Positions 1 to 64,000 of a stretch of 64,000 nucleotides of DNA are shown here, piece after piece. Under the pieces are notes generated by a model. It did no database searches. It saw nothing but the letters and a program-made list of their open reading frames with translations, and was not told where the DNA came from. Numbering within the stretch: the first letter of the stretch is position 1; each line of letters opens with the position of its first letter. Both the position numbers and the translations under genes were made by a program. Source of the DNA: Mesotaenium endlicherianum (taxonomy: Eukaryota); the NCBI GenBank assembly GCA_009602735.1, contig WELA01002297.1, positions 62,001 through 126,000 of the forward strand. Direction: 5' to 3'.

Positions 1-36
1 TGTTGTCGAGGCGACAACAAGTTAAGTTGGAGGGAT

Positions 37-782
37 TGTAATGAATCAGTATATTAGTAGATATAATATTCATTTAAATATAATAGTTAATTTAGTTCAG
101 CCTGCTGAACTTTAGTTAGTAGTCAGTCTGCTGAACTTTAGTTAATAATCAGTCTGCTGGACTTTACATAATTATCAGTTTAATGACTCGGCCAAAAGCA
201 GCAGGCTGAAGTCAACTTAAGTCAGCTTGCTGACACATTCTTTGACAGCCAGCTGACTTCCGTACTCGGTAGCAGCGAACTGCCTTGATATGCATCTAAG
301 TGCGATATGCTAGATGAATGGCCAGATGACATCCCCATGATGGATGGCTATTCGGGATGATGGGAGATGGCGGTGGATTTGGTTAACCGAGGTCCTACCA
401 ACGTGGTTAACTCCCGGGTAGGCGGTGCCATCGCACTGACCGTTGAACAGTAAACTCATTCCATGTACATATGCTAGGCATTGCTCTCGAGTTCGGCATT
501 CGGAAACGAGGCCAACTCTCTTGTACAAGCTTACTGAGAGCACTCTGAATCCAAGGCGAGAAGCCATTGATACGCACTGTCTTCTAACCTTGCTTATGTA
601 TGAGTTTACTGATTTGCATCATTGATGCTAGTTTACTCGCATTTGACTTACGAGTATTATTCCCTGCTAGTGTATTGTCCTTTGCCGTTTTACTAGTTAA
701 CGAAAGTACCATAAAGATTACTTGCTGATATAAAGATCTTTATTAATTGTTAATCGCCTATTTGGTAAGTCGATTCATTTCA
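37..782 (+). mobile_element. 3' LTR of a retrotransposon (family L1) whose body lies left of the window; inserted into the protease region of DNMT-gypsy copy A
   Basis: Begins TGTAATGAATC and ends GATTCATTTCA (imperfect TG..CA inverted ends). Preceded by the purine tract AAGTTGGAGGGAT. Near-identical to 4617-5361. The flank from 783 matches the protease region of copy B (reverse complement of ~43620-43652). Confidence 0.9.
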
Positions 783-1369
783 GACACCTAGGGATCTGAA
801 AGAGAGTCCCTTTCAGTTGAGAACGGCATCGGGACAGGTAACCAAGTCGTGTGGAATTACTCGCAAGCCTGTGAAGATCAAGTAAACTCGGAGAAACCTG
901 AGGAGGCGTCACTATGGATGGAATGCACAGTAACTGATGCAGAGAATTATGATATTCTCCTGGGGACAGAAGCACTGATTCCGTTGGGCATGGTTATTGA
1001 TCTGCGGAAGCAGAAAGTGACCTACCAGCAGACAGATAAGCTGTCAGCTGGAGAGATTCCTGTAAAAATGGTTTATTCAGGAGAAACAGATCAGAAGATG
1101 AAGGACCGCTGCGCCACTACTGACTATCCAGACGCTTACAACATTCATATGATAAGCGAGGAGACGGCCTACACCCGCATGAACATGCCAGCGCCATTGG
1201 TGTGGCAATCCAGAAGTATGAGTCAGCTGGAAACTGTGAGCAACATGGATCGCAGTCCGCAAAATTGCTTCCAGTGCCTTATCCAGTGACAAGCTCGTTG
1301 AACTTGATGCCAGGAGTGGAGCCATTGCCTCAAGCTACTGTTCAAATGGCGAATCCGTTTCGTGAAACT

Positions 1370-2320
1370 GGAGTGGTGGTGCTGGAGTTATTCGCTAGAT
1401 TGGGATCTGGGACTATGTCTCTGATTCAGCGTGGGATCAAGGTATCTTAAGTCATCCATGTGGACAACGATGACAACGCCTTTGTGGCTTTCAAAACTGC
1501 TATGAAGGAGATGCAAGAGATGTACCATTTCAAGAATTAGGTGCCTCCGCCACAGCACATAGAGCGCATAGCTGGAGAAGATATTCTGGAGGTGAAGCTT
1601 GAGCACTTGTATCTTTACAAGTTTGATTGGATCTTTGCTGGATTCCCTTGTCAGTCTTTTCCTCAAGCTGGCAACAGGAGGAGATTCAATGACCCACGGG
1701 CACAGCATTGGGGAAGAATGGTGGACATCATCGGGCTGCTGCGGGAACGTCAGCGTCGCCATCGACCAGTGTTTGTGATTGAGAACGTGCACGCGGGTCA
1801 TGATTACAGCCAGGAGAGCCATGGCTGATTTTTGATTCGACATTGGGTCATCACGTGCTGATCAATGATGCCAAACATGGAGGGCTATCACACAGGGCCA
1901 GGATATTTTGGACAAATGGCATACCTATGGAGGTGGTGAGAGCCGTGGAGATGATTACCAGGCGCCCACTGGATGCCAAGACCGTGGAGTATGTACTAGG
2001 GCTATTCACTAAGCTAGTAACCATAGAAGATGTTTACCCACGGTGTGCTGTCAATGAGCCAGGGCAACCCAGGGTGGTGTTGCCTACCTTCACAGCATTC
2101 CCAGAGTCTCGAGCTTTTATCAATGGAGGACCAGGAATGGTCAGAGACAAAAACAATCCGGAAGCATAGTGGCGTGAGCCAACCGCCATGAAGAAAGGAT
2201 GCTGTGTGGGAGTTCCGGAAGGAGTTGTTCAAGCAATTCTTACTGCTGTGAAGCAGTTAGAAGCTGCAAAGATCTTCGGTAATATGATTGGGCATCACAC
2301 CATGACATGGCTCATAGAGA
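1370..2320 (+). pseudogene. C5-cytosine DNA methyltransferase domain of copy A (stops and frameshift)
   Basis: Motifs VVLELFARLGSG (I), IFAGFPCQSF (IV), FVIEN (VI), SHRARIFWTN (VIII), KIFGNMIG (X) are spread over ORFs 1202, 1541, 1843 and 2188. Confidence 0.9.
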
Positions 2321-4616
2321 TTATTATGACGTGGCAACAACTGACTTTCACCCACAAGCCTATGCCAGTGCCACCAGATGTGATAATTGGAGAACAAGTG
2401 GTACCTAACTCAGACCAGAGAGCTGGCAGGAGAGGACAACTGCCAAAGGAAGGACTCCCAGAACGCAGAAATGCGGAAGGAGGAGTTCAGAGTACCAGAG
2501 CTGCACGCAAAGAAGTCGGGATGGCTGAATTGACAAGGTGCAGTGAAGTGAAGAAGCGGCTGGAAAACCAGATCGCAAAGGTAAAAGCACTTTTTGAAGA
2601 AATAGATGGGCCTATGGAAGAGCAGGCGCCTCACGCAACGATACCACCGCCAGGTGTGGAAGGTAATACGTCGTCTTGGCTGAAAAATGCCACGCGTAGT
2701 CAAATATTTGGGACGTCACCGCCAGGAATGGCCGCAGCAGAGGAAGACAATATGCTTCTTCCTCTGGTTGAAGAAGAGCAGGATTATCAACTACCCTCAT
2801 CAGCTGCAAATGATCCTTCAGTCTCCACACCTTTCTTCACGGATGGAGAAGAGGCACATGGGGAAGATGGAGGACAACTATTTAGTGAGGAAGTGGAGCA
2901 AAAGCTTACACCAGCAAGCGCTAAGGGTAAGGCGCAAGTTCTTGAGAAGGCATCTGAGCAACAGCAAGTATCATCAGATTTGGATATGGCCATCATATTT
3001 GAGGGCTCACTGAAAAGTTAAGGTCCAGAGGAGGATCTTGATTATAGCTCAAGGGCAAGAGGAGAAGGTGACTATTGGCAGGAGGACTCGTGCAGTTGGG
3101 AAGATGGACAGCAATGTCTATCATCCTGTCCAGAGCTTGGAAGCAACTACTATGGAGCAGACTCAGAAACAGGGGAGATCCATCGACGGCACAAAGAGCC
3201 CTCTTTGGAACCAGCACATCCAGACAATTATTCTGGAGCACTAGAGAAGACTGAAGATTATTTCAACTGGGTACCAGAGGAGTCCTGTGGAACCAACCCA
3301 GCTTGCAATGAGCAAACATGCTATATGGGAGAATGGGCTGAAGAAGCTAGTGAGAAGCCAGGTGACTCTGGAGGGTCTGCAAAAACCATATGCTTGGAGG
3401 TGATCATTGAAGATCGCAAGGAATATCTGGACAAGAAATTTCCCAGGACTTTCTTGCTGAGTCCAGAGCCAAAGGTCAAAGAACAGCCAAGAGGATCAGC
3501 CACTCATACTGCTGAGTCTATCACCAGGCAGATTATGGAGCAGCTGCTGGGAGCAGATGCACACCAGCGCAAGGAAGAAGAGGTCGCCCAAGCAGCACAA
3601 GCGCTGCAGTCAGCCATCATGAACATGGCAAAGCTTAACACAGAAAGCGATGAAGAGCCACTGCCACCAGGAGTGGAGGGGACAGAGGAGGCCGAGTTAG
3701 GACTGCTTGACCTACCTGAGTTTGATTTACCATCGCTCACTCTTGCAGATGATGAAGGGGAAGACATTCCTCGCTTCCCTACTCCTGAATTGGACCTACA
3801 GGACCTGAGAACAGACGAAAGGGTGGCAAACCATTGGAACGTGGAGGGGCCGCACCCAGCTGATTTATATCAGGAGTTATGCTCGCCAATATCCAGCACG
3901 CAAATCGCAAGTATATCAATCTCTGAGATACCACCATTGGAGCTGCAACGGCTGCCACCCAAGGTATCTGCTTGCGTTGCTAAGATGGTACATCAGGTAA
4001 GCCACAAGGCTGCGCAAGCAGGCCAAAGAAAGTGGCCCGTGAGGGAAATGCACCCTTCAACAGGATGGTGATGCGTTATTTTATGCATCGAAGAGTGGCC
4101 CAGAGGGAAGGAGTTCCGAGAGGAACTATGGTCCCACCGCCACAACCCATTATGGAAATACTGCGGAAGGAAGGTGAAGAAGGGTTGATCCGCAGGGCCC
4201 GAGAATTGGGAATTAACATTCCTATGGTTCATACTCCAACCTTTGGTGTGAGGGGAAAGAATGATTCAGCTCCTGCAACACCAGCGGTTTTTGAGAAAGA
4301 ATTGGTGGAGCTAAGAAGCACTATAAGCCGCCTGACAATAGAAAATGCTGTGTACGCGCAAGTTGCTGAAGCACAACGACAACAGTCACTGAGTCATCAG
4401 TCATGGGCTATCTTGCCTCTACTTGGAGAAGAGTTTGGTACAACGGTCGAGCGCCTTGATACAATAAATCAACACTAGGGATGGTCCATCACCCCCAGAG
4501 TTGACCCAGCAGGATGGCCACTAGAGAATCCTCGTCCACAGCGAGAGCTAGGAGGGACAGGCACCAGCTGGACTGCAAATGATAAGCGAAGATTCCAGCA
4601 GCTGCCCATTAAGAGG

Positions 4617-5361
4617 TGTAATGAATCAGTATATTAGTAGATATAATATTCATTTAAATGTGATAGTTAATTCAGTTCAGCCTGCTAAACTTTAGTTGGT
4701 AGTCAGTCTGCTGAACTTTAGTTAATAATCAGTCTGCTGGACTTTACATAATTATCAGTTAAATGACTCGGCTAAAAGCAGCAGGCTGAAGTCAACTAAA
4801 GTCAGCTTGCTGACACATTCTTTGACAGCCAGCTGACTTCCGTGCTCGGTAGCAGCGAACTGCCTTGATATGCATCTAAGTACCACCTGCTAGATGAATG
4901 GCCAGATGACATCCCCATGATGGATGGCTATTCGGGATGATGGGAGATGGCGGTGGATTTGGTTAACCGAGGTCCTACCAACGTGGTTAACTCCCGGGTA
5001 GGCGGTGCCATCGCACTGACCGTTGAACAGTAAACTCATTCCATGTACATATGCTAGGCATTGCTCTCGAGTTCGGCATTCAGAAACGAGGCCAACTCTC
5101 TTGTACAGCTTACTGAGAGAACTCTGAATCCAAGGCGAGAAGCCATTGATACGCACTGTCTTCTAACCTTGCTTATGTATGAGTTTACTGATTTGCATCA
5201 TTGATGCTAGTTTACTCGCATTTGACTTACGAGTATTACTCCCTGCTAGTGTATTGTCCTTTGCCGTTTAACTAGTTAACGGAAGTACCATAAAGATTAC
5301 TTGCTGATATAAAGATCTTTATTAATTGTTAATCGCCTATTTGGTAAGTCGATTCATTTCA
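4617..5361 (+). mobile_element. Solo LTR (family L1) with 5-bp TSD AGAGG
   Basis: TG..CA ends; AGAGG at 4612-4616 and 5362-5366. Removing it restores colinearity with copy B (~39810-39825). Confidence 0.95.
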
Positions 5362-5624
5362 AGAGGCGTTTGGTATTTTCTGACCCATCAAAGAAGCGTA
5401 GATCTATTTCCAAGGAAAAGCGACTAAAGAAACGGGCGACAGAGCCTAAGCGACAGGAGGAGCAAGCAGAGAAGCCTGCTGCCTCTCCACCCTGCAATCA
5501 GGCTGAAAACCTTGAGGGCCACGATGTGGGCAAAAAGCCCCCACCTGAACCCAAGAAGTAGCAGCTACTGGATGCTTTTGTTGGGGAGAAGCAGCCTGAA
5601 ACTGAGATTTTAACCATTGGGAAA

Positions 5625-8590
5625 ATGGTCTCAGCCCAACAAAGAGCACAAGTTGAAAGGCTGCTCAAGAAGCACCGCAAGGTGTTTGTTTTTACTAAGA
5701 AGAAGATTGGCAGACCCACTGCCTGTGTGTGTGAAATCACGCTAACTACGCATAACCCAGTCAGACTTGGGCCGTATAAGCTCAGTCAGGCAAAATGGGA
5801 CTGTTCGGAGAAAACCTGCCAGGAGTTGCACAAACTCCGCATGATTGAAAAATCAACTTCAGTGCATGGGGCTCCCACACTAGTAGTCGCCAAGAAGGAC
5901 GAGGCTGGCAACTATACTGCCACTCGTATGTGTGGAGATTACAAGTGACTGAACCTCCACACGGAGCCAGACAGCTATGTGATGCCTACGCCAGAGCGGA
6001 TGTTTGCGATTGCCACCACCGGGAAGGTGTTTAGCATCACCGATCTGCGCCAAGGCTTCAACCAGATTCTTGTGAAAACAGAACATCAAGGTAAGACCGC
6101 TTTCTGGGCTTAAAGGGAACTTTGGCAATGGACAGTAATGCCATTTGGGTTGAAAAATGCCCCTGCCATATTTCAGAGGACAATGGATAAAGTGCTGGAG
6201 GGGCTGGATTTTGCAAAACCATACATTGACGATGTGATGGTGTTCAGCCAGTCCATTGAGGAGCACCTCGAGCACTTGGAACAAATGTTCCAGCGTCTGG
6301 AGAAATTCCAGAGACTCTACATCCAGGAAAGTGTAGGTTCTTTGAGGCACACGTGCCCTACTTAGGACATGAGATTGGGAACAATGCTATGTCCCCTCAG
6401 AATGTAAAGATTGAGGCCATTTTCAAGATACGTGAACCTGCGAATGTGTCCAAGCTTAAAGCTCTTCTAGGGCTGAGTGGATTTTATTGCAAGTTTGTGA
6501 AGGACTATAGCAGAATTGCTAAACCCTTGACAGAAATCCTGAAAAAGGACGTACCTTTTGTGTGGACAGAAGTCCAAGAGAAGGCCATGAACGAGCTTAA
6601 AGAGAGGCTGGTGACAGCCCCAGTCTTGCAAACGCCTGACTACTCTAAGCCGTTCAACCTGCACACTGACTGGAGTCGTGTAGGAATTGGCGCAGTACTC
6701 ACTCAAGCTGCAAGCCCAAGGGAGGAGTACGTCATTGCCTATGCATCTCGCTCTAACAACCGAGTCGAGAGCAACTATTTGTCCTATGAAGGAGAGCTGC
6801 TGGCAGTGGTTTGGGCTGTTACACATTTCAGAGAGTATCTTTGGGGAAGACCTTTCTCGCTGATTACAGATCACTCGCCATTACTTTGGCTGATGAAGAA
6901 TGGAGATCTTACCGGCAAGCTGGCTCGCTGGGCTCTTAAGCTTCAGGAGTATCAGATGACGGTGGTGCACCGAGTAGGTGTACTCAACAATGACGTCGAT
7001 GGACTTAGCAGGAACCCAGACCCATCTTCAGAAAACAGAAGCTCAAGAAGACAAAGACCCGATCGGCCCAGCAGAGTTGGCAGCTTGCCTAGCCGAAATG
7101 GCTGAAATGGCAGCGTCAGGTGAAGCTGAGCCTCTACCCCTGTTCAGTCCAGAGATCTGGAAAGATCAAGCCACTATGCACTGGCTGAAATTAGGGACCC
7201 ATCTCGAGGGACTATCACTGAAAGAAAAGGACCAAGTAAGTCATCGCGCTAAAAGGTTTTGCTGGAAACGCAATTACCTGTTCGGAGTTGAAGAAATTGG
7301 ACAAGAGAAGGTCGTGCCAGAACCTACCAAGAGACGAGCTCTCGTGCAGGAAATGCATGAAAATACTGGGCACTATGGTGTCAAGAAGACATATAGTCTT
7401 CTGTCGCTGTCTTACTGGTGGAGGGGTATGAAACAACAGTGTGAAGATGTGATCAAGGCCTGTCAAAGCTGTGATCGCGTCAAGGCTGGTTTTACACAGC
7501 AACATCCACACCTGCAACCTTTGCCAATCATGTGCCTAGGCTATCGCTGGAGCTGCAATCTCGCAAGTGAGCTACCGCTGTCCAAGCAAGGTAACAAGTA
7601 TATCATGGTCATGATTGAGCATTTTTGTAAGTGGATAGAGGTCGTTCCTCTAACCGCTAAGGAAAGCTTAGGGACTGCGGAAGCACTCCTTAACCATGTG
7701 ATTGTGCGTCATGGAGCTCCAGCAGAAGTGCTGACAGACCAAGGGTCTTAGTTCCAAGGGTCGTTTCAAAAACTCTAGGACAAATTCTTCATTGATCATT
7801 GCACTACGTCAAGAGACCACCCGCAAGCAGATGGTCTAGCAGAACGGATGGTGTAAATTATGAAATATGCTTTACGCAAGTTTTGCCTTGAGCATGACAA
7901 GCGAGATTGGGATCCGGCCCTACCATGGCTAGTTATGGGCTACAGAATCAGCAAGCAAGCAGCTTTGGCGAATTACTCGCCATATCAGATTTTGTTTGGA
8001 AGAATTCCAGTTGTACCCAGCAGCATCAAGCAGGAAATTGAACAGGTGAAAAACCTGGACGATCCTGATGAGTTGTTAAAGGTGATGGTACGCCGCAGAG
8101 CGCTATGTGAGCGCATGATGCCTGCTGCGCTGGACAACCTGAGAATTGCGCAGAAAAGAGACACGCAGCGTTACGCCAGGACGCGAGATGGGAGCTACCG
8201 CTTGCAAATGACGCAGATCCAGGAAGGAGACTTCGTCTACCGCAAGCGCCAGACCAAGACCACCATCGACACCAGTTCAGGTGCAGTGATCTCGCGCGTG
8301 AAACATGCGTTTGACAATGGTGTGTTAGAACTGGAAGGTTCTGATGGCAAGATCATGAGAGATTACGTGCAGAACTGCTCGCTGTGCCGTTTGCCAAATA
8401 TTGATCCTACGATTAGGATTGTGCTTGAGGAATAAGTGCCAGCCATGCCTTGTGTCAGTTGCAAAGTGCTGGATGATCAAGAAGCAATGGTAACTTGCGA
8501 TAAGTGTGGTGCCCGTTGGCACACTTTCTGCGTTGGTGAAGAAGAGATTATGGCAGGACATTGGGAATGTCCTGACTACATTCTTGAAAC
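5625..8590 (+). pseudogene. pol of copy A: RT, RNase H, DDE integrase, C-terminal PHD finger (fragmented)
   Basis: MPFGLKNAP..YIDD; LHTDWS..SYEGELLAVVWA..TDH; H-x4-H..CxxC; VLTDQGS..HPQADGLAER; CVSC..CDKC..HTFC..WECPD at ~8445-8580. Confidence 0.93.
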
Positions 8591-8662
8591 CCCTAGCTGC
8601 TGAACCAGGAGATAAGAAGCTTTCAGCAAAAAGGCAGGGAAGCCTAAGTTGAAAGGGAGGGG

Positions 8663-10404
8663 TGTAAGGGAGACTGAAGATAAGCAAACTTATTAAAAAT
8701 TTCTATTAAGCATGAAGAATGTTGAAGAGATGAAGTGGTTGAGTGGGAAGCACTAAACGTTTGGATGCTGCACTTGCATGATCAGGTGGAGGAGGACCAG
8801 AAATGAGTCCACACCAAAGAGTCTGCCACCAACACACGTGCAAAGGTCGATCAACCCAGGGGATTTCTCACGTGCAGAGACGCACCGACACATCGACCAG
8901 GTCGAAGGCACACGTGCTGAGAAGCTATGCACGTGCCAAGGGTTCGACACTGTTAGGCACGACAGCTGTCGCGACTGCTATCCGTTTGACGGTGCCGCAC
9001 GCGCAGCGCTAGTCACGGCCGCCCAGGTACGGAAAGTCAGCACTGACTCACCGACCAAAGATAGACTTCAGGTCAGCCAGCGGTCAAGTCAACGTCATGA
9101 TCACCGAGAGGTGGTCATGGCATGTCAGTCCCCACACCCAGCGATGGGAAGGGATTTGCCAAGAAGGACTGCCAAAAGGCTGTGGGCGAGAAGCAGCCCC
9201 GAGTGCCAAGTCAGGCACGATGTGATTGGCTATGAAAACCGCCAGTCACCAGCCAAATAAGCACAACGACTGGCTGAAAGGCTAAGCAGTCACGCGCGAC
9301 AGTCGCGAGGCTTGCATGCAAGCTGAGTGACAATAGCTAGATTAGTTTGAAGAGCTGCTAGGCGAGGACGGCATGCAAAGCCAGCTGTGACTAAGCACTG
9401 GTATTCTCGAGAGAGAACAATGTGTGGTGCCTGCGAAAGGCACGAGTTCTGCGCAAAGATGCCTCATCCTTGCGTTTGTAGCTTTTGCTAAAGAAGCAGA
9501 AAGGAGAAAGAAGGAGCGCGAAGAGAAGGAGTTCCCAAGGGCGCAAGAAAACGGAGAATCCACGCCACTGCGGACACCTGAAGATCTCTTGGCACTATAC
9601 CATAGAAGTTAGAATTCAGGAGTTCCCAAGGTGGAATCTCACTGGTAGACAGAGGAGAACTTGCAGAACAGAATCTATTAGGAGATTAGCGCAGATTTGG
9701 ACAGAACACCACAAGTGTGCGAAGGGCATATAAATGGTGAGTAACTGTGTCAGTCCTAAGTTCTCAGAAGTCGCGAACAAGTCAAATTGCTGATAGCAAG
9801 AGCAGTTAAACAATTAAAAGCTCTCAGTGAGTAAGTGAGTGAGCCTAGTCTAGCAGTGAAGAACTGCTGAGGCGCGGTAGTGAGCGAAGAGTTCAAACCA
9901 GGCCAGCATAGATGTGCAGTTTCAGAGTTTTGTAAGCTGAGACTTGTGAAAGTTAAGCGAAAGCCGTGCAGGCGATTTCCTCTGAATCTGGCATTGTTTG
10001 TTAAGCTGCTTAGACGTGATTTCTGCAAACTACAAATTTGTTCATTCTGTTACCCCCAACTTGGGCATAAGCCTATCTGGAAGTAAGACTCTTCCGTCCT
10101 ACTGTAAGGAAGACTGAAGATAGACAAACTTTTTAAAAATTTATGTTAAGCATGAAGAATGCTGAAGAGATGAAGTGGTTGAGTGGGAAGCACTTAACGT
10201 TTGGATGCTGCACTTGCATGATGAGGTGTAGGAGGACTAGAAATGAGTCCACACCAAAGAGTCTGCCACCGACACACGTGCAAAGGTCGATCAACCCAGG
10301 GGATACCTCACGTGCAGAGATGCACCGACACATCGACCAGGTCGAGGGTACACGTGCTGAGAAGCTACGCACGTGCCAAGGGTCCGACACTGTTAGGCAC
10401 GACA
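8663..10404 (+). repeat. Split terminal repeat block B-A-B of copy A
   Basis: A 302-bp B segment occurs twice (8663-8964, 10103-10404) around a ~1.14 kb A segment. Palindrome CGACAGCTGTCG at 8960-8971. Confidence 0.92.
9729..9771 (+). promoter_or_regulatory. TATA box and predicted transcript 5' end (self-primer) in segment A
   Basis: TATAAA at 9729-9734. AAGTTCTCAGAAGT at 9758-9771 is the reverse complement of the sequence that follows the 5' A segment in copies B and C. Confidence 0.7.
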
Positions 10405-11354
10405 GTGTGCAACCATGGATGCAACATATGATATTTATTTTTCATTGAAACTTAAATGTTAATTGAAAATATTATGTTGATGTTGAGATTGGTGTGTGTT
10501 TGGACGTGTGCATTTGCGGTGGGAAACAAGCAGGTGCCAAATGGCACTTTTGTGTTGCTTTCATGGGTGCACGCATGGATGCAAGCGACTACACATGGTA
10601 TACACAACATAAGGACTGAAGGGCAGCATAGAATGATAATGCAACTGTCTGCTCAACCACATGTGTGGGTGCGTATGTGCGTCCGCCTGTGTATGCGAGC
10701 AAGCACTTGTATTATGCCTGCATGGGCAAATTTAGCGTGCGGCCTGTAAACGCGTATAGCATGTATGAAAGCACATATGTGGCCAAGAAATAATGTGTGC
10801 ACGCAATTGCGAAGCAATTACGCCAAGCGGTTGATTTCGAGACGTGCAACTCGTTCAAATCAACCTAAGTAGTGAAAGAAGCGCAAATTGGAATTTGACC
10901 GTATCGATGCCTTGTGTTTAAAAGTACGCATGGACTATAATGCAGTCAAGCATGCATGCCTGAGTGTATTCACGTGATTTTTTATGTAAGTCTAAGAGTC
11001 GTGTGACAAGAATCGTTTGGAAGCGCATGCATCCTGCGAGCCAATTCTATGGAAAATCTGGTCTATTTGTTTCAATATACTCCAATAAAAAATCATACAA
11101 TACACATGCATGTAGAAGTTGAATTGAACATTGCACATGATGTTCATATCTCACAGCACAACTCACATATCTTGGCATTGATGAAATGATACTTAAAAAG
11201 ACAATATATTATACCAACAATCATCATATACAACCATCATATATTATCCCACATCAAATATGATATCAATAATTTTGCATAATGTAGATAGGTAAAATAT
11301 CTATAACGAATAAATTTAACAGATCACATAATCAACACATGATCAATACATAAT

Positions 11355-11398
11355 CTCTCTCCCCCCCTCTCTCTCTCTCTCACTCTCTCTCTCTCTCT
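11355..11398. repeat. (CT)n microsatellite
   Basis: Direct reading; imperfect CT run. Confidence 0.9.
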
Positions 11399-11423
11399 GA
11401 AACGAGTAAATTATATGGACCAC

Positions 11424-13575
11424 TGTAGAAAATAAGCAGTCCTAGTTCAATTTGCTTCGCACGTGCGTTCACATGTGTGGAGGATGACTGAAGTGTGTGG
11501 TCGGTCGAGTCTAGTTGATGATGGTAGAGAGTGTCGATGTGTAGGGCATTTAGTGTGTGGAGCTGGGAAGGTGGTAGTCGTGACACAACTAGGCAAGAGG
11601 AGGCACAAGTTTACAATGCCGAATGTGCTTCACTGTACGGGACTGGTGAAGAACCTGTTTTCAATACCAAAGACCACAGCCTTGGGAAACACAGTGGTGT
11701 TTGAAGGAAGAGAGTGTCGAGTCATGGACTCGAACAGCGATGTGGTAATGAAGGCTGTGAAATCAAGTGTTCAAGGCAGCCTGTTCAAAATCCAGTGCCA
11801 AGCTGAGGTTGCTCTATCTGTGATGGACCAGGTTCTTCAGGTTGAGTTTGCACTTGGTGCACAGGGCTACTCTCAGACAGAGGGAGAGGACTATCATGAG
11901 ACCTTTGCACCAGTTGCCAAGATTGCCACAATGAGAGTGGTGGCACAATTTGCTGCAGTGAAGGACATGGAGATGCACCAGATGGACGTAAAGACTGCAT
12001 TTCTATATGGAAAACTGGAAGAGGAGGTCTACATGGAGGAGCCAGAGGGATTTGTCGATGAGAGATTCCCAAAGAAGGTGTGCAAGCTGAAGAAGTCCCT
12101 GTATGGATCAAAGCAGTCTCCAAGAATGTGGAACCAGAAGATAGACTCCTTTCTTCAAGGTGAGGGCTTTGTGAAGTCCAATACTGACAGCAGTTTGTAT
12201 ATGAAGGGAGCAGGAGAAGACAGGGTGATGCTGGTGCTGTATGTTGATTACCTGCTACTTGTTTGCAAGAAGATGGTGGAGGTGCAGAAGGTGAAGAATG
12301 CCCTGAGTCGAGCTTTTGATATGAAGGATTTGGGAGAGGTGCAGTTTGAGCTTGGCATTCAGGTGAAAAGAGACAGGACCAAGAGGACTGTAATGTTGGG
12401 TCAGCCGGCATACCTACAGACAGTATTGGAGAGATTTGATATGATGAGCTGTAAGCCTGTCAATGTGCCCCTTGATCCTAAGCAGAAGCTGAGCTCGAGC
12501 ATTTGTGCTAAGGATGAGCATGAATGGGAGATGATGTCTCAGGTGTCGATGAGGAAGGTTGCAGGCAGCATTATGTACCTGATGGTGTGCAAACGTCTTG
12601 ATATTGTTAACGTTGTAGGGGTAGTTAGCCAATTTATGGAGAATCCAAGACCTGCACACTGGGAGGCTATGAAGAGGATATCGAGATATTTGAAAGGGAC
12701 ACCAAACCTATGGCTGCACCTAGGAGGAAGTGAAAGTGTGACACTAGAAGGGTGCAGTGATGCTGACTGGGGAGGAGACGTAGACACTCGGAGGTCTACA
12801 ACAGGTTATGCATTTTCTTTGGCTAAAGGTGCTGTGACCTGGAAGAGTAAGAGACAGAAGGTGGTGACTTTATTGTCTATGGAGGCAGAGTATATGGCTG
12901 CTTTGCAGGCAGTTAGGGAGGCATTGTGGCTGAGAAGGCTTTTGGAGGACCTGGGCTATGAGCAGAAGAAGCCCACGGTTATTTTGAGTGACAGTCAGAG
13001 CTACATTGCCTTAGGGTAGAATACTGTTGAGCATGCTAGGAGTAACCACATAGACATTCAGTACCATAAGTGTAGAGAGTGTGTACTTGATGGAAGTGTA
13101 GAGTTCAGATATATCAAAATTGATAAGATGGTGGCTGATTCTTTGACTAAGGCTGTTCCTAGAGTAAAGCACCAGTGGTGTGCTGAGATGTTAGGACTAA
13201 AAGAGATAGTGAGCAAATAGATTAGAACTGAGAGGGAGTGTAGAATATAAGCAGTCCTAGCTCTATTTGCTTAGCACGTGCGTTCACATGTGTGGAGGTT
13301 GACTGAAGTGTGTGGTCGGTCGAGTCTAGTTGATGATGGTAGAGAGTGTCGATGTGTAGGGCATTTATTGACTAGGACTGTCGATTAGTTCGAGGTAGGT
13401 TAGCAGCCGCCATTGTGAATATGGAGGGGTAAGGAAGCTTTGTAAAGTTACACTTGAGTAAGAAAGAGTTGAGCCCTCGAGAAAGAGAGTGCTCCTCTTG
13501 GTGTCGTGTGCATGCTTATATGTGTTGTGTATGAGCTGCAAGTGAAGTGTTTGCCTTGCTATAGAATGAGTAAGC
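11424..13575 (+). mobile_element. Internally deleted Ty1/copia element (truncated 5' LTR 11424-~11551; 3' LTR from 13239, right end approximate)
   Basis: ORF 11463-13019 joins a protease fragment directly to copia RT (ETFAPVA, QMDVKTAFL, LYVDY) and RNase H (SDADWGGD..RRSTTG); integrase is missing. PPT GAGAGGGAG precedes TGTAGAATATAAGC, which repeats 11424. Confidence 0.88.
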
Positions 13576-13599
13576 AATGGCAGACAAAGATTATCAACA

Positions 13600-15690
13600 G
13601 ATGCAAAACGAGCCCCGGTGAGGTCTACATCAGAGGATCCGGGGTTACGACTGAGACCGTCTACGTCCTGATTACTTAGACCCGCCTTCTGCTCAATGGT
13701 GAAATTGTATTCTTGTAATATCCGAGCCCAACGTGCGTATTTTCCTGTGAGTTTCTGATTAGTCATCAACCACCGCAAAGGCTGGTGATCAGTGATCAAA
13801 TTGAATTGCGTGCCATAGAGGTAAGGCGAAAGTGAATTACACCCCAAACAGCAGCCAAGCACTCCCCCTCATACGAACTACGGTCTGCAGGGTTGTTACT
13901 ACGGCTGGAATATGCAACGACGTACTCTTGTCCCTCCTTATCCTCCTGAGCAAGTACAGCCCCCAAACGCAGATGACTCCAGTCGGTGTGCAAAGAGAAA
14001 GGCTTCTCGTAATTTGACCTGCGCAGGATGGGCGCTAAGGAGAGAAGGTCTTTTAGTCTGTCAAATGCAGCTTGGCGTTCACTAGTCCATTCCCAAGGTA
14101 CATCCTTCTTAAGGAGTTCGTTTAACGGGGCTGCAACCGCACTAAAGTCTGGACAGAAACGACGGTAATACCCAGTAATCCCCATGAAGGCCCTCAATTG
14201 AGACATATCCGTGGGCACAGGCAAGCGACAAATTGCATCGACTTTAACTTGTTGTGGTGTTAACCCTCCAGGAACAATGTGATGTCCTAGGTACGGAACC
14301 GACAGGGTAGCGATTTTACACTTGCCAGGGTGACACCCGCGGCCTTTAAACACTGTAAGACTTGTTCTACGTGTGCTAGGTGTTCATCCACAGTGCGGCT
14401 GAAAATGAGGACATCATCAATATAACAACGAGCGAAAGGGAGTCCACTAAGCACTCGATCCATGATACCCTGGAATTGGGCAAGGGCATTCTTTAACCCA
14501 AAAGGCATGACCTCCCACTGGTACATCCGCCGCTTACCCCAAAATGCAGTTTTATGTTTATCCTTGGGGTCAATGAGAATCTGATTAAACCCCTGACGCA
14601 GGTCAAACACGTTGAAAACACTTGCGTCCTCGAGGACATCGAAGATACCTTCGGGCACGGGCATGGGGTAGCGATCCAGTTTTGTAACACCATTTATACC
14701 GCGATAATCCCCACACATGCGTTTTTCAGTGTAGTTCCCCATAGCGTCCTTCTTTGCGGGCATGACTGTGGGGGCTGCAAAATCCGGCATCGACCTTTCA
14801 ATCATATCAGGTTGTAACAATTCCGTGATCTTTTCCCGCATAATATTGTGGTCCACTTTAGCATGCCAATAATCCCTCAAGAAGACCGATCCGTTGTTGT
14901 GAGATCAATAGTGAATTGAGACACAGTACACCTTCCCAAATCCATGATTGACCTTGCAAAACATTCCTCATTCCGTTCAAGCATCGTAGTGAATCGCAAG
15001 GTTTCCTCGGTAGTTAACTGTGTGCCCAAATCCCATCCGTCCTTAGGTTTGGGTACAGGAGGGGGGTCTGGAGTCTGTAATTGCTATGCAAGCGTCAAAA
15101 AATCCGATGCAACCCCCCCCCCCCCAGCCGAAAGCATGTAAGTGACAGGCTGAGATATGGAGGAAAGGGTCGGGAAGACGAGCATTGAGGATAGGCAGGA
15201 CAGAGAATAGCCAAGTGAGGGCATGAATATGCATAACACGACCAAGGAGTTGGCAACGTTGAATGGGGGATAAAGACGGAGAGGCAGTGCCGTGGGGAAT
15301 AAATCCAAGAATGAGTTTGCGTTCGGACGCGGAGGGCTCAACATAGCGGTTGGTGCGTGAATCAAACAACATGCCAGGCCCATAGTGGCAAAATGCGTAA
15401 GACTGAGGGCGGCTGACAAGTGTGGGAAACGCAGCACGTGGATGACCGGAAAAGTTGACCTGACAGAAGGAAGAATGATCCATGCGACTGACTTCCATAG
15501 GGCAACGGTTGGGGGCGAGGATGGAAGTAACGGCAATACGAGGAGGATGGGTGTGGATGTGATGAGTGATGGGTGCAAGAGTAAGAGGGGGCACAAGGGT
15601 TTGCCAGAACACACGGGAACGGTGAGCATAAGACTCCACTGCGCCCGCATCAAGTGTAATCTCGCCACTTCTGGTAGCCACTTCTGAGGT
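13600..15690 (-). pseudogene. Remnant of a second DNMT-gypsy family: C-terminal half of the DNMT directly followed by RT and RNase H
   Basis: ORF 15043-15693: AHRSRVFWQ (VIII), AFPTLVSRPQSYAF..GPG, EPSASERKLILGF (IX), RCQLLGRVM (X). ORF 14287-14880: KKDAMGNYTEKRMCGDY..YIDD. ORFs 13796 and 13365: RNase H. Confidence 0.85.
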
Positions 15691-15950
15691 CAAAGATGTA
15701 GCGATCCATCTTCTCCTCTAGAGACCTGTTGGGGATCTCAAGCGTGGGGGCATGAAATCTGGATGTGTACTCTTGAACAGACGTCGTTTGCTTGAGATGG
15801 TGAAGCTTTCCTCGGGCAATCTTCTCCGCATTGATGGGCATGAATTGCTTCTTGAGGCCTTCAAAAAAATCTGCCCATCTTGCATATGATGGTGGGGGCT
15901 CTTGGTTTGGCACAGGGTGCTCCGTAGCTTGATATACAACCTGTTGAAAA
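15690..15950 (-). pseudogene. Gypsy gag fragment (continuation of the gag at 21356-21698)
   Basis: WADFFEGLKKQFMPINAEKIARGKLHHLKQTTSVQEYTSRF is a retrotransposon gag core, similar to the gag at 27698. Confidence 0.8.
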
Positions 15951-16655
15951 TCCTCTTCATCCATCTTGCTTCTTACCGCACTTTCTCTCAGCTGGTCACA
16001 CAGACAGCTTACTCTCTCTTCAAGTTACACAGACTTAGCTGGTCACACAGACAGCTTCCTTTAGTCACACAGACAAGGCCACACAGACCTAAGCAGAACA
16101 AGCACTTAGCATAGATCTTGCACACACACTCTTTCGCGGAGACTCTTCTTCTTTTCTTACTCTCAAAAGTTTACCATACAACTCCTTTCACAGCGCCTAT
16201 ATTCACTTGGCGGCTGCTCACCTACCTAGAACTCATTGACACTCCAAACCTAAGGTCCTACTGTCCTGCACATCTACATAATCAACACCATGTTGACACA
16301 TCGACGGTTCACCCACTTTGACTATGACACAAGTCTACACTATGCATCGACACACACACATGCAAGCACAACAAACCGACATAAGCAAATAGAGTCAGGA
16401 GTGCCTATTTACAATACTCCCTCTCAGCTCCTACTTTATTTAACTACACACTCTCAAACCAAATATCTCACCACACCATTGGTGCTTAGCTCTTGGGACT
16501 GCCTTTGTCAAGGAATCAGCCTCCATCTTATAAGTCCTTACGTATCTAAACTCTACACTGCCATCCAGCACACACTCCCTGCACTCATGATATTGAATAT
16601 CAATGTGCTTACTGCTAGCGTGCTCTACTGGGTTCTTACCCAGTGCAATGCAGCT

Positions 16656-19600
16656 CTAACTGTCACTCAGAATCACCGTGGGTCTCTCTTGCGTGTAGCC
16701 AAGGTCCTCCAATAATCTTCTCAACCACAGAGCCTCCCTGAGTGCCTGTGAGGCAGCCATGTACTCAGCTTCCATGGAGGACAATGCCACCACCTTCTGC
16801 CTCTTACTCTTCCAAGTCACAACACCCTTGGCAAGAGAGAATGCGTACCCTGTAGTAGACTTCCTGGTGTCTATATCACCACCCCAATCAGAATCACTGC
16901 AACCCTCCAAACTCACACTCTTTGTTCCTCCCAAATGCAACCACAAATTAGGAGTGCCCCTCAGATATCTCAGGATTCTCTTCATCGCCTCCCAGTGAGC
17001 TGAACCTGGGTTCTCCATAAACCGCCTCACCACTCCAACAGCATTAGCAATATCAGGCCTTGTGCAGACCATTAAGTACATTATCCTGCCAGCCACCTTC
17101 CTCATAGGCACCTGAGACATCATCTCCCACTCTTCCTCACCCTTGGCACACATACTCGAGCTCAGCCTATGCTTAGGGTCAAGAGGCACGCTGACAGGCT
17201 TGCACATCTGCATATCAAACCTTTCCAGGACTGTCTGCAGGTAAGCTGGTTGCCCAAGCATGATCATCCTCCTGGCCCTCTCTCTCTTCACCTGTATGCC
17301 AAGCACGAACTCCACCTCTCCAAGATCCTTCATATCACATGTGCTACTCAGCACATCCTTCACTTCTTGGATCTTCTCCATCTTCTTCCCCACCAGCAGC
17401 AGATCATCCACATACAGCACCAGCATCACTCTGTCCTCCCCAATGCCCTTCATATAAAGGCTGCTGTCTGCATTTGACCTCATAAATCCTTGCTCTAACA
17501 GAAATGAGTCAATCTTCTGATTCCACATCCTGGGTGACTGCTTCAAACCATAAAGAGACTTCTTCAGCTTGCAAACCTTCTTGGGAAACCTGGCATCAAA
17601 AAATCCTTCAGGCTGCTCCATGTACACCTCCTGCTCCAAGTCCCCATTCAAGAATGCCGTCTTCACATCCATGTAATGCATCTCCATATCCTCCACAGCT
17701 GCGATCTGGGCCACCACTCTCACAGTAGCAATCTTGGCAACAGGGGCAAACGTCTCATGATAATCTTCTCCCTCTGTCCGTGAGTACCCCTTTGCCACAT
17801 ACCTTGCTTTGTACCTGTCCACAGATCCATCTGCCTTTCTCTTCTTTTTGTAGATCCACCGGCCTCCAACAACCTTCTTGCCAGGTGGCAGGTCCTCCAA
17901 GTCCCAGGTGTGATTCTTCTCCAATGACTCCATCTCCTCTGCTGAGGCCTTCCTCCACTCCTTTGCTGCTTCTGTCTTCATGGCTGCCTCATAGGTCTTT
18001 GGCTCAGAGTCATCAACCATATAGGCAACCTCACACTCCATTTCATCTTCTGCCAGTTCCTCAACGAGGTTGACATACTCATCCACTCCAAACTTCACAG
18101 GCTTCACACTCTCTCTGGTGGAGCTTCTTCTTGCTGCATGACCCTCTCCACTGGTCGAGGCCTCAACACCAGTTCTTGACCTAGAGCTCCTCTCAGCTCT
18201 CTCTGCTGCAACAGGCTCCTTGCCTGCTCTTCTCCCTGGTCTCCTTTTGGCTGCTCTTGAGGGTCTCTCTCCAACGAACTCTACTTCACTGTCAGAGTCA
18301 GAGGCAGCTCCCTCTTGCTCAACACCTCTCTCCACTTCTGCCTGTCCTCCTGCAGCTGGCTGCTGCACCTCAGGCTGTACCTGAGCTCCCTCTGGAAATG
18401 CATCCAGTTCAGGCTGCACTCCCTCTGGCAACGCAGCCAGTCCAGGCTGCACTGCTTCCTTCTTTTCCAGATCTTTTGGAACATACCCCTCATACTGAAT
18501 GGAGTTTAAAGGATCCATCACCCTCTCATTGAAGACAACGTCCCGGCTTACAACCACTTTACCAGTCTTGACATTCAGAACCAGGTACCCCTTACTCTCA
18601 TCTGCATACCCCACAAATACACATCTCTCCGACTTAGGCTGCAACTTGTGCCTCTTCTCAATGGGGATATGAGACCACACCTCAAAACCAAACACTCTGA
18701 GCTCCTGCACAGACAACTTCTTCCCACTCCACACTTCTTCCGGGATCTTCCCTCCAAGTGATGAGGATGACAACCTGGCACTGACATATGCTGCTGTCTT
18801 CACTGCCTCTGCCCACAGGCTCACATGCACATCTGCAGCAAATAGCATGGCTCTCGCTGACTCCATCAGTGTCCTGTTCTTCCTCTCTACTACCCCATTC
18901 TGCTGAGGGGAGTAGGTGACCGTGTGCTCATGCCTGATCCCTTGCTCCTTCAGATATTTGGAGAAGTACCCGTTCACATACTCTGTTCCATTGCCTGTTC
19001 TCAGAGTCTTGATCTTCCTCCCGCTCTGATTCTCCACTGCCAACTTGTACTCCAAGTACTTCTCAAATGCCTGGTCCTTGTGCTTCATGAAGTACGCTTC
19101 TGTCTTCCGGGAATAATCATCAGTGAAGGTGATGTACATCTTATTCCCTATCCTCTTGGCTGCTGTCCTAGCAGGCCCCCACACGTCCGAATGGACCAAC
19201 TCCAAGGGCTCTGTGGCCCTCTTCACCTCTTCTCCTCTTGGAAATGCTGCTCTCGACTGCTTCCCCATCTGGCACCCTCTGCAGAAGTCCAAGCTCTGCC
19301 CACTGAAATCTGGTAGTCCTCCCTGCTTCTCCTTTGACATCTTCTTCAACTTCTGCTCACTGATGTGCCCCAGCCTCTGGTGCCACAGGTTGATGTCTCC
19401 ACTCTTCTTCTCTTCAACCTGGGCTTCTCCTGCTGAGTTAACCGCTTTGGCCTCCAGGGCCTGCAGTTCACACACCACCTCAGCTTCAAATTTTAGCTGG
19501 AACAGACTTCCCTTGACTGCTGCCTTTCGTGCTTTCAGGCACACATCTCCCTTTTCAGTAAGAACCAAGCAAGAAGAGCCTTGAAACAGCACCTTGTTTC

Positions 19601-19841
19601 CCAATGCAGTAGTATTGGGCACAGAGAACAGATTCTTCACTAAGCCAGGTGTGTGCAGCACATCCTGCATTGTGAATTTCCACTGCTTCCTTTCAATCTT
19701 TGAATGCACAACTACCTTTCCTGTGCCAATCCCGGCCAGCAAATTTCCATCTCCCACTCTGATGGGAACAGGCTCACACAGCTTGTAGTCATACAGGAGA
19801 TCTCTCCGAGACGTGCAGTGCCGGGATGCTCTACCCACCAC
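16656..19841 (-). CDS. Copia pol (protease, integrase, RT, RNase H); frameshifted at both ends
   Basis: 1061-aa ORF with LWHQRLGH, CRGC, VHSDVWGP, PQQNGVVERKNR, MDVKTAFLNG, YVDDLL, SDSDWGGD. Confidence 0.93.
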   Translation of the reverse strand: MVGRASRHCTSRRDLLYDYKLCEPVPIRVGDGNLLAGIGTGKVVVHSKIERKQWKFTMQDVLHTPGLVKNLFSVPNTTALGNKVLFQGSSCLVLTEKGDVCLKARKAAVKGSLFQLKFEAEVVCELQALEAKAVNSAGEAQVEEKKSGDINLWHQRLGHISEQKLKKMSKEKQGGLPDFSGQSLDFCRGCQMGKQSRAAFPRGEEVKRATEPLELVHSDVWGPARTAAKRIGNKMYITFTDDYSRKTEAYFMKHKDQAFEKYLEYKLAVENQSGRKIKTLRTGNGTEYVNGYFSKYLKEQGIRHEHTVTYSPQQNGVVERKNRTLMESARAMLFAADVHVSLWAEAVKTAAYVSARLSSSSLGGKIPEEVWSGKKLSVQELRVFGFEVWSHIPIEKRHKLQPKSERCVFVGYADESKGYLVLNVKTGKVVVSRDVVFNERVMDPLNSIQYEGYVPKDLEKKEAVQPGLAALPEGVQPELDAFPEGAQVQPEVQQPAAGGQAEVERGVEQEGAASDSDSEVEFVGERPSRAAKRRPGRRAGKEPVAAERAERSSRSRTGVEASTSGEGHAARRSSTRESVKPVKFGVDEYVNLVEELAEDEMECEVAYMVDDSEPKTYEAAMKTEAAKEWRKASAEEMESLEKNHTWDLEDLPPGKKVVGGRWIYKKKRKADGSVDRYKARYVAKGYSRTEGEDYHETFAPVAKIATVRVVAQIAAVEDMEMHYMDVKTAFLNGDLEQEVYMEQPEGFFDARFPKKVCKLKKSLYGLKQSPRMWNQKIDSFLLEQGFMRSNADSSLYMKGIGEDRVMLVLYVDDLLLVGKKMEKIQEVKDVLSSTCDMKDLGEVEFVLGIQVKRERARRMIMLGQPAYLQTVLERFDMQMCKPVSVPLDPKHRLSSSMCAKGEEEWEMMSQVPMRKVAGRIMYLMVCTRPDIANAVGVVRRFMENPGSAHWEAMKRILRYLRGTPNLWLHLGGTKSVSLEGCSDSDWGGDIDTRKSTTGYAFSLAKGVVTWKSKRQKVVALSSMEAEYMAASQALREALWLRRLLEDLGYTQERPTVILSDS

Positions 19842-20096
19842 CTGTTCCTATCCTCCTCTGCAGCACATGTGTAAGCTTCCTCAACAGTGACAGCATGTGC
19901 ATTCTCCTCATGGGCACGGGAGGAGGTACCTTCACTCTTCTTCTGTGGACAAGGCCTTCTCATCACACCTATAACAGACGAAGTCTGTGCAGCTCGATGC
20001 CAAGTGCTCGGGCTTTCCACATTGATAGCATGCCCTCACTCCTCCCCTGCCTCTTCCTCCTTGGTGGCCACCTCTGCTGGATGACCCTCCTCCTCC

Positions 20097-20762
20097 TCAA
20101 CTTGTGCTGGCCACATTCATCTCCTCCAGTTGCAGAGCCAGATCTGCTGCTGCTGCTTTCTTCACTCTCACCATCTCCATCTCCTTTTCACTGTTCAGCA
20201 GTCTGGTCTTCACTACTCTCAGTGTCATGGCATTCACATCCATATTCAGCAGCACCTCCTTAGTCATGTTGAACTTGGGTCTCAGCCCCATCAGCAGTTG
20301 GATCACCTGGTCCGCCTCTGCTACCTCAGCTTCAATAGCTTGCATTTCTTGACTCAACTTCAGCATGCGGGAGAAGTACCCCTGTATGCTTTCTCCATCT
20401 TCCATTGCAAAGTGATTGAATTGCCTCTTGTAGATCTGCTTGCTAGCTGTGCTGACCGACTGATGAAACGTCTTCAATGCCTCCCATACTTCTATACTGG
20501 TTGTTAGTCTGCACACTCTCAACAGAGGCTCCGTCCCCAAGCTCTTGATCAGGAGCGAGAAGGCATGTGCCTCCCTTCTCTTCCACTTTGCGCGCTCCTT
20601 CTCTCTGGTTGTCACATCTGCTGCTGATGCTCCTGCTGCCAACACTGCTGGCAGCGTATCCGTCCCGAGAACAATGTCCTTCAACTCGTACCGTGCTAAC
20701 TGCGCCATGCACTTCATTGACCACACAAAGTACTCTGTACTCTTCCCATCAAAGTGCGGCAT
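20097..20762 (-). CDS. Copia gag (frameshifted before the zinc knuckle)
   Basis: PHFDGKSTEYFVWSMKC..VWEALK..MEDGESIQGYF..LLMGL is a copia gag (UBN2-like) pattern immediately after the PBS. Confidence 0.85.
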   Translation of the reverse strand: MPHFDGKSTEYFVWSMKCMAQLARYELKDIVLGTDTLPAVLAAGASAADVTTREKERAKWKRREAHAFSLLIKSLGTEPLLRVCRLTTSIEVWEALKTFHQSVSTASKQIYKRQFNHFAMEDGESIQGYFSRMLKLSQEMQAIEAEVAEADQVIQLLMGLRPKFNMTKEVLLNMDVNAMTLRVVKTRLLNSEKEMEMVRVKKAAAADLALQLEEMNVASTS

Positions 20763-21355
20763 CCTCGAATCGCCTGCTCCATACCATGTCAAAAATAGGA
20801 TGCCCTTCCCCCCGAAAGACAAATGAACATTTGTCTTTCCTATGCGGGCAGAATCCCCCGTGGTTTCTCCCTTTGCCCTAAGTGCCCCCCCTGTCCTCTT
20901 CATCCATCTTGCTTCTTACCGCACTTTCTCTCAGCTGGTCACACAGACAGCTACTCTCTCTTCAAGTCACACAGACTTAGCTGGTCACACAGACAGCTTC
21001 CTTTAGTCACACAGACAAGGCCACACAGACCTGAGCAGATCAAGCATTTAGCATAGGTCTTGCACACACACTCTTTCGCGGAGACTCTTCTTCTTTTCTT
21101 ACTCTCAAGAGTTCACCATACAACTCCTTTCACAGCGCCTATATTCACTTGGCGGCTGCTCACCTACCTAGAACTCATCGACACTCCAAACCTAATGTCC
21201 TACTGTCCTACACATCTACACAATCAACACCATGTCGACACATCGACGGTTCACCCACTTTGACTATGACACAAGTCTACACTATGCATCGACACACACA
21301 CATGCAAGCACAACAAACCGACATAAGCAAATAGAGTCAGGAGTGCCTATTTACA

Positions 21356-22426
21356 ACACAGCCGCTTGGTAGTTACGCCACCATGAGGTTGCTGCTCCTC
21401 CAAGCAAGGTTACGGCAAAAGCAAAGTAGTCCGGCTCGGGTACTTCAAGGAATGCGAGGTACGTCTCCACTCGATAGAGCCACGAATTCAGGTTGGCACC
21501 TTTCCCGGGGTTGAAAGCGTCAGATTTGCCGGGCTTGATGAGCTTTCTTGCTCTCGTAGGCTCCTGTGGAGGCGCGGGAGCCGGGGCTAGATTTGGGATG
21601 TTGCTTGCAATAGGGCCAGCCATGGCAGCCCTAGCCTCTCTCGATGCTTGCACGGTTCCCTCGTAGATGGCCACACCCACTTGGTTGTGGTCGCTCATTA
21701 GAAAGGCTGCCCACTCACTCCTTGCGATGGGGTCAACCTTGCTATAGCGGCGGCCACGAGATCTGATGGCGGTCTTCCTTGTGATGCTCCTTGTGGCAGA
21801 TTTTATTGCGTTGGCGCTGGAGGGGGGCCTCTTGGAGATGGAGCGCCACCTTTAAAAGCTTGCTGTTGGTCTGGAGGATCGGCCATCTTCTTGTGCCACC
21901 AAAGTGCCTGGCTCCGATACCATTGTAGTGAGACAGATAGATAAAGTACTTAGTAAAATAAAATACTTTATCTATTCAAGACAAGGATCTTTGAACACAA
22001 GTGGTAGCTTCTTGAGAGAGATGGTTTCTACAAAGTGAGTATATTTCTGGAACTTGGCAAGTACAATAGTGATTCTGGAATGTCTTTCTATGTTCTAGCT
22101 CTCGCTTATATAATTGCTACATAAGTAATTTTTAGGAAGGTGCATGTCAATGTGTTGGCACCCAACACATCCCAAAAAGTGCCATCTCTTTCTAGAATAA
22201 TGTACACATGTCATTTTGACCTAAAAATGGCATACTTGACTTTTGCCACATGGAGTTCTTTTAGGTCATGCTACCAATTTCGAAAATGCCCTAGAAAGTA
22301 CAAGGAACATGAACCAGGCCACTGGAATATCTATTCACACTTGAACCCACACATAATAATTCTACAGATTTCCAAAAGTATTAAAATATGAAAAGCAACT
22401 AATATACTCTAGCATATATCACTACA
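21356..22426 (-). mobile_element. 5' part of a tRNA-Met-primed gypsy: LTR 21924-22426, PBS 21911-21922, gag start 21698
   Basis: LTR bounded by perfect 8-bp inverted ends TGTAGTGA..TCACTACA. PBS TGGTATCGGAGC. Gag motif LNSWLYRVETYL..LLGGAATSWW. Confidence 0.88.
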
Positions 22427-25400
22427 CAGCTTGTGTGTGAGAGCACGAATGAGCAAGACAATGAGAAGTCTTGCTAGAGTGGCGAACATTGAGCGAGAAG
22501 GGAGCAGGCAGTAAGCACACAAATGTGAAGCAGATTTGTGCAAGTAGTGTCGAGCAGAGGAGACAGCTTTGAGAGTTTGAGAGAGGAGACTGTGAGAGAG
22601 GGTGAGCTAGTAAAAAGGGGAGTGCAAGCAGACAGTAAAACCTCGTTAGAGTGAGCAGCCAGGAAGCGGGCTGTATGTTTGCTAGCGGGCTTGACTTGTG
22701 CTCAGAAACTCAAACCAAAAAATAAAAAGGGAAGAGGCAAGGCATTAAGATTTGTAAGGTGTGAACAGATGTGAGCGGGCTAATGTGCACTGGCAAGAGG
22801 GCTAAGAGTGCAAAGAGGCAGTGCGGAAATAACAAGTTACAAGAGGAGAGAGAGTGAGGATGGGCTGCGCGCACTTCAGCTTGCTGAGAGGAATTTGAGA
22901 GATAGCAGCTGTGAGTGTGCTGAGAGGTTTTGTACTGCAAGAGAGTGAGCAGAGCATATGGAAATTACACAGCACAACAGATAGTGAGAACACGCAGAGA
23001 AGGCTACAGCAGGACGTGGCGTAAGAGTTGGAGCAAGAGAAGATGCGGCAGCAACAAGCGAAGCAACAACTACAGCAAAAAGAATGCAAAGTGTACAACA
23101 TGGGGGGATGCCCCGTGGAGTTCAAGTGACCAAGAGATGGAGGTACCACCTTTGCAATCAAAGTGATAATGTGCATTGCCATGGCAAAATGAGATCTGTG
23201 TACAAAGAGTACATCTTGTGGGTGCTCCAGTGGTACTGCCTAGTAGCAGGCAAAAGAGTGAATGTGAGTGCATGTCTATTGAGGAGGGGCTGCTGAGCCT
23301 GAGTTATGATGAAGTATGGAGCACGACATTTGGGATTGCTCCAAGGCTTTGTGGAGTTGATTCAGCAGATATGTGTAATCGAGAAAGAGTCATTCTAAGG
23401 AGTCTCGAGAGAGTCTACAGAAGAGGGTTTTGGGAGCAGATCTTAAAGAATATTTCAGTGATGAATGAGTGAGTAAAAAGTGCACTGGGGAGAGTTCAAC
23501 TAGTGGGATTGTAGAAGTAGAAATCAGTCGGAATTGGATAATGTTGGAGAGAGTTTAGTGAGGGAAGTTCTGTCAGCTAATACAGGTACATTGTAATCTT
23601 CCTGTGTGATGAGAAAAGAGCTGTAGATAAGCTGTGTAACAGCTGAGGGAGAAGTGGGGTTAAGAGAAGCTGAGTGGCTGTGAGAGAGTGTGTATATTGT
23701 TAGGAGATATATAGTTGCTGTGTGAGTGTGAGTGCCAACATCAGAGCTGTGCCGGCACATCGGCCCAATGCTACATATATCTATGAGGAGCAGCGTAGGT
23801 GGTTAAGGAGCTGAGATGGCTGGAGAGTGCAGCCAGGATAACTTAGAGGGAGCTGCTGATAAGCATGGTGGTGAGAGGATACATTGTGTAATGTGCTAAA
23901 ATTAAAATATGGGGGTATGAGTAAATATGGAGAGGGTACTTATATTGAGTATTTGACGAGAGAGTGTAAGAGTTTAGCAGAAGGGTAAGCCTTGCTGGTG
24001 GACAGAAGATATCGTAGAGGAAATATAAGGGAGTGCAAGAGGGAGCAGGAAGTAGGTTGTTGAAGAAAGAGAAATATTAAGAGAGATATTGCCAGTCTAC
24101 TTGAAAGGAGGGGTGAACTGTTAAGCCTGAGCAGCTTGGTGAGGGAAGGAGAGACTACATAGTAAGAGGGAGTACAAGTGTGGTGATTACTGGTTTGGAC
24201 AAAGAGTATAGCAAAAGAAGAGAGCTGCTGAGACTCAGCAGGTGTAGCAAGAGAGGAAGTCCGCATTCTAGAGAGAGGAGAAGATAAATGTCAATGGCAA
24301 GAGCTGGCTGAAGCTGGCTAAAGCTGGCTGGAGCTGGAGCAGAGGTGTGCTGGAGCTGGTTGGAGTTGGCTAGAGCTGGCTGGAGCTAGAGCAGGATTGT
24401 GTTGGAGCTGGCTGGAGCTTGAGCTGGAGCGGAGATGGTGCTGGATGAAGTCAGCCTGAAGGATAAAGCCAAGGATGGAGTCTGGAGCAGAAGGCAGGAT
24501 CTGAAGAAACAAAAAGAGAAGATTTGGGCTAAGTTGTAGGGTGTGTTAGTATGACTACATTTGACTCACTGCTTTGTACAAAAATGCTAGATATGGAGGA
24601 GAACCAAAAATTAGAGTGAGTGCTATATTCATTTAGCTAGCAAGTCTGTTGAGTTGTGCTAAGGCGTTGATTGGTTTTGGGTGTCATGGTGTCTTGAGTG
24701 TAATTGTGAGGAGTGAATTAAAGTAGAAGCTGAGAGGGAGTGTTGAATATGTGCAACTTGCTACTTTAAGTTGTGTATATTAGCTTGATGAAGTTTAGAC
24801 GAGTGTGAGCTGAGTGGTAGCTCTGTGGTGGATTAGTATAGTGACGATGTAAAAGTGTGTGAATCGACCATTGACTTTAGGTGTTGACTTGTGTGTTGGT
24901 AGTCTAGAGGTCAAAATTGATCATACGTTGTCTGTTGATTGACTTAGCTTGTCAATGTGTGGATTGATAGGTAGTGACGGTTTACGTGAGTGTGTGGTAG
25001 CCGCCACCAAGGTGATTAAGTAGGCGAAAGAACATGTACGTGATTGCACTCTAGGAAGTAAGAAAGAAAGGTTGCCGGAGACGTGAGCAATGGAGGCCGA
25101 TGCGTATGTGAATGGCCTTGTGCAATATTATGTGAGTGTGCGTATGTAGGTTGTATCACTGTAATAATGATATAACCAAGTGTGTGGAGTTGAGCCGTGA
25201 GTGCTCCTCCTGGGTTCAAGTGAGAACCCAAGTGCACTTATGTGCACGAGAGGCTTAGCGTATTGAGAATTGCTGTGAGCACAACTTGTACGAGTGTAGC
25301 CTAGAGGACTGGAGCGGAAGTCTTACTGACTCCGTGAGCCAGTCATTTCACAAGCTCTACAGAGTGAGCTTGTTCGAGGGTGTGAGTTTATGGACTCAAG

Positions 25401-25550
25401 GAGTGTAGCCTGCCTTGATCACTGTCGAGCTGAGGTTACTCCAGTGGCGGACGAACTCCAAAGGAAGAGGGAGTTTAAGTGACTCCAAGCGTGAGTGAAG
25501 GTTAGCCCCAGTTATGTGTCGGCAACGTGAATTAATGATTATTTTTAACA
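22427..25550 (+). mobile_element. Highly degenerate, non-coding copia-derived element with 3' LTR 24741-25550
   Basis: PPT GCTGAGAGGGAG (same as the other copias here) precedes TGTTGAA; the LTR ends TTTAACA exactly where copy C gag resumes. Internal region is purine-rich with no intact domain. Confidence 0.6.
24298..24445 (+). repeat. Degenerate tandem repeat of GAGCTG/GCTG units
   Basis: Direct reading: GAGCTGGCTGAAGCTGGCTAAAGCTGGCTGGAGCTGGAGC... Confidence 0.8.
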
Positions 25551-27697
25551 CCTTCTTGCTGCAATGTGCACATATTTGCGCCTTGCTAGCAGACAGCTGC
25601 TTAGCATCAGAATAAGGACAATCTCTCTTCTGATGTCCTGATTTCCCACAATTCCAACATCCGTTTGCTGTTTCAGCAGTGTTGGCATGCTTAGCAAACC
25701 TATTGAAAGACCCGCTCTTCTTTTTAAAGTAAAAATTAGAGCTGGTGGCCTTAGGCGGAGAGGATTCCTCCCTCCTCTCTGGAGCCAAAAGCGTCCTGGA
25801 AGCCTCTTTATACCAGACTTTACCTTCCTTGACATTGCATGCTATCTCAGCAGCTTCGTCAATATCCCAGTCGATTCCGCGCTTTGCAGATAGATGCGGC
25901 CTGACTTCTCAATCTGTATCTTTGCCCAAACACAATAAGAAATTGTCAACCACTATTCTGGGCTCGTGGATTCCTTCATTCTTGGCAAGATCCACCAGTC
26001 TGGACTTAACCTCCATCACTGTCTCGTTCTTTTGACGAACAAAGTGCACACAGCGGTGCACCTTGAGACTGCGGTCCTCTGGGAACTTGATTTCAAGCAA
26101 TTTGAAGAAACGACGCAGACAATGCTCAACATCCAATTGGTCATCGCCAGCTTCCATATCTCTACAACAACTGGCCAACGCTTGCGCATGGCTTGATTCT
26201 GTAGAGGCACTATCGCCCTGCTGACCATTAAAAGGTGCGGCTCTACACGTTACTCGGTCCTGAGCATTGGCGATCTTTTTAGATAGCTCTGCACACACTC
26301 TACTCAATTTCGCGATAGATCCTGTATCATTCTCCTAAGTAGTCGCTCTTTGCTGACCCTCAGTGAGTTGCGTCATGGTATCCGCTAATTCTTCTGTTAG
26401 TGCAGTCAAGTCTACGCTCTCAACAGGTGCAACAGGCATTGCTCTTCCTGGAGACAAAGCGGACATGCGGGCTTTTGCAGCCTCTTTCTGGATTTTCAAA
26501 TCCCTAGCCTTCTTTTGCTCTCTAAATGCCCATTCCTGAGTACGGTCCTCATCCTTCCGGAAACTGGCGATAAAGAAACAAAGCATCCTTGCCCAAGTAC
26601 TAAACCAGACTCATAAATGCAAGACGAGCCCTTCCGGATCTTCTCAAAGAAATCAGCCCAGTAGATTTCATCAAACTCTTCGAAAGTGAGACTGTTGCCA
26701 CCGGTTCGTCCACTAAAGCACTTGGTAGACAACTTGAACTTAGGATTTTCATCCCTCTCATCACCAGCCACCTCAAAAGGTGACCAGTAAACACTGAATC
26801 TTACTCCAGCGTCTAGCGTTCTGCCCAAACCAGGTGCAAGATAATGCTCGCTATACAGATTCTCACCGTTTGCAGAGATTTGTCGAGCAGCGTCTCTCGA
26901 CGTATGGTCTCTTCTTGTGTAAGGTCATAGGTTTATAAGTGCATTTTTGAGTTTCATGAAAGTATATTTTGATTGCATAGTAGTGTAGAGTGCATTTTTG
27001 TGGTCATTTTGATATAAAGTTCATTGAATTTGCTCAAGTATTGAGAGAGTTATGGATTTCCGAAGTATAATTAGTTTTGAGGTCGGTTGACGACTGTCCT
27101 TAATTCGCGGTGAGCGCGACCGTCGGATTGACCGACAGCGTCGAGCGATCTGGCCCGTTAGAATGAACTCGAACCTTCACGTAAGTTCGGTTGACGCGGA
27201 GTGCCGACTAGGTCGATTTACCTAGAAGTTTCGGTTTAGCCTAGCGCGTCTAAGATAGAATATTCTAGTAATGTCGATGCATGTATGTGGACGTCAATTT
27301 AGCCCGACACGTCAGATTAGACTGATCTGGCTTTCTCACGAATATTCTGGAAGGGACGATTTGACGAACACTTAGGAAAATCCGTAGCTTCCTCCTAGGG
27401 AGGAGCACTTAGGCAGAAAATTATAAATAGGCATAACTTCTTTGTTTCTTATCGATTTTCACTTCTGTAAATTCCTACGGGTTTGTAATGACAAGGCCTT
27501 TCATCCCACATCATTTGTGAGCAGTTTCATGCCACTCAAAATATCAAGTAATTTTCCTAAGCTTTCTTAGCAATATGCCGCTGCACTCTTGAGTATGATT
27601 GCAACTAGCTTTGTTCCTCGTGAGTCACTACGCTTCCACTAGGGCACTCTGCCCCTTTCATCTGGTATCGGATCAGGCCTAGTTTGCATATTATATT

Positions 27698-28699
27698 ATG
27701 GAGTCGCAGCCGGCAGCTGGAGGAGGCGAACATGTCGAGCATGTTGAGCGCACGGGGCAACAGGCAGCACCAACAATGACCAGAGAGCAACAAGAGATGC
27801 AGGCGATGCTAAGACAAATGGCAAATGCAATTGGAGGAGAAGTCTACACCCAGTTTCAACAAAATATGCGCGCGGAGGTGGAGAGAATGGTGCGAGTTGT
27901 TATGGGGAACGCCGCTTCGACGAGTTCGGCACCTGCACCTGTTGTACCACCAATTCATGTTAACCCAGTGGTGCAACCAGTTATTCCACCCGCATCAGGA
28001 GTGCGTGCGCCTAAGCCTGAAGTTTATACTGGAGAGCGTGGATCGCCGCCTGTTCATCAATGGATTTTTGGAGTGAAGAAGTTTATGGAGTATTCTGCGC
28101 TTACGCCCGACAGGCAAGTCGCCTTTGTCATAACTTTGCTGCAGAAGAGTGCTGGAGCTTGGTATGAACGAGAAGAGCAGTTGTCTGGAGTTCCTGCTAC
28201 TGTTGATCAGCTATTTGAAGGCTTGAAGAGGCAATTTCAACCTATTGCACCCGAGGCTACCGCTCGAGATCTATTGGTGCGCCTTCGTTAACGAGCAAGC
28301 GTTCAGGAGTATGTTTCGCGCTTCAACGAGCTGGTGCTTCAATGCCCATCCATGCACGAGTCAGAGATGATGGACAAGTTCAAGAGGGGACTCAAGCCAA
28401 CTGTGGCCAAGGAAGTGGCGCTCAAGGACCCTACCAGTCTTGGAGAAATGATGGCATTGGCAACAAGGGTCGACGCTGTGGAGTATAGTCAGAGGCAGTG
28501 GGGCAGCCACAACTTTGGAGGATATCGACACTTTGGATCTCAAGCGCCAAGCACGAGTGTTCAAGGTCCAGTACCCATGGAGTTGGGACTTGTGCAGTAC
28601 CAGCGCAGGCAGCAGAATTTCAAGCCGAGAGGACCCTGCTATAGTTGCGGCAAGCTTGGACATCTGGCTCGAGACTGTCATGTGAAGGCGAAGCAACCT

Positions 28700-28729
<30 letters not shown>
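27698..28729 (+). pseudogene. Chromovirus gag (one in-frame stop at 28289-28291)
   Basis: PKPEVYTG..AGAWY..QFQP; PVPMELG; CCHC knuckle CYSCGKLGHLARDC. Confidence 0.9.
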
Positions 28730-32271
<3,542 letters not shown>

Positions 32272-32427
32272 NNNNNNNNNNNNNNNNNNNNNNNNNNNNN
32301 NNNNNNNNNNNNNNNNNNNNNNNNNNNNNNNNNNNNNNNNNNNNNNNNNNNNNNNNNNNNNNNNNNNNNNNNNNNNNNNNNNNNNNNNNNNNNNNNNNNN
32401 NNNNNNNNNNNNNNNNNNNNNNNNNNN
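32272..32427. other. Assembly gap (N run)
   Basis: Run of N covering the PPT and the start of the 3' LTR. Confidence 1.
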
Positions 32428-35400
32428 ATTTTTGTGGTCATTCTGATATAACGTTCATCGAATTTGCTCAAGTATTGAGAGAGTTATGGATTTCCGAAGT
32501 TTAATTAGTTTTGAGGTCGGTTGACGACTGTCCTTAATTCGCGGTGAGCGCGACCGTCGGATTGACCGACAGCGTCGAGCGATCTGGCCCGTTAGAATGA
32601 ACTCGAACCTTCACGTAAGTTCGGCTGACGCGGAGTGCCGACTAGGTCGATTTACCTAGAAGTTTCGGTTTAGCCTAGCGCGTCTAAGATAGAATATTCT
32701 AGTAATGTCGATGCATGTATGTGGACGTCAATTCGGCCCGACACGTCAGATTAGACTGATCTGGCTTTCTCACGAATAATCTGGAAGGGACGATTTGACG
32801 AACACTTAGGAAAATCCGTAGCTTCCTCCTAGGGAGGAGCACTTAGGCAGAAAATTATAAATAGGCATAACTTCTTTGTTTCTTATTAGTTTTCACTTCT
32901 GTAAACTCCTACGGGTTTGTAATGACAAGGCCTTTCATCCCACATCATTTGTGAGCAGTTTCATGCCACTCAAAATGTCAAGTAATTTTCCTAAGCTTTC
33001 TTAGCAATATGCCGCTGCACTCTTGAGTATGATTGCAACTAGATTTGTTCCTCGTGAGTCACTACGCTTCCACTTGGGCACTCTGCCCCTTTCATCTTGG
33101 GTCGTCAGCCCGCTCAGATGTCTCGCTATGTCGTGGACTCTGGCTTGAATCAAAGCCTTCCACAGGCTCCACGGGATGATAGAGTCTCCCACTCCTCAGC
33201 CGCATATACAGCTGAGTTTCCCCGGGTCCCCTTCCAGGTTGACCACCGGCAAACCTTACAGGTCTCAATCCCCAATTTGCTTGGGAATTCTTGTTCACCT
33301 GAACCAATCAACAAGTTCTCAGAAGTAGGACGGAAGAGTCTTGCTTCCACATAGGCTTACGCCCAAGTTGAGGGTAACAAAATGAACAAATTTGTGGCGT
33401 ACAGAAATCACGTCTAAGCAGCTTAACAAACAATGCCAGATTCAGAGAAAATCGCCTTCGCGACTTTCGCTTAACTTTCACAAGTCCCAACTTACAAAAT
33501 CCTAAAACTGCACATTCATGCTGGCCTGGTTTGAACTCTTCGCCCAACACCGCGTCTCAGCAGTTCTTCACTGCTTGGCTAGGCTGACTCAGTTCTTCAC
33601 TGAGAGCTCAACTGCTTTACTGCTCTTGCTATCAGCAATTCGACTTATGTGCGACTTCTGAGAATTTGGGACTAACACAATTACTCACCATTTTATATGC
33701 TCTTCGCAAACTTGTGGTGTTTTGTCCAAATCTGCGCTAATCTCCTAACAGATGCTATTTTGCAAGTTCTCTTCTGTCTACCAACGAGATTCCGCCTTGG
33801 GAACTCCTGAATCCTAACTTTATATGGTACAGTGCAAAGAGATCTTCAAGTGTCGGCAGCCGCGTGGATTCTCCGTTCTCTTGCGCCCTTGGGAACTCCT
33901 TCTCTTCGCGCTCCTTCTTCTTTCTCCTTTCTGCTCCTGCGCTCCTTCTGCTTCCTTAGCAAAGTTGTGCACGCAAGAATGAGGCAGCTTCGTGTAGGAC
34001 TCGTGCCTTTTGTAGGCACCACACATTGTTCTCTCTCAAGAATGCCAGTGCTTAATTACAGCTGGCCTTGCATGCCGTCCTCACCTAGCAGCTCTCAACT
34101 CATCCTAACACTGGTCACTTAGCTTGCATGCATGCCTCGTGACTATCGCGCGTGACTGCTCAGCCTTTTGGCTGGCAATTGTGCTTATATGGCTGGTGAC
34201 TGGCTGCGTACTCGTGGATCCAGCCAAATTGGCATTTGACTCCTCTACTGCATCTCGGCAATGACTTGGCTTGCATAGCCAATCACATCGTGCCTGACTT
34301 GGCACCCTGGGCTGCTCCCCGCCCATAGCCTTCCGGCTGACCCTTTTGACAAATCCCTTCCCATCCCTGAGTGTGGGGACTGACATACCATGACCACTTC
34401 TCAGTGACCATGACGTTGACTTGCCCGCTGGTTGACCTGACATCAGCCTTTGGTCGGTAAGTCAACGCTGACTTTTTTGTACTTGAGCGGCCGTGAGTTG
34501 CGCTGCGCGTGCGGCATCGTCAAACGAATAGCAGTCGCGACACCTTTTTTCTTGTGCAAAAGGACGTTAGTGATGAGATCATAGTGAAAGGTGGCAAGAT
34601 GTACATGGCGTTTGGGGATGTGAAGGATAAAAACAGAGTTAGCATTGACATCAACACCATGTATGAGAGGGTGGGGCATTATTGGACGTACAAACTTAGA
34701 AAGGATGGTGGAAGGTATCCGAATACGGCTTCTGTCCTTCTGCACATGGTGAAGTCAGGGAAGTATTATCCTCGTACCCACCATATTACACAAGGCGGCA
34801 GTGTCGTGCCTAACAGTGTCGGACCCTTGGCACGTGTGTAGCTTCTCAGCACGTGTGCCTTCGACCTGGTCGATGTGTCGGTGCGTCTCTGCACGTGGGA
34901 AATCCCCTGGGTTGATCGACCTTCGCACGTGTGTCGGCGGCAGACTCTTTGGAGTAGACTCATTTCTGGTCCTCCTGCACCTCATCATGCAAGTGCAACA
35001 TCCAAACGTTTTAGTGCTTCCCACTCAACCACTTAATCTCTTCAGCATTCTTCATGCTTAACAGAAGTTTCAAAAAGTTTGCCTATCTTCAATCTCCCTT
35101 ACAAAGACGAAAGAGTCTTACTTCCACATAGGCTTATGCCCAAGTTGAGGGTAACAGAATGAACAAATTTGTAGTTTGCAAAAATCACGTCTAAGCAGCT
35201 TAACCAACAATGCCAGATTCAGAGAAAATCGCCTTTACAACTTTTGCTTAACCTTCACAAGTGTCAGCTTACAAAACTCTGAAACTGCACATCTATGCTG
35301 GCCTGGTTTGGTCTCTTCGCTCAATACCGCGCCTCAGCAGTTCTTCACTGCTTGGCTAGGCTCACTCAGTTACTCACTGAGAGCTTTAACTGTTTAACTG

Positions 35401-36522
35401 CTCTTGCTATCAGCAATTCGACTTGTTCGCGACTCTTGAGAACTTAGGATTAATACAGTTACTCACCATTTATATGCCCTTCGCACACTTGTGGTGTTCT
35501 GTCCAAATCTGCGCTAATCTCTCAACAAATTCTATCCCGCAAGTTCTCCTCTGTCTACCAGTGAGATTCCACCTTGGGATCTCCTGAATTCTAACTTCTA
35601 TGGTATAGTGCAGAGAGATCTTCAGGTGTCGGCAGTGGCGTGGATTCTCCGTTCTCTTGCGCCCTTGGGAACTCCTTCTCTTCGCGCTTCTTCTCCTTTC
35701 TCCTTTCTACTTCTTTAGCAAAAACTACAAACGCAAGAAGGAGGCAGCTTTGTGCAAGACTCGTGCCTTTCGCAGGCACCATGCATTGTTCTCTCTGGAG
35801 AATTCCAGTGCTTAGTCACAGCTGGCTTTGCATGCTGTTCTCGCCTAGCAGCTCTCGAACCAATCTAGCCATTGTCACTCAGCTTGCATGCAGGCCTCGT
35901 GACTGTTGCGCGTGATTGCTTAGCCTTTCAGCCAACAGTTGTGCTTATGTGGCTGATGACTGGCGGTTTTCATAGCCAATCAAATCGTGCCTCGGGGCTG
36001 CTTCCCGCCCGCAGCCTTTCGGCTGACCTTCTTGGCAAATCCCTTCCCATGCCATGACCACCTCTCAGTGATCATGACGTTGACTTGACCGCTGGCTGAC
36101 CTGAAGACAGTCTTTTGGTCGGTGAGTCAATGCTGACTTTCCGTACCTGGGCAGCCGTGACTAGCGCTGCGCGCGTGCGGCAGCGTCAAAAGGGTAGCAG
36201 TTGCGACAGCTGTCGTGCCTAACAGTGTCGAACCCTTGGCACGTGTGTAGCTTCTCAGCACGTGTGCCTTCGACCTGGTCGATGTGTCGGTGCGTCTCTG
36301 CACGTGGGAAATCCCCTGGGTTGATCGACCTTTGCACGCGTGTCGGCGGCAGACTCTTTGGAGTAGACTAATTTCTGGTCCTCCTGCATCTCATCATGCA
36401 AGTGCAGCACCCAAACGTTTTAGTGCTTCCCACTCAACCACTTCATCTCTTCAGCATTCTTCATGCTTAACAGAAGTTTCAAAAAATTTGCCTATCTTCA
36501 ATCTTCCTTACACCCCTCCCTT

Positions 36523-39500
36523 TCAGCTTAGGCGTCCCTGCCTTTTTGTTGAAAGCTTCTTATCTCCTGTTCTGCGGCTAGGGGTTTGAGGAAGGCTGTC
36601 AGGACATTCCCAACGTCCTGCCATAATCTCCTCTTCACCAACGCAGAAAGTGTGCCAACGGGCACCACACTTATCGCAAGTTACCATTGCTTCTTGATCA
36701 TCCAATACTTTGCAACTGGCAGAAGGCATGGCCGGCACTAATTCCTCAGGCACAGCCCTAACCGTAGGACCAACATTCGGCAAATGGCACAGCGAGCAAT
36801 TCTGCACGTGATCTCTCATATTCTTGCCATCAGAACCTTCCAGTTCTAACACACCATTGTCCAATGCATGTTTCACGCGCAAGATCACTGCACGTGAACT
36901 GGTGTCGATGGTGGTCTTGGTCTGGCGCTTGCGGTAGACAAAGTCTCCTTCCTGGATCTGCGTCATTTGCAGGCGACAGCTCCCATCTCGCGTCTTAACG
37001 TAACGTTGCGTGTCTCTTTTCTGCGCAATTCTCAGGTTGTCCAGCGCGGCAGGCATCATGCGCTCAAATAGCACCTTGCGGCGTACCATCACCCTTAACA
37101 ACTCATCAGGATCGTCCAGGTTTTTCACCATTTCAATTTCCTGCTTGATGCTGCTGGGTACAACTGGACTTCTTCCAAACAGAATCTGATATGGCGAGAA
37201 ATTCGCCAAAGCTACTTGCTTGCTGAAACGGTAGCCCATAACTAGCCATGGTAGGGCCAGATCCCAATCCCGCTTGTCATGCTCAAGGCAAAACTTGCGT
37301 AAGGCAGACTTAATAGTTTGCACCGTCCGTTTTGCTAGACCATCTGCTTGCGGGTGGTCTCTTGATGTAGTGTGATGATTAATGAAGCATTTTTCCAAGA
37401 GTTTCTAAAAAGACCCTTGGAACTCAGACCCTTGGTCTGTCAGCACTTCTGCTGGAGCTCCATGACGCACAATCACATGGTTAAGGAATGCCTCCGCAGT
37501 CCCTAAGCTTTCCTTAGCGGTAGAGGAACGACCTCTATCCACTTAGAAAAATGCTCAATCATGACCATGATATACTTGTTACCTTGCTTGGACAGCGGTA
37601 GCTCACCTGCGAGATCGCAGCTCCAGCAATAGCCTAGGCCCATGATTGGCAAAGGTTGCAGGTGTGAATGTTGCTGTGTAAAACCAGCCTTGACCATATC
37701 ACATCTTTGACAGTCCTTGATCACATCTTCACACTGTTGTTTCATACCCCTCCACCAATAAGACAGCTCTAGAAGACTATATGTCTTCTTGACACCATAG
37801 TGCCTAGTGTTTTCATGCATTTCCTGCACGAGAGCTCGTCTCTTGGTAGGTTCTGGCACGACCTTCTCCTGTCCAGTTTCTTCAACTCTGAAGAGGTTGT
37901 TGCGTTTCTAGCAAAACCTTTTAGCGCAATGACTTACTTGGTCATTTTCTTTCAAGGATGTCCCCTCCAGATGGGTCCCTGTTTTCAACCAATGCATAGT
38001 GGCTTGATCTTTCCAGATCTCTGGACTGAACAACGGTAGGGGCTCAGCTTCACTTGACGCTACTATTCCAGCCATTTCGGCTAGACAAGCTGCCAACTCT
38101 GCTGAATTGCTCGGGTCTTTGTCTTCTCGAGCCCCTGTTCGGTCCTCTGAAGATGGGTCTGGGTTCCTGCTAAGTCCATTGGCGTCATTGTTAAGTACAC
38201 CTGCTCGGTGCACCACCGTCATCTAATACTCCTGAAGCTTAAGAGCCCAGCGAGCCAGCTTGCCGGTAAGATCTCCATTCTTCATCAGCCAAAGTAATGG
38301 CGAGTGATCTGTAATCAGCGAGAAAGGTCTTCCCCAAAGATACTCTCTGAAATGTGTAACAGCCCAAACCACTGCCAGCAGCTCTCCTTCATAGGACGAA
38401 TAGTTGCTCTCAGCTCGGTTGTTAGAGCGAGATGCATAGGCAATGACGTACTCCTCCCTTGGGCTTGCAGCTTGAGTGAGTACTGCGCCAATTCCTACAC
38501 GACTCCAGTCAGTGTTGAGGTTGAACGGCTTAGAGTAGTCAGGCGTTTGCAAAACTGGGGCTGTCACCAGCCTCTTTTTAAGCTCGTTCATGGCCTTCTC
38601 CTGGGCTTCTGTCCACACAAAAGGTACGTCCTTTTTCAGGAGTTCCTGTCAAGGGTTTAGCAATTCTGGTATAGTCCTTCACAAACTTGCGATAATATCC
38701 ACTTAGCTCTAGAATAGCTTTAAGCTTGAACACATTCGCAGGTGCAGGTATCTTCAAGATATCCTCAGTCTTTACAGCCTGAGGGGACATAGCATTGTTC
38801 CCAATCTCAAGTCCTAAGTAGAGCACGTGTGCCTCAAAGAACCTACACTTTCCAGGATGTAGCGTCATCTGGAATTTCTCCAGGTGCTGGAACACTTGCT
38901 CCAAGTGCTCGAGATGCTCTTTAATGGACTGGCTAAATACCACCACATCATCAATGTATGGTTTTGCAAAATCCAGTCCTTCTAGCACTTTATCCATTGT
39001 CCTCTGAAATATGGCAGGGGCATTTTTCAACCCAAATGGCATTAGTGTCCATTGCCAAAGTTCCCTTTGAGCCCAGAAAGCGGTCTTAACTTGATCTTCT
39101 GTGTTCACAGGGATCTGGTTGAAGCCTTGGCGCAGATCGATGATGCTGAACACCTTCCCGGTGGTGGCAATTGCGAAGATTCGCTCTGGCGTAGGCATCA
39201 CATAGCTATCTGGCCCCTTGTGAAGGTTCAGTCGCCTGTAATCTCCACACATACAAGTGGCAGTATAGTTGCCAGCTTCGTCCTTCTTAGCGACTACTAC
39301 TGTGGGAGCCCAATGCACTGAAGTTGATTTTTCAATCATGTGGAGTTTGTGCAACTCCTGGCAGGTTTTCTCCACACAATCCATTCTGCCTGACTGAGCT
39401 TATGCGGCCCAAGTCTGACTGGGTTATCCGTAGTTAGCGTGATTTCACACATACTGGCCGTGGTTCTGCCAATCTCCTCCTTAGTAAAAGCAAACACCTT

Positions 39501-39554
39501 GCGGTGCTTCTTGAGCAGCCTTTCTACTTGAGCTCTTTGTTGGGCTGAGACCAT
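36523..39554 (-). pseudogene. pol of copy B: RT, RNase H, DDE integrase, PHD finger (fragmented)
   Basis: ORFs 39336, 38578 (YIDD), 38223, 37908, 37503 and 36523 (HPQADGLAKRTV..CDKC..HTFC..WECPD). Confidence 0.93.
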
Positions 39555-41546
39555 TTTCCCAATGGTAAAAATCCCAGTTTCAGGCTGCTTTTCCCCAACA
39601 AAAGCGTCCAGTAGTTGCTACTCCTTGGGTTCAGGTGGGGGCTTTTTGCCCTCATCCTGGCCCTCAGGGTTTTCAACTTGATTGCTGGGTGGGGAAGTAG
39701 CAGGCTTCTCAGCTTGCTCCTCCTGTTGCTTAGGCTCTGCTGCCCGTTTCTTCATTCGCTTTCCCTTGGAAATAGACGGACGCTTCTCTGATGGGTCGGA
39801 AAATACCAAACGCCTTCTGATGGGCTGTTGCCGGAATCTCCGCTCATCGTTTGCTGTCCAGCTGGTGCCTGTTCCTCCTACCTCTCGCTGTGGGCAAGGA
39901 TTCTCCGGTGGCCATCCTGCTGGGTCAACTCTGGGGCTGATGGACCATCCCCAGTGTTGATTTATTGTAGCAAGGCGCTCGACCGTTGTACCAAACTCTT
40001 CTCCAAGTGGTGGCGTGATGGCCCATGACTGATGACTCAGCAACTGTTGTCGTTGTGCTTCAGCAACTCGCGCGTACACAGCATTTTTTGGTGTCAGGCG
40101 GCTTATAGTGCTTCTTAGCTTCACCAATTCTTTCTCAGAAACCGCTGGTGTTGAAGGAGCTGAATCATTCTTTCCCTTCGTTCCAAAGGTTGGAGAACGA
40201 GCCATAGGAATGTTAATTCCCAGTTCTCGGGCCCTGCGGTTCAACCCTTCTTCACTTCCTTCCGCAGTATTTCCATAATGGGTTGTGGCGGTGGGGCCAT
40301 AGTTCCTCTCGGAACTCCTTCCCTCTGGGCCACTCCTCGATGCTTAAAATAACGCATCACCATCCTCCTGAAGGGTGCATTTCCCTCGCGGGCCACTTTT
40401 CTTGGCCTGCTTGCGCGGCCTTGTGGCTTACCTGGTGTATGCTCCATCTTAGCAACGCAAGCAGATACCTCTGGTGGCAGCCGTTGCAGCTCCAATGGTG
40501 GTATCTCAGGGACTGATATACTTGCGATTGGCGTGCTGGATGTTGGCGAGCATAACTCCTGATATAAATCAGTTGGGTGCGGCCCCTCCTCATTCAAGTG
40601 GTTTGCCACCCATTTGTCTGTCCTCAGGTCCTGTAGGTTTAATTCAGGAGTAGGGAAGCGAGGAATTTCTTCCCCTTCACCATCTTCAAGGGTGAGCGAT
40701 GGTAAGTCAAACTCAGGTAGGTCAAGCAGTCTTGACTTGGCCTCCTCTGTCCCCTCCACTCCTGGTGGCTGTGGCTCTTCATCGCTTCTTGTATTAAGCT
40801 TTGCCATGGTGATGATGGCTGACTGCAGCGCTTGTGTAGCTTGGGCGACCTCTTCTTCCTTGCGCCAGGGTGCATCTGCTTCCAGCAGCTGCTCCATAAT
40901 CTGCCTGGTGATAGACTCAGCAGTATGACAGGCTGATCCTCCTGGTTGTCCTTTGACCTTTGGCTCTGGACTCAGCAAAAAATTTTTGGGCAATTTCTTG
41001 TCCAGATCTTCTTTGCAATCTTCAATGATCACCTCCAAACATATCTTTTTTGCAGACCCTCCAGAGTCACCTGACTTTTCACTGCCTTCTTCAGCTCATT
41101 CTCCCATATAGCATGTTCGCTCATTGCTTGCTGGGTTGGTTCCAAAAGACTCCTCTGGTATTCAGTTGAAATAATCTTCAGTCTTCTCTGGTGCTCCAGA
41201 ATAATTGTCTGGATGTGCTGGTTCCAAAGAGGGCTCTTTGTGCCGTCGATGGATCTCCCCTGTTTCTGAGTCTGCTCCATAGAAGCTGCTTCCAAGCCCT
41301 GGACAGGATGATAAACATTGCTGTCCATCTTCCCAACTGCTCGAGTCCTCCTGCCAATAGTCACCTTCTCCTCTACCCCTCGGGCTATAATCAGGATCCT
41401 CCTCTGGACCTTCACTTTTCAGTGAGCCCTCAAATATGATTGCCATAACCAAATCTGATCAGACTTGCTGTTGCTCAGATGCCTTCTCAAGGACTTGCAC
41501 CTTATCCTTAGCGCTTGCTGGTGTAAGCTTTTGCTCCACTTCCTCA

Positions 41547-43235
41547 CTAGATAGTTGTCCTCCATCTTCCCCATGTGCCTCTTCTCCATCCCTGAAGAAA
41601 GATGTGGAGATCATTTGCAGTTGATGAGGGTAGCTCATAGTCCTGCTCTTCTTTAGCCAGACAAATAAGGATTTTGTCCTCCTCTGCTGCTGCCATTTCT
41701 GGCAATGGCGTCCCAAATATTTGACTGCGCGTGGCCTTTTTCAGCCAAGATGACGTATCACCTTCCACACCTGGCGGTGGTGTCGGTGCGTGAGGCGCCT
41801 GCTCTTCCATGGGCACATCTATTTCTTCAAAATGTGCTTTTACCTTTGCAATCTGGTTTTCCAGCCGCTTCTTCACTTCACTGCACCTTGTCAATTCGGC
41901 CATCCCGGCTTCTTTGCGTGCAGCTCTGGTACTCTGAACTCCTCCTTCCGCGATTCTGCGTTCTGGGAGCCCTTCCTTTGGCAGTTGTGCTCTCCTGCCA
42001 GCCCTCTGATCTGAGGTAGGCACCACATGTTCTCCAATTATCATCACTGGTGGCTCTGGCATAGGCTTGTGAGTGGAAGTCAGTTGTTGCCATGTCATAA
42101 TAATTTCTAGGAGCCATGTCATAGTATGATGCCCAATCATATTGCTGAAGATCTTTGCAGCTTCAAGTTGTCCTACAGCACTCACAATTGCTTGTACGAC
42201 CCTTTTTGGAACTCCCAAACAGCATCCTTTCTCCATGGCGTATGGCTCACGCCATTGTGCTTCTGGGTTATTTTTGTTCTTGACCAATCCTGGCCCTCCA
42301 TCAACAAAAGCTCTGGACTCTGGGAATGCTGTGAAAGTCGGCAAAACCCCCCTGGGTTGCCCTAACTCATTGACAGCACACCGTGGGTAAACATCATCTC
42401 TGGTTACCGATTTAGTGAATAGCCCCAGTCTATACCCCACGGTCTTGGCATCCAGTGGGCGCCTGATGATCATCCCCGTGGCTCTCGCCACCTCCATAGG
42501 TATGCCATTTGTCCATAAAATCCTGGCCATGTGTGATAGCCCTCCATATTTGGCATCATTGATCAGCACGTGATGACCCAATATTGAATCAAAGATTAGC
42601 CATGGCTCTCCTGGCTTCATCTGGCTGTAGTCATGACCCGGGTGCATGTTCTCAATCACAAACACTGGTGGATGGCGACACTGACGTTCCCGCAGCAGCC
42701 TGATGATGTCCACCATTCTTCCCCAATACTGTGCCCGTGGGTCATTGAATCCCCTCCTGTTGCCAGCTTGAGAGAAAGGTTGACAAGGGAATCCAGCAAA
42801 GATCCAATCAAACTTGCAAAGATACAAGTGCTCAGGCTTCACCTCCAAAATATCTCCTCCAGCTATGCGCTCTATGTGCTGTGGCGCAGGTACCAAATTC
42901 TTGAAATGGTACATCTTTTGCATATCCTGCATAGCAGCTTTGAAAGCTGTAAAAGCATTGTCGTCGTTGTCCACATAGATGACTTTGGATACCTTGATCC
43001 CCCGCTGAATCAGAGACATAGTCCCAGATTCCAATCCAGCGAATAACTCCAGCACCACTACTCCAATTTCGCGAAACGGATTCGCCATTTGAACAGTAGC
43101 TTGAGGCAATGGCTCCACTCCTGGCATCAAGTTCAACGAGCTTGTCACTGGATAAGGCACTGGAAGCAATTCTCGCGGACTGCGATCCATGTTGCTCATA
43201 GTTTCCAGCTGACTCATAATCTTGGGTTGCCACAC
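41547..43235 (-). CDS. Retrotransposon-encoded C5-cytosine DNA methyltransferase (domain ~42110-43065 uninterrupted)
   Basis: VVLELFAGLESG, IFAGFPCQPFSQAG (catalytic PC), FVIENM, SHMARILWTN, WREPYAMEK..LG, KIFSNMIG in canonical order within one 562-aa ORF. Confidence 0.93.
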   Translation of the reverse strand: MWQPKIMSQLETMSNMDRSPRELLPVPYPVTSSLNLMPGVEPLPQATVQMANPFREIGVVVLELFAGLESGTMSLIQRGIKVSKVIYVDNDDNAFTAFKAAMQDMQKMYHFKNLVPAPQHIERIAGGDILEVKPEHLYLCKFDWIFAGFPCQPFSQAGNRRGFNDPRAQYWGRMVDIIRLLRERQCRHPPVFVIENMHPGHDYSQMKPGEPWLIFDSILGHHVLINDAKYGGLSHMARILWTNGIPMEVARATGMIIRRPLDAKTVGYRLGLFTKSVTRDDVYPRCAVNELGQPRGVLPTFTAFPESRAFVDGGPGLVKNKNNPEAQWREPYAMEKGCCLGVPKRVVQAIVSAVGQLEAAKIFSNMIGHHTMTWLLEIIMTWQQLTSTHKPMPEPPVMIIGEHVVPTSDQRAGRRAQLPKEGLPERRIAEGGVQSTRAARKEAGMAELTRCSEVKKRLENQIAKVKAHFEEIDVPMEEQAPHAPTPPPGVEGDTSSWLKKATRSQIFGTPLPEMAAAEEDKILICLAKEEQDYELPSSTANDLHIFLQGWRRGTWGRWRTTI

Positions 43236-43429
43236 AATGGCGCTGGCATGTTGATGCGGGTGTAGGCCGTCTCCTCGCTGATCATATAGTTGTTGTAAGC
43301 CTCTGGATAGTCAGTAGTGGCGCAGCAGTCCAGCATCTTCTGATCTGTTTCTCCTGAACAAACCATTTTTACAGGAATCTCTCCTGCTGGCTGCTTATCT
43401 GTCTGCTGGTAGGTCACTTTCTGCTTCCG

Positions 43430-45855
43430 CAAATCAATAACATGCCCAATGGGATCAGTGCTTCTGGCCCCAGGAGAATATCATAATTCTCTGCATCAGT
43501 TACCGTGCATTCCATCCATAGTGACGCCTCCTCAGGTTTCCCCGAGTTTACTGTGATCTTCACAGGCTTGCGGGTAATTCCACAAGACTTTGTTACCTGC
43601 CTTGATGCCGTTTTCAGCTAAAATGGGCTCTCTTTCAGATCCCTAGGTGTCAGACCCAGAGCTTTCACAGCTCGCTTCCCCAGGATGACTGGCTGTGCGC
43701 CTGTATCCAGGAGGATGTTGGGGGCTGGCCAATTGTTGAACTTCATGGCACCATCCTTGTTCTGCACCCTCACAGTGCTGAAATTGGTAGGCAGCGAGGC
43801 GCTATTGGCACCTTCCTCAGCTGTATCCAGCTGTTGTCCGGCTTCTTCAATCGTGAAAGGGTAAGTAATGTGCAAATCAACGAGAGAAATCAACGGAGCA
43901 TGCTGAATTCGATATTCCACCAGAGCTCTCAACTTCTCCAAAGAAATACTAAATGTCTTGCGATTCTGGCCTGTCGCTGCTGGGCAATTTCATTCTCATC
44001 CAGGGTAATCCGAAAGGTCTGAGGAAGCTTCCCAGCGTTCCTAGGCACCAATCGGTCATGATCTGCCCTCTCAGCTGCTGTTGCAGTTACAGCCTTCTCA
44101 GGCACCAACTTCCCTAGACAATTTTTTCAGCGACATCTGCATCATAGTAGTCATTGGGCGCTTTTAGTTTTGCAAATTGAGCTTTCAACTCAGCAATCTC
44201 AGCACTCATAGCATCATACTTTTAATGACCCTTGCGGTTACCGAAATTCTCCTTTCCTTTCTTTTTACCCTTATCTGCTTCTTTCGTAGCAGCGTTAGCC
44301 CATGGTGGCTTTAAATTCGGGTTCTTAGACCAACACTCATCTTCTGAGTGTCCCTTCTTGCTGCAATGTGCACATATCTGCGCCTTGTTAGCAGACAGTT
44401 GCTTAGCATCAGGATAAGGACAATCTCTCTTCCGATGTCCTGATTTCCCGCAATTCCAACATCCCTCTGCTGTTTCAGCAGTGTTGGCATGCTTAGCAAA
44501 CCTATTGAAAGACCTGCTCTTCTTTTTGAACTGCAGATTAGAGCTATCGGCCTTAGGCGGAGAAGATTCCTCCCTCCTCTCTGGCGCCATAAGCGTCCTA
44601 GAAGCCTCCTTATACCAGACTTTACCTTCCTCGACACAACGTGCTATCTCAGCAGCTTCGCCGATATCCCAGTCGATTTCGCGCTTGGCAGATAGATGCG
44701 GCCTGACTTCTCGATCTGTGTCTTTGCCCAAACACAACAATAATTTTTCAGCCACTATTTTGGGCTCGTAGATTCCTGCATTCTTGGCAAGATCCACCAG
44801 TCTGGACTTAACCTCCATCACTGTCTTGTTCTTTTGACGAACAAAGTGCACACAGCGGTGCACCTTGAGATTGCGGTCCTCTGGGAACTTGATTTCAAGC
44901 AATTTGAAGAAACGACGCAGACAATGCTCAGCATCCAATTGGTCATTGCGAGCTTCCATATCTTTACGGCAACTGGCCAACGCTTGCGCATGGCTTGACT
45001 TTGTACAGGCACTATCGCCTTGCTGACCATTAAAAGGTGCTGCTCTGCGCGTTACTCGCTCCTGAGCATTAGCAATCTTTTCAGACAGCTCTGCACACAC
45101 TCTACGCAATTTTGCGACAGATCCTTCATCATTCTCCTCAGTAGCCGCTCTTTGCTGACCCTCAGTGAGGTGTGTCATGGCATCTACTAATTTTTGTGTT
45201 AGTGCAGTTAAGTCTACGCTCCCTAGCCTTCTTTTGCTCTCCAAATGCCCATTCCTGAGTAAGGTCCTCATCCTTTCGGAGTTGGCAATGAAGCAACAAG
45301 GCATCCTTGTCCAAGTATGAAACCAGACTTATAAACGCAACAAATTGAGTATATGAGGAGTCCTTCCGGATCTTCTCAAAGAAATCAGCCCAGTAGATTT
45401 CATCAAACTCTTCGAAAGTGAGACTGTTGCCACCGGTTCGTCCACTAAAGCACTTGGTAGACAACTTGAACTTAGGATTTTCATCCCTCTTATCACCAGC
45501 CACCTCAAAAGGTGACCAGTAATCACTGACTCTTACCCCAGCGTCTAGCGTTTTGCCCAAACCAGGTGCAAGATAACGCTCGCTATACGGGTTCCACGTT
45601 TGCAGAGATTTGTCGAGCAGCGTCTCCCGACGTATGGTCTCTTCTTGGGTCGTCAACCCGCTCAGATGTCTCACTATGTCGTGGACTCTGGCTTGAATCA
45701 AAGCCTTCCACAGGCTCCACGGGATGATAGAGACTCCCACTCCTCAGCCGCATATACAGCTGAGTTTCCCCGGGTCCCCTTCCAGGTTGACCACCGGCAG
45801 CCCTTACAGGCCTCAATCCCCAATTTGCTTGGAAATTCTTGTTCACCTGAACCAC
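43430..45855 (-). pseudogene. gag (two CCHC knuckles) and aspartic protease of copy B
   Basis: CWNCGKSGHRKRDC and CAHCSKKGHSEDEC in ORF 44222; ILLDTGAQPVILG in ORF 43618; frameshifted. Confidence 0.88.
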
Positions 45856-45862
45856 TCAACCG

Positions 45863-45876
45863 AAGTTCTCAGAAGT
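45863..45876 (-). promoter_or_regulatory. Self-priming primer-binding site (Tf1-like)
   Basis: ACTTCTGAGAACTT directly follows segment A and is complementary to the sequence ~29 nt after the TATA box in A (46205-46218, one mismatch; exact in copy A at 9758-9771). No TGG tRNA-type PBS at the boundary. Confidence 0.75.
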
Positions 45877-48306
45877 AGGACGGAAGAGTCTTACTTCCAC
45901 ATAGGCTTATGCCCAAGTTGAGCGTAATAAAATGAACAAAATTGTAGTTTGCAAAAATCACGTCTAAACAACTTAACCATCAATGCCAGATTCAGAGAAA
46001 ATCGCCTTCACGGCTTTCGCTTAACTTTCACAAGTCTCAGCTTACAAATCTATGAAACTGCACATCTATGCTGGCCTGGTTTGAACTCTTCGCTTAATAC
46101 CGCGCCTCAGCAGTTCTTCACTGCTTGGCTAGGGTCACTTAGTTACTCACTGAGAGCTTTAACTGTTTAACTGCTCTTGCTATCAGCAATTTGACTTGTT
46201 CGCGACTTTTGAGAACTTAGGACTGACACAGTTACTCACCATTTATATGCCCTTCGCACACTTGTGGTGTTCTGTCCAAATCTGCGCTAATCTCCTAATA
46301 GATTCTGTTCTGCAAGTTCTCCTCTGTCTACCAGTGAGATTCCACCTTGGGAACTCCTGAATTCTAACTTCTATGGTACAGTGCAAAGAGATCAGGTGTC
46401 GGCAGAGGCGTGGATTCTCCGTTCTCCTGCGCCCTTAGGAACTCCTTCTCTTCGCGCTCCTTCTCCTTTCTCCTTTCTGCTTCTTTAGCAAAAACTGCAA
46501 AAGCAAGAATGAGGCAGCTTTGTGCAAGACTCGTGCCTTTCGCAGGCACCATGCATTGTTCTCTCTCGAGAATGCCAGTGCTTAGTCACAGCTGGCTTTG
46601 CATGCCGTCCTCGCCTAGCAGCTCTCAAACCGATCTAGCCATTGTCACTCAGCTTGCATGCAGGCCTCGTGACTGTTGCGCGTGATTGCTTAGCCTTTCA
46701 GCCAACAGTTATGCTTATGTGGCTGATGACTGGCGATTTTCATAGCCAATCAAATCGTGCCTGACTTGGCACTCGGGGCTGCTTCCCGCCCACAGCCTTT
46801 CGGCTGACCTTCTTGGCAAATCCCTTCCCATGCCATGACCACCTCTCAGTGATCATGACGTTGACTTGACCGCTGGCTGACTTGAAGTCAAGCTTTTGGT
46901 CGGTGAGTCAATGCTGACTTTCCGTACCTGGGCGGCCGTGACTAGCGCTGCGCGTGCGGCACCGTCAAAAGGGTAGCAGTCGCAACAGCAGGGCTGTTAA
47001 GTTGGCGAGAGACGAGTCGATGTTCATCATGTTGGCCCGGCCACAAGACACAAGGATAGAAGACGTGTACCGTGTATTTTTGAACTATGAGGGACCTATA
47101 TCTGACATGCGTGGCGGCAAGTATTACAATGCGAGGGGGCCAGTGCTTGGCGAAGCTGAAGGGAATTTCGAGACGCCTGAATGTGGACGCAAGGCACGGC
47201 CATCCCGAAGGACAAGTACCTCAGCCCTCGATTCCTGAGATAGACATGATTACTTAGTAATTTGTGGCGCTTGTGTCTTCTGTACTGTAGCAGTATTAGC
47301 CAGCCACTCTCGCGATGTTCACAGACGCAATGGTTGCAGTCACGCTGCAGTACAATTTCGATGCAGTTTCAAATTCATGGTGACGGTTTTTGGGTTTGGT
47401 GTCGATGCCTTTGGTGTTTGTCATGTAGTGGTGTCGATGCGATGCTGTCGTGCGATGTCGTCTTGTGAGGGCCAATTCGTCGCCCCTTCACAAGATTGAA
47501 AATCCACACTGATCGAATATGAGAGTAGAACCAATATGTATGGTAGTTTATTGTCGTCAGTAAGGCGCCCCTCACGTAACTCTTGTGAGGGGGAATTCAA
47601 TAAGGCCCTTTGCTCGTGTGAGCGCTGGCCCGTACGCGTTCGAAATCGGAGATTTGCCACGCGAAAGCGTTCGTCGTGAACGCTTTCTCTGTGCGGCCCC
47701 AGTGCGGCCCGCCCTTTCGCGACCGCCATAAATTAGGGCTTGGCCATAACTTATTCCTCTTCGCTTTTGCTGAGGGAGTGCGTCCTTAGGGCGCTTCTCG
47801 TGAGCGGCCATGGCGAGGAGGAGCGAGGCGGAGCCTCGCCTGGGCCGCGAGGTAGCCCGCCATGGGGTCGTGGGAGAGGGTGCTCTTCCTCGCTAGCAGG
47901 GTTCGTGGGGTGGAAAGGTCGGGAGCGCCTGCTGCTGGGCAGCCATGGCCGCTCGTCGTTGCAGGCGGCCATGGCCGCCTGCCAGTTATGAGGGTGTTAG
48001 AGAGAGAGAGAGGGGTTAAGGGGGAGGAGGCATGGTGGAGGGAGGGAGGGAGGGAGGGTCGTTAGCGTCGACGTCGAGCGTCGACGGCGTTCGCGCTGTT
48101 TTGACGCCTTAATTTGTCGCGATCGTTCGGCGGGTCTGTGAGGGGATGACAACATTGAACGAGTATGTATGGTAGTTTTTTGTATGATGGTTTATCAGTA
48201 TGAGAGACGAGTGTTGATCCACACCAGAACGGAACAATACATACCGAGGTACAGAAATCGCAAGCGTGTATTTTGCGTTTGTAAACAAAAAGCTTTTACC
48301 GCTCTT

Positions 48307-51300
48307 ATGGACAGGATGTCGTACGCGACGTCAAAGCCGGGCCACTCACGCTTGCTTGGGGGGCTATGCGTGTTATTACTGTTGTTTGCTTTCTTCACAA
48401 GCTTTAAATGTGCAGTCAGACAGAGGGTAGAAGCACCGAACGAGTTAACAGATGGTACAGTTGGAGCCCAAGGTCTCTAAGCTTTTGCCACCGCTTTATT
48501 CCACAACCGCTGATGCTCATTCATATCTCTAGCTGATTGCTCTCAGTTCTTACGATATCTCGCCTCAGTGATTGAGTCATTAGAAGAGCACTCACCCGGT
48601 TTGTCATGAATGCAGACTCCAACATCGCGTACGCCGATCTTCGGTGTGGGAAGAGCTGCGAGGACACCTGCTATGAGCAGAAACGGAGAATTTTGGTAAT
48701 GTTAGCATTCAGAAGCTTATAGTAACTCGAAAACTACATTCTTGTCTTGCACATGTACTTTTAAGATGCCCTTCAAGTCTCACGTCGTACGTCCTCGTGA
48801 CTGGTCGGGCTGTTAGTTCGCGCCAAGTGAGCTGATGAATGATCCAGTCAAGCATGTGATTGCAGGACTTTGCTCCTTCAAGCAGCAGCTTACGTGGGCC
48901 TGGAGCAAGAGCTGTGCCAGTCGCATTCCCTTGGTTTTCATATCCAGTAAAGGACAACGTATCTGTCATAGGACCTGGCCAGACTCCTCTGCCTGCCAAC
49001 CTTCTTGGCCGCTTCATGGGAGATGGAGATTATGTTTGGGAGTTTGAACGGCGGGACTCCGGGAACTACAGGTGTTATGTTAGTCATTGAATGGGCTCCT
49101 GAATTCAGCTGCAGCATTTGTCAAAGAACTCACTTATACGCCCTCTTCGTCGTCACGGCGCATTTCTCACTCGACCACTTATCTGGGGCATCTCTGCAGC
49201 ATTCTGCACAACGGAGAGCCTCTTGTGACATACACCATGCATCCAGACTCGAGCTTCTGCCCGGAGCCAATGGTCAACTTCGAGTCCCGATACAGGTACG
49301 CCGTGCCTTCCTTTCCTGAAAGGGCAATTTGTAAGAATCCTGGCTCTCTACTTGAGACATGCGAGGCTTGTTGTCACGGCGGGAGACGTGTGGACGTCTG
49401 ACTTGCTGGTGCAGTGACCAGTTCGAGTGCAGGTGCAAAGCTGAAGCAGTGCTAAAGTGGGGGGTGCAGATGCAAAGCCGAGGACGCAGACCGCATAAGG
49501 CTGGCCACAGCTCGCTGGCCGGATCGCTCTGTCACTGAGGAGATGTACGACAAACTCGGGGCCCAGGTGACTTGCGCTGTCGTCAATGCAACCTGCTCTG
49601 ACGCTCTTGAAGCCCCTTCTGAATAGTGACACTGGCTCAGAGGACAGTGTTAGTATCGGGGCCCGGAATCTCGTGGCAATGCATGCAGTCTGGCACAGGC
49701 CGTGTCCTCCGCTAGTGAGAATTGAGATATGAAGTAGTGTTGCCCGGTTGTGCACTTTGCAGGGCAACTTCACGCACTATGCCATCATCAACAACACGCT
49801 GTATCGCCGTTTCCCGGCTGATAACGTCCCCTACCATGTGGAGCTGGAAATCTTTCTGCTTGCACTACTGCGGAAGGTGAAGCTTCCTGACTCAGAGTTT
49901 GCTTTCAACGGCGCTGATAACGGCACAGCGTCTCTGAGGTGGGTCCATGAGGGTGCACAGACCCTCCCACATGCCGCTGCTCGGGCAGCCCGCTTGCGTC
50001 GAGTTGCGACGAGATGTCATGCGACTGGCGGGCTTCCTGGCTGGTTGGCTGGGGTGCTAGAAGCCCTTGAAGCAGTGCTGTTGCCCCCTCCCCTTCCCCT
50101 CTCCCCTCCGCCTCCCGTTTCGTCATTTCCAAGCCTCTGATTTTGTGCAGCTCTGACGGGCCACCGACGCTTGCGTTCTCGACAAAGGAGGATGACATCG
50201 ACATTCGAATACCGTCCGGCTACTTGATGTGGTACCTGATGCATGGCACCTTCATCAAGGTAAGGGAAAAGGCCTCCATGGTGTGCGAGGCCCCCTACTG
50301 CAGCTGCGGAAATCCCTCTGAGGAGTCTCTACCAGGAGGGCTGTGCATATCCATATGCCTGTCTGCGTAGCATAGTGGAGATATCGACCCAAGGCTAATG
50401 CGTGAGGTGTCAGCCTGACTACTGTAGGGTCTGAGGACGTCTTGGTCCTGTAGGTCATACAGTGTGTGAAAAACATGTCATGTCCCACTGTGACTAGCCT
50501 TTGGCTGGAGTGCAATGCCGTCTCGTAGCCTGAAAAAGTAGGCGTGGCTGACATTTCACCATCGCCCCGTCGCAGCCCCCAGCCGCCGCCGGTGCAAGCG
50601 GAGAGGCCAGCTCGCCCGTGGCCAGATGAGCTTGCACTCAGCTTGCTGCAGCTTGCATGGTGGCCGGGGAAACCTGCCACTGTTCTCTGGAAGCCTCCGC
50701 CACATGTCCCATTCCTAGATGTGGGTTTGCGTTGTGGATTTGGAGCTGCAGGGTGCTGCGAGCCTGAAGCCCTGGTCAACCCGGGAATCCAAGTGCTACT
50801 TCGTCGGCACCAACAGTGCCTTCGTGTATGTCTCTCATCCCAGGCATTTCTGGCTCACTCCACGCTTCCGCGCGGCCATGCTGGCGAAGGGTCACGAGGA
50901 CATCCTGCACGTCAAGGTCGTGACTGGCCACCGGAAACATATCACAGACGTAAGCACGCGCTTTCACGAGAGGGGACTTGCTGGGCCTGCTTGCATGGGC
51001 ATTTCCTTCTCCTGCCTGATAATTTATGGTCTGTCGCTTCTTCACCTCCACCCGTGACAGGTGTCACATTCAGCGGTTCAAGCGATTTCTCATTGCCACA
51101 GCTAGCTTCCAGCAGCTCTCCGCTGGTCCTGGGAAGGGGGGAGCTGCGGTGATACTAGGGGTCATTCTTATGCAGCGTGGTCACCTCCTCCCCTGGCAGT
51201 GATGGCGTGCCAGACGCGGCCTGTGAGGGGCACACTTCTTGGTTCCATGCGCTCCATGGGCAAGACTGGATTCCTGGTGGTGACGAGAATCAACGAATGT

Positions 51301-52789
51301 GCTGTCGATGCACCCCAGCCAGTCGGCTGTCTGGGCTGCACGCATGATCTCTCACCGGCTCGACTGGCTTGACTTCTGCATATTCGGAGTCATTTGTTGC
51401 AGGGACCTCGTGATGGCACCTCCGTGCCTTCGCCCGTAGCTCATAGGTGCAGCACGGGGGACTAGGCTCGAGCATCCATAGGTGCAGCTGCAACACCGGG
51501 CAAGGTTGTGGGTCCCAGAGGGGGACCTGACTCTTGTTTTGGCTCGATCGTGTCTCTGAGTTGTGCAGGAGGCTGCAGCTGCAGCTCACAAGCTGAATTT
51601 GACGACAGAATACTTCCCATCCCGTGCGGCGGAGCACAAGTGCCTGCTCCATATGGACGGGAACTCGGCGTCGTGGCGGATGTCACGCGAGATGGTGGAG
51701 GGCCACGTGATTGTGAAGCAGAAGTCGCCGTACGCCGAGCACTTCTACGAGCTCCTGGAGCCATGTGTCCACTTTCTAGAGGTGCGCCCTGCACTCGCTG
51801 GCACGTGGGATGCGGGGGTTGGGCCAGTGCCACGATGCATATAGTGGTCTCAGTATCCTATCCCAGATAGGGGAAGCTCAACCCGTACTGGAATGAAGTG
51901 TCTGCTTCTTTTCCCCCCCTCGTCTCCAGCGTGATGTAGCAGTCACGTCGTCTGTGGATGCAAGATAGGGGGTTTAACGGTTCTGGTTCTCCTTCGTTCA
52001 CATCATATGACAACACGGTTCTTCGCAAGGCCGTTGAGGCAGTGTCTGGCTCGAGGTAAGCTGTGTACTCACGTGGTGAGTACTGCTCTCATCGTTGATG
52101 GTGTCAAGACCTTTTTGTATCACCTCCTCGTCACCTCGTCATCCGTGCCCCCCTCGCAAAGCAGGTCCCGCTCACGCTGGGATCTGAGCTTCAGGCCTGA
52201 AGCTGTACACGAGTTGCAGAGTGGTGTTAGACGTGGAGGTCTGCAGCATAGCGCTCGCCTCTGTCGATGTTATTGTTCAGTGGTAATTGATTGCGGGCAA
52301 AAGCCTCAAGCCTCCCCGTGGCCTGAGATCGCACCCTGTCGAAAATTTGTGACGTGCAAAGTGCCTTGGAATCATGTTATCAGATGGAGCATTATATGGG
52401 GGATCTTGTCGCCAAATCTAAGTGGGCGCTCACGCATGAGAAAGTGTCGAGGGAGATAAGGGACTCAGCCTTCAGCTTCGCGATGTCGGTATGTCTTCTG
52501 TACTGCCCATCTCGCTCTTCTTGGGCGACAGTGTTAGCTTGGCTGAAATTGACAAGTTTTTTATTGTGGTTGTGTGTTCAGTAAGTATTGACGAGTTTGT
52601 TTGTGGATGGGTGGGGCTCCTTGTGCCTTGCAGAGGCTCGTGGAGGAGCAGGTGATGTGTTACATGGCATTTGTGCTGAACGCACTCAGTAAACTTTCAG
52701 CCTCTCCGGTGAGATTGAGGGACAATATGACGCATGTGCCCGATGAAGGAATAGCCTCGGCACCCACATGTATGAGTATGGATCTTTGA
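48307..52789 (+). CDS. Multi-exon glycosyltransferase family 90 (CAP10 / POGLUT2-3-like) membrane protein; exon limits approximate
   Basis: N-terminal hydrophobic anchor LLGGLCVLLLLFAFF. Exon peptides: SSLRGPGA.. (filamin-like), HYAIINNTLYR..LLRKVKLPDSEFAFN, PTLAFSTKEDDIDIRIP, PWSTRESKCYFVGT, HKCLLHMDGNSASWR..YAEHFYELLEPCVHF, DLVAKSKWALTH, VMCYMAFVL. GT-AG borders visible. Confidence 0.85.
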
Positions 52790-53214
52790 ATGTTCGAGGT
52801 GATGTGCGCCTGAATAATGTCGGGTGTACAAGCACATCGTGGTGCAAGTAATTTATCCCATCCTCTTGCTCGTAAATAATGTGATGCACCATGAGACGCG
52901 ACGAGGTGCACGAGCTCACAGATTGTTGACTATAATTTGATAGGTATTTGTATATAGCTACTTATATTTGTAACCTTATGAAGGGGACTGTCATAGGGCT
53001 AGCATTGATTGGCTACATTGCTCAAGTTCTCAAATGGGATATATGCAATAAGTGCCTCTCAAAGCAAGGCAATCCATTATGGAGCGGATTAAGAAGTTTT
53101 TGGCCTTGTCATGATATTCATTAGTTTGTAGGCGTCCACTCTTGCACAGTTCCATCCAGTGTGTGAAGCCGAATATGGCTGCCCAGGTCAGCCGCATCAT
53201 GGAATGCGATTAGT

Positions 53215-53335
53215 CAAATTTCTGCCTCTGGTGAGATTGAGGGGAATTATGACACATGTGCCCGACGAAGGGATAGCCTTAGGACCAACTTGCATAGATA
53301 TGGGGTCTTGAATGCCGGTTGTGATATATGCCTAT
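53215..53335 (+). repeat. Diverged tandem duplicate of the GT90 gene's last-exon/stop region (52690-52810)
   Basis: CCTCTGGTGAGATTGAGGGGAATTATGACACATGTGCCCGACGAAGGGATAGCC versus TCTCCGGTGAGATTGAGGGACAATATGACGCATGTGCCCGATGAAGGAATAGCC. Confidence 0.85.
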
Positions 53336-53510
53336 TTCTCTAATGTTGAAGTATCAAATCACACAACATAATGTAATTTTTGTTACAAACATTTCGATGC
53401 ACCATAAGACACCACGAAGGGCACAACCAAGCCAAAATTGGACCCTTCGTCGTACAGATGATAATGGAGGAATTGTGCAGCTAGCCTTTATTACCTTTCA
53501 CAATTTAAAG

Positions 53511-54757
53511 GTTGGCAATTTGTGTTCAAATTGCCTGATTTCGAAAGAAAGAAGGTGATATTAAAAAGAATAGTAGGAGTAGTAGTATGCAACAAATTGC
53601 GCGTCATCTGTTCTTGTCTAGTCCTTTTCTACATGCTGCTTCGCTTATCTGTACTTGACTAATCGATAACAATACAAAGAGGTCAAAACAACTATGTTAC
53701 AACTCCTAACCAACACTATGGATTGGCAGCTGCATTCTTGCTCTGTTGAGGTTGTTCGTCGAATCGCCGCCGTTGGTTACTACTAATCGACAAAAACATA
53801 TTGTAACACTAACAAACAACAAACACCCTATCGTGCATGGCGAAGACTATTGCTGGCACCAACTTCGTTGCCCGCCTCGTGCCTCTCCCAGTGGATTGAA
53901 GGGTTAGAGGGGTGGGTAGGTGGGTATGTGTAGCAACTACCTTCCTGCTGCAATGAGGCTTCTTTGCAACAAGAAGCCTTATGAGGGTTTCGTTTGTCAA
54001 TGAGACACAACACGTGTGAAATCGATCAAATTTAAACACTTTGTCAAACTTTGAAATGTCGCAAACCTTCAATTTGCGACAATGTCGCAAACCAAAGTTT
54101 GACAATTTGTGTTCAAATTGCCTGATTTCGAAAGAAAGAAGGTGATATTAGAAAAAATAGTAGGAGTAGTAGTCTGCAACTAAAGTATGCGACTTTGGTT
54201 TGCGACATTTCATGTCGCAAACCTTCAATTTGACAAGTGTTCAAATTTGATCGATTTCACACGTGTTGAATTTCATCGTCGAACGAACCCTCATAAGGCT
54301 TCTCTTTGCAAAGAAGCCTCATTGCAGCAGGAAGGTAGCTGCTGCACATACCCACCCACCCACCCCTCTAACCCTCCACTTCACTAGGAGGTGCACGAGG
54401 CAGGCAACGAAGCTGGTGCCAGCGAGAGTCTTAGCCATGTTCAATAGTGTTGTCGTTGTTGTTAGTGTTGCAATATGTTATGTCGTTTGGCAGTACCCAA
54501 CGGCGGCGATTCAACAGACAACCTCAGCACAGCAAGAGTGCAATTGCCAATCAATAGTGTTGCTTAGGAGTTGAAATACAGTCTTAATATAGTCTTAACC
54601 TAGTCAAGTAGTATAAAATAATAACTCGTTGCAGCATGTAGGCAAGGAATAAACAGAAACAGATGACGCCCAAAGTTGTAGCATACTACTACTCCTACTA
54701 TTCTTTCTAAAATCACCTTCTTTCTTTCGATCAGGCAATTTGAACACAAATTGTCAA
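53511..54757. repeat. ~1.25 kb foldback inverted repeat (arms ~53511-54095 and ~54190-54757)
   Basis: CAATTTGTGTTCAAATTGCCTGA at the left end pairs with TCAGGCAATTTGAACACAAATTG at the right end. Internal matches include GCTACCTTCCTGCTGCAATGAGGCTTC-like (53935-53965) versus its complement (54313-54340). The spacer holds a direct copy of the left terminus. Confidence 0.88.
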
Positions 54758-55700
54758 GCCAAGGTTTTCAAATGGACAAGATGCAACACATGATTTGCAG
54801 ATGCATCTAGTTCATCAAGGATTGGACTGAATGTTCATGGCCTTGTCATCAATTACAACATCTAGGCGTGAATTGTGAACCCAAGATTTCGTGCGCTGCG
54901 GTTGCTCTCTTCTAAATTTATGAATTTTATTAAAGGGGAAAGGGTTCAGATGGCTAGCAAGTTGCAAAAGCAACTAGTCTCGCTTCATTGGAAGGTACTT
55001 TTGTTGGCTCGCACAACCACTCGCCACCCACTCCTAACAAAGTTTGAGGGAGAGAACAAGTGCATGACATCATTAGTGTCAATTAGGTCGTACCACCTAG
55101 ATTTGGCCCTGCCATGTCCTTGTGGAACACTCATAGATTCCTCGCAGCATTTCCAAAGCTATACTCTCACACATTGTTACTCTTTGCTTCAAATTGGTGT
55201 AAGAACCTACCACAAACAAAAACTTTGTTGCTAAACATCATAGACTAAGCTAAAGTTGAGTAAATAGGAAGTTGTATTCATCCAAATCAATGCATGATAT
55301 TAGATCCGTCGTGCAGTATGGTCAAGGTAAAGTTTGGCAACCAACCACATGTTCAATGCTCGTGTGAGTCATCTTCTTGAAGGTTAGGTTTATAACATGC
55401 TTTTCTGAATAGGCATTCACTAGAATGTAAAAATAGCTCATCTAGGTGATTTGCAATCGTACTCCTCTAAATCTAGAATAGGAGGTCTCCAGCAACTACC
55501 TGTAGAAGGCACACATTATGTAAGATAAGTACAGTTGATGCAATTGTGTGAGGCCACGTATACTTTCAAAGTGCACCAATGACCAACAAGCTACAGAAAC
55601 CTAACTACAAAATCTGGCACTAGAACAGATGAATAATGATATGATAAGTAGCACCCTTGCCCACCAAATAATAAATTTGCTGTCCGTGAGGCGACTCCAT

Positions 55701-56922
55701 CTAGATGAACAAAGAGTGGTCAAGAAGGAACGCAGTGATCTCAACTTCCTTTCTATTGGAGCAGATTACGTTGGACCAAATTTTGATCTCATGCCCCTTC
55801 GAAAAGCAACTCGTCAAACGGAAATACGATCGCTCCGCTGCAATAAGAAGATAGAAAGGACAGGCAGCATGGCATATAAGCAGCTCGTTGCTATATCTCG
55901 TCATGAGGGGTTGAAGTATAAGCAGCACGCACTGGAACAGCTGTGTGGGAGGGCCGGTGTGCAGGAAAAGCAAAGCTTACGGCCGTTCATCACATTTAGT
56001 AGCAAGGTAACCTGTGACAAGTTTGCATATATGAGAGCAATGGCACTTTCATGCACATGCATAGTAGAGCATGACTTCAACAGAGCATGATAATCTCCAG
56101 CTAACAGCAAGATGTCACTAGGTGGTACAGGAGAGCAATAGTACATCAGTACGATAGTGCAGTTGTAAGTAAACACCACATCAGCTACTATGGGCACAGC
56201 CCCTACAATTCTGCAGCCAAAAGAGGAAGGGAATGACGACTGCAAGAGGGACAGAGCCCTACAGCTAGAGCCAGTGAGAGAAAGAGCAGGTCCCCACACG
56301 CCCAAACGGAACATTAGCAGAGAGTCACTTGGCAACTGAAGACAGGCGGCACTCACCCGGCACGCCCTTGAGAAAGCACTTGAAGTTGAGCGCGTCCAGC
56401 TCATTCACCACGTCCTCCAGGTTTGTGACGTCCCAGTGGTGGAAATGGTGGTACTCAAACTCCAGCACAGACACGGCCCCCGACTCCAGCGTCTTCCGCG
56501 CGCCCTGCAGCACCAGCGGGTCAAACCTGCCCCACTCGCCACCGCCCCAGCCACACCCGCAAGTTGCCCCCGTCCGTCCGCCAGACGCGGCCGCGCATTC
56601 AGCCAACAACTCCCACAGAAACAAGTCAGTCACTCGATCAGTCGTCTCTCTCAAGTACAACACTGCCTCCCCCTAATCGGTCCTCTTTGCTGACCACCTC
56701 ACGGCAGCCTACCCCTCAGCGGCCAAATGCGGAACCTGACCACCACCAGGGTGCCTTGAGTTGGCCCGAACCGCCGGAGCTTCTAGGCAACCAAAGAAGC
56801 ATTCAGTACAGCAGCGTGTGGCACCTGGCATACACGCCTTCCTTGAGAACCTCGGAAGCATCGCTGCATGCCAGGCCCGTTTACCAGAGCTTCTACATTC
56901 AATCCAGCGGTCCCAAATACAT

Positions 56923-57008
<86 letters not shown>

Positions 57009-57009
57009 N

Positions 57010-57055
<46 letters not shown>

Positions 57056-60000
57056 CCACATATGCACATGTCAGACCAAGGGCCATGACAGCCAGACGAG
57101 CGAGTGGCTGGCTGCGCCGTGGTTGCTGACCCACACCTCGGTGTCAATCTTGAGGACGTGCATGGGCCCGATCTTGAGGTCCCGCACGAGGTCGTCCACC
57201 GACACCACCTGCACGTCCGAGGTGTTTGCCGAGGAGCTGGTGCCCAGGCTGTGCACCTCGTCTCCTGGCCTGCATGGCCAGGAAGGGAAGAACAGATGCC
57301 GCCAGATCAGACGGCACACAAGGCACAGGGTATGAGACTTGGCAGACGGTGAAGAGTCACACATAGGGCTCTGCCGCTGTTGTTTGGGAGGCTTGAGGAT
57401 GCTCCCCGCAAAGTACAGGAACCAACGGACAAGCAGAACAATGAGAAAGCAAAGACCACAGCAGGGGAGGGAAGAAAACAAGATGACCCACAGAACCTCG
57501 GCAGGCCCCTCTTTCCACCCCTTCAGAGACAGCTGCAACCACCTGAAGGGAGACAAAGAAGTGACAGTGGGCAGATTGCCCACGTGATGCGTTTGAGACA
57601 ACAGCATAAATACTAACACCTGTCAGCTGCTGTCTGCTGCTGTAAAACCTGCTGCTGCTGGTGTCAAAATATGCCGTTGCTGTGTGGACAGGCGTGCAGA
57701 GAGGCCGTGCAAGGTCAAGCTCTCTCAGCACAGACAAGGCTCTCGAGATTAATCAAGGACCTGGCTTCAAATCCCAGTTGATACGCCCTGGCTGCAAGGT
57801 GTTATAAGTCATCAGATATGTTTAAACCTCCAAAGACAAGGATGCCACCGCGCTTCCAGTCGAGTATGCAGCACGAGAGACCCCTTGAGAGAGGGAGAGA
57901 GGGCAAGGGAGAGGGAGACAAAGAGAGGGAAGCGAATGAAAGAAAGGATCACGGGCGAGGCGCACCTGGTGTCGACAAACTGGGTGACATAGGAGGCATT
58001 GCTGGCAGCCATCCGGAACACCTCCAGCCGCGGGTACTCTGACCATTTCTGCAAACAATGAGTGGCCGATAAAACGGGGGCAAAGAATGAGCGCCACTTG
58101 CCGCTACCTGCCAGTGGCTATACTGACGGGCACCCCCTCCAATCCTTTCCGTGATGGAGATGCGACTGCACTCCTGGCCCCTCAACGCACTTGCTCGAGA
58201 GGAGTACAGTACACGACCAGAGGCGAGAGCAAACAGAGTGGGTGCTCGGGCGCGGGAAATCTCTGCACATCCCACCAGATGTCATATGTGGCTCCAATTT
58301 GTCCAGTGTGTTCTGTAGAGGAAGCACAACGTGCGTCCCTCACATTAGGAGGTCTTCACAATGCACCTTGAGCCTCAGATCATGATTGTGTGGCCTGTGA
58401 AGCTTTGCTTTCCCGCAGATGCAATACAAGCACACGACTGACGGTAGGTTGCAAGTGGGTGGGGCTGATAGCAACCGGGACGCATGAGTAAAAAGTCAGA
58501 AGAAGCCAACACAAGGTCGACGAGAACTCCGGCAACAGGGTCCATATCGGCACAGCTGTTCGTTGACATCACCTGTGCTGCTGCGACAAAGAAGTTCAAT
58601 GCTACTACTGGGGTGATTCCAACAGACAGTGGCCACACAGGGGGGGCGCAGCAGCAGTGACGGCTCCCATCTAGCTAGCCTTGCACCCACACCCTCGCGT
58701 CTCTCGCCTCCACTTGCTTAGCCACGACGACTGACCGCTGCATGAGAGCCATCATCTTTCTCTGAGCTGGAAAAATCGAAAGACAGGGGAGAAAGAATCT
58801 GAAAGATCTGAGGGCTTGAAGTAAAAGCTGAAGGGAGAAGTCGAAGGTACTCTGGACTGATGAGAGCCATGCAGGAACTGCAGAAGTGGAAATTGAAAGA
58901 GTGAAAGTAAGGTATTGACGTGCGTCAACAACCTGCCCATAACAACTGAAGGTAGTGAAGAACAGCTCGTGAGGAAGGGAAGAGAGGAATTGGAGGAACA
59001 AAGGGAACTGCAAGAGGGTCTCCACCCACCGGTCAGGAGAAACCTCTTCACTTCCTCATTGCAGTCGCTGCAAACTCCGCACATGATCCACTCTGTAAAG
59101 ACCTCGCTGTACCTCTTCTGTAAATATGCACCCCATGATTTTGGTTCCACTCCATACTGCGGGGACCAGTATGCCATCCACTTGGCAACATTGTAGCCTG
59201 CATGCATTCCATGCAGGACAATGGCGAGTGACGAGGCCGGTCAGAAGTTTCCAGAGGTGGCGAAAGGAGACACGGAAACCTGCAGCTTCTAGGCCTCAGT
59301 CAAGACATAATCACCTTCTGCGAAGATACATTCTCGTGATTTGCCCCGTAGACCAGAACGGAGGAGTGAGGTGGCAGGATGATTTCTCAACCTTTAAGAA
59401 GGCTAGAGGCACGGAAGGAGATTTGATAAGAAGAGCACTTGTAGTGTGCATTCCATGACTGCCCCCTGGCTGGAATGCTTGTCGTCCATCACTACATCAG
59501 ACAGCACAGGCAACTTACTTGGCCACAACAATGCTGAACCCACAAGATTGCTGCTTTGACTTCAGTTGCCCACGATGTTCACAGACGCCATAAGTACGCT
59601 GAAGTGCAGAACTTTGCATATAAGGAGCTAGCTATGGCTGACTTGAGGTGACTGGACCAGAAGCTGAAATGGACTACCTTTATTTGCTCCTATATTTACA
59701 AGAGTCGTTTGGTTACTTGGGGGCCAGATGGAAGCGATGAAGCGTTCGAAGTTCACGGGTTCGGCACAACCCAGGCCCTTGTCTCTCTGATAAATGATCT
59801 GCGCTTCTTGCCTTGCAATCGCTTCCGCACTGCAACTACGATCTCCTAGAACAAGCGGCCCCTTTTGGAATTCAAGAAGCGTTATGTCCGAATCCTCATC
59901 AGTCTTTCTCGGCTCTATCTCCAACTCAGGTTCAGCTTGGGAGTTGGCGGAGTCTGCCACCAAATGCTGGCTGCTCTCTTTCGCCACTGGCTCCTCCAAC

Positions 60001-60218
60001 AGCTGCTCGTCTCCAAGCTGCTCATCCCTGTTAGATGTGTGCACAGTCGTATGCCCGCTTTCTACCATTGTCAATCTGTGCGAAACAAAGCCACCAAGTA
60101 GAAGAAGCCCAAGAAGGGCAGCCAAAGTCGGCCATGAATCTTTTTGTGGAAAATTTTTCAAGGCTGCTACTTGATACGTCCACGTAAAAATAATCATACA
60201 AATGGCGTCAGCAACCAC
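55701..60218 (-). CDS. Multi-exon FkbM-family (Methyltransf_21-like) SAM methyltransferase, membrane anchored; start and exon limits approximate
   Basis: TM segment LAALLGLLLLGGFV; LVNIGANKG|YN; VFRMAASN; VQVVSVDDLV..VLKIDTE|GFDPLVLQGA..VLEFEY; last exon IWSNVIC..stop at 55701. Confidence 0.82.
56933..57049. repeat. (AG)n microsatellite in an intron
   Basis: Direct reading; contains one N. Confidence 0.98.
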
Positions 60219-60439
60219 ACCCCCTTACTTCCAAAGTAGTCCGAAACGGATGGTCGTGCACCACTGCCCAGGACGTGCGTGCTTAGGCCAACCTACTATC
60301 GCAATCTTATTGCGCTTTTACCTGTGACTTTTAAGACTCGTACTCAAATCGAAATCGGGAAATTAGAAATTGGAGAAACTTGCAAATTGCTTTTCCCGAT
60401 TTTAGAGGGCGAAAATAGAGATACCATGTGCCTTCTCGT

Positions 60440-61930
60440 TGTCGCGACGGACAGCCAATTTACTGTTTCACACACATGAGAGAAGTCATGTGGCGCCCAA
60501 TACGGACAGTCAACGGCTGACCCATCGACTACACCTTGCTGACATGTGCAGTCAACGCCAAACGTGAGTCCTCACACGTATAGAGTGAGAACCAACAGAA
60601 ACAAGTCCCGACACCTAGAGATGGGTTGGCATTGACGAGCCAGGTCAGCCGTGGGGCTTCCCTCGGTAAGGCTAGCATTGGCCATGCCAAGAACTCCGAA
60701 GTCGGGAAAAGTTGAGGCAAAAGGCCACCTCAGCCCAGGGTCCATTGGCGTCGATGCCATAATGGCACGACCACGCCATGGAGTGTGGCCTTGAAACTCA
60801 CGTCAGCGTGGGCACTGACCGAGAGGTTGAGCAGTCACGCGCGATGCTTACGAGGCAAAGCGCACATGACCTTTGACTCGACATAAGTTAAGCTTAACGC
60901 TAACTTTGAGGCTATAAGTGCATTCGGGTGCTTGAGTACAGCACGAGCAAAAAGCACTTCACCCTCATTTTTGCTCTCATTTTTCGAAAACGAGAAGAAA
61001 GGAAGAGGAGGAAGAAGGAGGCGAAGAAAGGAGAAGGCGCAAAGGAGGAGTTCTCAAGGCCACAAGAGGCCCGAGCAGGTATGCTTCCGCCTGCGTTTGA
61101 AGACCTCTGCTTCCATTCTGCAACGCTTTGTATGTTAGAAGTCAAAATTGAGGAATTCCTATAGAGAATTGCCTCCAAGAAAAGATAAAATTTGCAGATA
61201 AAATGTGTTAGGAGATTCTAGTGCATAATCAGGACGAACACCACAAGCGTGCAAAGAGCACTTATAATGGTGAGTTTTGTGTTAGTTTCTAAATTCTCTG
61301 AAAACGCAAATGTCTAACTGCTGAATGCAAGAGCAGATGAAGGGAAACTCTAAGTGAAGAACTAAGAAAGTTCAGCTTGCAAAATCGGCAAGCGCGGTTA
61401 AGAGCAAGAGGCTCAGCAAGACCAGCATAGGGTTGCTAAATTCGAAGATTTGTAAGCTTAAGCTCTTAACAGTGAAGCAAAAGTCCGCGTGGGCGATTTT
61501 CTCTAAATCTTGATTTCTTTGTAAAATGCTTCGACGTGATTTTTATAAAAACGCTTATTGTTAATTGTGAACTTATCAACTCAGGCAGAGCCAGCTAAGA
61601 AGTCAAAGCTTTTGTCCTTGTAAGGAAATCCAAGCAAGCATAAAACTTTTTTGCCAAATATATGAAGTCTATGAAGGACAAGACTAAAGAAGATGAAGTG
61701 CGAAAAACGCTAAGATTATTAACCTAGAATTTGACCTTTGTGAGCTCGGGATGACCAGGAACGGTCAACAGATGCAATCTGCGACCGCCACAAGTGTAGA
61801 AGCCAATCATTGGTGATGAACCAGGTCGACGACTCACGTGCAAGGGCCACCGACAAATCGACTAGGTCAACAGCACACGTGTTGGCAATCTTCACACGTG
61901 CGTGTGTCACCAACATGAATAGGCACGACA
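60440..61930 (+). mobile_element. Solo A-B terminal unit of a diverged subfamily of the DNMT-gypsy element
   Basis: Starts TGTCGCGAC and ends TAGGCACGACA. Flanks TCGT/TTGT (4-bp TSD with one C>T). Internal similarity to A (CTTATAATGGTGAG TATA region) and A|B joint GTCCT|TGTAAGG at 61619. Confidence 0.82.
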
Positions 61931-63015
61931 TTGTGTCGCACTGCTCCAGACGTTTGTTTCACTTGCGTCAAAAATGCATGCATCAAAAAAGTGCCTGTGC
62001 CATCATAAATTACTCTTTTAGAAGAAGCGATTGTATTAGGTTGTATTGCACTTTCCTACGCCTCCTGCCACATTTTATCCATTTGAAATCATGTGTACCA
62101 GCCAAAAAAAACATTGAGCAAACTCTCTACATTTTTTGATTGGCTAACTGTCATGTGACTTGTGGTACTCTTTGTTGTACTTTTGTACCTCTCGGACAAG
62201 CAAAAACGCGGAGGGCAAATTTACATTAATATATGTTACATTTCTTATGTGCACAAAAGCTATTCTCTAAGCTTTGGAAGAATGCCCCTTTAGTTATTCC
62301 TATCATAGCCTCTTGACTTTCCTACCTCAATCACTTTGAGCTGTAAGATTTGAATATGTATTCTTGGACTAGGGACCACTTGACCGATCAGCACACTAAT
62401 TTTGGAGCGAACAAATGAGGTAGAACGATATATTGATAGCACTTCAAATTGCATGCCCCAACTTAATAACTACTCAGATTTATTGAATCTTAGAGAGACA
62501 TGGAGGTTGTTCACATAAGAGCATGTATCTAATAGGCCTTTTTGGTGTATTATTCTTGAACCAAACGTAAGTCACTGTACGGCTTGAAAGCGAAGCATTC
62601 AAGACCGTTACCAGTGGTTTCTACGAGATGGTTTGAATACTGAAATGCTCATCATTTTTGAACGAGATAGGTTCGTGTAATAAAATCCAACTTTTCAATT
62701 CACCTCGAGGAGGTGAATTGTAACTTTGGAAACTATTCAACCTCAATCCACGATGGGTTCTTCCATTTCATGTGTCACCCCCAAAATTTGCTGACCATTC
62801 GCGCGAGATTTCGAGGAGGGAATTTGACAAACACAGTTTTGGAAAATGTCCTCGAGAAGCACTGTATACCAAACACATTCTTCGATAATACCTTTGTTTG
62901 AAAAACGTAATTGGCACTTTCGTTCAATACCACAATCGCCGTTGTTGAATATTGGCGCAGTGTCCACTGTAGAGAGGCCCTAAGAAAAATAATGACGATG
63001 TTTTTTTTCCCAATA

Positions 63016-63724
63016 TGAAATGAATCGACTTACCAATAGGCGATTAAGAATTAATTAAGATATTTTAATCAGCAAGTAATCTTTATGGTATTTTCTGTTA
63101 ACTCAAATAACGGCAAAAGACATTACAACTAGCAATGAGCGACATTCAAATGCAAGTAACGAGCATCAATCATGGAATCAGTAAACTAATACATAAGCAA
63201 GGTTAGTAAGCAGTTCTTGTAACGGCTTGTTGCCTTGGATTCAGATGTTTCTTTCAGTAAGCTGTACAAAGAGTTGGCCTCGTTTCCGACTGCCGAACTC
63301 GGTAACGTTCCTAGCATATGTACATGGAATAAGTTTACTGTTCAACGGCCAGTGCGATGGCACCACCTACCCGGGAGTTAACCACGTTGGTAGGACCTCG
63401 GGTAACCAAATCCACAGCCATCTCCCATCATCCCGAATCGCCATCCACCTAAGGTGTCATCTGGCCATTCATCTACAACACCACACTTAGATGCATATCT
63501 AGGCAATTCACCGATACCGCTTAAGGCGGTCAGCTGGTTGTCAAAGAATGTGTCAGCAAGCTGACGTAAAAGGACTTCAGCCTGCTGCTATCGGCTAAGT
63601 CGTTATACTGAATATAACTAAAAGTCCAGAGGACTCAATGTTAACTAAAGTTCAACATACTGAACTTCATTTAAGAATTATATTTAAATGACTATTATAT
63701 CTATCAATATACTGATTTATTACA
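63016..63724 (-). mobile_element. 3' LTR of another, more diverged family L1 element that extends beyond the window
   Basis: Reverse-complement homolog of 37-782. 63725-63760 is the reverse complement of positions 1-36 (PPT plus hairpin). Confidence 0.9.
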
Positions 63725-64000
63725 ATCCCTCCAACTTAACTTGTTGTCGCCTCGACAACATTAAATTGAGTATATAGAACATAAGAAAATTGACAGTACT
63801 AATCTCCCACCGCCTGCCTCTTGTTTCAACACTGTTGCCTAACTGTAGGAATCATATGTAACAGCAATTGTTACCTCCACCCTCAGCCCACTACCTTTGT
63901 GAAATGCAAACAGAGAGACCCCCAGCAAGGTTGACTGAAGGATGGTTTTGAATTTGTTTCAGGGAGATGTTCCTGGGGCTGCAGGATCAGGGGACCTAAA

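Follow-up and report, generated by a model that had tools for sequence, protein, structure and literature searches.

The window analysed here is a stretch of DNA of 64,000 nt, a dense repeat nest that contains an N gap. Comparison of the window with itself, together with the junction sequences, showed that the genomic copies of a retrotransposon present in it are laid out as A1-PBS-internal-PPT-B1-A2-B2, in which A and B are repeats, PBS is the primer-binding site and PPT is the polypurine tract. The 5' end of an insertion consists of A only and the 3' end of B-A-B, and the LTR as defined by the priming sites (B.A, see below) is complete once. The identical, complete LTRs at both ends by which Ty3/gypsy elements are conventionally recognized are not present in these copies.

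Element 2 (positions 34802 to 46987, minus strand) is complete, with a length of 12186 nt and the order A1-PBS-gag-PR-DNMT-unknown-RT-RH-IN-PHD-PPT-B1-A2-B2. Its repeats, all on the minus strand, are A1 (45875 to 46987), which starts with TGTTG due to a CpG-to-TpG change and ends with CCGTCCTAC, B1 (36211 to 36512), A2 (35104 to 36208) and B2 (34802 to 35103). Element 1 (783 to 10404, plus strand) lost its 5' part from the window because this part was pushed off by a nested conventional LTR element, the 3' LTR of which lies at 37 to 782; a nested solo LTR is also present within Element 1 (4617 to 5361). On the plus strand, the first part of U3 in this element is B1 (8663 to 8964), which starts with TGTAAGG, ends with CGACA and contains four CACGTG motifs. 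It is followed by A2 (8967 to 10102), which starts with TGTCG, ends with CCGTCCTAC and carries the rest of U3, R and U5, and by B2 (10103 to 10404), which ends with CGACA at 10404. The A2/B2 joint at 10102/10103 is where the U5 end is joined to the U3 start. A 5' fragment that is about 86% identical to the other copies, Element 3, contributes another A1 (33325 to 34542, minus strand); its body is interrupted by a different LTR element (26994 to 33097), and homology stops near 25551. Lastly, a solo A'B' copy (60440 to 61930, plus strand) belongs to a family of about 70% identity and has the same termini.

In Element 2, the Pfam matches follow the Ty3/gypsy order, with a zf-CCHC Gag, an aspartic protease, RT, RNase H, Integrase_H2C2 plus rve, and PHD. 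Inserted between PR and RT are a DNMT and approximately 2 kb of unassigned coding-like sequence. The ORF with the C5 cytosine DNA methyltransferase domain (PF00145, E = 2.6e-17) is located at 41550 to 43310 on the minus strand. Its best PDB matches, the bacterial enzymes M.HaeIII and M.HhaI, are weak (E of about 1e-5), and apart from such weak bacterial C5-methylases no close homologues were found. For the roughly 2 kb between DNMT and RT, there was no match in Pfam (E <= 1), NCBIfam or the PDB sequences, and the ESM Atlas gave no usable hit. The integrase, which has an HHCC zinc finger, a D,D35E core and a C-terminal PHD finger, is encoded at 36526 to 37907 (minus strand) in Element 2, where it carries a frameshift and a stop, and at 6978 to 8435 (plus strand) in Element 1, where stops interrupt it. 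Each copy also has a substitution at one catalytic residue, and the D,D35E motif is readable at the family level, that is, from the two copies together. With both integrase genes broken, these copies are, as judged from their sequences, dead. The C-terminus of Pol is a PHD finger and not a chromodomain. No tyrosine recombinase was recognized, as the 22 sense ORFs covered (of 29) gave no Phage_integrase match at E <= 1. Based on the Pol order, the HHCC and D,D35E integrase, the TG...CA ends, the 4-bp target-site duplication and the PPT and PBS, the elements are of the Ty3/gypsy type of LTR retrotransposons.

Priming sites and the extent of the LTR

The polypurine tract GAAAGGGAGGGG stops exactly at the start of B1 in both elements (8651 to 8662, plus strand, in Element 1; 36513 to 36524, minus strand, in Element 2). 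Over its 12186 nt, Element 2 has 14 purine runs of at least 11 nt, one of which ends at the B1 start. A TATAAA box (9729 to 9734, plus strand, in Element 1) was found in four of four A copies of the main family. The predicted transcript start and self-primer, AAGTTCTCAGAA (9758 to 9769, plus strand), lies 29 nt after it, and its exact reverse complement is found immediately behind A1 in Elements 2 and 3, where it makes up the first 12 nt. The site is situated 342 to 345 nt from the A end in all four copies, being exact in A2 of Element 1 and having one or two substitutions elsewhere. An exact 12-mer match of this type arose in 2 of 20000 shuffles. The predicted binding site for the self-primer, TTCTGAGAACTT, directly follows A1 of Element 2 (45863 to 45874, minus strand), and these 12 nt recur behind A1 of Element 3 (33313 to 33324). 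A tRNA-type PBS was also considered and set aside in favor of the self-primer, since TGG is missing from the 20 nt next to the A end and the window contains no tRNA gene. Priming is predicted to be Tf1-like self-priming. Three raw RNA runs yielded 8, 29 and 3 reads, which gave no places where transcripts begin or end, and the transcript start is thus a predicted one. The predicted arrangement, with no tRNA-type PBS and with complementarity between the site next to U5 and the presumed transcript 5' end, would be that of the Tf1/sushi/Tcn1 group as described by Neumann et al. 2019 (PMC6317226). However, those elements are described as having ordinary LTRs and mostly a chromodomain, whereas the present ones are permuted and have the PHD finger at the end of Pol.

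As the PPT abuts the start of B and the predicted self-primer site abuts the end of A, the LTR defined by reverse transcription is, on these two positions, B.A, with the palindrome described below lying about 300 nt inside it, and the genomic copies are circular permutations of a B.A-flanked form. The original prediction had placed the palindrome inside the LTR, and this is correct once the LTR is set by the priming sites. The opposite assignment, in which A.B (TGTCG...CGACA) would be the true LTR, B1 would be the remainder of a partial tandem LTR, and the palindrome would be the fossil of an LTR-LTR junction that no longer has a function, is in keeping with the TG...CA ends, with the terminal inverted repeats (7/9) and with the existence of the solo A'B' copy. 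It was rejected on the positions of the PPT and the predicted PBS: the PPT precedes B1, not A2, and the 5' end is A alone in both copies in which it can be seen, with the predicted PBS directly after it. Elements 1 and 2, with an identity of about 91%, share this layout, and it has been reported for KnitGypsy-Dnmt3 (figure legend in PMC5890265); both points also argue against a leftover.

The divergence among the repeats bears on this question as well. The A and B copies inside one element are more alike than the copies at the same position of different elements. At the informative sites, the B copies group by element at eight, by position at one and otherwise at one, and the A copies group by element at 14 as opposed to 6 and 3 for the other groupings. 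The grouping of B1 with B2 (8:1:1) indicates that B1 is remade at every insertion, which is not what would be expected of a remnant. Taken together, we regard A.B as the true LTR as very improbable.

With B.A as the LTR, the A/B joint is the place where U5 meets U3. The U3 start, TGTAAGG, is identical at three of three joints, while the U5 side varies (GTCCTAC, GTCTT in Element 2 and GTCCT in the solo copy, where the joint reads GTCCT/TGTAAGG). Element 2 has the shortened GTCTT at the U5 end of its A2 and keeps GTCCTAC in its own A1. Because of this variable U5 side next to a constant U3 start, the A/B joint is read as behaving like an untemplated join.

The palindrome and the insertion ends

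The perfect 12-bp palindrome CGACAGCTGTCG (CGACA-GC-TGTCG) occurs exactly twice in the window, at 8960 to 8971 in Element 1 and at 36204 to 36215 in Element 2, as had been noticed initially. Both occurrences lie exactly at the B1/A2 joint, and the two host elements are about 91% identical and in opposite orientation. None of 100 dinucleotide shuffles of the window reached two or more matches to this sequence. The rarity of a 12-bp palindrome as such was dropped as an argument, as there are 18 perfect ones in the window compared to 15.6 expected; the significance of this palindrome is therefore positional.

With the 70% family included, all five B copies agree over their last 11 nt, and A starts with TGTCGC in five of six copies and with TGTTGC in the other. 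No common variants at 8945 to 8976 were present among the variant rows listed for a run of DNA contigs (X1). The palindrome and its halves are kept across copies and families, and the outcome that the original prediction had named as fatal to itself, a palindrome differing from copy to copy, was not encountered.

Its further claim, that six element ends correspond to halves of the palindrome with the central GC missing, also holds. Position 10404 is the B2 end of Element 1 and reads GGCACGACA followed by GTGT; 34802 is the B2 end of Element 2; 46987 is the A1 start of Element 2, TGTTG, with one CpG-to-TpG change; 34542 is the A1 start of Element 3, TGTCG; and the solo A'B' copy begins with TGTCGCGAC at 60440 and terminates with GGCACGACA at 61930. 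The central GC is present at none of these six. In the contig run, the match begins exactly at 8967 (the A start, TGTCG) in 77 contigs in which the preceding sequence is unrelated (upstream flanks with a median of 255 nt and an agreement of 0.37), and it stops exactly at 10404 (the B end, CGACA) in 32 contigs in which the following sequence is unrelated (downstream flanks with a median of 255 nt and an agreement of 0.39). This census of 77 plus 32 contigs represents one DNA sample bearing the same organism label, which may be the assembly's own source. Ends mapping elsewhere were the other outcome that would have counted against the prediction; the element ends map to the palindrome halves, in the window as well as in these contigs. 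In addition, k-mer depth suggests that the element termini are present in very many copies.

The element ends are TG...CA (TGTCG...CGACA), as in Ty3/gypsy LTR elements. Element 2 has a perfect 4-bp target-site duplication, CTGC/CTGC, which falls in the range of 4 to 6 bp typical of such elements, with the 5' copy at 46988 to 46991 and the 3' copy at 34798 to 34801 (minus strand, from the junction sequence). The solo A'B' copy is flanked by TCGT and TTGT, which match at three of four positions, the mismatch being a change of the CpG-to-TpG type. These two are the pairs in which a duplication can be read, as each of the remaining copies has only one of its ends within the window.

A dense repeat nest with an N gap could suggest that the layout goes back to the rearrangement of one copy and its spread by segmental duplication, or to an artefact of the assembly. 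However, the copies have unrelated flanks, Element 2 carries a target-site duplication of its own, and the 77 and 32 contigs change to unrelated flanks at the same two bases. Such an explanation is hardly credible.

The enzyme acting at the B/A joint needs closer consideration, as the order A1-B1-A2-B2 is the split-direct-repeat layout of the PAT-like and Ngaro elements (PMC4157794; PMC5890265), an order which implies that a replication intermediate has the two ends next to each other. By analogy with DIRS, Ngaro or PAT elements, insertion of a closed circular cDNA at the B/A joint could be the work of a tyrosine recombinase or of a recombinase of some other type, with the integrase being irrelevant or a relic, and the approximately 2 kb without a recognizable domain would leave room for such an enzyme. 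PAT-like and Ngaro elements encode a tyrosine recombinase (PMC4157794), but none was found in the present elements, either in the 22 of 29 sense ORFs or in comparisons with NCBIfam, the PDB sequences and the ESM Atlas. Unlike those elements, the present ones have a DDE integrase, TG...CA ends, a 4-bp target-site duplication, a Gypsy-type RT and RNase H, a PPT and a PBS. Elements using a tyrosine recombinase are not known to make a target-site duplication. The TG...CA ends, the perfect 4-bp duplication and the loss of the central GC are hallmarks of DDE strand transfer, and the HHCC and D,D35E integrase is kept at the family level. A recombinase-based route thus seems improbable to us.

A proposed route of insertion

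We propose that the palindrome represents the two insertion ends joined head to tail inside the B.A LTR, and that the DDE integrase cuts after each CA in an end-joined, probably circular, cDNA. We give this reading a probability of roughly 0.6. Two parts of it are inferred, namely the cleavage and the form in which the DNA is cleaved, the steps being derived from dead copies. That the integrase cuts the palindrome was the core of the original prediction, and it gains support from the HHCC and D,D35E integrase, the TG...CA ends, the CTGC duplication and the lack of a recognizable tyrosine recombinase in the ORFs and databases covered. A consequence that had not been spelled out there is that the A-internal-B-A-B layout requires a substrate in which U5 and U3 are joined, as in a circle. 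The genomic record is incompatible with insertion ends that are the tips of the reverse-transcription product.

The route would comprise five steps. Transcription from A1 to A2 would give an ordinary R-U5-PBS...PPT-U3-R RNA, and self-primed reverse transcription would convert this RNA into a linear cDNA flanked by B.A LTRs, with one palindrome in each of the two. The cDNA ends would then be joined, U5 to U3, without a template, yielding the A2/B2 joint that every copy carries. Next, the integrase would nick after CA on both strands of one palindrome, causing a double-strand break. On each side of it, the CA-3'OH would be recessed and the 5' strand would overhang by 2 nt (5'-GC), as at the 3'-processed ends of retroviruses. 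Finally, concerted strand transfer at positions 4 bp apart would insert A-internal-B-A-B, and repair would remove the GC overhangs.

A free two-LTR circle has two identical palindromes, and the form A-B-A-internal-B would be expected as often as the form observed. None of the three informative copies in the window (the 3' end of Element 1, Element 2 and the 5' end of Element 3) has this form, although the sample is too small for a verdict. The circle model gives no reason for such an asymmetry of products.

The halves of the palindrome might also be the integrase ends with no free circle involved, the U5/U3 joint being made in some other way. Two such routes can be envisaged: the integrase cuts the palindrome in the left LTR of the linear cDNA, and the freed B fragment is ligated to the right end; or reverse transcription jumps from the end of U5 to the start of U3 by a template switch. 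All of the anatomy fits these routes equally well, and a route of this kind would account for the exclusive occurrence of A-internal-B-A-B in the three informative copies with no need for a choice between palindromes. On the other hand, both call for a larger number of steps than end-to-end joining within one molecule, and a template switch should produce a constant joint, yet the U5 side differs in length among the three joints. We consider a route without a circle unlikely, and an end-joined, probably circular, substrate is preferred.

The closest enzymatic parallels to a cut at an end-joined palindrome come from retroviruses. In work done in vitro, the integrase of the foamy virus PFV has been reported to cut the palindromic LTR-LTR junction of two-LTR circles (PMC1180852), and a tetramer of the HIV-1 integrase has been reported to cut the palindromic LTR-LTR junction as well (PMC1905944). 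In common with the elements considered here, a retroviral-type integrase would act on an internal palindrome that combines the two viral ends, and the products would be 3'-processed. However, in the systems described in these two reports, the palindrome is the U5/U3 junction itself, and cutting restores an ordinary LTR-internal-LTR genome. In the present elements, the palindrome lies about 300 nt inside each LTR and has a 2-bp spacer, and the U5/U3 junction is not cut and persists as A2/B2. Because this junction is carried uncut into the genome, the provirus is permuted.

The nearest likeness among described elements is KnitGypsy-Dnmt3 of Klebsormidium nitens (de Mendoza et al. 2018, PMC5890265), with a Gypsy-type Pol, an internal cytosine methyltransferase and A-coding-B-A-B repeats, a layout remarked on in the legend of Fig. 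4c. In the main text of that paper, "palindrom-", "target site" and "circular" do not occur. The paper itself, supplements aside, only remarks on the layout, and our literature searches found no published mechanism for it, only this 2018 legend. As a difference, the methylase of the present elements matches bacterial enzymes weakly, and a place in the Dnmt3 class would be tentative.

Relatives were also sought in metagenomes. A scan with the integrase-PHD protein returned 283 pattern matches and no relative. A scan with a 20-nt core around the palindrome returned six contigs, all of them chance matches of 20 to 23 nt and none with B-A-B repeats; one of these contigs (L001) is bacterial (LeuRS, YchF), and another (L003) carries a fungal-type domain. 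Scans of viral contigs with the DNA core and with the RT protein gave no match.

Textbook LTR elements and retroviruses insert a linear cDNA by its tips, and two-LTR circles are regarded as dead ends; the use of circle junctions by integrase in vivo has been under debate since the 1980s. The present genomic record consists of permuted copies, a retained U5/U3 joint, TG...CA at the halves of a palindrome and a 4-bp duplication. It may be, and we see the chances as evenly divided, that a whole clade of LTR retrotransposons with a DDE integrase relocated its att site, formerly at the LTR tips, to an internal palindrome, with an obligatory end-joined circular cDNA being opened in the manner of a restriction enzyme.

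If the proposed reading is true, these elements would provide a natural system in which cleavage of an internal palindrome by a retroviral-type integrase is the normal path, and they would account for the oddity left without explanation in the 2018 description of KnitGypsy-Dnmt3. It would also mean that a DIRS-like repeat layout can arise from circle-based integration whatever the enzyme. In practical terms, annotation is affected as well, since an LTR finder built around identical terminal repeats will mis-call such elements. Should the reading hold for the whole clade, there would be a natural two-LTR circle that serves as an obligatory precursor of integration, and Gypsy elements would have converged on the DIRS/Ngaro layout without a tyrosine recombinase.

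Element copies and the internal palindrome

Comparing the window with itself revealed two dead Gypsy-type copies, Element 1 (783-10404, plus strand) and Element 2 (34802-46987, minus strand), which are ~91% identical and lie in opposite orientation, and in addition Element 3, a third copy represented by a 5' fragment that begins at 34542 on the minus strand, and, at 60440-61930, a solo copy of ~70% identity. Two repeat units recur in them, B (~302 nt) and A (~1.1 kb). The 3' layout is B1-A2-B2 in both Element 1 and Element 2, where the numbers denote the first and second copy of a unit within one element, and the 5' end of Element 2 consists of A1 alone. The palindrome CGACAGCTGTCG occurs at 8960-8971 and 36204-36215, coinciding exactly with the B1/A2 joint. 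It has no further match in the window when one mismatch is allowed, and two matches were reached in none of 100 shuffles. Perfect 12-bp palindromes as such are not unusual in the window (18 observed vs 15.6 expected), and the meaning of this one must therefore lie in its position.

The original prediction held that this palindrome resembles a pre-joined att site inside the LTR, and that the element ends are its halves, CGACA at the end and TGTCG at the start, minus the central GC. All ends checked in the window agree, and the halves give rise to TG...CA ends with inverted repeats matching at 7/9. Two pairs of target-site duplications (TSDs) are readable in the window: CTGC on either flank of Element 2, and TCGT/TTGT around the solo copy, where 3 of 4 bases match and the mismatch is a CpG-to-TpG type change. 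The solo copy, at ~70% identity, retains 9-11 terminal nucleotides per side, the TATA and start-site block, the TGTAAGG U3 start and three ACGTG-core motifs of B.

Termini were also counted in Logan contigs of DNA run X1, which carries the same organism label as the window and may be the source sample of the assembly, so that this census describes the same genome and is no independent replication. Matches started exactly at 8967 (TGTCG) in 77 X1 contigs, preceded by unrelated sequence (median 255 nt, agreement 0.37), and ended exactly at 10404 (CGACA) in 32, followed by unrelated sequence (median 255 nt, agreement 0.39); among the matches listed, neither the A end nor the B start showed a similar accumulation of loose ends. 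Among the listed variants at 10% of depth or more in these contigs, none falls between 8945 and 8976, while 8943, 8944 and 8977 do have one. Summed k-mer depth reached 60,000-212,000 in the ~100 nt around the palindrome, compared with 120-700 in the LTR interior, with single X1 contigs at ~65-95. Due to this peak, the termini seem to be common to many subfamilies, or to short non-autonomous derivatives. The zones of high k-mer depth, hundreds of times above the LTR interior, are 8870-9060 and 10256-10404. Matching reads in three RNA runs were few, numbering 8, 29 and 3.

Other repeats are present in the window. A conventional LTR family (746 bp, TGTAATG...TTTCA) has copies at 37-782 and 4617-5361, both nested in Element 1, and at 63016-63760 on the minus strand. 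The first is a 3' LTR after the PPT-like GGAGGGAT (PPT, polypurine tract), its element body being outside the window, and the second, a solo LTR, is flanked by a 5-bp TSD, AGAGG. Just 5' of this family's PPT is the inverted repeat TGTTGTCG-AGG-CGACAACA (1-19 and 63742-63760), which holds the TGTCG and CGACA half-sites in reversed order, the start half before the end half. Three bases past the CGACA end of the solo copy begins an A-start-like sequence, TGTCGCACTGCT... (61931-61950), whose likeness to A extends no further. This sequence may represent a third family inserted at or beside another element's terminus, which, if real, would hint at self-targeting. Element 3 is interrupted by an LTR element at 26994-33097 (LTRs of 670 bp, 97.8% identical) containing an N gap at 32272-32427. 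Unrelated repeat pairs lie at 11859-13273/16382-17795 (78%, inverted), 15951-16414/20894-21356 (97%, direct) and 53512-54055/54224-54757 (82%, inverted).

LTR boundaries and renewal of the permuted repeats

In both Element 1 and Element 2, the purine run GAAAGGGAGGGG stops exactly at the opening base of B1 (TGTAAGG); purine runs of at least 11 nt number only 14 in the 12,186 nt of Element 2. In Elements 2 and 3, A1 ends in ...CCGTCCTAC and is followed by TTCTGAGAACTT. A tRNA-type primer binding site (PBS) is unlikely, as TGG is absent within 20 nt of the A end. Inside A, AAGTTCTCAGAA is located 29 nt past a TATAAA box and always 342-345 nt from the A end, being exact in Element 1 A2 and carrying 1-2 substitutions in the other three copies. 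This sequence is the exact reverse complement of TTCTGAGAACTT, the 12 nt after A1, and an exact complementary 12-mer arose in 2 of 20,000 shuffles. A self-primed reverse transcription pattern is known for the Tf1/sushi/Tcn1 group (PMC6317226), and the A-end site and AAGTTCTCAGAA show the same pattern, with a predicted transcript start. The PPT and the predicted self-primer sites thus point to B.A as the LTR, in which U3 would comprise B plus the first ~770-790 nt of A, and R-U5 the last ~345 nt of A. Four CACGTG (G-box-like) motifs are present in B at 8835, 8869, 8911 and 8930, and at the same places in the other B copies, clustered within ~100 nt directly upstream of the palindrome. As B is absent upstream of A1, U3 is complete only at B1-A2 and in unintegrated DNA.

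A1...A2 can yield a standard RNA, R-U5-PBS...PPT-U3-R. Standard reverse transcription would produce B.A-internal-B.A, whereas the genomic copies read A-internal-B-A-B, which is a circular permutation starting and stopping at the palindrome, ~300 nt inside the LTR. At the genome-borne A2|B2 joint, the U5 end is fused to the U3 start, a type of junction known from two-LTR circles. CA is missing from the conventional U5 tip (...CCTAC), and the inverted symmetry between the conventional tips is slight. All three A|B joints have the same U3 start, TGTAAGG, while the U5 side reads GTCCTAC in Element 1, GTCTT in Element 2 and GTCCT in the solo copy; A1 of Element 2 retains GTCCTAC, unlike the joint of the same element. 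Length variation at one tip only would fit untemplated end-joining, which from three joints is only suggestive.

The layout might instead be a fossil tandem LTR. However, B1 and B2 of one element are grouped together by 8 parsimony-informative sites (1 groups them by position and 1 otherwise), and A1 and A2 of Element 2 by 14 sites vs 6 and 3. This within-element grouping of both repeats indicates that the layout is regenerated in the way LTRs are, and is no frozen rearrangement. We give little credence to a fossil tandem LTR, or to an artefact.

Coding content and known systems

A Pfam search of the Element 2 sense ORFs gave the order Gag with zinc knuckle, aspartic protease, C5 DNA methylase, ~2 kb unmatched, RT, RNase H, integrase (HHCC finger and rve core) and a C-terminal PHD finger. 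The D,D35E motif is readable across Elements 1 and 2 combined, each of which is dead through stops or a frameshift and has one catalytic residue substituted. Scanning 22 of the 29 sense ORFs of at least 70 aa revealed no tyrosine recombinase at E ≤ 1; the other 7 are short and overlap others in other frames. The lack of a recombinase in the ORFs scanned and the presence of a TSD rule out membership in DIRS, PAT or Ngaro, and a DIRS-like recombinase acting on these elements is also accorded little probability. Nothing in Pfam, NCBIfam or PDB sequences matched the ORFs of the ORF-rich region between methylase and RT (39600-41460, minus strand; 3022-4478, plus strand), and an ESM Atlas search with one of them gave no usable match.

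The repeat layout has been remarked on once in print, for KnitGypsy-Dnmt3 of Klebsormidium nitens (PMC5890265), where the legend to Fig. 4c describes a DIRS-type repeat structure with Gypsy domains. Our elements fit this account in their Gypsy domains and A-coding-B-A-B layout, and they likewise carry a C5 methylase within Pol. The published family is named Dnmt3-like, whereas our methylase (41550-43310, minus strand) is assignable only as C5, the best solved-structure matches being bacterial M.HaeIII and M.HhaI (E ~1e-5), with no close homologue found in a big protein set. The terms "palindrom-", "target site" and "circular" occur nowhere in the main text of that article. Full-text literature yielded no published mechanism for split-direct-repeat Gypsy/integrase, KnitGypsy or circularly permuted LTR elements, nor one under Klebsormidium LTR retrotransposons and Dnmt3.

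A proposed route of integration

Anatomy, ends at the palindrome halves, TSDs and an encoded integrase were observed directly, as was the homogenisation of repeats within each element. The original prediction of a site cut by integrase after CA is supported, while we infer the cut itself and the circular form of its substrate. The U5 end of the cDNA would be joined to the U3 end, a two-LTR circle being the simplest form, and integrase would nick both strands of one palindrome after CA. Since the CA steps are only 2 bp apart, such nicks would yield a double-strand break, whose recessed CA-3'OH and 5'-GC overhang would have a form like that of 3'-processed retroviral ends. Concerted strand transfer would create the 4-bp duplication, and the GC would then be removed by repair. 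The integrases of foamy virus (PMC1180852) and HIV-1 (PMC1905944) are reported to cleave two-LTR circles at their palindromic junction. In those viruses it is the U5|U3 junction that forms the palindrome, whereas in our elements the palindrome lies inside the LTR and the U5|U3 junction is retained.

We assign this circle-plus-integrase route a probability of about 60%. With two equal palindromes, a circle should also give A-B-A-internal-B, a form seen in none of three informative window copies, too few to decide, and its absence has no explanation within the circle model. An integrase route in which the U5|U3 joint is made without a free circle is unlikely. Confidence in the circle-plus-integrase route is held at this level by the unseen circle and cut, the two TSD pairs, the missing alternative form, the thin RNA evidence and the uncharacterised ~2 kb. 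Up to the completed cDNA the element behaves as an LTR element, and integration is the only stage at which it deviates from the textbook. The old question of circles as integration precursors is thereby made testable in a natural system.

Follow-up and report, generated by a model that had tools for sequence, protein, structure and literature searches.

The window, by which we mean the whole 64-kb stretch of Mesotaenium endlicherianum DNA that was analyzed, contains three copies (A, B, and C) of one retrotransposon family. The complete copy, copy B (46987..34802, minus strand), belongs to the Ty3/gypsy retrotransposons and encodes a DDE integrase; it is an old, decayed copy of a Gypsy element of the green lineage and carries a DNA methylase gene. 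The Pfam search gave the domain order gag, protease, C5 DNA methylase, reverse transcriptase, RNase H, DDE integrase, and PHD finger on the minus strand, which includes the Ty3/gypsy pol order (protease, reverse transcriptase, RNase H, integrase) with gag upstream. All of the following coding features are on the minus strand. The gag region with a CCHC zinc knuckle is at 44222..45328 (zf-CCHC, E = 1.4e-5) and is followed by an aspartic protease at 43618..43989, a weak match below the curated cut-off (Asp_protease_2, E = 5.5e-4). An unbroken ORF of 587 aa at 41547..43310 encodes the C5 cytosine DNA methyltransferase (DNA_methylase, E = 2.6e-17), in which PCQ and ENV-like motifs were read by eye. 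About 1.9 kb between the methylase and the reverse transcriptase (39618..41546) has several broken frames and no family match. The reverse transcriptase is at 38578..39399 (RVT_1, E = 7.9e-29) and RNase H at 38223..38648 (RT_RNaseH, E = 8.5e-38). The zinc-binding domain of the integrase, together with the beginning of the DDE core and its first D, is at 37503..37907 (Integrase_H2C2, E = 1.6e-15; rve partial); the rest of the core and a C-terminal PHD finger are at 36523..37404 (PHD, E = 1.7e-5).

The rve match of the copy B integrase was partial (Pfam, E = 1.3e-3) because a frame break splits the integrase core. Direct reading of the D, D(35)E positions showed the first D in copy B and the second D in copies A and B; the residue 35 positions past the second D is E in copy A and K in copy B. 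Each of these two copies lacks one of the three residues, as decayed copies would, and read together they show the catalytic positions kept at the level of the family. No tyrosine recombinase was found in any of the 90 ORFs of the copy B region (stop to stop, at least 60 aa, both strands, positions 34700–47100, E ≤ 0.1). The domain scan is in line with the preliminary description, which had assigned the element a DDE integrase rather than a tyrosine recombinase.

The repeats were mapped by repeat finding and self-BLAST, and the junctions were read directly. In element orientation (minus strand), copy B has the layout A-internal-B-GC-A-B. The only repeat at the 5′ end, A1 (46987..45877), starts with TGTTGCGAC and ends with CGTCCT. 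At the other end of the internal region, the polypurine tract GAAAGGGAGGGG (36524..36513; identical in copy A at 8651–8662) is directly 5′ of the starting TG of B1, a repeat of 302 nt with the form TGTAAGG...CGACA (36512..36211). A GC spacer (36210..36209) separates B1 from A2 (36208..35104), which differs from A1 at 5.6% of sites. A2 is joined without a spacer to the terminal repeat B2 (35103..34802), which ends in CGACA and differs from B1 at 3.3% of sites. The outer ends of copy B are TGTTG...CGACA, and the tetranucleotide CTGC (element orientation) flanks them as the 5′ (46988..46991) and 3′ (34798..34801) target-site duplication. This is a short duplication of the 4–6 bp kind expected of Ty3/gypsy, although it is a single case (n = 1), as only copy B has both ends in the window; the chance of such a match is about 1/256. 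A Logan contig of 330 nt covers positions 34502–34831 without a difference. Copy B does not have two complete terminal LTRs with TG...CA tips, of which the 5′ LTR precedes a primer site and the 3′ LTR follows a polypurine tract. Its TG...CA is found at the A-start and the B-end rather than where the polypurine tract and the primer site place the repeat boundaries. The split A-internal-B-A-B repeats, the TGTYG...CGACA ends with a 4-bp duplication, and the positions of the polypurine tract at the start of B and of the primer site at the end of A had all been proposed earlier, and the repeat map and junction reading agreed with them.

Copy A (783..10404, plus strand) is truncated at its 5′ side by the LTR of another element and is interrupted by a solo LTR insertion at 4617–5361. 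Its 3′ end consists of B1 (8663–8964), GC, A2 (8967–10102), and B2 (10103–10404), and its 3′ flank is unlike that of copy B. Copy C (25551..34542, minus strand) is truncated at 25551 and interrupted by a conventional gypsy element at 26918–33094. After an unrelated 5′ flank, its A1 begins at 34542 and is followed by the primer site and the same leader and gag. The repeat map and direct reading of these two further, independent copies bear out the statement that the B-A-B 3′ end recurs in copy A and the A-only 5′ end in copy C. The 5′ ends were TGTYGCGAC in two of two cases and the 3′ ends GGCACGACA in two of two, every flank was unrelated, and none of the four observed ends was at a reverse-transcription boundary (TGTAAGG or CGTCCT). 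The other elements in the window served as controls and are conventional: the nested gypsy element (26918–33094) and the solo LTR (4617–5361) have TG...CA LTR ends and 5-bp duplications. For the copia ORF, the best matches were 35–50% identical, and most of the named ones were seed-plant proteins. There is no sign that the permuted family is still active; all three copies are old and broken.

It could be argued that the layout is not replicative at all, and that segmental duplication multiplied a rearranged master locus or an assembly error in a family whose true members have normal LTRs. Only three copies were analyzed, all of them old (3%–7% between their own repeats) and all within 64 kb, and the DNA runs that contain this stretch may be the source data of the assembly itself. 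However, the 3′ flanks differ between copies A and B and the 5′ flanks between B and C, and in each case the switch falls on exactly the same terminal nucleotides. The junctions of copies A and B are identical despite a divergence of about 9%. The B-A-B block is shared by two diverged copies, which makes misassembly at a single locus unlikely. Within copy B, repeat divergence was 3.3% (B1/B2) and 5.6% (A1/A2) versus 6.2%–8.0% between copies, and the B1 and B2 repeats of copy B resemble one another more than they resemble their counterparts in copy A, as would be expected if the repeats were remade at each insertion. DNA contigs from the same organism (likeness of at least 85) also join a B-end to an A-start, and the same arrangement has been published for KnitGypsy-Dnmt3, as described in a figure legend (PMC5890265). 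We consider a nonreplicative origin very improbable.

The limits of the reverse transcript are given by the priming signals. The primer binding site ACTTCTGAGAACTT (45863..45876, minus strand; 14 nt) is of the self-priming type, and its first two nucleotides, AC, overlap with the boundary of repeat A. In both 5′ ends, the end of A meets the start of the primer site, and B starts at the TG after GAAAGGGAGGGG in both copies that have it. With the polypurine tract next to where B starts and the primer site next to where A ends, the LTR made by reverse transcription would be B+A, while the inserted ends sit inside B+A. In these terms, A1 is the 3′ part of U3 plus R-U5. A TATA-like box, CATATAAATGG, is kept in all four A copies (46239..46249 in A1, minus strand; from alignment) and is the putative promoter. 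A 14-nt complement of the primer site (46205..46218, minus strand), which we predict to be the RNA start and the self-primer, sits 30–31 nt downstream of this box. The complement is perfect over 14 nt in A2 of copy A and has one to two mismatches in the other three A copies; none of 2,000 shuffles reached 14 nt of complementarity (maximum 11). In the minimum-energy fold of copy C, nucleotides 4–14 of the predicted RNA were paired with the primer site. The site is not tRNA-like but of the self-priming type, with its 14-nt complement inside A. Both the complementarity and the TATA spacing fit Tf1-like self-priming from the predicted RNA start. Three RNA runs gave 15, 69, and 31 reads, mostly partial. 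Self-priming is known in Tf1/Sushi and in the plant Tcn1 Ty3/gypsy elements (Neumann et al., 2019; PMC6317226). As described there, these elements likewise lack a tRNA-type primer site, and here too the predicted RNA 5′ end complements a site after U5; they differ in having conventional LTRs.

The B/A junction contains a perfect 12-nt palindrome, CGACAGCTGTCG (36204..36215), which spans the B-end, the GC, and the A-start. Cleavage by the integrase is predicted to occur at this internal site. The palindrome (CA-GC-TG) is perfect in both copy A and copy B, and the pattern CGACANNTGTYG was confined to the two B/A junctions (four strand-matches vs. 0.22 expected). By analogy, it resembles the LTR–LTR junction of retroviral circles. 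In contigs from this organism, for which 15 of 129 joints were listed, the letters separating B-end from A-start were not always GC: AT and AC were found in single contigs each, and two contigs had related longer spacers, of 13 and 22 letters in all, which would not form a cleavable palindrome. The A/B junction is spacer-free; the two copies differ there by exactly the opening two letters of the primer site, which copy A has and copy B lacks. Variable removal of the primer before end-joining would produce this two-letter difference, and an ordinary 2-bp deletion could do so too (n = 2).

We propose, and give an even chance, that the ends of the reverse transcript are joined and that the integrase then cleaves the B/A palindrome and inserts the whole permuted molecule. 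Transcription would begin within A1, some 345 nt short of its end, and stop in or just after A2; B2 may act as a terminator for A2. The RNA's own 5′ end would prime the minus strand, as in Tf1, and the two usual strand transfers would yield a linear BA-internal-BA. Its blunt ends (A end and B start) would be joined into the A/B junction, either when the host ligates them into a 2-LTR circle or through template switching from end to end. The integrase would then nick after CA on both strands of one B/A palindrome, 2 bp apart, leaving two recessed CA-3′OH ends within one complex. These ends would be inserted with a 4-bp stagger, with loss of the GC overhang. Judging from the anatomy of the copies, circularization followed by cutting is the simplest explanation for a permutation that has to arise anew with each transposition. 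This mechanism had been put forward in the preliminary description, and all of its structural premises held (the integrase, the boundaries, and the palindromic ends inside the LTR). The simple form of the mechanism makes a further prediction: a 2-LTR circle has two identical B/A sites, and the cut at the other site predicts an A-B-A-internal-B form, which was found in none of the three informative copies (chance 1/8 if both cuts are equally likely). The published cases, as far as they are described, likewise have only A...B-A-B (PMC5890265).

The exclusive A...B-A-B form would be accounted for if reverse transcription itself yielded the permuted linear DNA with its TG...CA ends, as proposed for DIRS, PAT, and Ngaro, with neither a double-stranded circle nor internal cleavage. 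For example, RNA from A1 into B2 could be copied with extra priming or template switches and then integrated as an ordinary linear molecule. PAT and Ngaro have split direct repeats in exactly this layout, and the outer ends of the element are ordinary integrase ends. However, with a primer site after A1, a polypurine tract before B1, and a start inside A, the standard transfers give BA-internal-BA. A DNA ending at the B-end requires a minus-strand primer site after B, and one starting at the A-start requires a plus-strand primer before A, but the sequence there, GGCACGACAGC/TGTCGC, is not rich in purines, nor does it complement a tRNA-like 3′ end. We regard direct synthesis as unlikely, although it deserves consideration.

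The order A1-internal-B1-A2-B2 is also the hallmark of tyrosine-recombinase retroelements. In PAT, Ngaro, and DIRS-like elements, as in copy B, the internal B1/A2 junction holds the information of both outer ends. These elements encode a tyrosine recombinase, whereas copy B encodes a DDE integrase and has TG...CA ends flanked by a 4-bp duplication. DIRS-type insertion is not known to leave a target-site duplication. Of the features of the DIRS/Ngaro/PAT group, copy B has the split direct repeats; no tyrosine recombinase was found among its 90 ORFs, and it does have a duplication (CTGC, n = 1). The element might still be a chimera with DIRS-type repeats, inserted in trans by a DIRS/Ngaro tyrosine recombinase of the same genome, in which case its own integrase would be irrelevant. 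DIRS elements that bear DNA methylases and have this layout are described in other lineages (PMC5890265). Against this, the recombinase scan of the copy B region was negative, TG...CA ends with a 4-bp duplication are the signature of a DDE integrase, the catalytic positions of that integrase are kept at the level of the family, and no DIRS element was seen within the 64-kb window. Insertion in trans is a remote prospect.

For forty years it has been accepted that the linear reverse transcript is what retroviruses and LTR retrotransposons integrate and that LTR–LTR circles are dead ends. To our knowledge, the 2-LTR circle is a dead-end by-product in every other retroelement studied. Under the circle-then-cut mechanism, copy B would belong to a lineage of DDE-integrase LTR retrotransposons for which the 2-LTR circle is the obligate integration substrate. 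The attachment site would have moved from the LTR tips to an internal palindrome, and each insertion would be a circular permutation of the reverse transcript; we hold this wider reading tentatively, at slightly below even probability. If true, an inserted form that can be derived solely from an LTR–LTR junction molecule would be a natural counter-example to linear-only integration. It would also mean that a DDE integrase can evolve the use of an internal palindromic site, and a DIRS-like repeat layout would be explained without a tyrosine recombinase. Integrases are reported to cut such junctions: that of HIV-1 cleaves the palindromic LTR–LTR junction in vitro (PMC1905944), and that of prototype foamy virus cleaves 2-LTR circles (PMC1180852). 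As described in these reports, the retroviral circles also have a CA...TG palindrome where the LTRs meet, which is cut by a DDE enzyme to integration-competent ends; in copy B this cut is predicted. In retroviruses, the palindrome arises solely on circularization and the circle is a side product, whereas in copy B the LTR carries the palindrome permanently in its interior, and the circularization junction (A-end/B-start) would not be the one that is cut.

The arrangement had been thought undescribed for a gypsy element, and this does not stand. KnitGypsy-Dnmt3 of Klebsormidium nitens is said in the legend of Fig. 4c to have DIRS-like repeats together with Gypsy domains (de Mendoza et al., 2018, Nat Commun 9:1341; PMC5890265). 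The layout has been in print once, as this remark, and the legend gives no mechanism. By its published description, KnitGypsy-Dnmt3 is like copy B in having a Gypsy pol, a C5 DNA methyltransferase in the polyprotein region, the order A-coding-B-A-B, and a green-lineage host. It differs in that its methylase is Dnmt3-related, and the description gives no ends, duplications, or primer sites. Standard LTR finders, which look for two full LTRs with TG/CA tips, would miss or misannotate permuted families. An example is the pipeline of the Neumann et al. (2019) survey, which, as described, picked elements by LTR-FINDER rules (PMC6317226); permuted elements are outside its catch because these rules demand two LTRs with TG/CA termini.

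Besides its C5 DNA methyltransferase, the element carries a PHD finger, so it bears on the interplay of transposons with host chromatin marks. A phmmer search of PDB chains with the copy B methylase matched the bacterial enzymes M.HaeIII and M.HhaI, and these only weakly (E = 2.5e-5 and weaker). Plant DRM chains had E values of 0.3–0.8, and no DNMT3 chain was among the 24 matches up to E = 10. The 28 protein-database matches were to bacterial-type enzymes, with 12%–24% coverage. In the protein atlas, the nearest methylase cluster was that of Streptophyta.

The complete element (copy B) is read on the minus strand from 46987 to 34802. We mapped its repeats by a repeat search and self-BLAST and read the junctions directly. 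The order is A1 (46987..45877), an internal region, B1 (36512..36211), a GC dinucleotide, A2 (36208..35104), and B2 (35103..34802), all on the minus strand; segment A measures about 1.1 kb and segment B 302 nt. The termini are TGTTG...CGACA, with CTGC immediately outside each. Two more copies of the family were present. Copy A (783-10404, +) has lost its 5' part, shows about 9% divergence, and carries the B1-GC-A2-B2 block at 8663-10404, followed by unrelated flank. Copy C (25551..34542, −) passes from unrelated flank into A at 34542 and continues with the leader and gag as in copy B; it is interrupted by a conventional gypsy element and truncated.

Both observed 5' ends and both observed 3' ends of the family fell at identical nucleotides beside different flanks, and none of the four was at a conventional LTR-end position. 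This indicates, from the sequence comparison, that the three copies are independent insertions and that the unit transposes in permuted form. The A-internal-B-A-B layout claimed in the preliminary description was thus confirmed by the repeat map, the junctions, and the ends of copies A, B, and C, and an assembly error at a single locus is an unlikely source of it. Four DNA runs of one sample contained the stretch, and no RNA run was listed as containing it; the DNA runs may be the data behind the assembly and so are not independent support. When contigs of one of them (X1) were aligned at 85% likeness, a contig of 330 nt was identical to 34502-34831, which takes in the 3' end together with its flank.

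The permuted layout is characteristic of the family, since LTR elements of normal structure occur in the same genome and assembly. One of them, a gypsy element nested in copy C (26918-33094, +), has LTR ends TGTAAGG...TTTCA, a 5-bp TCTTG duplication, LTRs 97.8% alike over 670 bp, and, two letters past the LTR, a primer site TGGTATCGGATC that we take to resemble the initiator-Met type. The start of its 3' LTR is masked by an assembly gap (N run 32272-32427). TGTAAGG is common to this LTR and to segment B, which hints that B-start was the ancestral LTR tip. Within copy A lies a solo LTR (4617-5361, +) with TG...CA ends and a 5-bp AGAGG duplication. It belongs to another family with a 745-bp LTR, found also at 1-782 (+) and 63016-63760 (−); these two are 3' LTRs, and an identical stretch of 36 nt of internal sequence, with a hairpin-like TGTTGTCG-AGG-CGACAACA, lies in front of each. 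One LTR of this family truncates copy A at 783. A copia element (15951-21356, −) has 464-bp LTRs that are 97% alike and an intact pol ORF of 1063 aa, whose best database matches had 35-50% identity; most of those named were copia proteins of seed plants. Together with the methylase, whose nearest atlas cluster is from Streptophyta, these matches point to a host in the green plant lineage. A further copia RT fragment is present at 11436-13016, and one of a gypsy RT/RNase H at 13368-14904.

The landmarks of reverse transcription coincide with the repeat boundaries of the permuted family. A polypurine run, GAAAGGGAGGGG, directly precedes the TG of B-start in copies A and B, and the 5' leader begins at the end of A. 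No TGG, as in a tRNA-type primer site, occurred within 22 nt past A, and no tRNA genes were found in the window. A tRNA site farther downstream was rejected because it would place those 22 nt inside the LTR, which is not seen. The 14 nt at the leader start, ACTTCTGAGAACTT, overlap the final two letters of the A repeat and are the exact complement of a stretch within A. That stretch is perfect in the A2 of copy A and has one or two mismatches in the other three A copies, and a conserved CATATAAATGG precedes it by 30-31 nt. None of 2000 shuffles of A reached a 14-nt complement (maximum 11). These features place the inferred RNA start within A, about 345 nt upstream of the end of A. In the minimum-energy fold of the predicted RNA of copy C, nt 4-14 were paired with the primer site; the predicted RNA of copy B, which has one mismatch, folded with no such pairing. 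The self-priming elements Tf1/Sushi and the plant element Tcn1 share this primer arrangement, as outlined in PMC6317226.

With a polypurine tract before B, a primer site after A, and a start inside A, two strand transfers would yield BA-internal-BA. The LTR defined by reverse transcription is B+GC+A, which bears out the B+A proposed earlier, with the dinucleotide included. We also considered A alone as the LTR, with B as a copy of the 3' UTR. This was rejected, as it leaves B2 unexplained, and also the coincidence of the repeat boundaries with the polypurine tract and primer site. Rfam gave no match in 33000-48000. The RNA runs X5, X8, and X11 gave 15, 69, and 31 reads, respectively; most were partial and came from relatives, and almost none fell on copy B. 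At the end of A (45874-45908, −), reads of X5 and X8 matched just the last ~35 nt, the sequence on either side being unrelated; this short piece ahead of the primer site seems to be conserved in more distant, expressed relatives.

The inserted ends of the B+GC+A element are A-start and B-end. They meet at the B|A junction, CGACA-GC-TGTCG, a perfect 12-nt palindrome, and the pattern CGACANNTGTYG occurred across the window at the two B|A junctions only (0.22 chance matches expected). At A2|B2, the end of U5 stands against the start of U3 with no spacer, and this reads as the sequence expected for the LTR-LTR circle junction of BA-internal-BA. Since A2|B2 resembles a circle junction and the ends meet at the B|A palindrome, the inserted element may correspond to a 2-LTR circle that was opened at one internal palindrome and thereby circularly permuted, a reading to which we give an even chance. 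The A|B junction is CGTCCT-AC-TGTAAGG in copy A and CGTCTT-TGTAAGG in copy B; the two extra letters in copy A are exactly those that open the primer site. This difference would be expected if the junction were made anew from ends with variable primer removal, and plain deletion would explain it as well (n = 2).

Because an A-internal-B-A-B parent would still give BA-internal-BA on reverse transcription, the permutation must arise anew in each cycle. The cDNA ends might be ligated by the host to form a 2-LTR circle, or joined through end-to-end template switching, and one integrase complex would then cut a single palindromic site and insert both ends together. Nicks after CA on both strands of CA-GC-TG would leave two recessed CA-3'OH ends with 2-nt 5' overhangs. 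Recessed CA-3'OH ends are the normal substrate of DDE integrases. The outcome observed was TG...CA ends, a 4-bp duplication (n = 1), and loss of GC. Within copy B, divergence was 3.3% between B1 and B2 and 5.6% between A1 and A2, and repeats of different copies differed by 6.2-8.0%; the values of copy B fit repeats equalised at each insertion. The B pair of copy A differed by 6.6%, not below the between-copy values. Retroviral integrases are described as able to cut palindromic LTR-LTR junctions in the reports as abstracted (PMC1905944, PMC1180852).

Joining followed by cutting would be the simplest route to the permutation and is the best available interpretation, although we consider it about as probable as its negation. 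The circle-then-cut idea of the preliminary description stood as far as the anatomy fits it; against it are the single duplication and the absence of a second insertion form. A circle has the same site twice, which predicts A-B-A-internal-B insertions as well; this form was found in none of the three informative copies (chance 1/8). Among the 15 of 129 joints listed for the X1 contigs, B-end was joined to A-start by AT or AC, not GC, in other contigs, and in two more the spacer was related but longer, with totals of 13 and 22 letters. These variants may reflect differences between sub-families, cut sites that were joined again, or neighbours arranged head to tail; the longer ones do not fit a simple palindrome-cleavage model.

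TGTAA is the poly(A) signal of chlorophyte algae. As B2 sets B-start (TGTAA) directly after A2, we speculate that A-internal-B-A-B copies alone might make a terminally redundant RNA. This speculation would account for which copies found new ones, not for which insertion forms are made.

The ORFs of copy B are on the minus strand, and Pfam searches gave, in order, gag containing a CCHC knuckle (45328..44222), a weak match to aspartic protease (43989..43618), an unbroken C5 cytosine DNA methyltransferase ORF of 587 aa (43310..41547; E 2.6e-17), reverse transcriptase (39399..38578), RNase H (38648..38223), the zinc-binding domain of the integrase followed by the beginning of the rve core (37907..37503), and the remainder of that core with a C-terminal PHD finger (37404..36523). 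About 1.9 kb between methylase and reverse transcriptase had no family match. The coding region is split into at least ten frames, so copy B is old and dead. The first D of the integrase is legible in copy B, the second D in copies A and B, and the E, exactly 35 residues past the second D, in copy A; each of these copies lacks one of the three catalytic residues. By these residues, the integrase of the family is of the DDE kind. None of 90 stop-to-stop ORFs (≥60 aa, both strands, E≤0.1) had a tyrosine recombinase domain. The integrase C-terminus (36523-37404, −) is a PHD finger, not a chromodomain, and the closest PHD-bearing atlas clusters, some of which have rve too, were from Chlorophyta and Mollusca.

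PAT and Ngaro have the same split direct repeats, whereas the permuted element lacks their recombinase and has integrase ends instead. Our literature search on permuted or split-repeat integrase elements found a sole description, a 2018 figure legend (PMC5890265, Fig. 4c) in which KnitGypsy-Dnmt3 of Klebsormidium nitens has DIRS repeats and Gypsy domains. This is the closest published case, as far as a legend allows comparison; the passages on it in PMC5890265 give no ends, duplications, or mechanism. The layout, which had been thought undescribed for a gypsy element, has thus been in print once; in the literature searched, the anatomy and mechanism are without prior description. When metagenomes were scanned with the RT, 80 loci of just 32-41% identity were retrieved. 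Direct repeats were found in 13 of the loci of at least 4.5 kb, in 11 of them as end overlaps (collapsed LTRs); no methylase or gag was found in the metagenome loci, the PHD part was unmatched, and they are uninformative on element ends. A viral contig scan found nothing.

The methyltransferase ORF (41547-43310, −) is the sole long unbroken frame in copy B, unlike its degraded counterpart in copy A. It had no match among longer proteins, and among proteins of similar length weak matches of bacterial type and no other kind. Simple sequence search showed no similarity to Dnmt3 and a weak likeness to bacterial enzymes; PMC5890265 terms the transposon methylases a divergent clade. Summed contig depth, which does not equal copy number, was about 35-42 thousand over the integrase, 23-38 thousand over the RT, and 180-660 across the bulk of the methylase region, single contigs there having about 60-90; over most of 40012-42555 it was about 100 times below RT and integrase. 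This drop suggests that most relatives lack the methylase insert or are divergent there.

Over the first ~440 nt of A2 (35772-36195), summed contig depth was about 10 times below that of the 3' part of A and of B; B and R-U5 seem to be widely shared, and the 5' part of A to be specific to a sub-family. The stretch 61189-61366 weakly resembles (74-76%) a piece of A of 150-190 nt and is possibly a remnant of an LTR from a distant relative. Dinucleotide microsatellites at 56933-57049, with a single N at 57009, and at 11354-11398 match each other in inverted orientation.

Follow-up and report, generated by a model that had tools for sequence, protein, structure and literature searches.

The window, as we call the whole 64-kb stretch of DNA that was analysed, contains on its reverse strand a 12.2-kb retroelement, copy B (34802-46987), which runs from TGTTGCG to CACGACA and is flanked by the target-site duplication (TSD) CTGC at its 5' (46988-46991) and 3' (34798-34801) ends. 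The window DNA has a GC content of ca. 49%, and its genes are compact and spliced, which might suit a hornwort. Copy B is laid out as A1-coding-B1-A2-B2, and all its features lie on the same strand. Repeat A1 (45877-46987), which diverges from A2 by 5.6%, includes a TATAAA box (46242-46247) located 29 nt upstream of the predicted RNA 5' end and self-primer (46205-46218). This stretch is complementary in 13 of 14 nt to the primer-binding site (PBS) ACTTCTGAGAACTT, found immediately 3' of A1 (45863-45876); in the A2 repeat of copy A, a sister element, the complementarity extends to 14 of 14 nt.

The coding region starts with gag (44222-45328), which bears CCHC knuckles (zf-CCHC, E 1.4e-5), followed by an aspartic protease (43443-43899) disrupted by a stop and a frameshift; the positions of the latter were taken from the D[ST]GA motif and Pfam, with LDTG at 43710-43699 and an Asp_protease_2 match (E 3e-4) under the curated cut-off. 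A DNMT3-like C5 cytosine methyltransferase domain (42075-43079, within the frame 41547-43310) comes next, and then an acidic, low-complexity linker (39500-42074) that matches no Pfam family and exceeds that of most relatives by ca. 2.2 kb, reverse transcriptase (RT; YIDD) with RNase H (38150-39499; three frameshifts; RVT_1, E 8e-29), a broken DDE integrase with an H2C2 finger (36900-38140; Pfam rve and Integrase_H2C2 on the corresponding part of copy A), and a C-terminal region with a PHD finger (36572-36899; PF00628, E 1.7e-5, above cut-off). The polypurine tract (PPT) GAAAGGGAGGGG (36513-36524) lies immediately 5' of repeat B1 (36211-36512), which ends in CACGACA, and is followed by A2 (35104-36208) and B2 (34802-35103), the A2|B2 boundary being the predicted join of both cDNA ends. 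At the B1/A2 junction there is an internal att palindrome, CACGACA-GC-TGTCGCA (36202-36217), shared by copy A and by distant loci.

The order protease-RT-RNase H-integrase is that of Ty3/gypsy elements, and so are the TG..CA termini and the TSD, which falls within the 4-6 bp of the Metaviridae; the full LTR expected at each end is absent from copy B, whose repeats are split and permuted. Copy B is thus a decayed gypsy-type element with a DNMT3-like methyltransferase in its polyprotein. The earlier note on this DNA had placed the domain inside gag-pol, between protease and RT, which is true of the family, since P0071 and P0155 are each a single uninterrupted ORF. In copy B itself, 1-nt indels near 43443 and 43236 separate the methyltransferase frame from the protease, and further ones separate it from RT.

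The HMM check proposed in that note was run, and the presence of a C5 methyltransferase was borne out: the stop-free frame matches DNA_methylase PF00145 with an E value of 2.6e-17 and 63.7 bits (cut-off, 22). Motifs I, IV, VI, VIII, IX and X are all present and in order. Motifs IV (AGFPCQ) and VI (IEN) are intact, so that the PC and EN claimed earlier stand, but the set is not undamaged, because FAGLE stands in motif I and SNM in motif X, at positions occupied by small residues or Gly in 142 relatives, and motif VIII is HMAR in place of the HRAR of copy A. The suspicion that copy B is impaired, raised from motif VIII, is supported. On the other hand, copy A, which carries the same domain (1355-2346) as had been noted, is in no better state, with three stop codons (all those found in the domain in both copies) and a gap of 10 nt, as well as an Arg in motif I and a Pro following motif IV. 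Motif IX deviates in both copies (EKGC versus ERE in relatives), and the departure in motif X is also common to the two. Among the 142 relatives the catalytic Cys is conserved in 100%, the motif VI Glu in 99%, the motif VIII Arg in 98-99% and the motif I Gly in 98%, while motif IV has EC instead of PC in 54%.

A profile built from the domain and 74 relatives had DNMT3A as its best PDB match (E 1.6e-24), followed by DRM2 (2.5e-10, aligned solely to profile positions 61-200) and HhaI (4e-10), and there was no DNMT1/CMT among its 56 matches. The predicted fold of the domain (pLDDT 89.5; 32.9 for a single-sequence prediction) retrieved only DNMT3A/B/C in the top 24 Foldseek ranks listed. Moreover, the motif order is unrearranged, with I first and X last, and hence not DRM-like; a DRM identity was rejected on this ground, and a DNMT1/CMT identity on the profile matches. 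Judged by profile and predicted fold, the domain is closest to DNMT3A/B, and not to DNMT1/CMT, DNMT2 or HhaI.

Copies A and B are dead, as the frameshifts, the stops and the damage in motifs I, VIII and X indicate. Between them, dN/dS is 0.37 (0.24-0.57) for the methyltransferase, 0.46 for RT plus RNase H and 0.45 for the integrase, so that the check for neutral evolution suggested previously gave a non-neutral result. Among 21 distinct metagenome copies, pN/pS for variants found in at least three copies is 0.41 (0.31-0.57) for the methyltransferase and 0.24 for RT, and for private variants 0.73 and 0.42, respectively; in that set, the methyltransferase is under weaker selection than RT. The ratios of 0.37 and 0.41 are below 1 but above the 0.2 under which Ka/Ks of the KnitGypsy-Dnmt3 domain lies, and they are inflated by decayed copies. 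From these ratios, the domain is seen to have been formerly under purifying selection. The methyltransferase of the copy B family has the longest branch in the tree (1.71), which together with the motif IX and X departures common to both copies suggests that the enzyme of this family may have drifted. Summed word depth in one DNA run, which is not copy number, was 155-434 over the linker and the C-terminal half of the methyltransferase and 14,000-32,000 over RT-integrase, which indicates that many relatives in the same genome are strongly different in that stretch or lack it. No RNA reads on 39074-44281 were found in the 6-24% read of each of three runs.

The terminal repeats had been described as CpG-rich; their CpG observed/expected ratio of 0.70-0.82 makes them merely less depleted than the coding region (0.41-0.66). 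The corresponding values are 0.19-0.29 for two copia elements and 0.49 for a gypsy element lacking a methyltransferase, so that no extra CpG depletion was found in the element relative to these window neighbours, and CpG depletion as a footprint of self-methylation was rejected.

Other copies are present in the window. Copy A (780-10404, forward strand) is a 5'-truncated sister with 91% identity, bearing B-A-B at 8663-10404 and an inserted solo LTR from another family at 4617-5361. Copy C (25551-34542, reverse strand) comprises just A1, PBS, 5' UTR and gag, and is interrupted by an ordinary gypsy element (26994-33097). A second, distant methyltransferase-bearing family is found at 13632-15663 (reverse strand), with the C-terminal half of the domain at 15193-15663, 475 nt upstream of the RT motif; its identity to copy B is 55% in RT and 25% in the methyltransferase. 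A solo A-B unit (60440-61930, forward strand) stems from a diverged relative, shares the termini and has the near-TSD TCGT/TTGT. No exact match of three window proteins was found in the protein collection.

A family search with HMMER rendered 161 protein clusters at E<1e-10, whereas a word-based search with the single domain found no homologue in 887 candidates among long proteins, and another with 1970 candidates rendered just two bacterial-type methylases. The domain lies within retroelement polyproteins in at least 79 of the best 150 protein clusters, and 72 of the 80 flanked loci of metagenome relatives (55 of the 62 distinct ones) carry it 5' of RT, so that a capture that the earlier note held to be rare is not so; two loci (L014 and L037) have RT and no methyltransferase match. 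Among 152 rows, RT/RNase H precedes the methyltransferase in 59, the methyltransferase is followed by integrase in 15 and it precedes RT in five; the first arrangement forms a single clade in both the RT and the methyltransferase trees. The closest named relatives are from Closterium sp. NIES-53/54, and together with the taxa of the ESM Atlas matches they point to a streptophyte host, the element being likely that of a plant or streptophyte alga. A search of IMG/VR gave eight matches, candidates by pattern alone. By these sequence comparisons, the capture is old and widespread, with two polyprotein architectures. As for its source, a DNMT3-like methylase of bacteria or phages, in place of a host DNMT3, is a possible though doubtful donor. 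The family profile scores 84 and 83 bits with the halves of the prokaryote-looking P0117, nearly a tie with the 89.8 bits of DNMT3A, viral members (Uroviricota) predominate in the two top ESM Atlas clusters, and there is one phage match (E 1e-11); nevertheless, the top score and top fold remain those of DNMT3A/B, and the Klebsormidium nitens domains group with Dnmt3 according to de Mendoza et al. (PMC5890265). The methyltransferase tree was built without host DNMT3 rows and so does not decide the donor.

Both here and in distant relatives, B is directly preceded by the PPT and A directly followed by a PBS of the self-priming type, while a conserved CA-NN-TG palindrome inside B+A is where the integrase ends meet. 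Split repeats, TSD and att were found in the window and in seven complete distant loci. The att pattern occurs in 18 of 38 3' regions and in none of 114 control windows, and the PPT precedes B1 in 29 of the 38. Downstream of the TATA box, the complementarity to the PBS extends over 14 nt, longer than for any of 440 control 21-mers, and a distant family has an unrelated PBS/primer pair at identical spacing; of the minimum-energy folds, only that of copy C shows the pairing (z -0.73), and that of copy B does not. Since the PPT is at the B1 start and the PBS at the A1 end in two unrelated repeat families, the cDNA ends should be B-start and A-end under the standard scheme (PMC7175516). The A2|B2 junction varies in length from -2 to +2 nt among loci; contigs aligned on it had no indel at the junction. 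A single-B form is present in 19 of 38 loci; its origin from a 1-LTR circle was dropped, because L027 (B-A-B) and L038 (B) are one insertion site, and their common flanks and TSD point to recombination or assembly collapse, at least there. Retroviral integrases are able to cleave 2-LTR junctions at an internal palindrome (PMC1905944, PMC1180852), and in the literature text available to us no account was found of a layout with PPT-B, PBS-A and an internal palindrome. It is likely that the odd split repeats arise because this lineage integrates by cutting a palindrome inside the repeat, and not at the cDNA ends.

The reading that we favour, with some confidence, is that copy B is a dead Ty3/gypsy copy with a DNMT3-like domain between protease and RT, a PHD finger after the integrase and the order A-coding-B-A-B, the enzyme of which likely served, in active ancestors, to methylate newly made DNA copies of the element itself. 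Transcription would start inside A1, ca. 29 nt past the TATA box, and the first ca. 14 nt of the RNA would anneal to the PBS and serve as the primer for reverse transcription, in the manner of Tf1. The resulting cDNA, [B+A]-coding-[B+A], would have ends without att sites. The integrase would cut the palindrome within one B+A repeat, leaving two CA-3' ends with 2-nt overhangs, which would be those inserted, and the natural cDNA ends would be joined together before insertion (2-LTR circle or concatemer) or after it, giving A-coding-B-A-B. The protease would free the methyltransferase from the polyprotein, and the enzyme, packaged together with RT and integrase, would act on the double-stranded cDNA or circle, probably at CG, before or at insertion, the PHD finger being a possible chromatin reader. 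Its likely substrate would be a circle-like cDNA, opened at the internal site and rejoined at its own ends. More tentatively, and perhaps less probable than otherwise, there could be a large, old streptophyte gypsy clade in which att, once at the cDNA ends, now lies in a CpG-bearing palindrome of the LTR, integration proceeds through circle-like forms as in IS3-type transposons and DIRS, the enzyme methylates the intermediate (perhaps the palindrome) and the PHD finger reads chromatin, one capture having been followed by a jump from protease-DNMT-RT to RNase H-DNMT-integrase.

It can also be the case, although we consider it unlikely, that the methyltransferase was retained for some task other than catalysis, or other than acting on the cDNA, such as binding DNA or RNA, or methylating target-site chromatin or the silencing genes of the host; this would apply at least to the fast-evolving family of the window. 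The long branch with its motif IX and X departures, the EC of motif IV in relatives, the missing CpG footprint and the lack of activity of KnitGypsy-Dnmt3 in yeast (PMC5890265) agree with such a task. Against it, the near-invariant Cys, Glu, Arg and Gly of the 142 relatives are what catalysis needs, and methylation of CG in yeast was shown for the domains of SymbioDIRS-Dnmt3 (PMC5890265). That the domain is a relic or passenger from a single capture, now neutral or being lost, so that it says nothing about function, is very improbable: every copy seen is decayed, word depth is low across much of the domain and relatives devoid of it exist, but the dN/dS intervals exclude 1, and the domain has been kept in hundreds of clusters with less than 50% identity and persisted through a move within the polyprotein. 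For the lineage, this explanation is already largely refuted.

A different route to A-coding-B-A-B, for instance DIRS-like replication with template switches that gives a linear cDNA ending in att, or tandem events after insertion, seems to us quite improbable. The symmetric circle model predicts a mirror form, A-B-A-coding-B, which none of the 21 loci that have a 5' A shows (16 of these are distinct); moreover, single-B is derivable from B-A-B at one site (L027/L038), so that layouts can change after insertion or in assembly, and the layout is formally that of DIRS/PAT (PMC5890265). These observations have to be set against the placement of PPT and PBS in two unrelated repeat families, the single TSD that brackets the entire unit, and a Pfam scan of 29 of 47 long frames, those of the element included, with no match to a tyrosine recombinase.

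The affinity to DNMT3, the presence of a PHD finger and the splitting and permutation of the repeats are additions to the earlier note, which was right that DNMT-bearing retrotransposons had been described in dinoflagellates and a charophyte (PMC5890265). Gypsy elements of this kind have so far been described, in the published text available, from one alga with 33 DNMT genes (PMC5890265); the present data point to an old and diverse clade with two polyprotein layouts, and to two distinct families within 64 kb. Standard LTR finders would miss such elements, since their ends are not paired LTRs. The anatomy provides a testable replication route for a retroelement with a DDE integrase that would not use its cDNA ends, and a long-lived double-stranded intermediate would be a natural substrate for a captured methyltransferase, which has been a question since 2018.

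The closest known system is KnitGypsy-Dnmt3 of K. nitens (de Mendoza et al. 2018, PMC5890265), which shares the gypsy domain set, an intronless, unrearranged Dnmt3-like domain in Pol under purifying selection (Ka/Ks < 0.2 in the K. nitens element) and DIRS-like A-coding-B-A-B repeats; its domain had no activity in yeast, a result that the authors call inconclusive. It differs in host, and the order here is protease-DNMT-long linker-RT. Its text, as available to us, neither mentions a PHD finger nor describes TSD, PPT, PBS or internal att, all of which are described here. SymbioDIRS-Dnmt3, with de novo CG methylation shown in yeast, and SymbioLINE-Dnmt are alike in having Dnmt3 in Pol and, for DIRS, split direct repeats, but they use a tyrosine recombinase or LINE machinery, lack a DDE integrase and represent an independent capture (PMC5890265); membership in DIRS/PAT was rejected, given the rve and H2C2 matches and no recombinase match. 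EpiLTRs/DAM-LTRs are also gypsy-like, with a cytosine methyltransferase and a chromatin reader (bioRxiv 10.64898/2026.05.21.726589), but have a DAM domain, a chromodomain and a DNMT sister to DNMT4 instead of DNMT3-like plus PHD, and Pfam matches to DAM and chromodomain are absent from the element's frames, so that this assignment was rejected as well. Troyka is another LTR retroelement with unusual ends (PMC12440569); its CG..CG termini, 3-bp TSD, ordinary LTRs and restriction to animals set it apart, and the TG..CA termini and 4-bp TSD found here excluded membership. Tf1/sushi and plant Tcn1 share self-priming by an RNA 5' end complementary to the PBS, but have ordinary LTRs, att at the cDNA ends and no DNMT (PMC7175516, PMC6317226). 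Finally, the DDE integrases of foamy virus and HIV-1 also cut an internal palindrome (PMC1180852, PMC1905944), which in those viruses is the join of the cDNA ends, so that cleavage restores a normal provirus, whereas in the present element the palindrome lies inside the repeat and permuted insertion would be the rule.

The open frame of 587 codons at 41547-43310 (-), in the Ty3/gypsy element here called copy B, matches PF00145 in Pfam with an E value of 2.6e-17, the check named in the earlier note, and M.HaeIII and M.HhaI at ~3e-5 (phmmer against the PDB). With a protease motif LDTG (a weak Pfam match) on one side and the RT, RNase H, integrase and PHD finger on the other, the C5 methyltransferase domain that had been placed between protease and RT is confirmed. 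When 1.84 billion cluster representatives were searched with phmmer, 1191 matched at E<0.001, 161 of them at E<1e-10, the closest being 31% identical. A family profile built from the window domain and 74 of the shorter matches scored DNMT3A (E 1.6e-24) ahead of DRM2 (2.5e-10) and HhaI (4e-10), no DNMT1 or CMT being found among the 56 PDB sequences matched, and DNMT3A/B/C ranked first in Foldseek with a structure model from the family alignment (pLDDT 89.5). Since profile and Foldseek both favour DNMT3, the domain is regarded as DNMT3-like and unrearranged. Its donor could have been prokaryotic or phage, or a DNMT3: the two halves of the prokaryote-looking representative P0117 score 84 and 83 bits with the family profile against 89.8 for DNMT3A, and of the Atlas clusters the first two in rank consist mostly of phage and the third of Streptophyta. 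In 54% of the relatives (P0004-P0157) motif IV departs from the canonical PC dipeptide (GWECQ), with the catalytic Cys kept.

The DNMT3-like domain is real and it is dead in copy B; indeed, copies A and B, the former a sister on the + strand with 91% identity, are both dead. The two differ by 1-nt indels near 43554, 43443, 43236, 43175, 40256, 39383, 38868, 38643, 37522 and 36570, and by longer ones near 42627, 41611 and 40444, each assigned to copy A or copy B by means of the open frame. The motifs, described as intact in the earlier note, are not so. Compared with 142 relatives, copy B carries Met for the first Arg of motif VIII (98% conserved), Ser for a Gly of motif X (97%) and a Glu in motif I, and copy A carries Arg for a Gly of motif I (98%) and Pro for a Ser after motif IV (100%), as well as three stops in the DNMT. 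In both copies motif IX is EKGC (E-R-E at 92/88/92% in the relatives) and Gly replaces an Asp of motif X (93% conserved). Copy B is an old insertion, since divergence between its repeats is 5.6% for A1/A2 and 3.3% for B1/B2.

Between copies A and B, dN/dS is 0.37 (0.24-0.57) for the DNMT, 0.46 for RT plus RNase H, 0.45 for the integrase and 0.71 for the PHD region. The acidic linker between DNMT and RT (39500-42074 (-), ~870 codons), missing in most relatives and matching no Pfam family, gives 0.54, a mild constraint. From the 27 metagenome copies whose domain match lies in one frame, 21 distinct ones were compared; their median pairwise dN/dS-type values, from pairs that are not independent, are 0.36-0.44 for the DNMT and 0.21-0.27 for RT; variants common to at least 3 copies give 0.41 and 0.24, and private ones 0.73 and 0.42, respectively. 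Judged from these sequences, past selection on the DNMT is real, though weaker than on RT. From three RNA runs under the same species label, of each of which 6-24% was read, 15, 69 and 31 reads matched the element, none of them at 39074-44281. Summed DNA word depth, which is not copy number, is much lower over the linker and the C-half of the DNMT than over gag, RT and integrase; there is a hint that many relatives in the genome are diverged at, or lack, those parts.

Among 152 rows of relatives, RT/RNase H precedes the DNMT in 59, the DNMT is followed by integrase in 15 and precedes RT in 5, and 73 have no match to RT, RNase H or integrase; in an enlarged set, 12 rows have a protease motif shortly 5' of the DNMT. 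RT/RNase H or integrase was found in 21 of the best 36 relatives scanned with Pfam, many with PHD. Relatives of the RNase H-DNMT-integrase form group as a single clade both for RT (SH-aLRT 99; 100/99 in a careful tree of 31 rows) and for the DNMT (support 96), in trees rooted on a distant outgroup and containing long branches. Because that form is monophyletic and protease-DNMT-RT forms, including copy B's element, lie outside it, a single capture followed by one move within the polyprotein would be the simplest reading. Closterium sp. NIES-53 and NIES-54 are the only named relatives (2 of 8 matches). In the polyprotein P0147, the DNMT precedes the protease and the RT belongs to a different gypsy lineage, which may reflect an independent, EpiLTR-like transfer of the same DNMT; the N-terminal stretch of P0147 resembles, by eye, an adenine methyltransferase (HPPY, NPPY-like).

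A metagenome scan with a pattern built from the RT motifs of the lineage, which picks one sub-lineage, rendered 113 loci that appear to stem from few hosts. The DNMT lies 5' of RT in 72 of the 80 loci with flanks (55 of 62 distinct), mostly at ~620 nt vs 2829 in copy B; two loci (L014 and L037) have no DNMT within reach upstream of RT, and 6 of the 80 hold too little upstream sequence to judge. The window has a second DNMT-bearing gypsy family at 13632-15663 (-), in which the C-half of a DNMT (15663-15193) precedes the RT by 475 nt; this RT and that of copy B are 55% identical. The 5' part of this family's copy is missing, and upstream lie a gag-like stretch, a copia insertion and a further gag-like frame (21363-21851).

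That copia element, 15951-21359 (-), is near-intact, with LTRs 2.8% diverged, a 1063-aa pol frame and a CpG O/E of 0.19, and a related fragment lies at 11436-13273 (+). An ordinary gypsy element at 26994-33097 (+), without DNMT match, with LTRs 2.2% diverged and an assembly gap of Ns (32272-32427), is nested in copy C, a further partial copy. A 745-nt LTR-like repeat occurs three times (37-782, 4617-5361 and 63016-63760); one of these is inserted in the linker of copy A with an AAGAG duplication and another truncates the 5' end of copy A. There are also a self-inverted, MITE- or foldback-like element of 1.25 kb, 77% complementary (53512-54757), and, in GC-rich sequence, two probable spliced host genes, 48600-52000 (+) and 55600-60224 (-), which by eye we take to be glycosyltransferase-90-like and FkbM-like methyltransferase genes; their exon-sized frames had no Pfam match.

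By self-comparison, copies A and B are laid out A-coding-B-A-B, A and B being two split terminal repeats. Copy B's element, 46987-34802, has a TG start, a CA end and a CTGC duplication, and in either copy the two end sequences are joined at B1|A2, as CACGACA-GC-TGTCGC. A polypurine tract adjoins B1. Directly after A1, ACTTCTGAGAACTT is the reverse complement of 14 nt that repeat A carries 29 nt past its TATAAA. The complement is 14/14 in copy A and 13/14 in A1 of copy B, and in copy C it has 11 contiguous nt, where 440 control 21-mers reached at most 12; the pairing is seen in the fold of copy C and is absent from that of copy B. Priming by a self-complementary RNA 5' end at the primer-binding site (PBS) is described for Tf1 in PMC7175516. 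The A2|B2 join of copy A retains 2 PBS bases, and contigs of related subfamilies, matched with loose ends, retain the PBS and the A|TGTAAG join. A diverged relative is present as a solo A-B unit at 60440-61930 (+), with the same termini, a conserved A|B join and a near-duplication TCGT/TTGT.

Seven complete metagenome loci of a distant family share the layout with repeats unrelated in sequence to those of copy B. There, B starts with ATAC immediately past a G-rich tract, B|A reads CACGACA-NN-TGTCAT, and the PBS, which differs, has its complement ~30 nt past TATAAAA; this can be seen clearly in L022 and L027 and is obscured in the other loci. The att pattern occurs in 18/38 3' regions vs 0/114 controls, target-site duplications in five loci agree at 4/4, 4/4, 3/4, 3/4 and 0/4, and the A2|B2 join is modal in 7 of the 11 listed, the rest being +1, +1, -2 and -2. 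A single-B form is present in 19/38 loci; it was dropped as evidence for the integration route, since L027 (B-A-B) and L038 (single B) share one insertion site and the same duplication CCAA.

Under the standard scheme the cDNA would begin with B and finish with A; B+A would thus be the true LTR, with the att pair within. A cut after CA on each strand of CA-GC-TG would give two processed ends with 2-nt overhangs; their insertion, with joining of the natural cDNA ends, would produce the genomic A-coding-B-A-B form. Such a route must imply a preferred left att, because the mirror form A-B-A-coding-B was found in 0/21 loci, and this counts against the model. The DNMT would act on the double-stranded intermediate, as suggested by its place in Pol, its conserved catalytic residues and the activity in yeast of SymbioDIRS-Dnmt3, reported in PMC5890265. 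The negative outcome for KnitGypsy-Dnmt3 in yeast, from the same paper, weakens this step, as does the absence of a CpG footprint of self-methylation on the element; nor did a CpG comparison uphold the earlier premise of CpG-rich repeats.

Circle junctions of the IS3 type are an analogous case. The integrases of HIV-1 and foamy virus are able to cut an internal palindrome, according to PMC1905944 and PMC1180852. In the literature searched, which did not cover subscription journals, neither an internal att nor the existence of two architectures was found described; PMC5890265 (Fig. 4c and main supplement) and the supplements of a 2026 preprint (bioRxiv 10.64898/2026.05.21.726589) may bear on this point. 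In Neumann et al. 2019 neither 'methyltransferase' nor 'PHD' occurs. DNMT3 retrotransposons of 'streptophytes' are mentioned in PMC12344493 and in that preprint, and the authors of both may know of a wider host range. Capture of a DNMT by a gypsy element and the repeat layout are already in PMC5890265, where the legend of Fig. 4c gives A-coding-B-A-B for KnitGypsy-Dnmt3, and the element belongs to that known kind; its architecture is new, and the route of integration proposed for it is unusual and can be tested.
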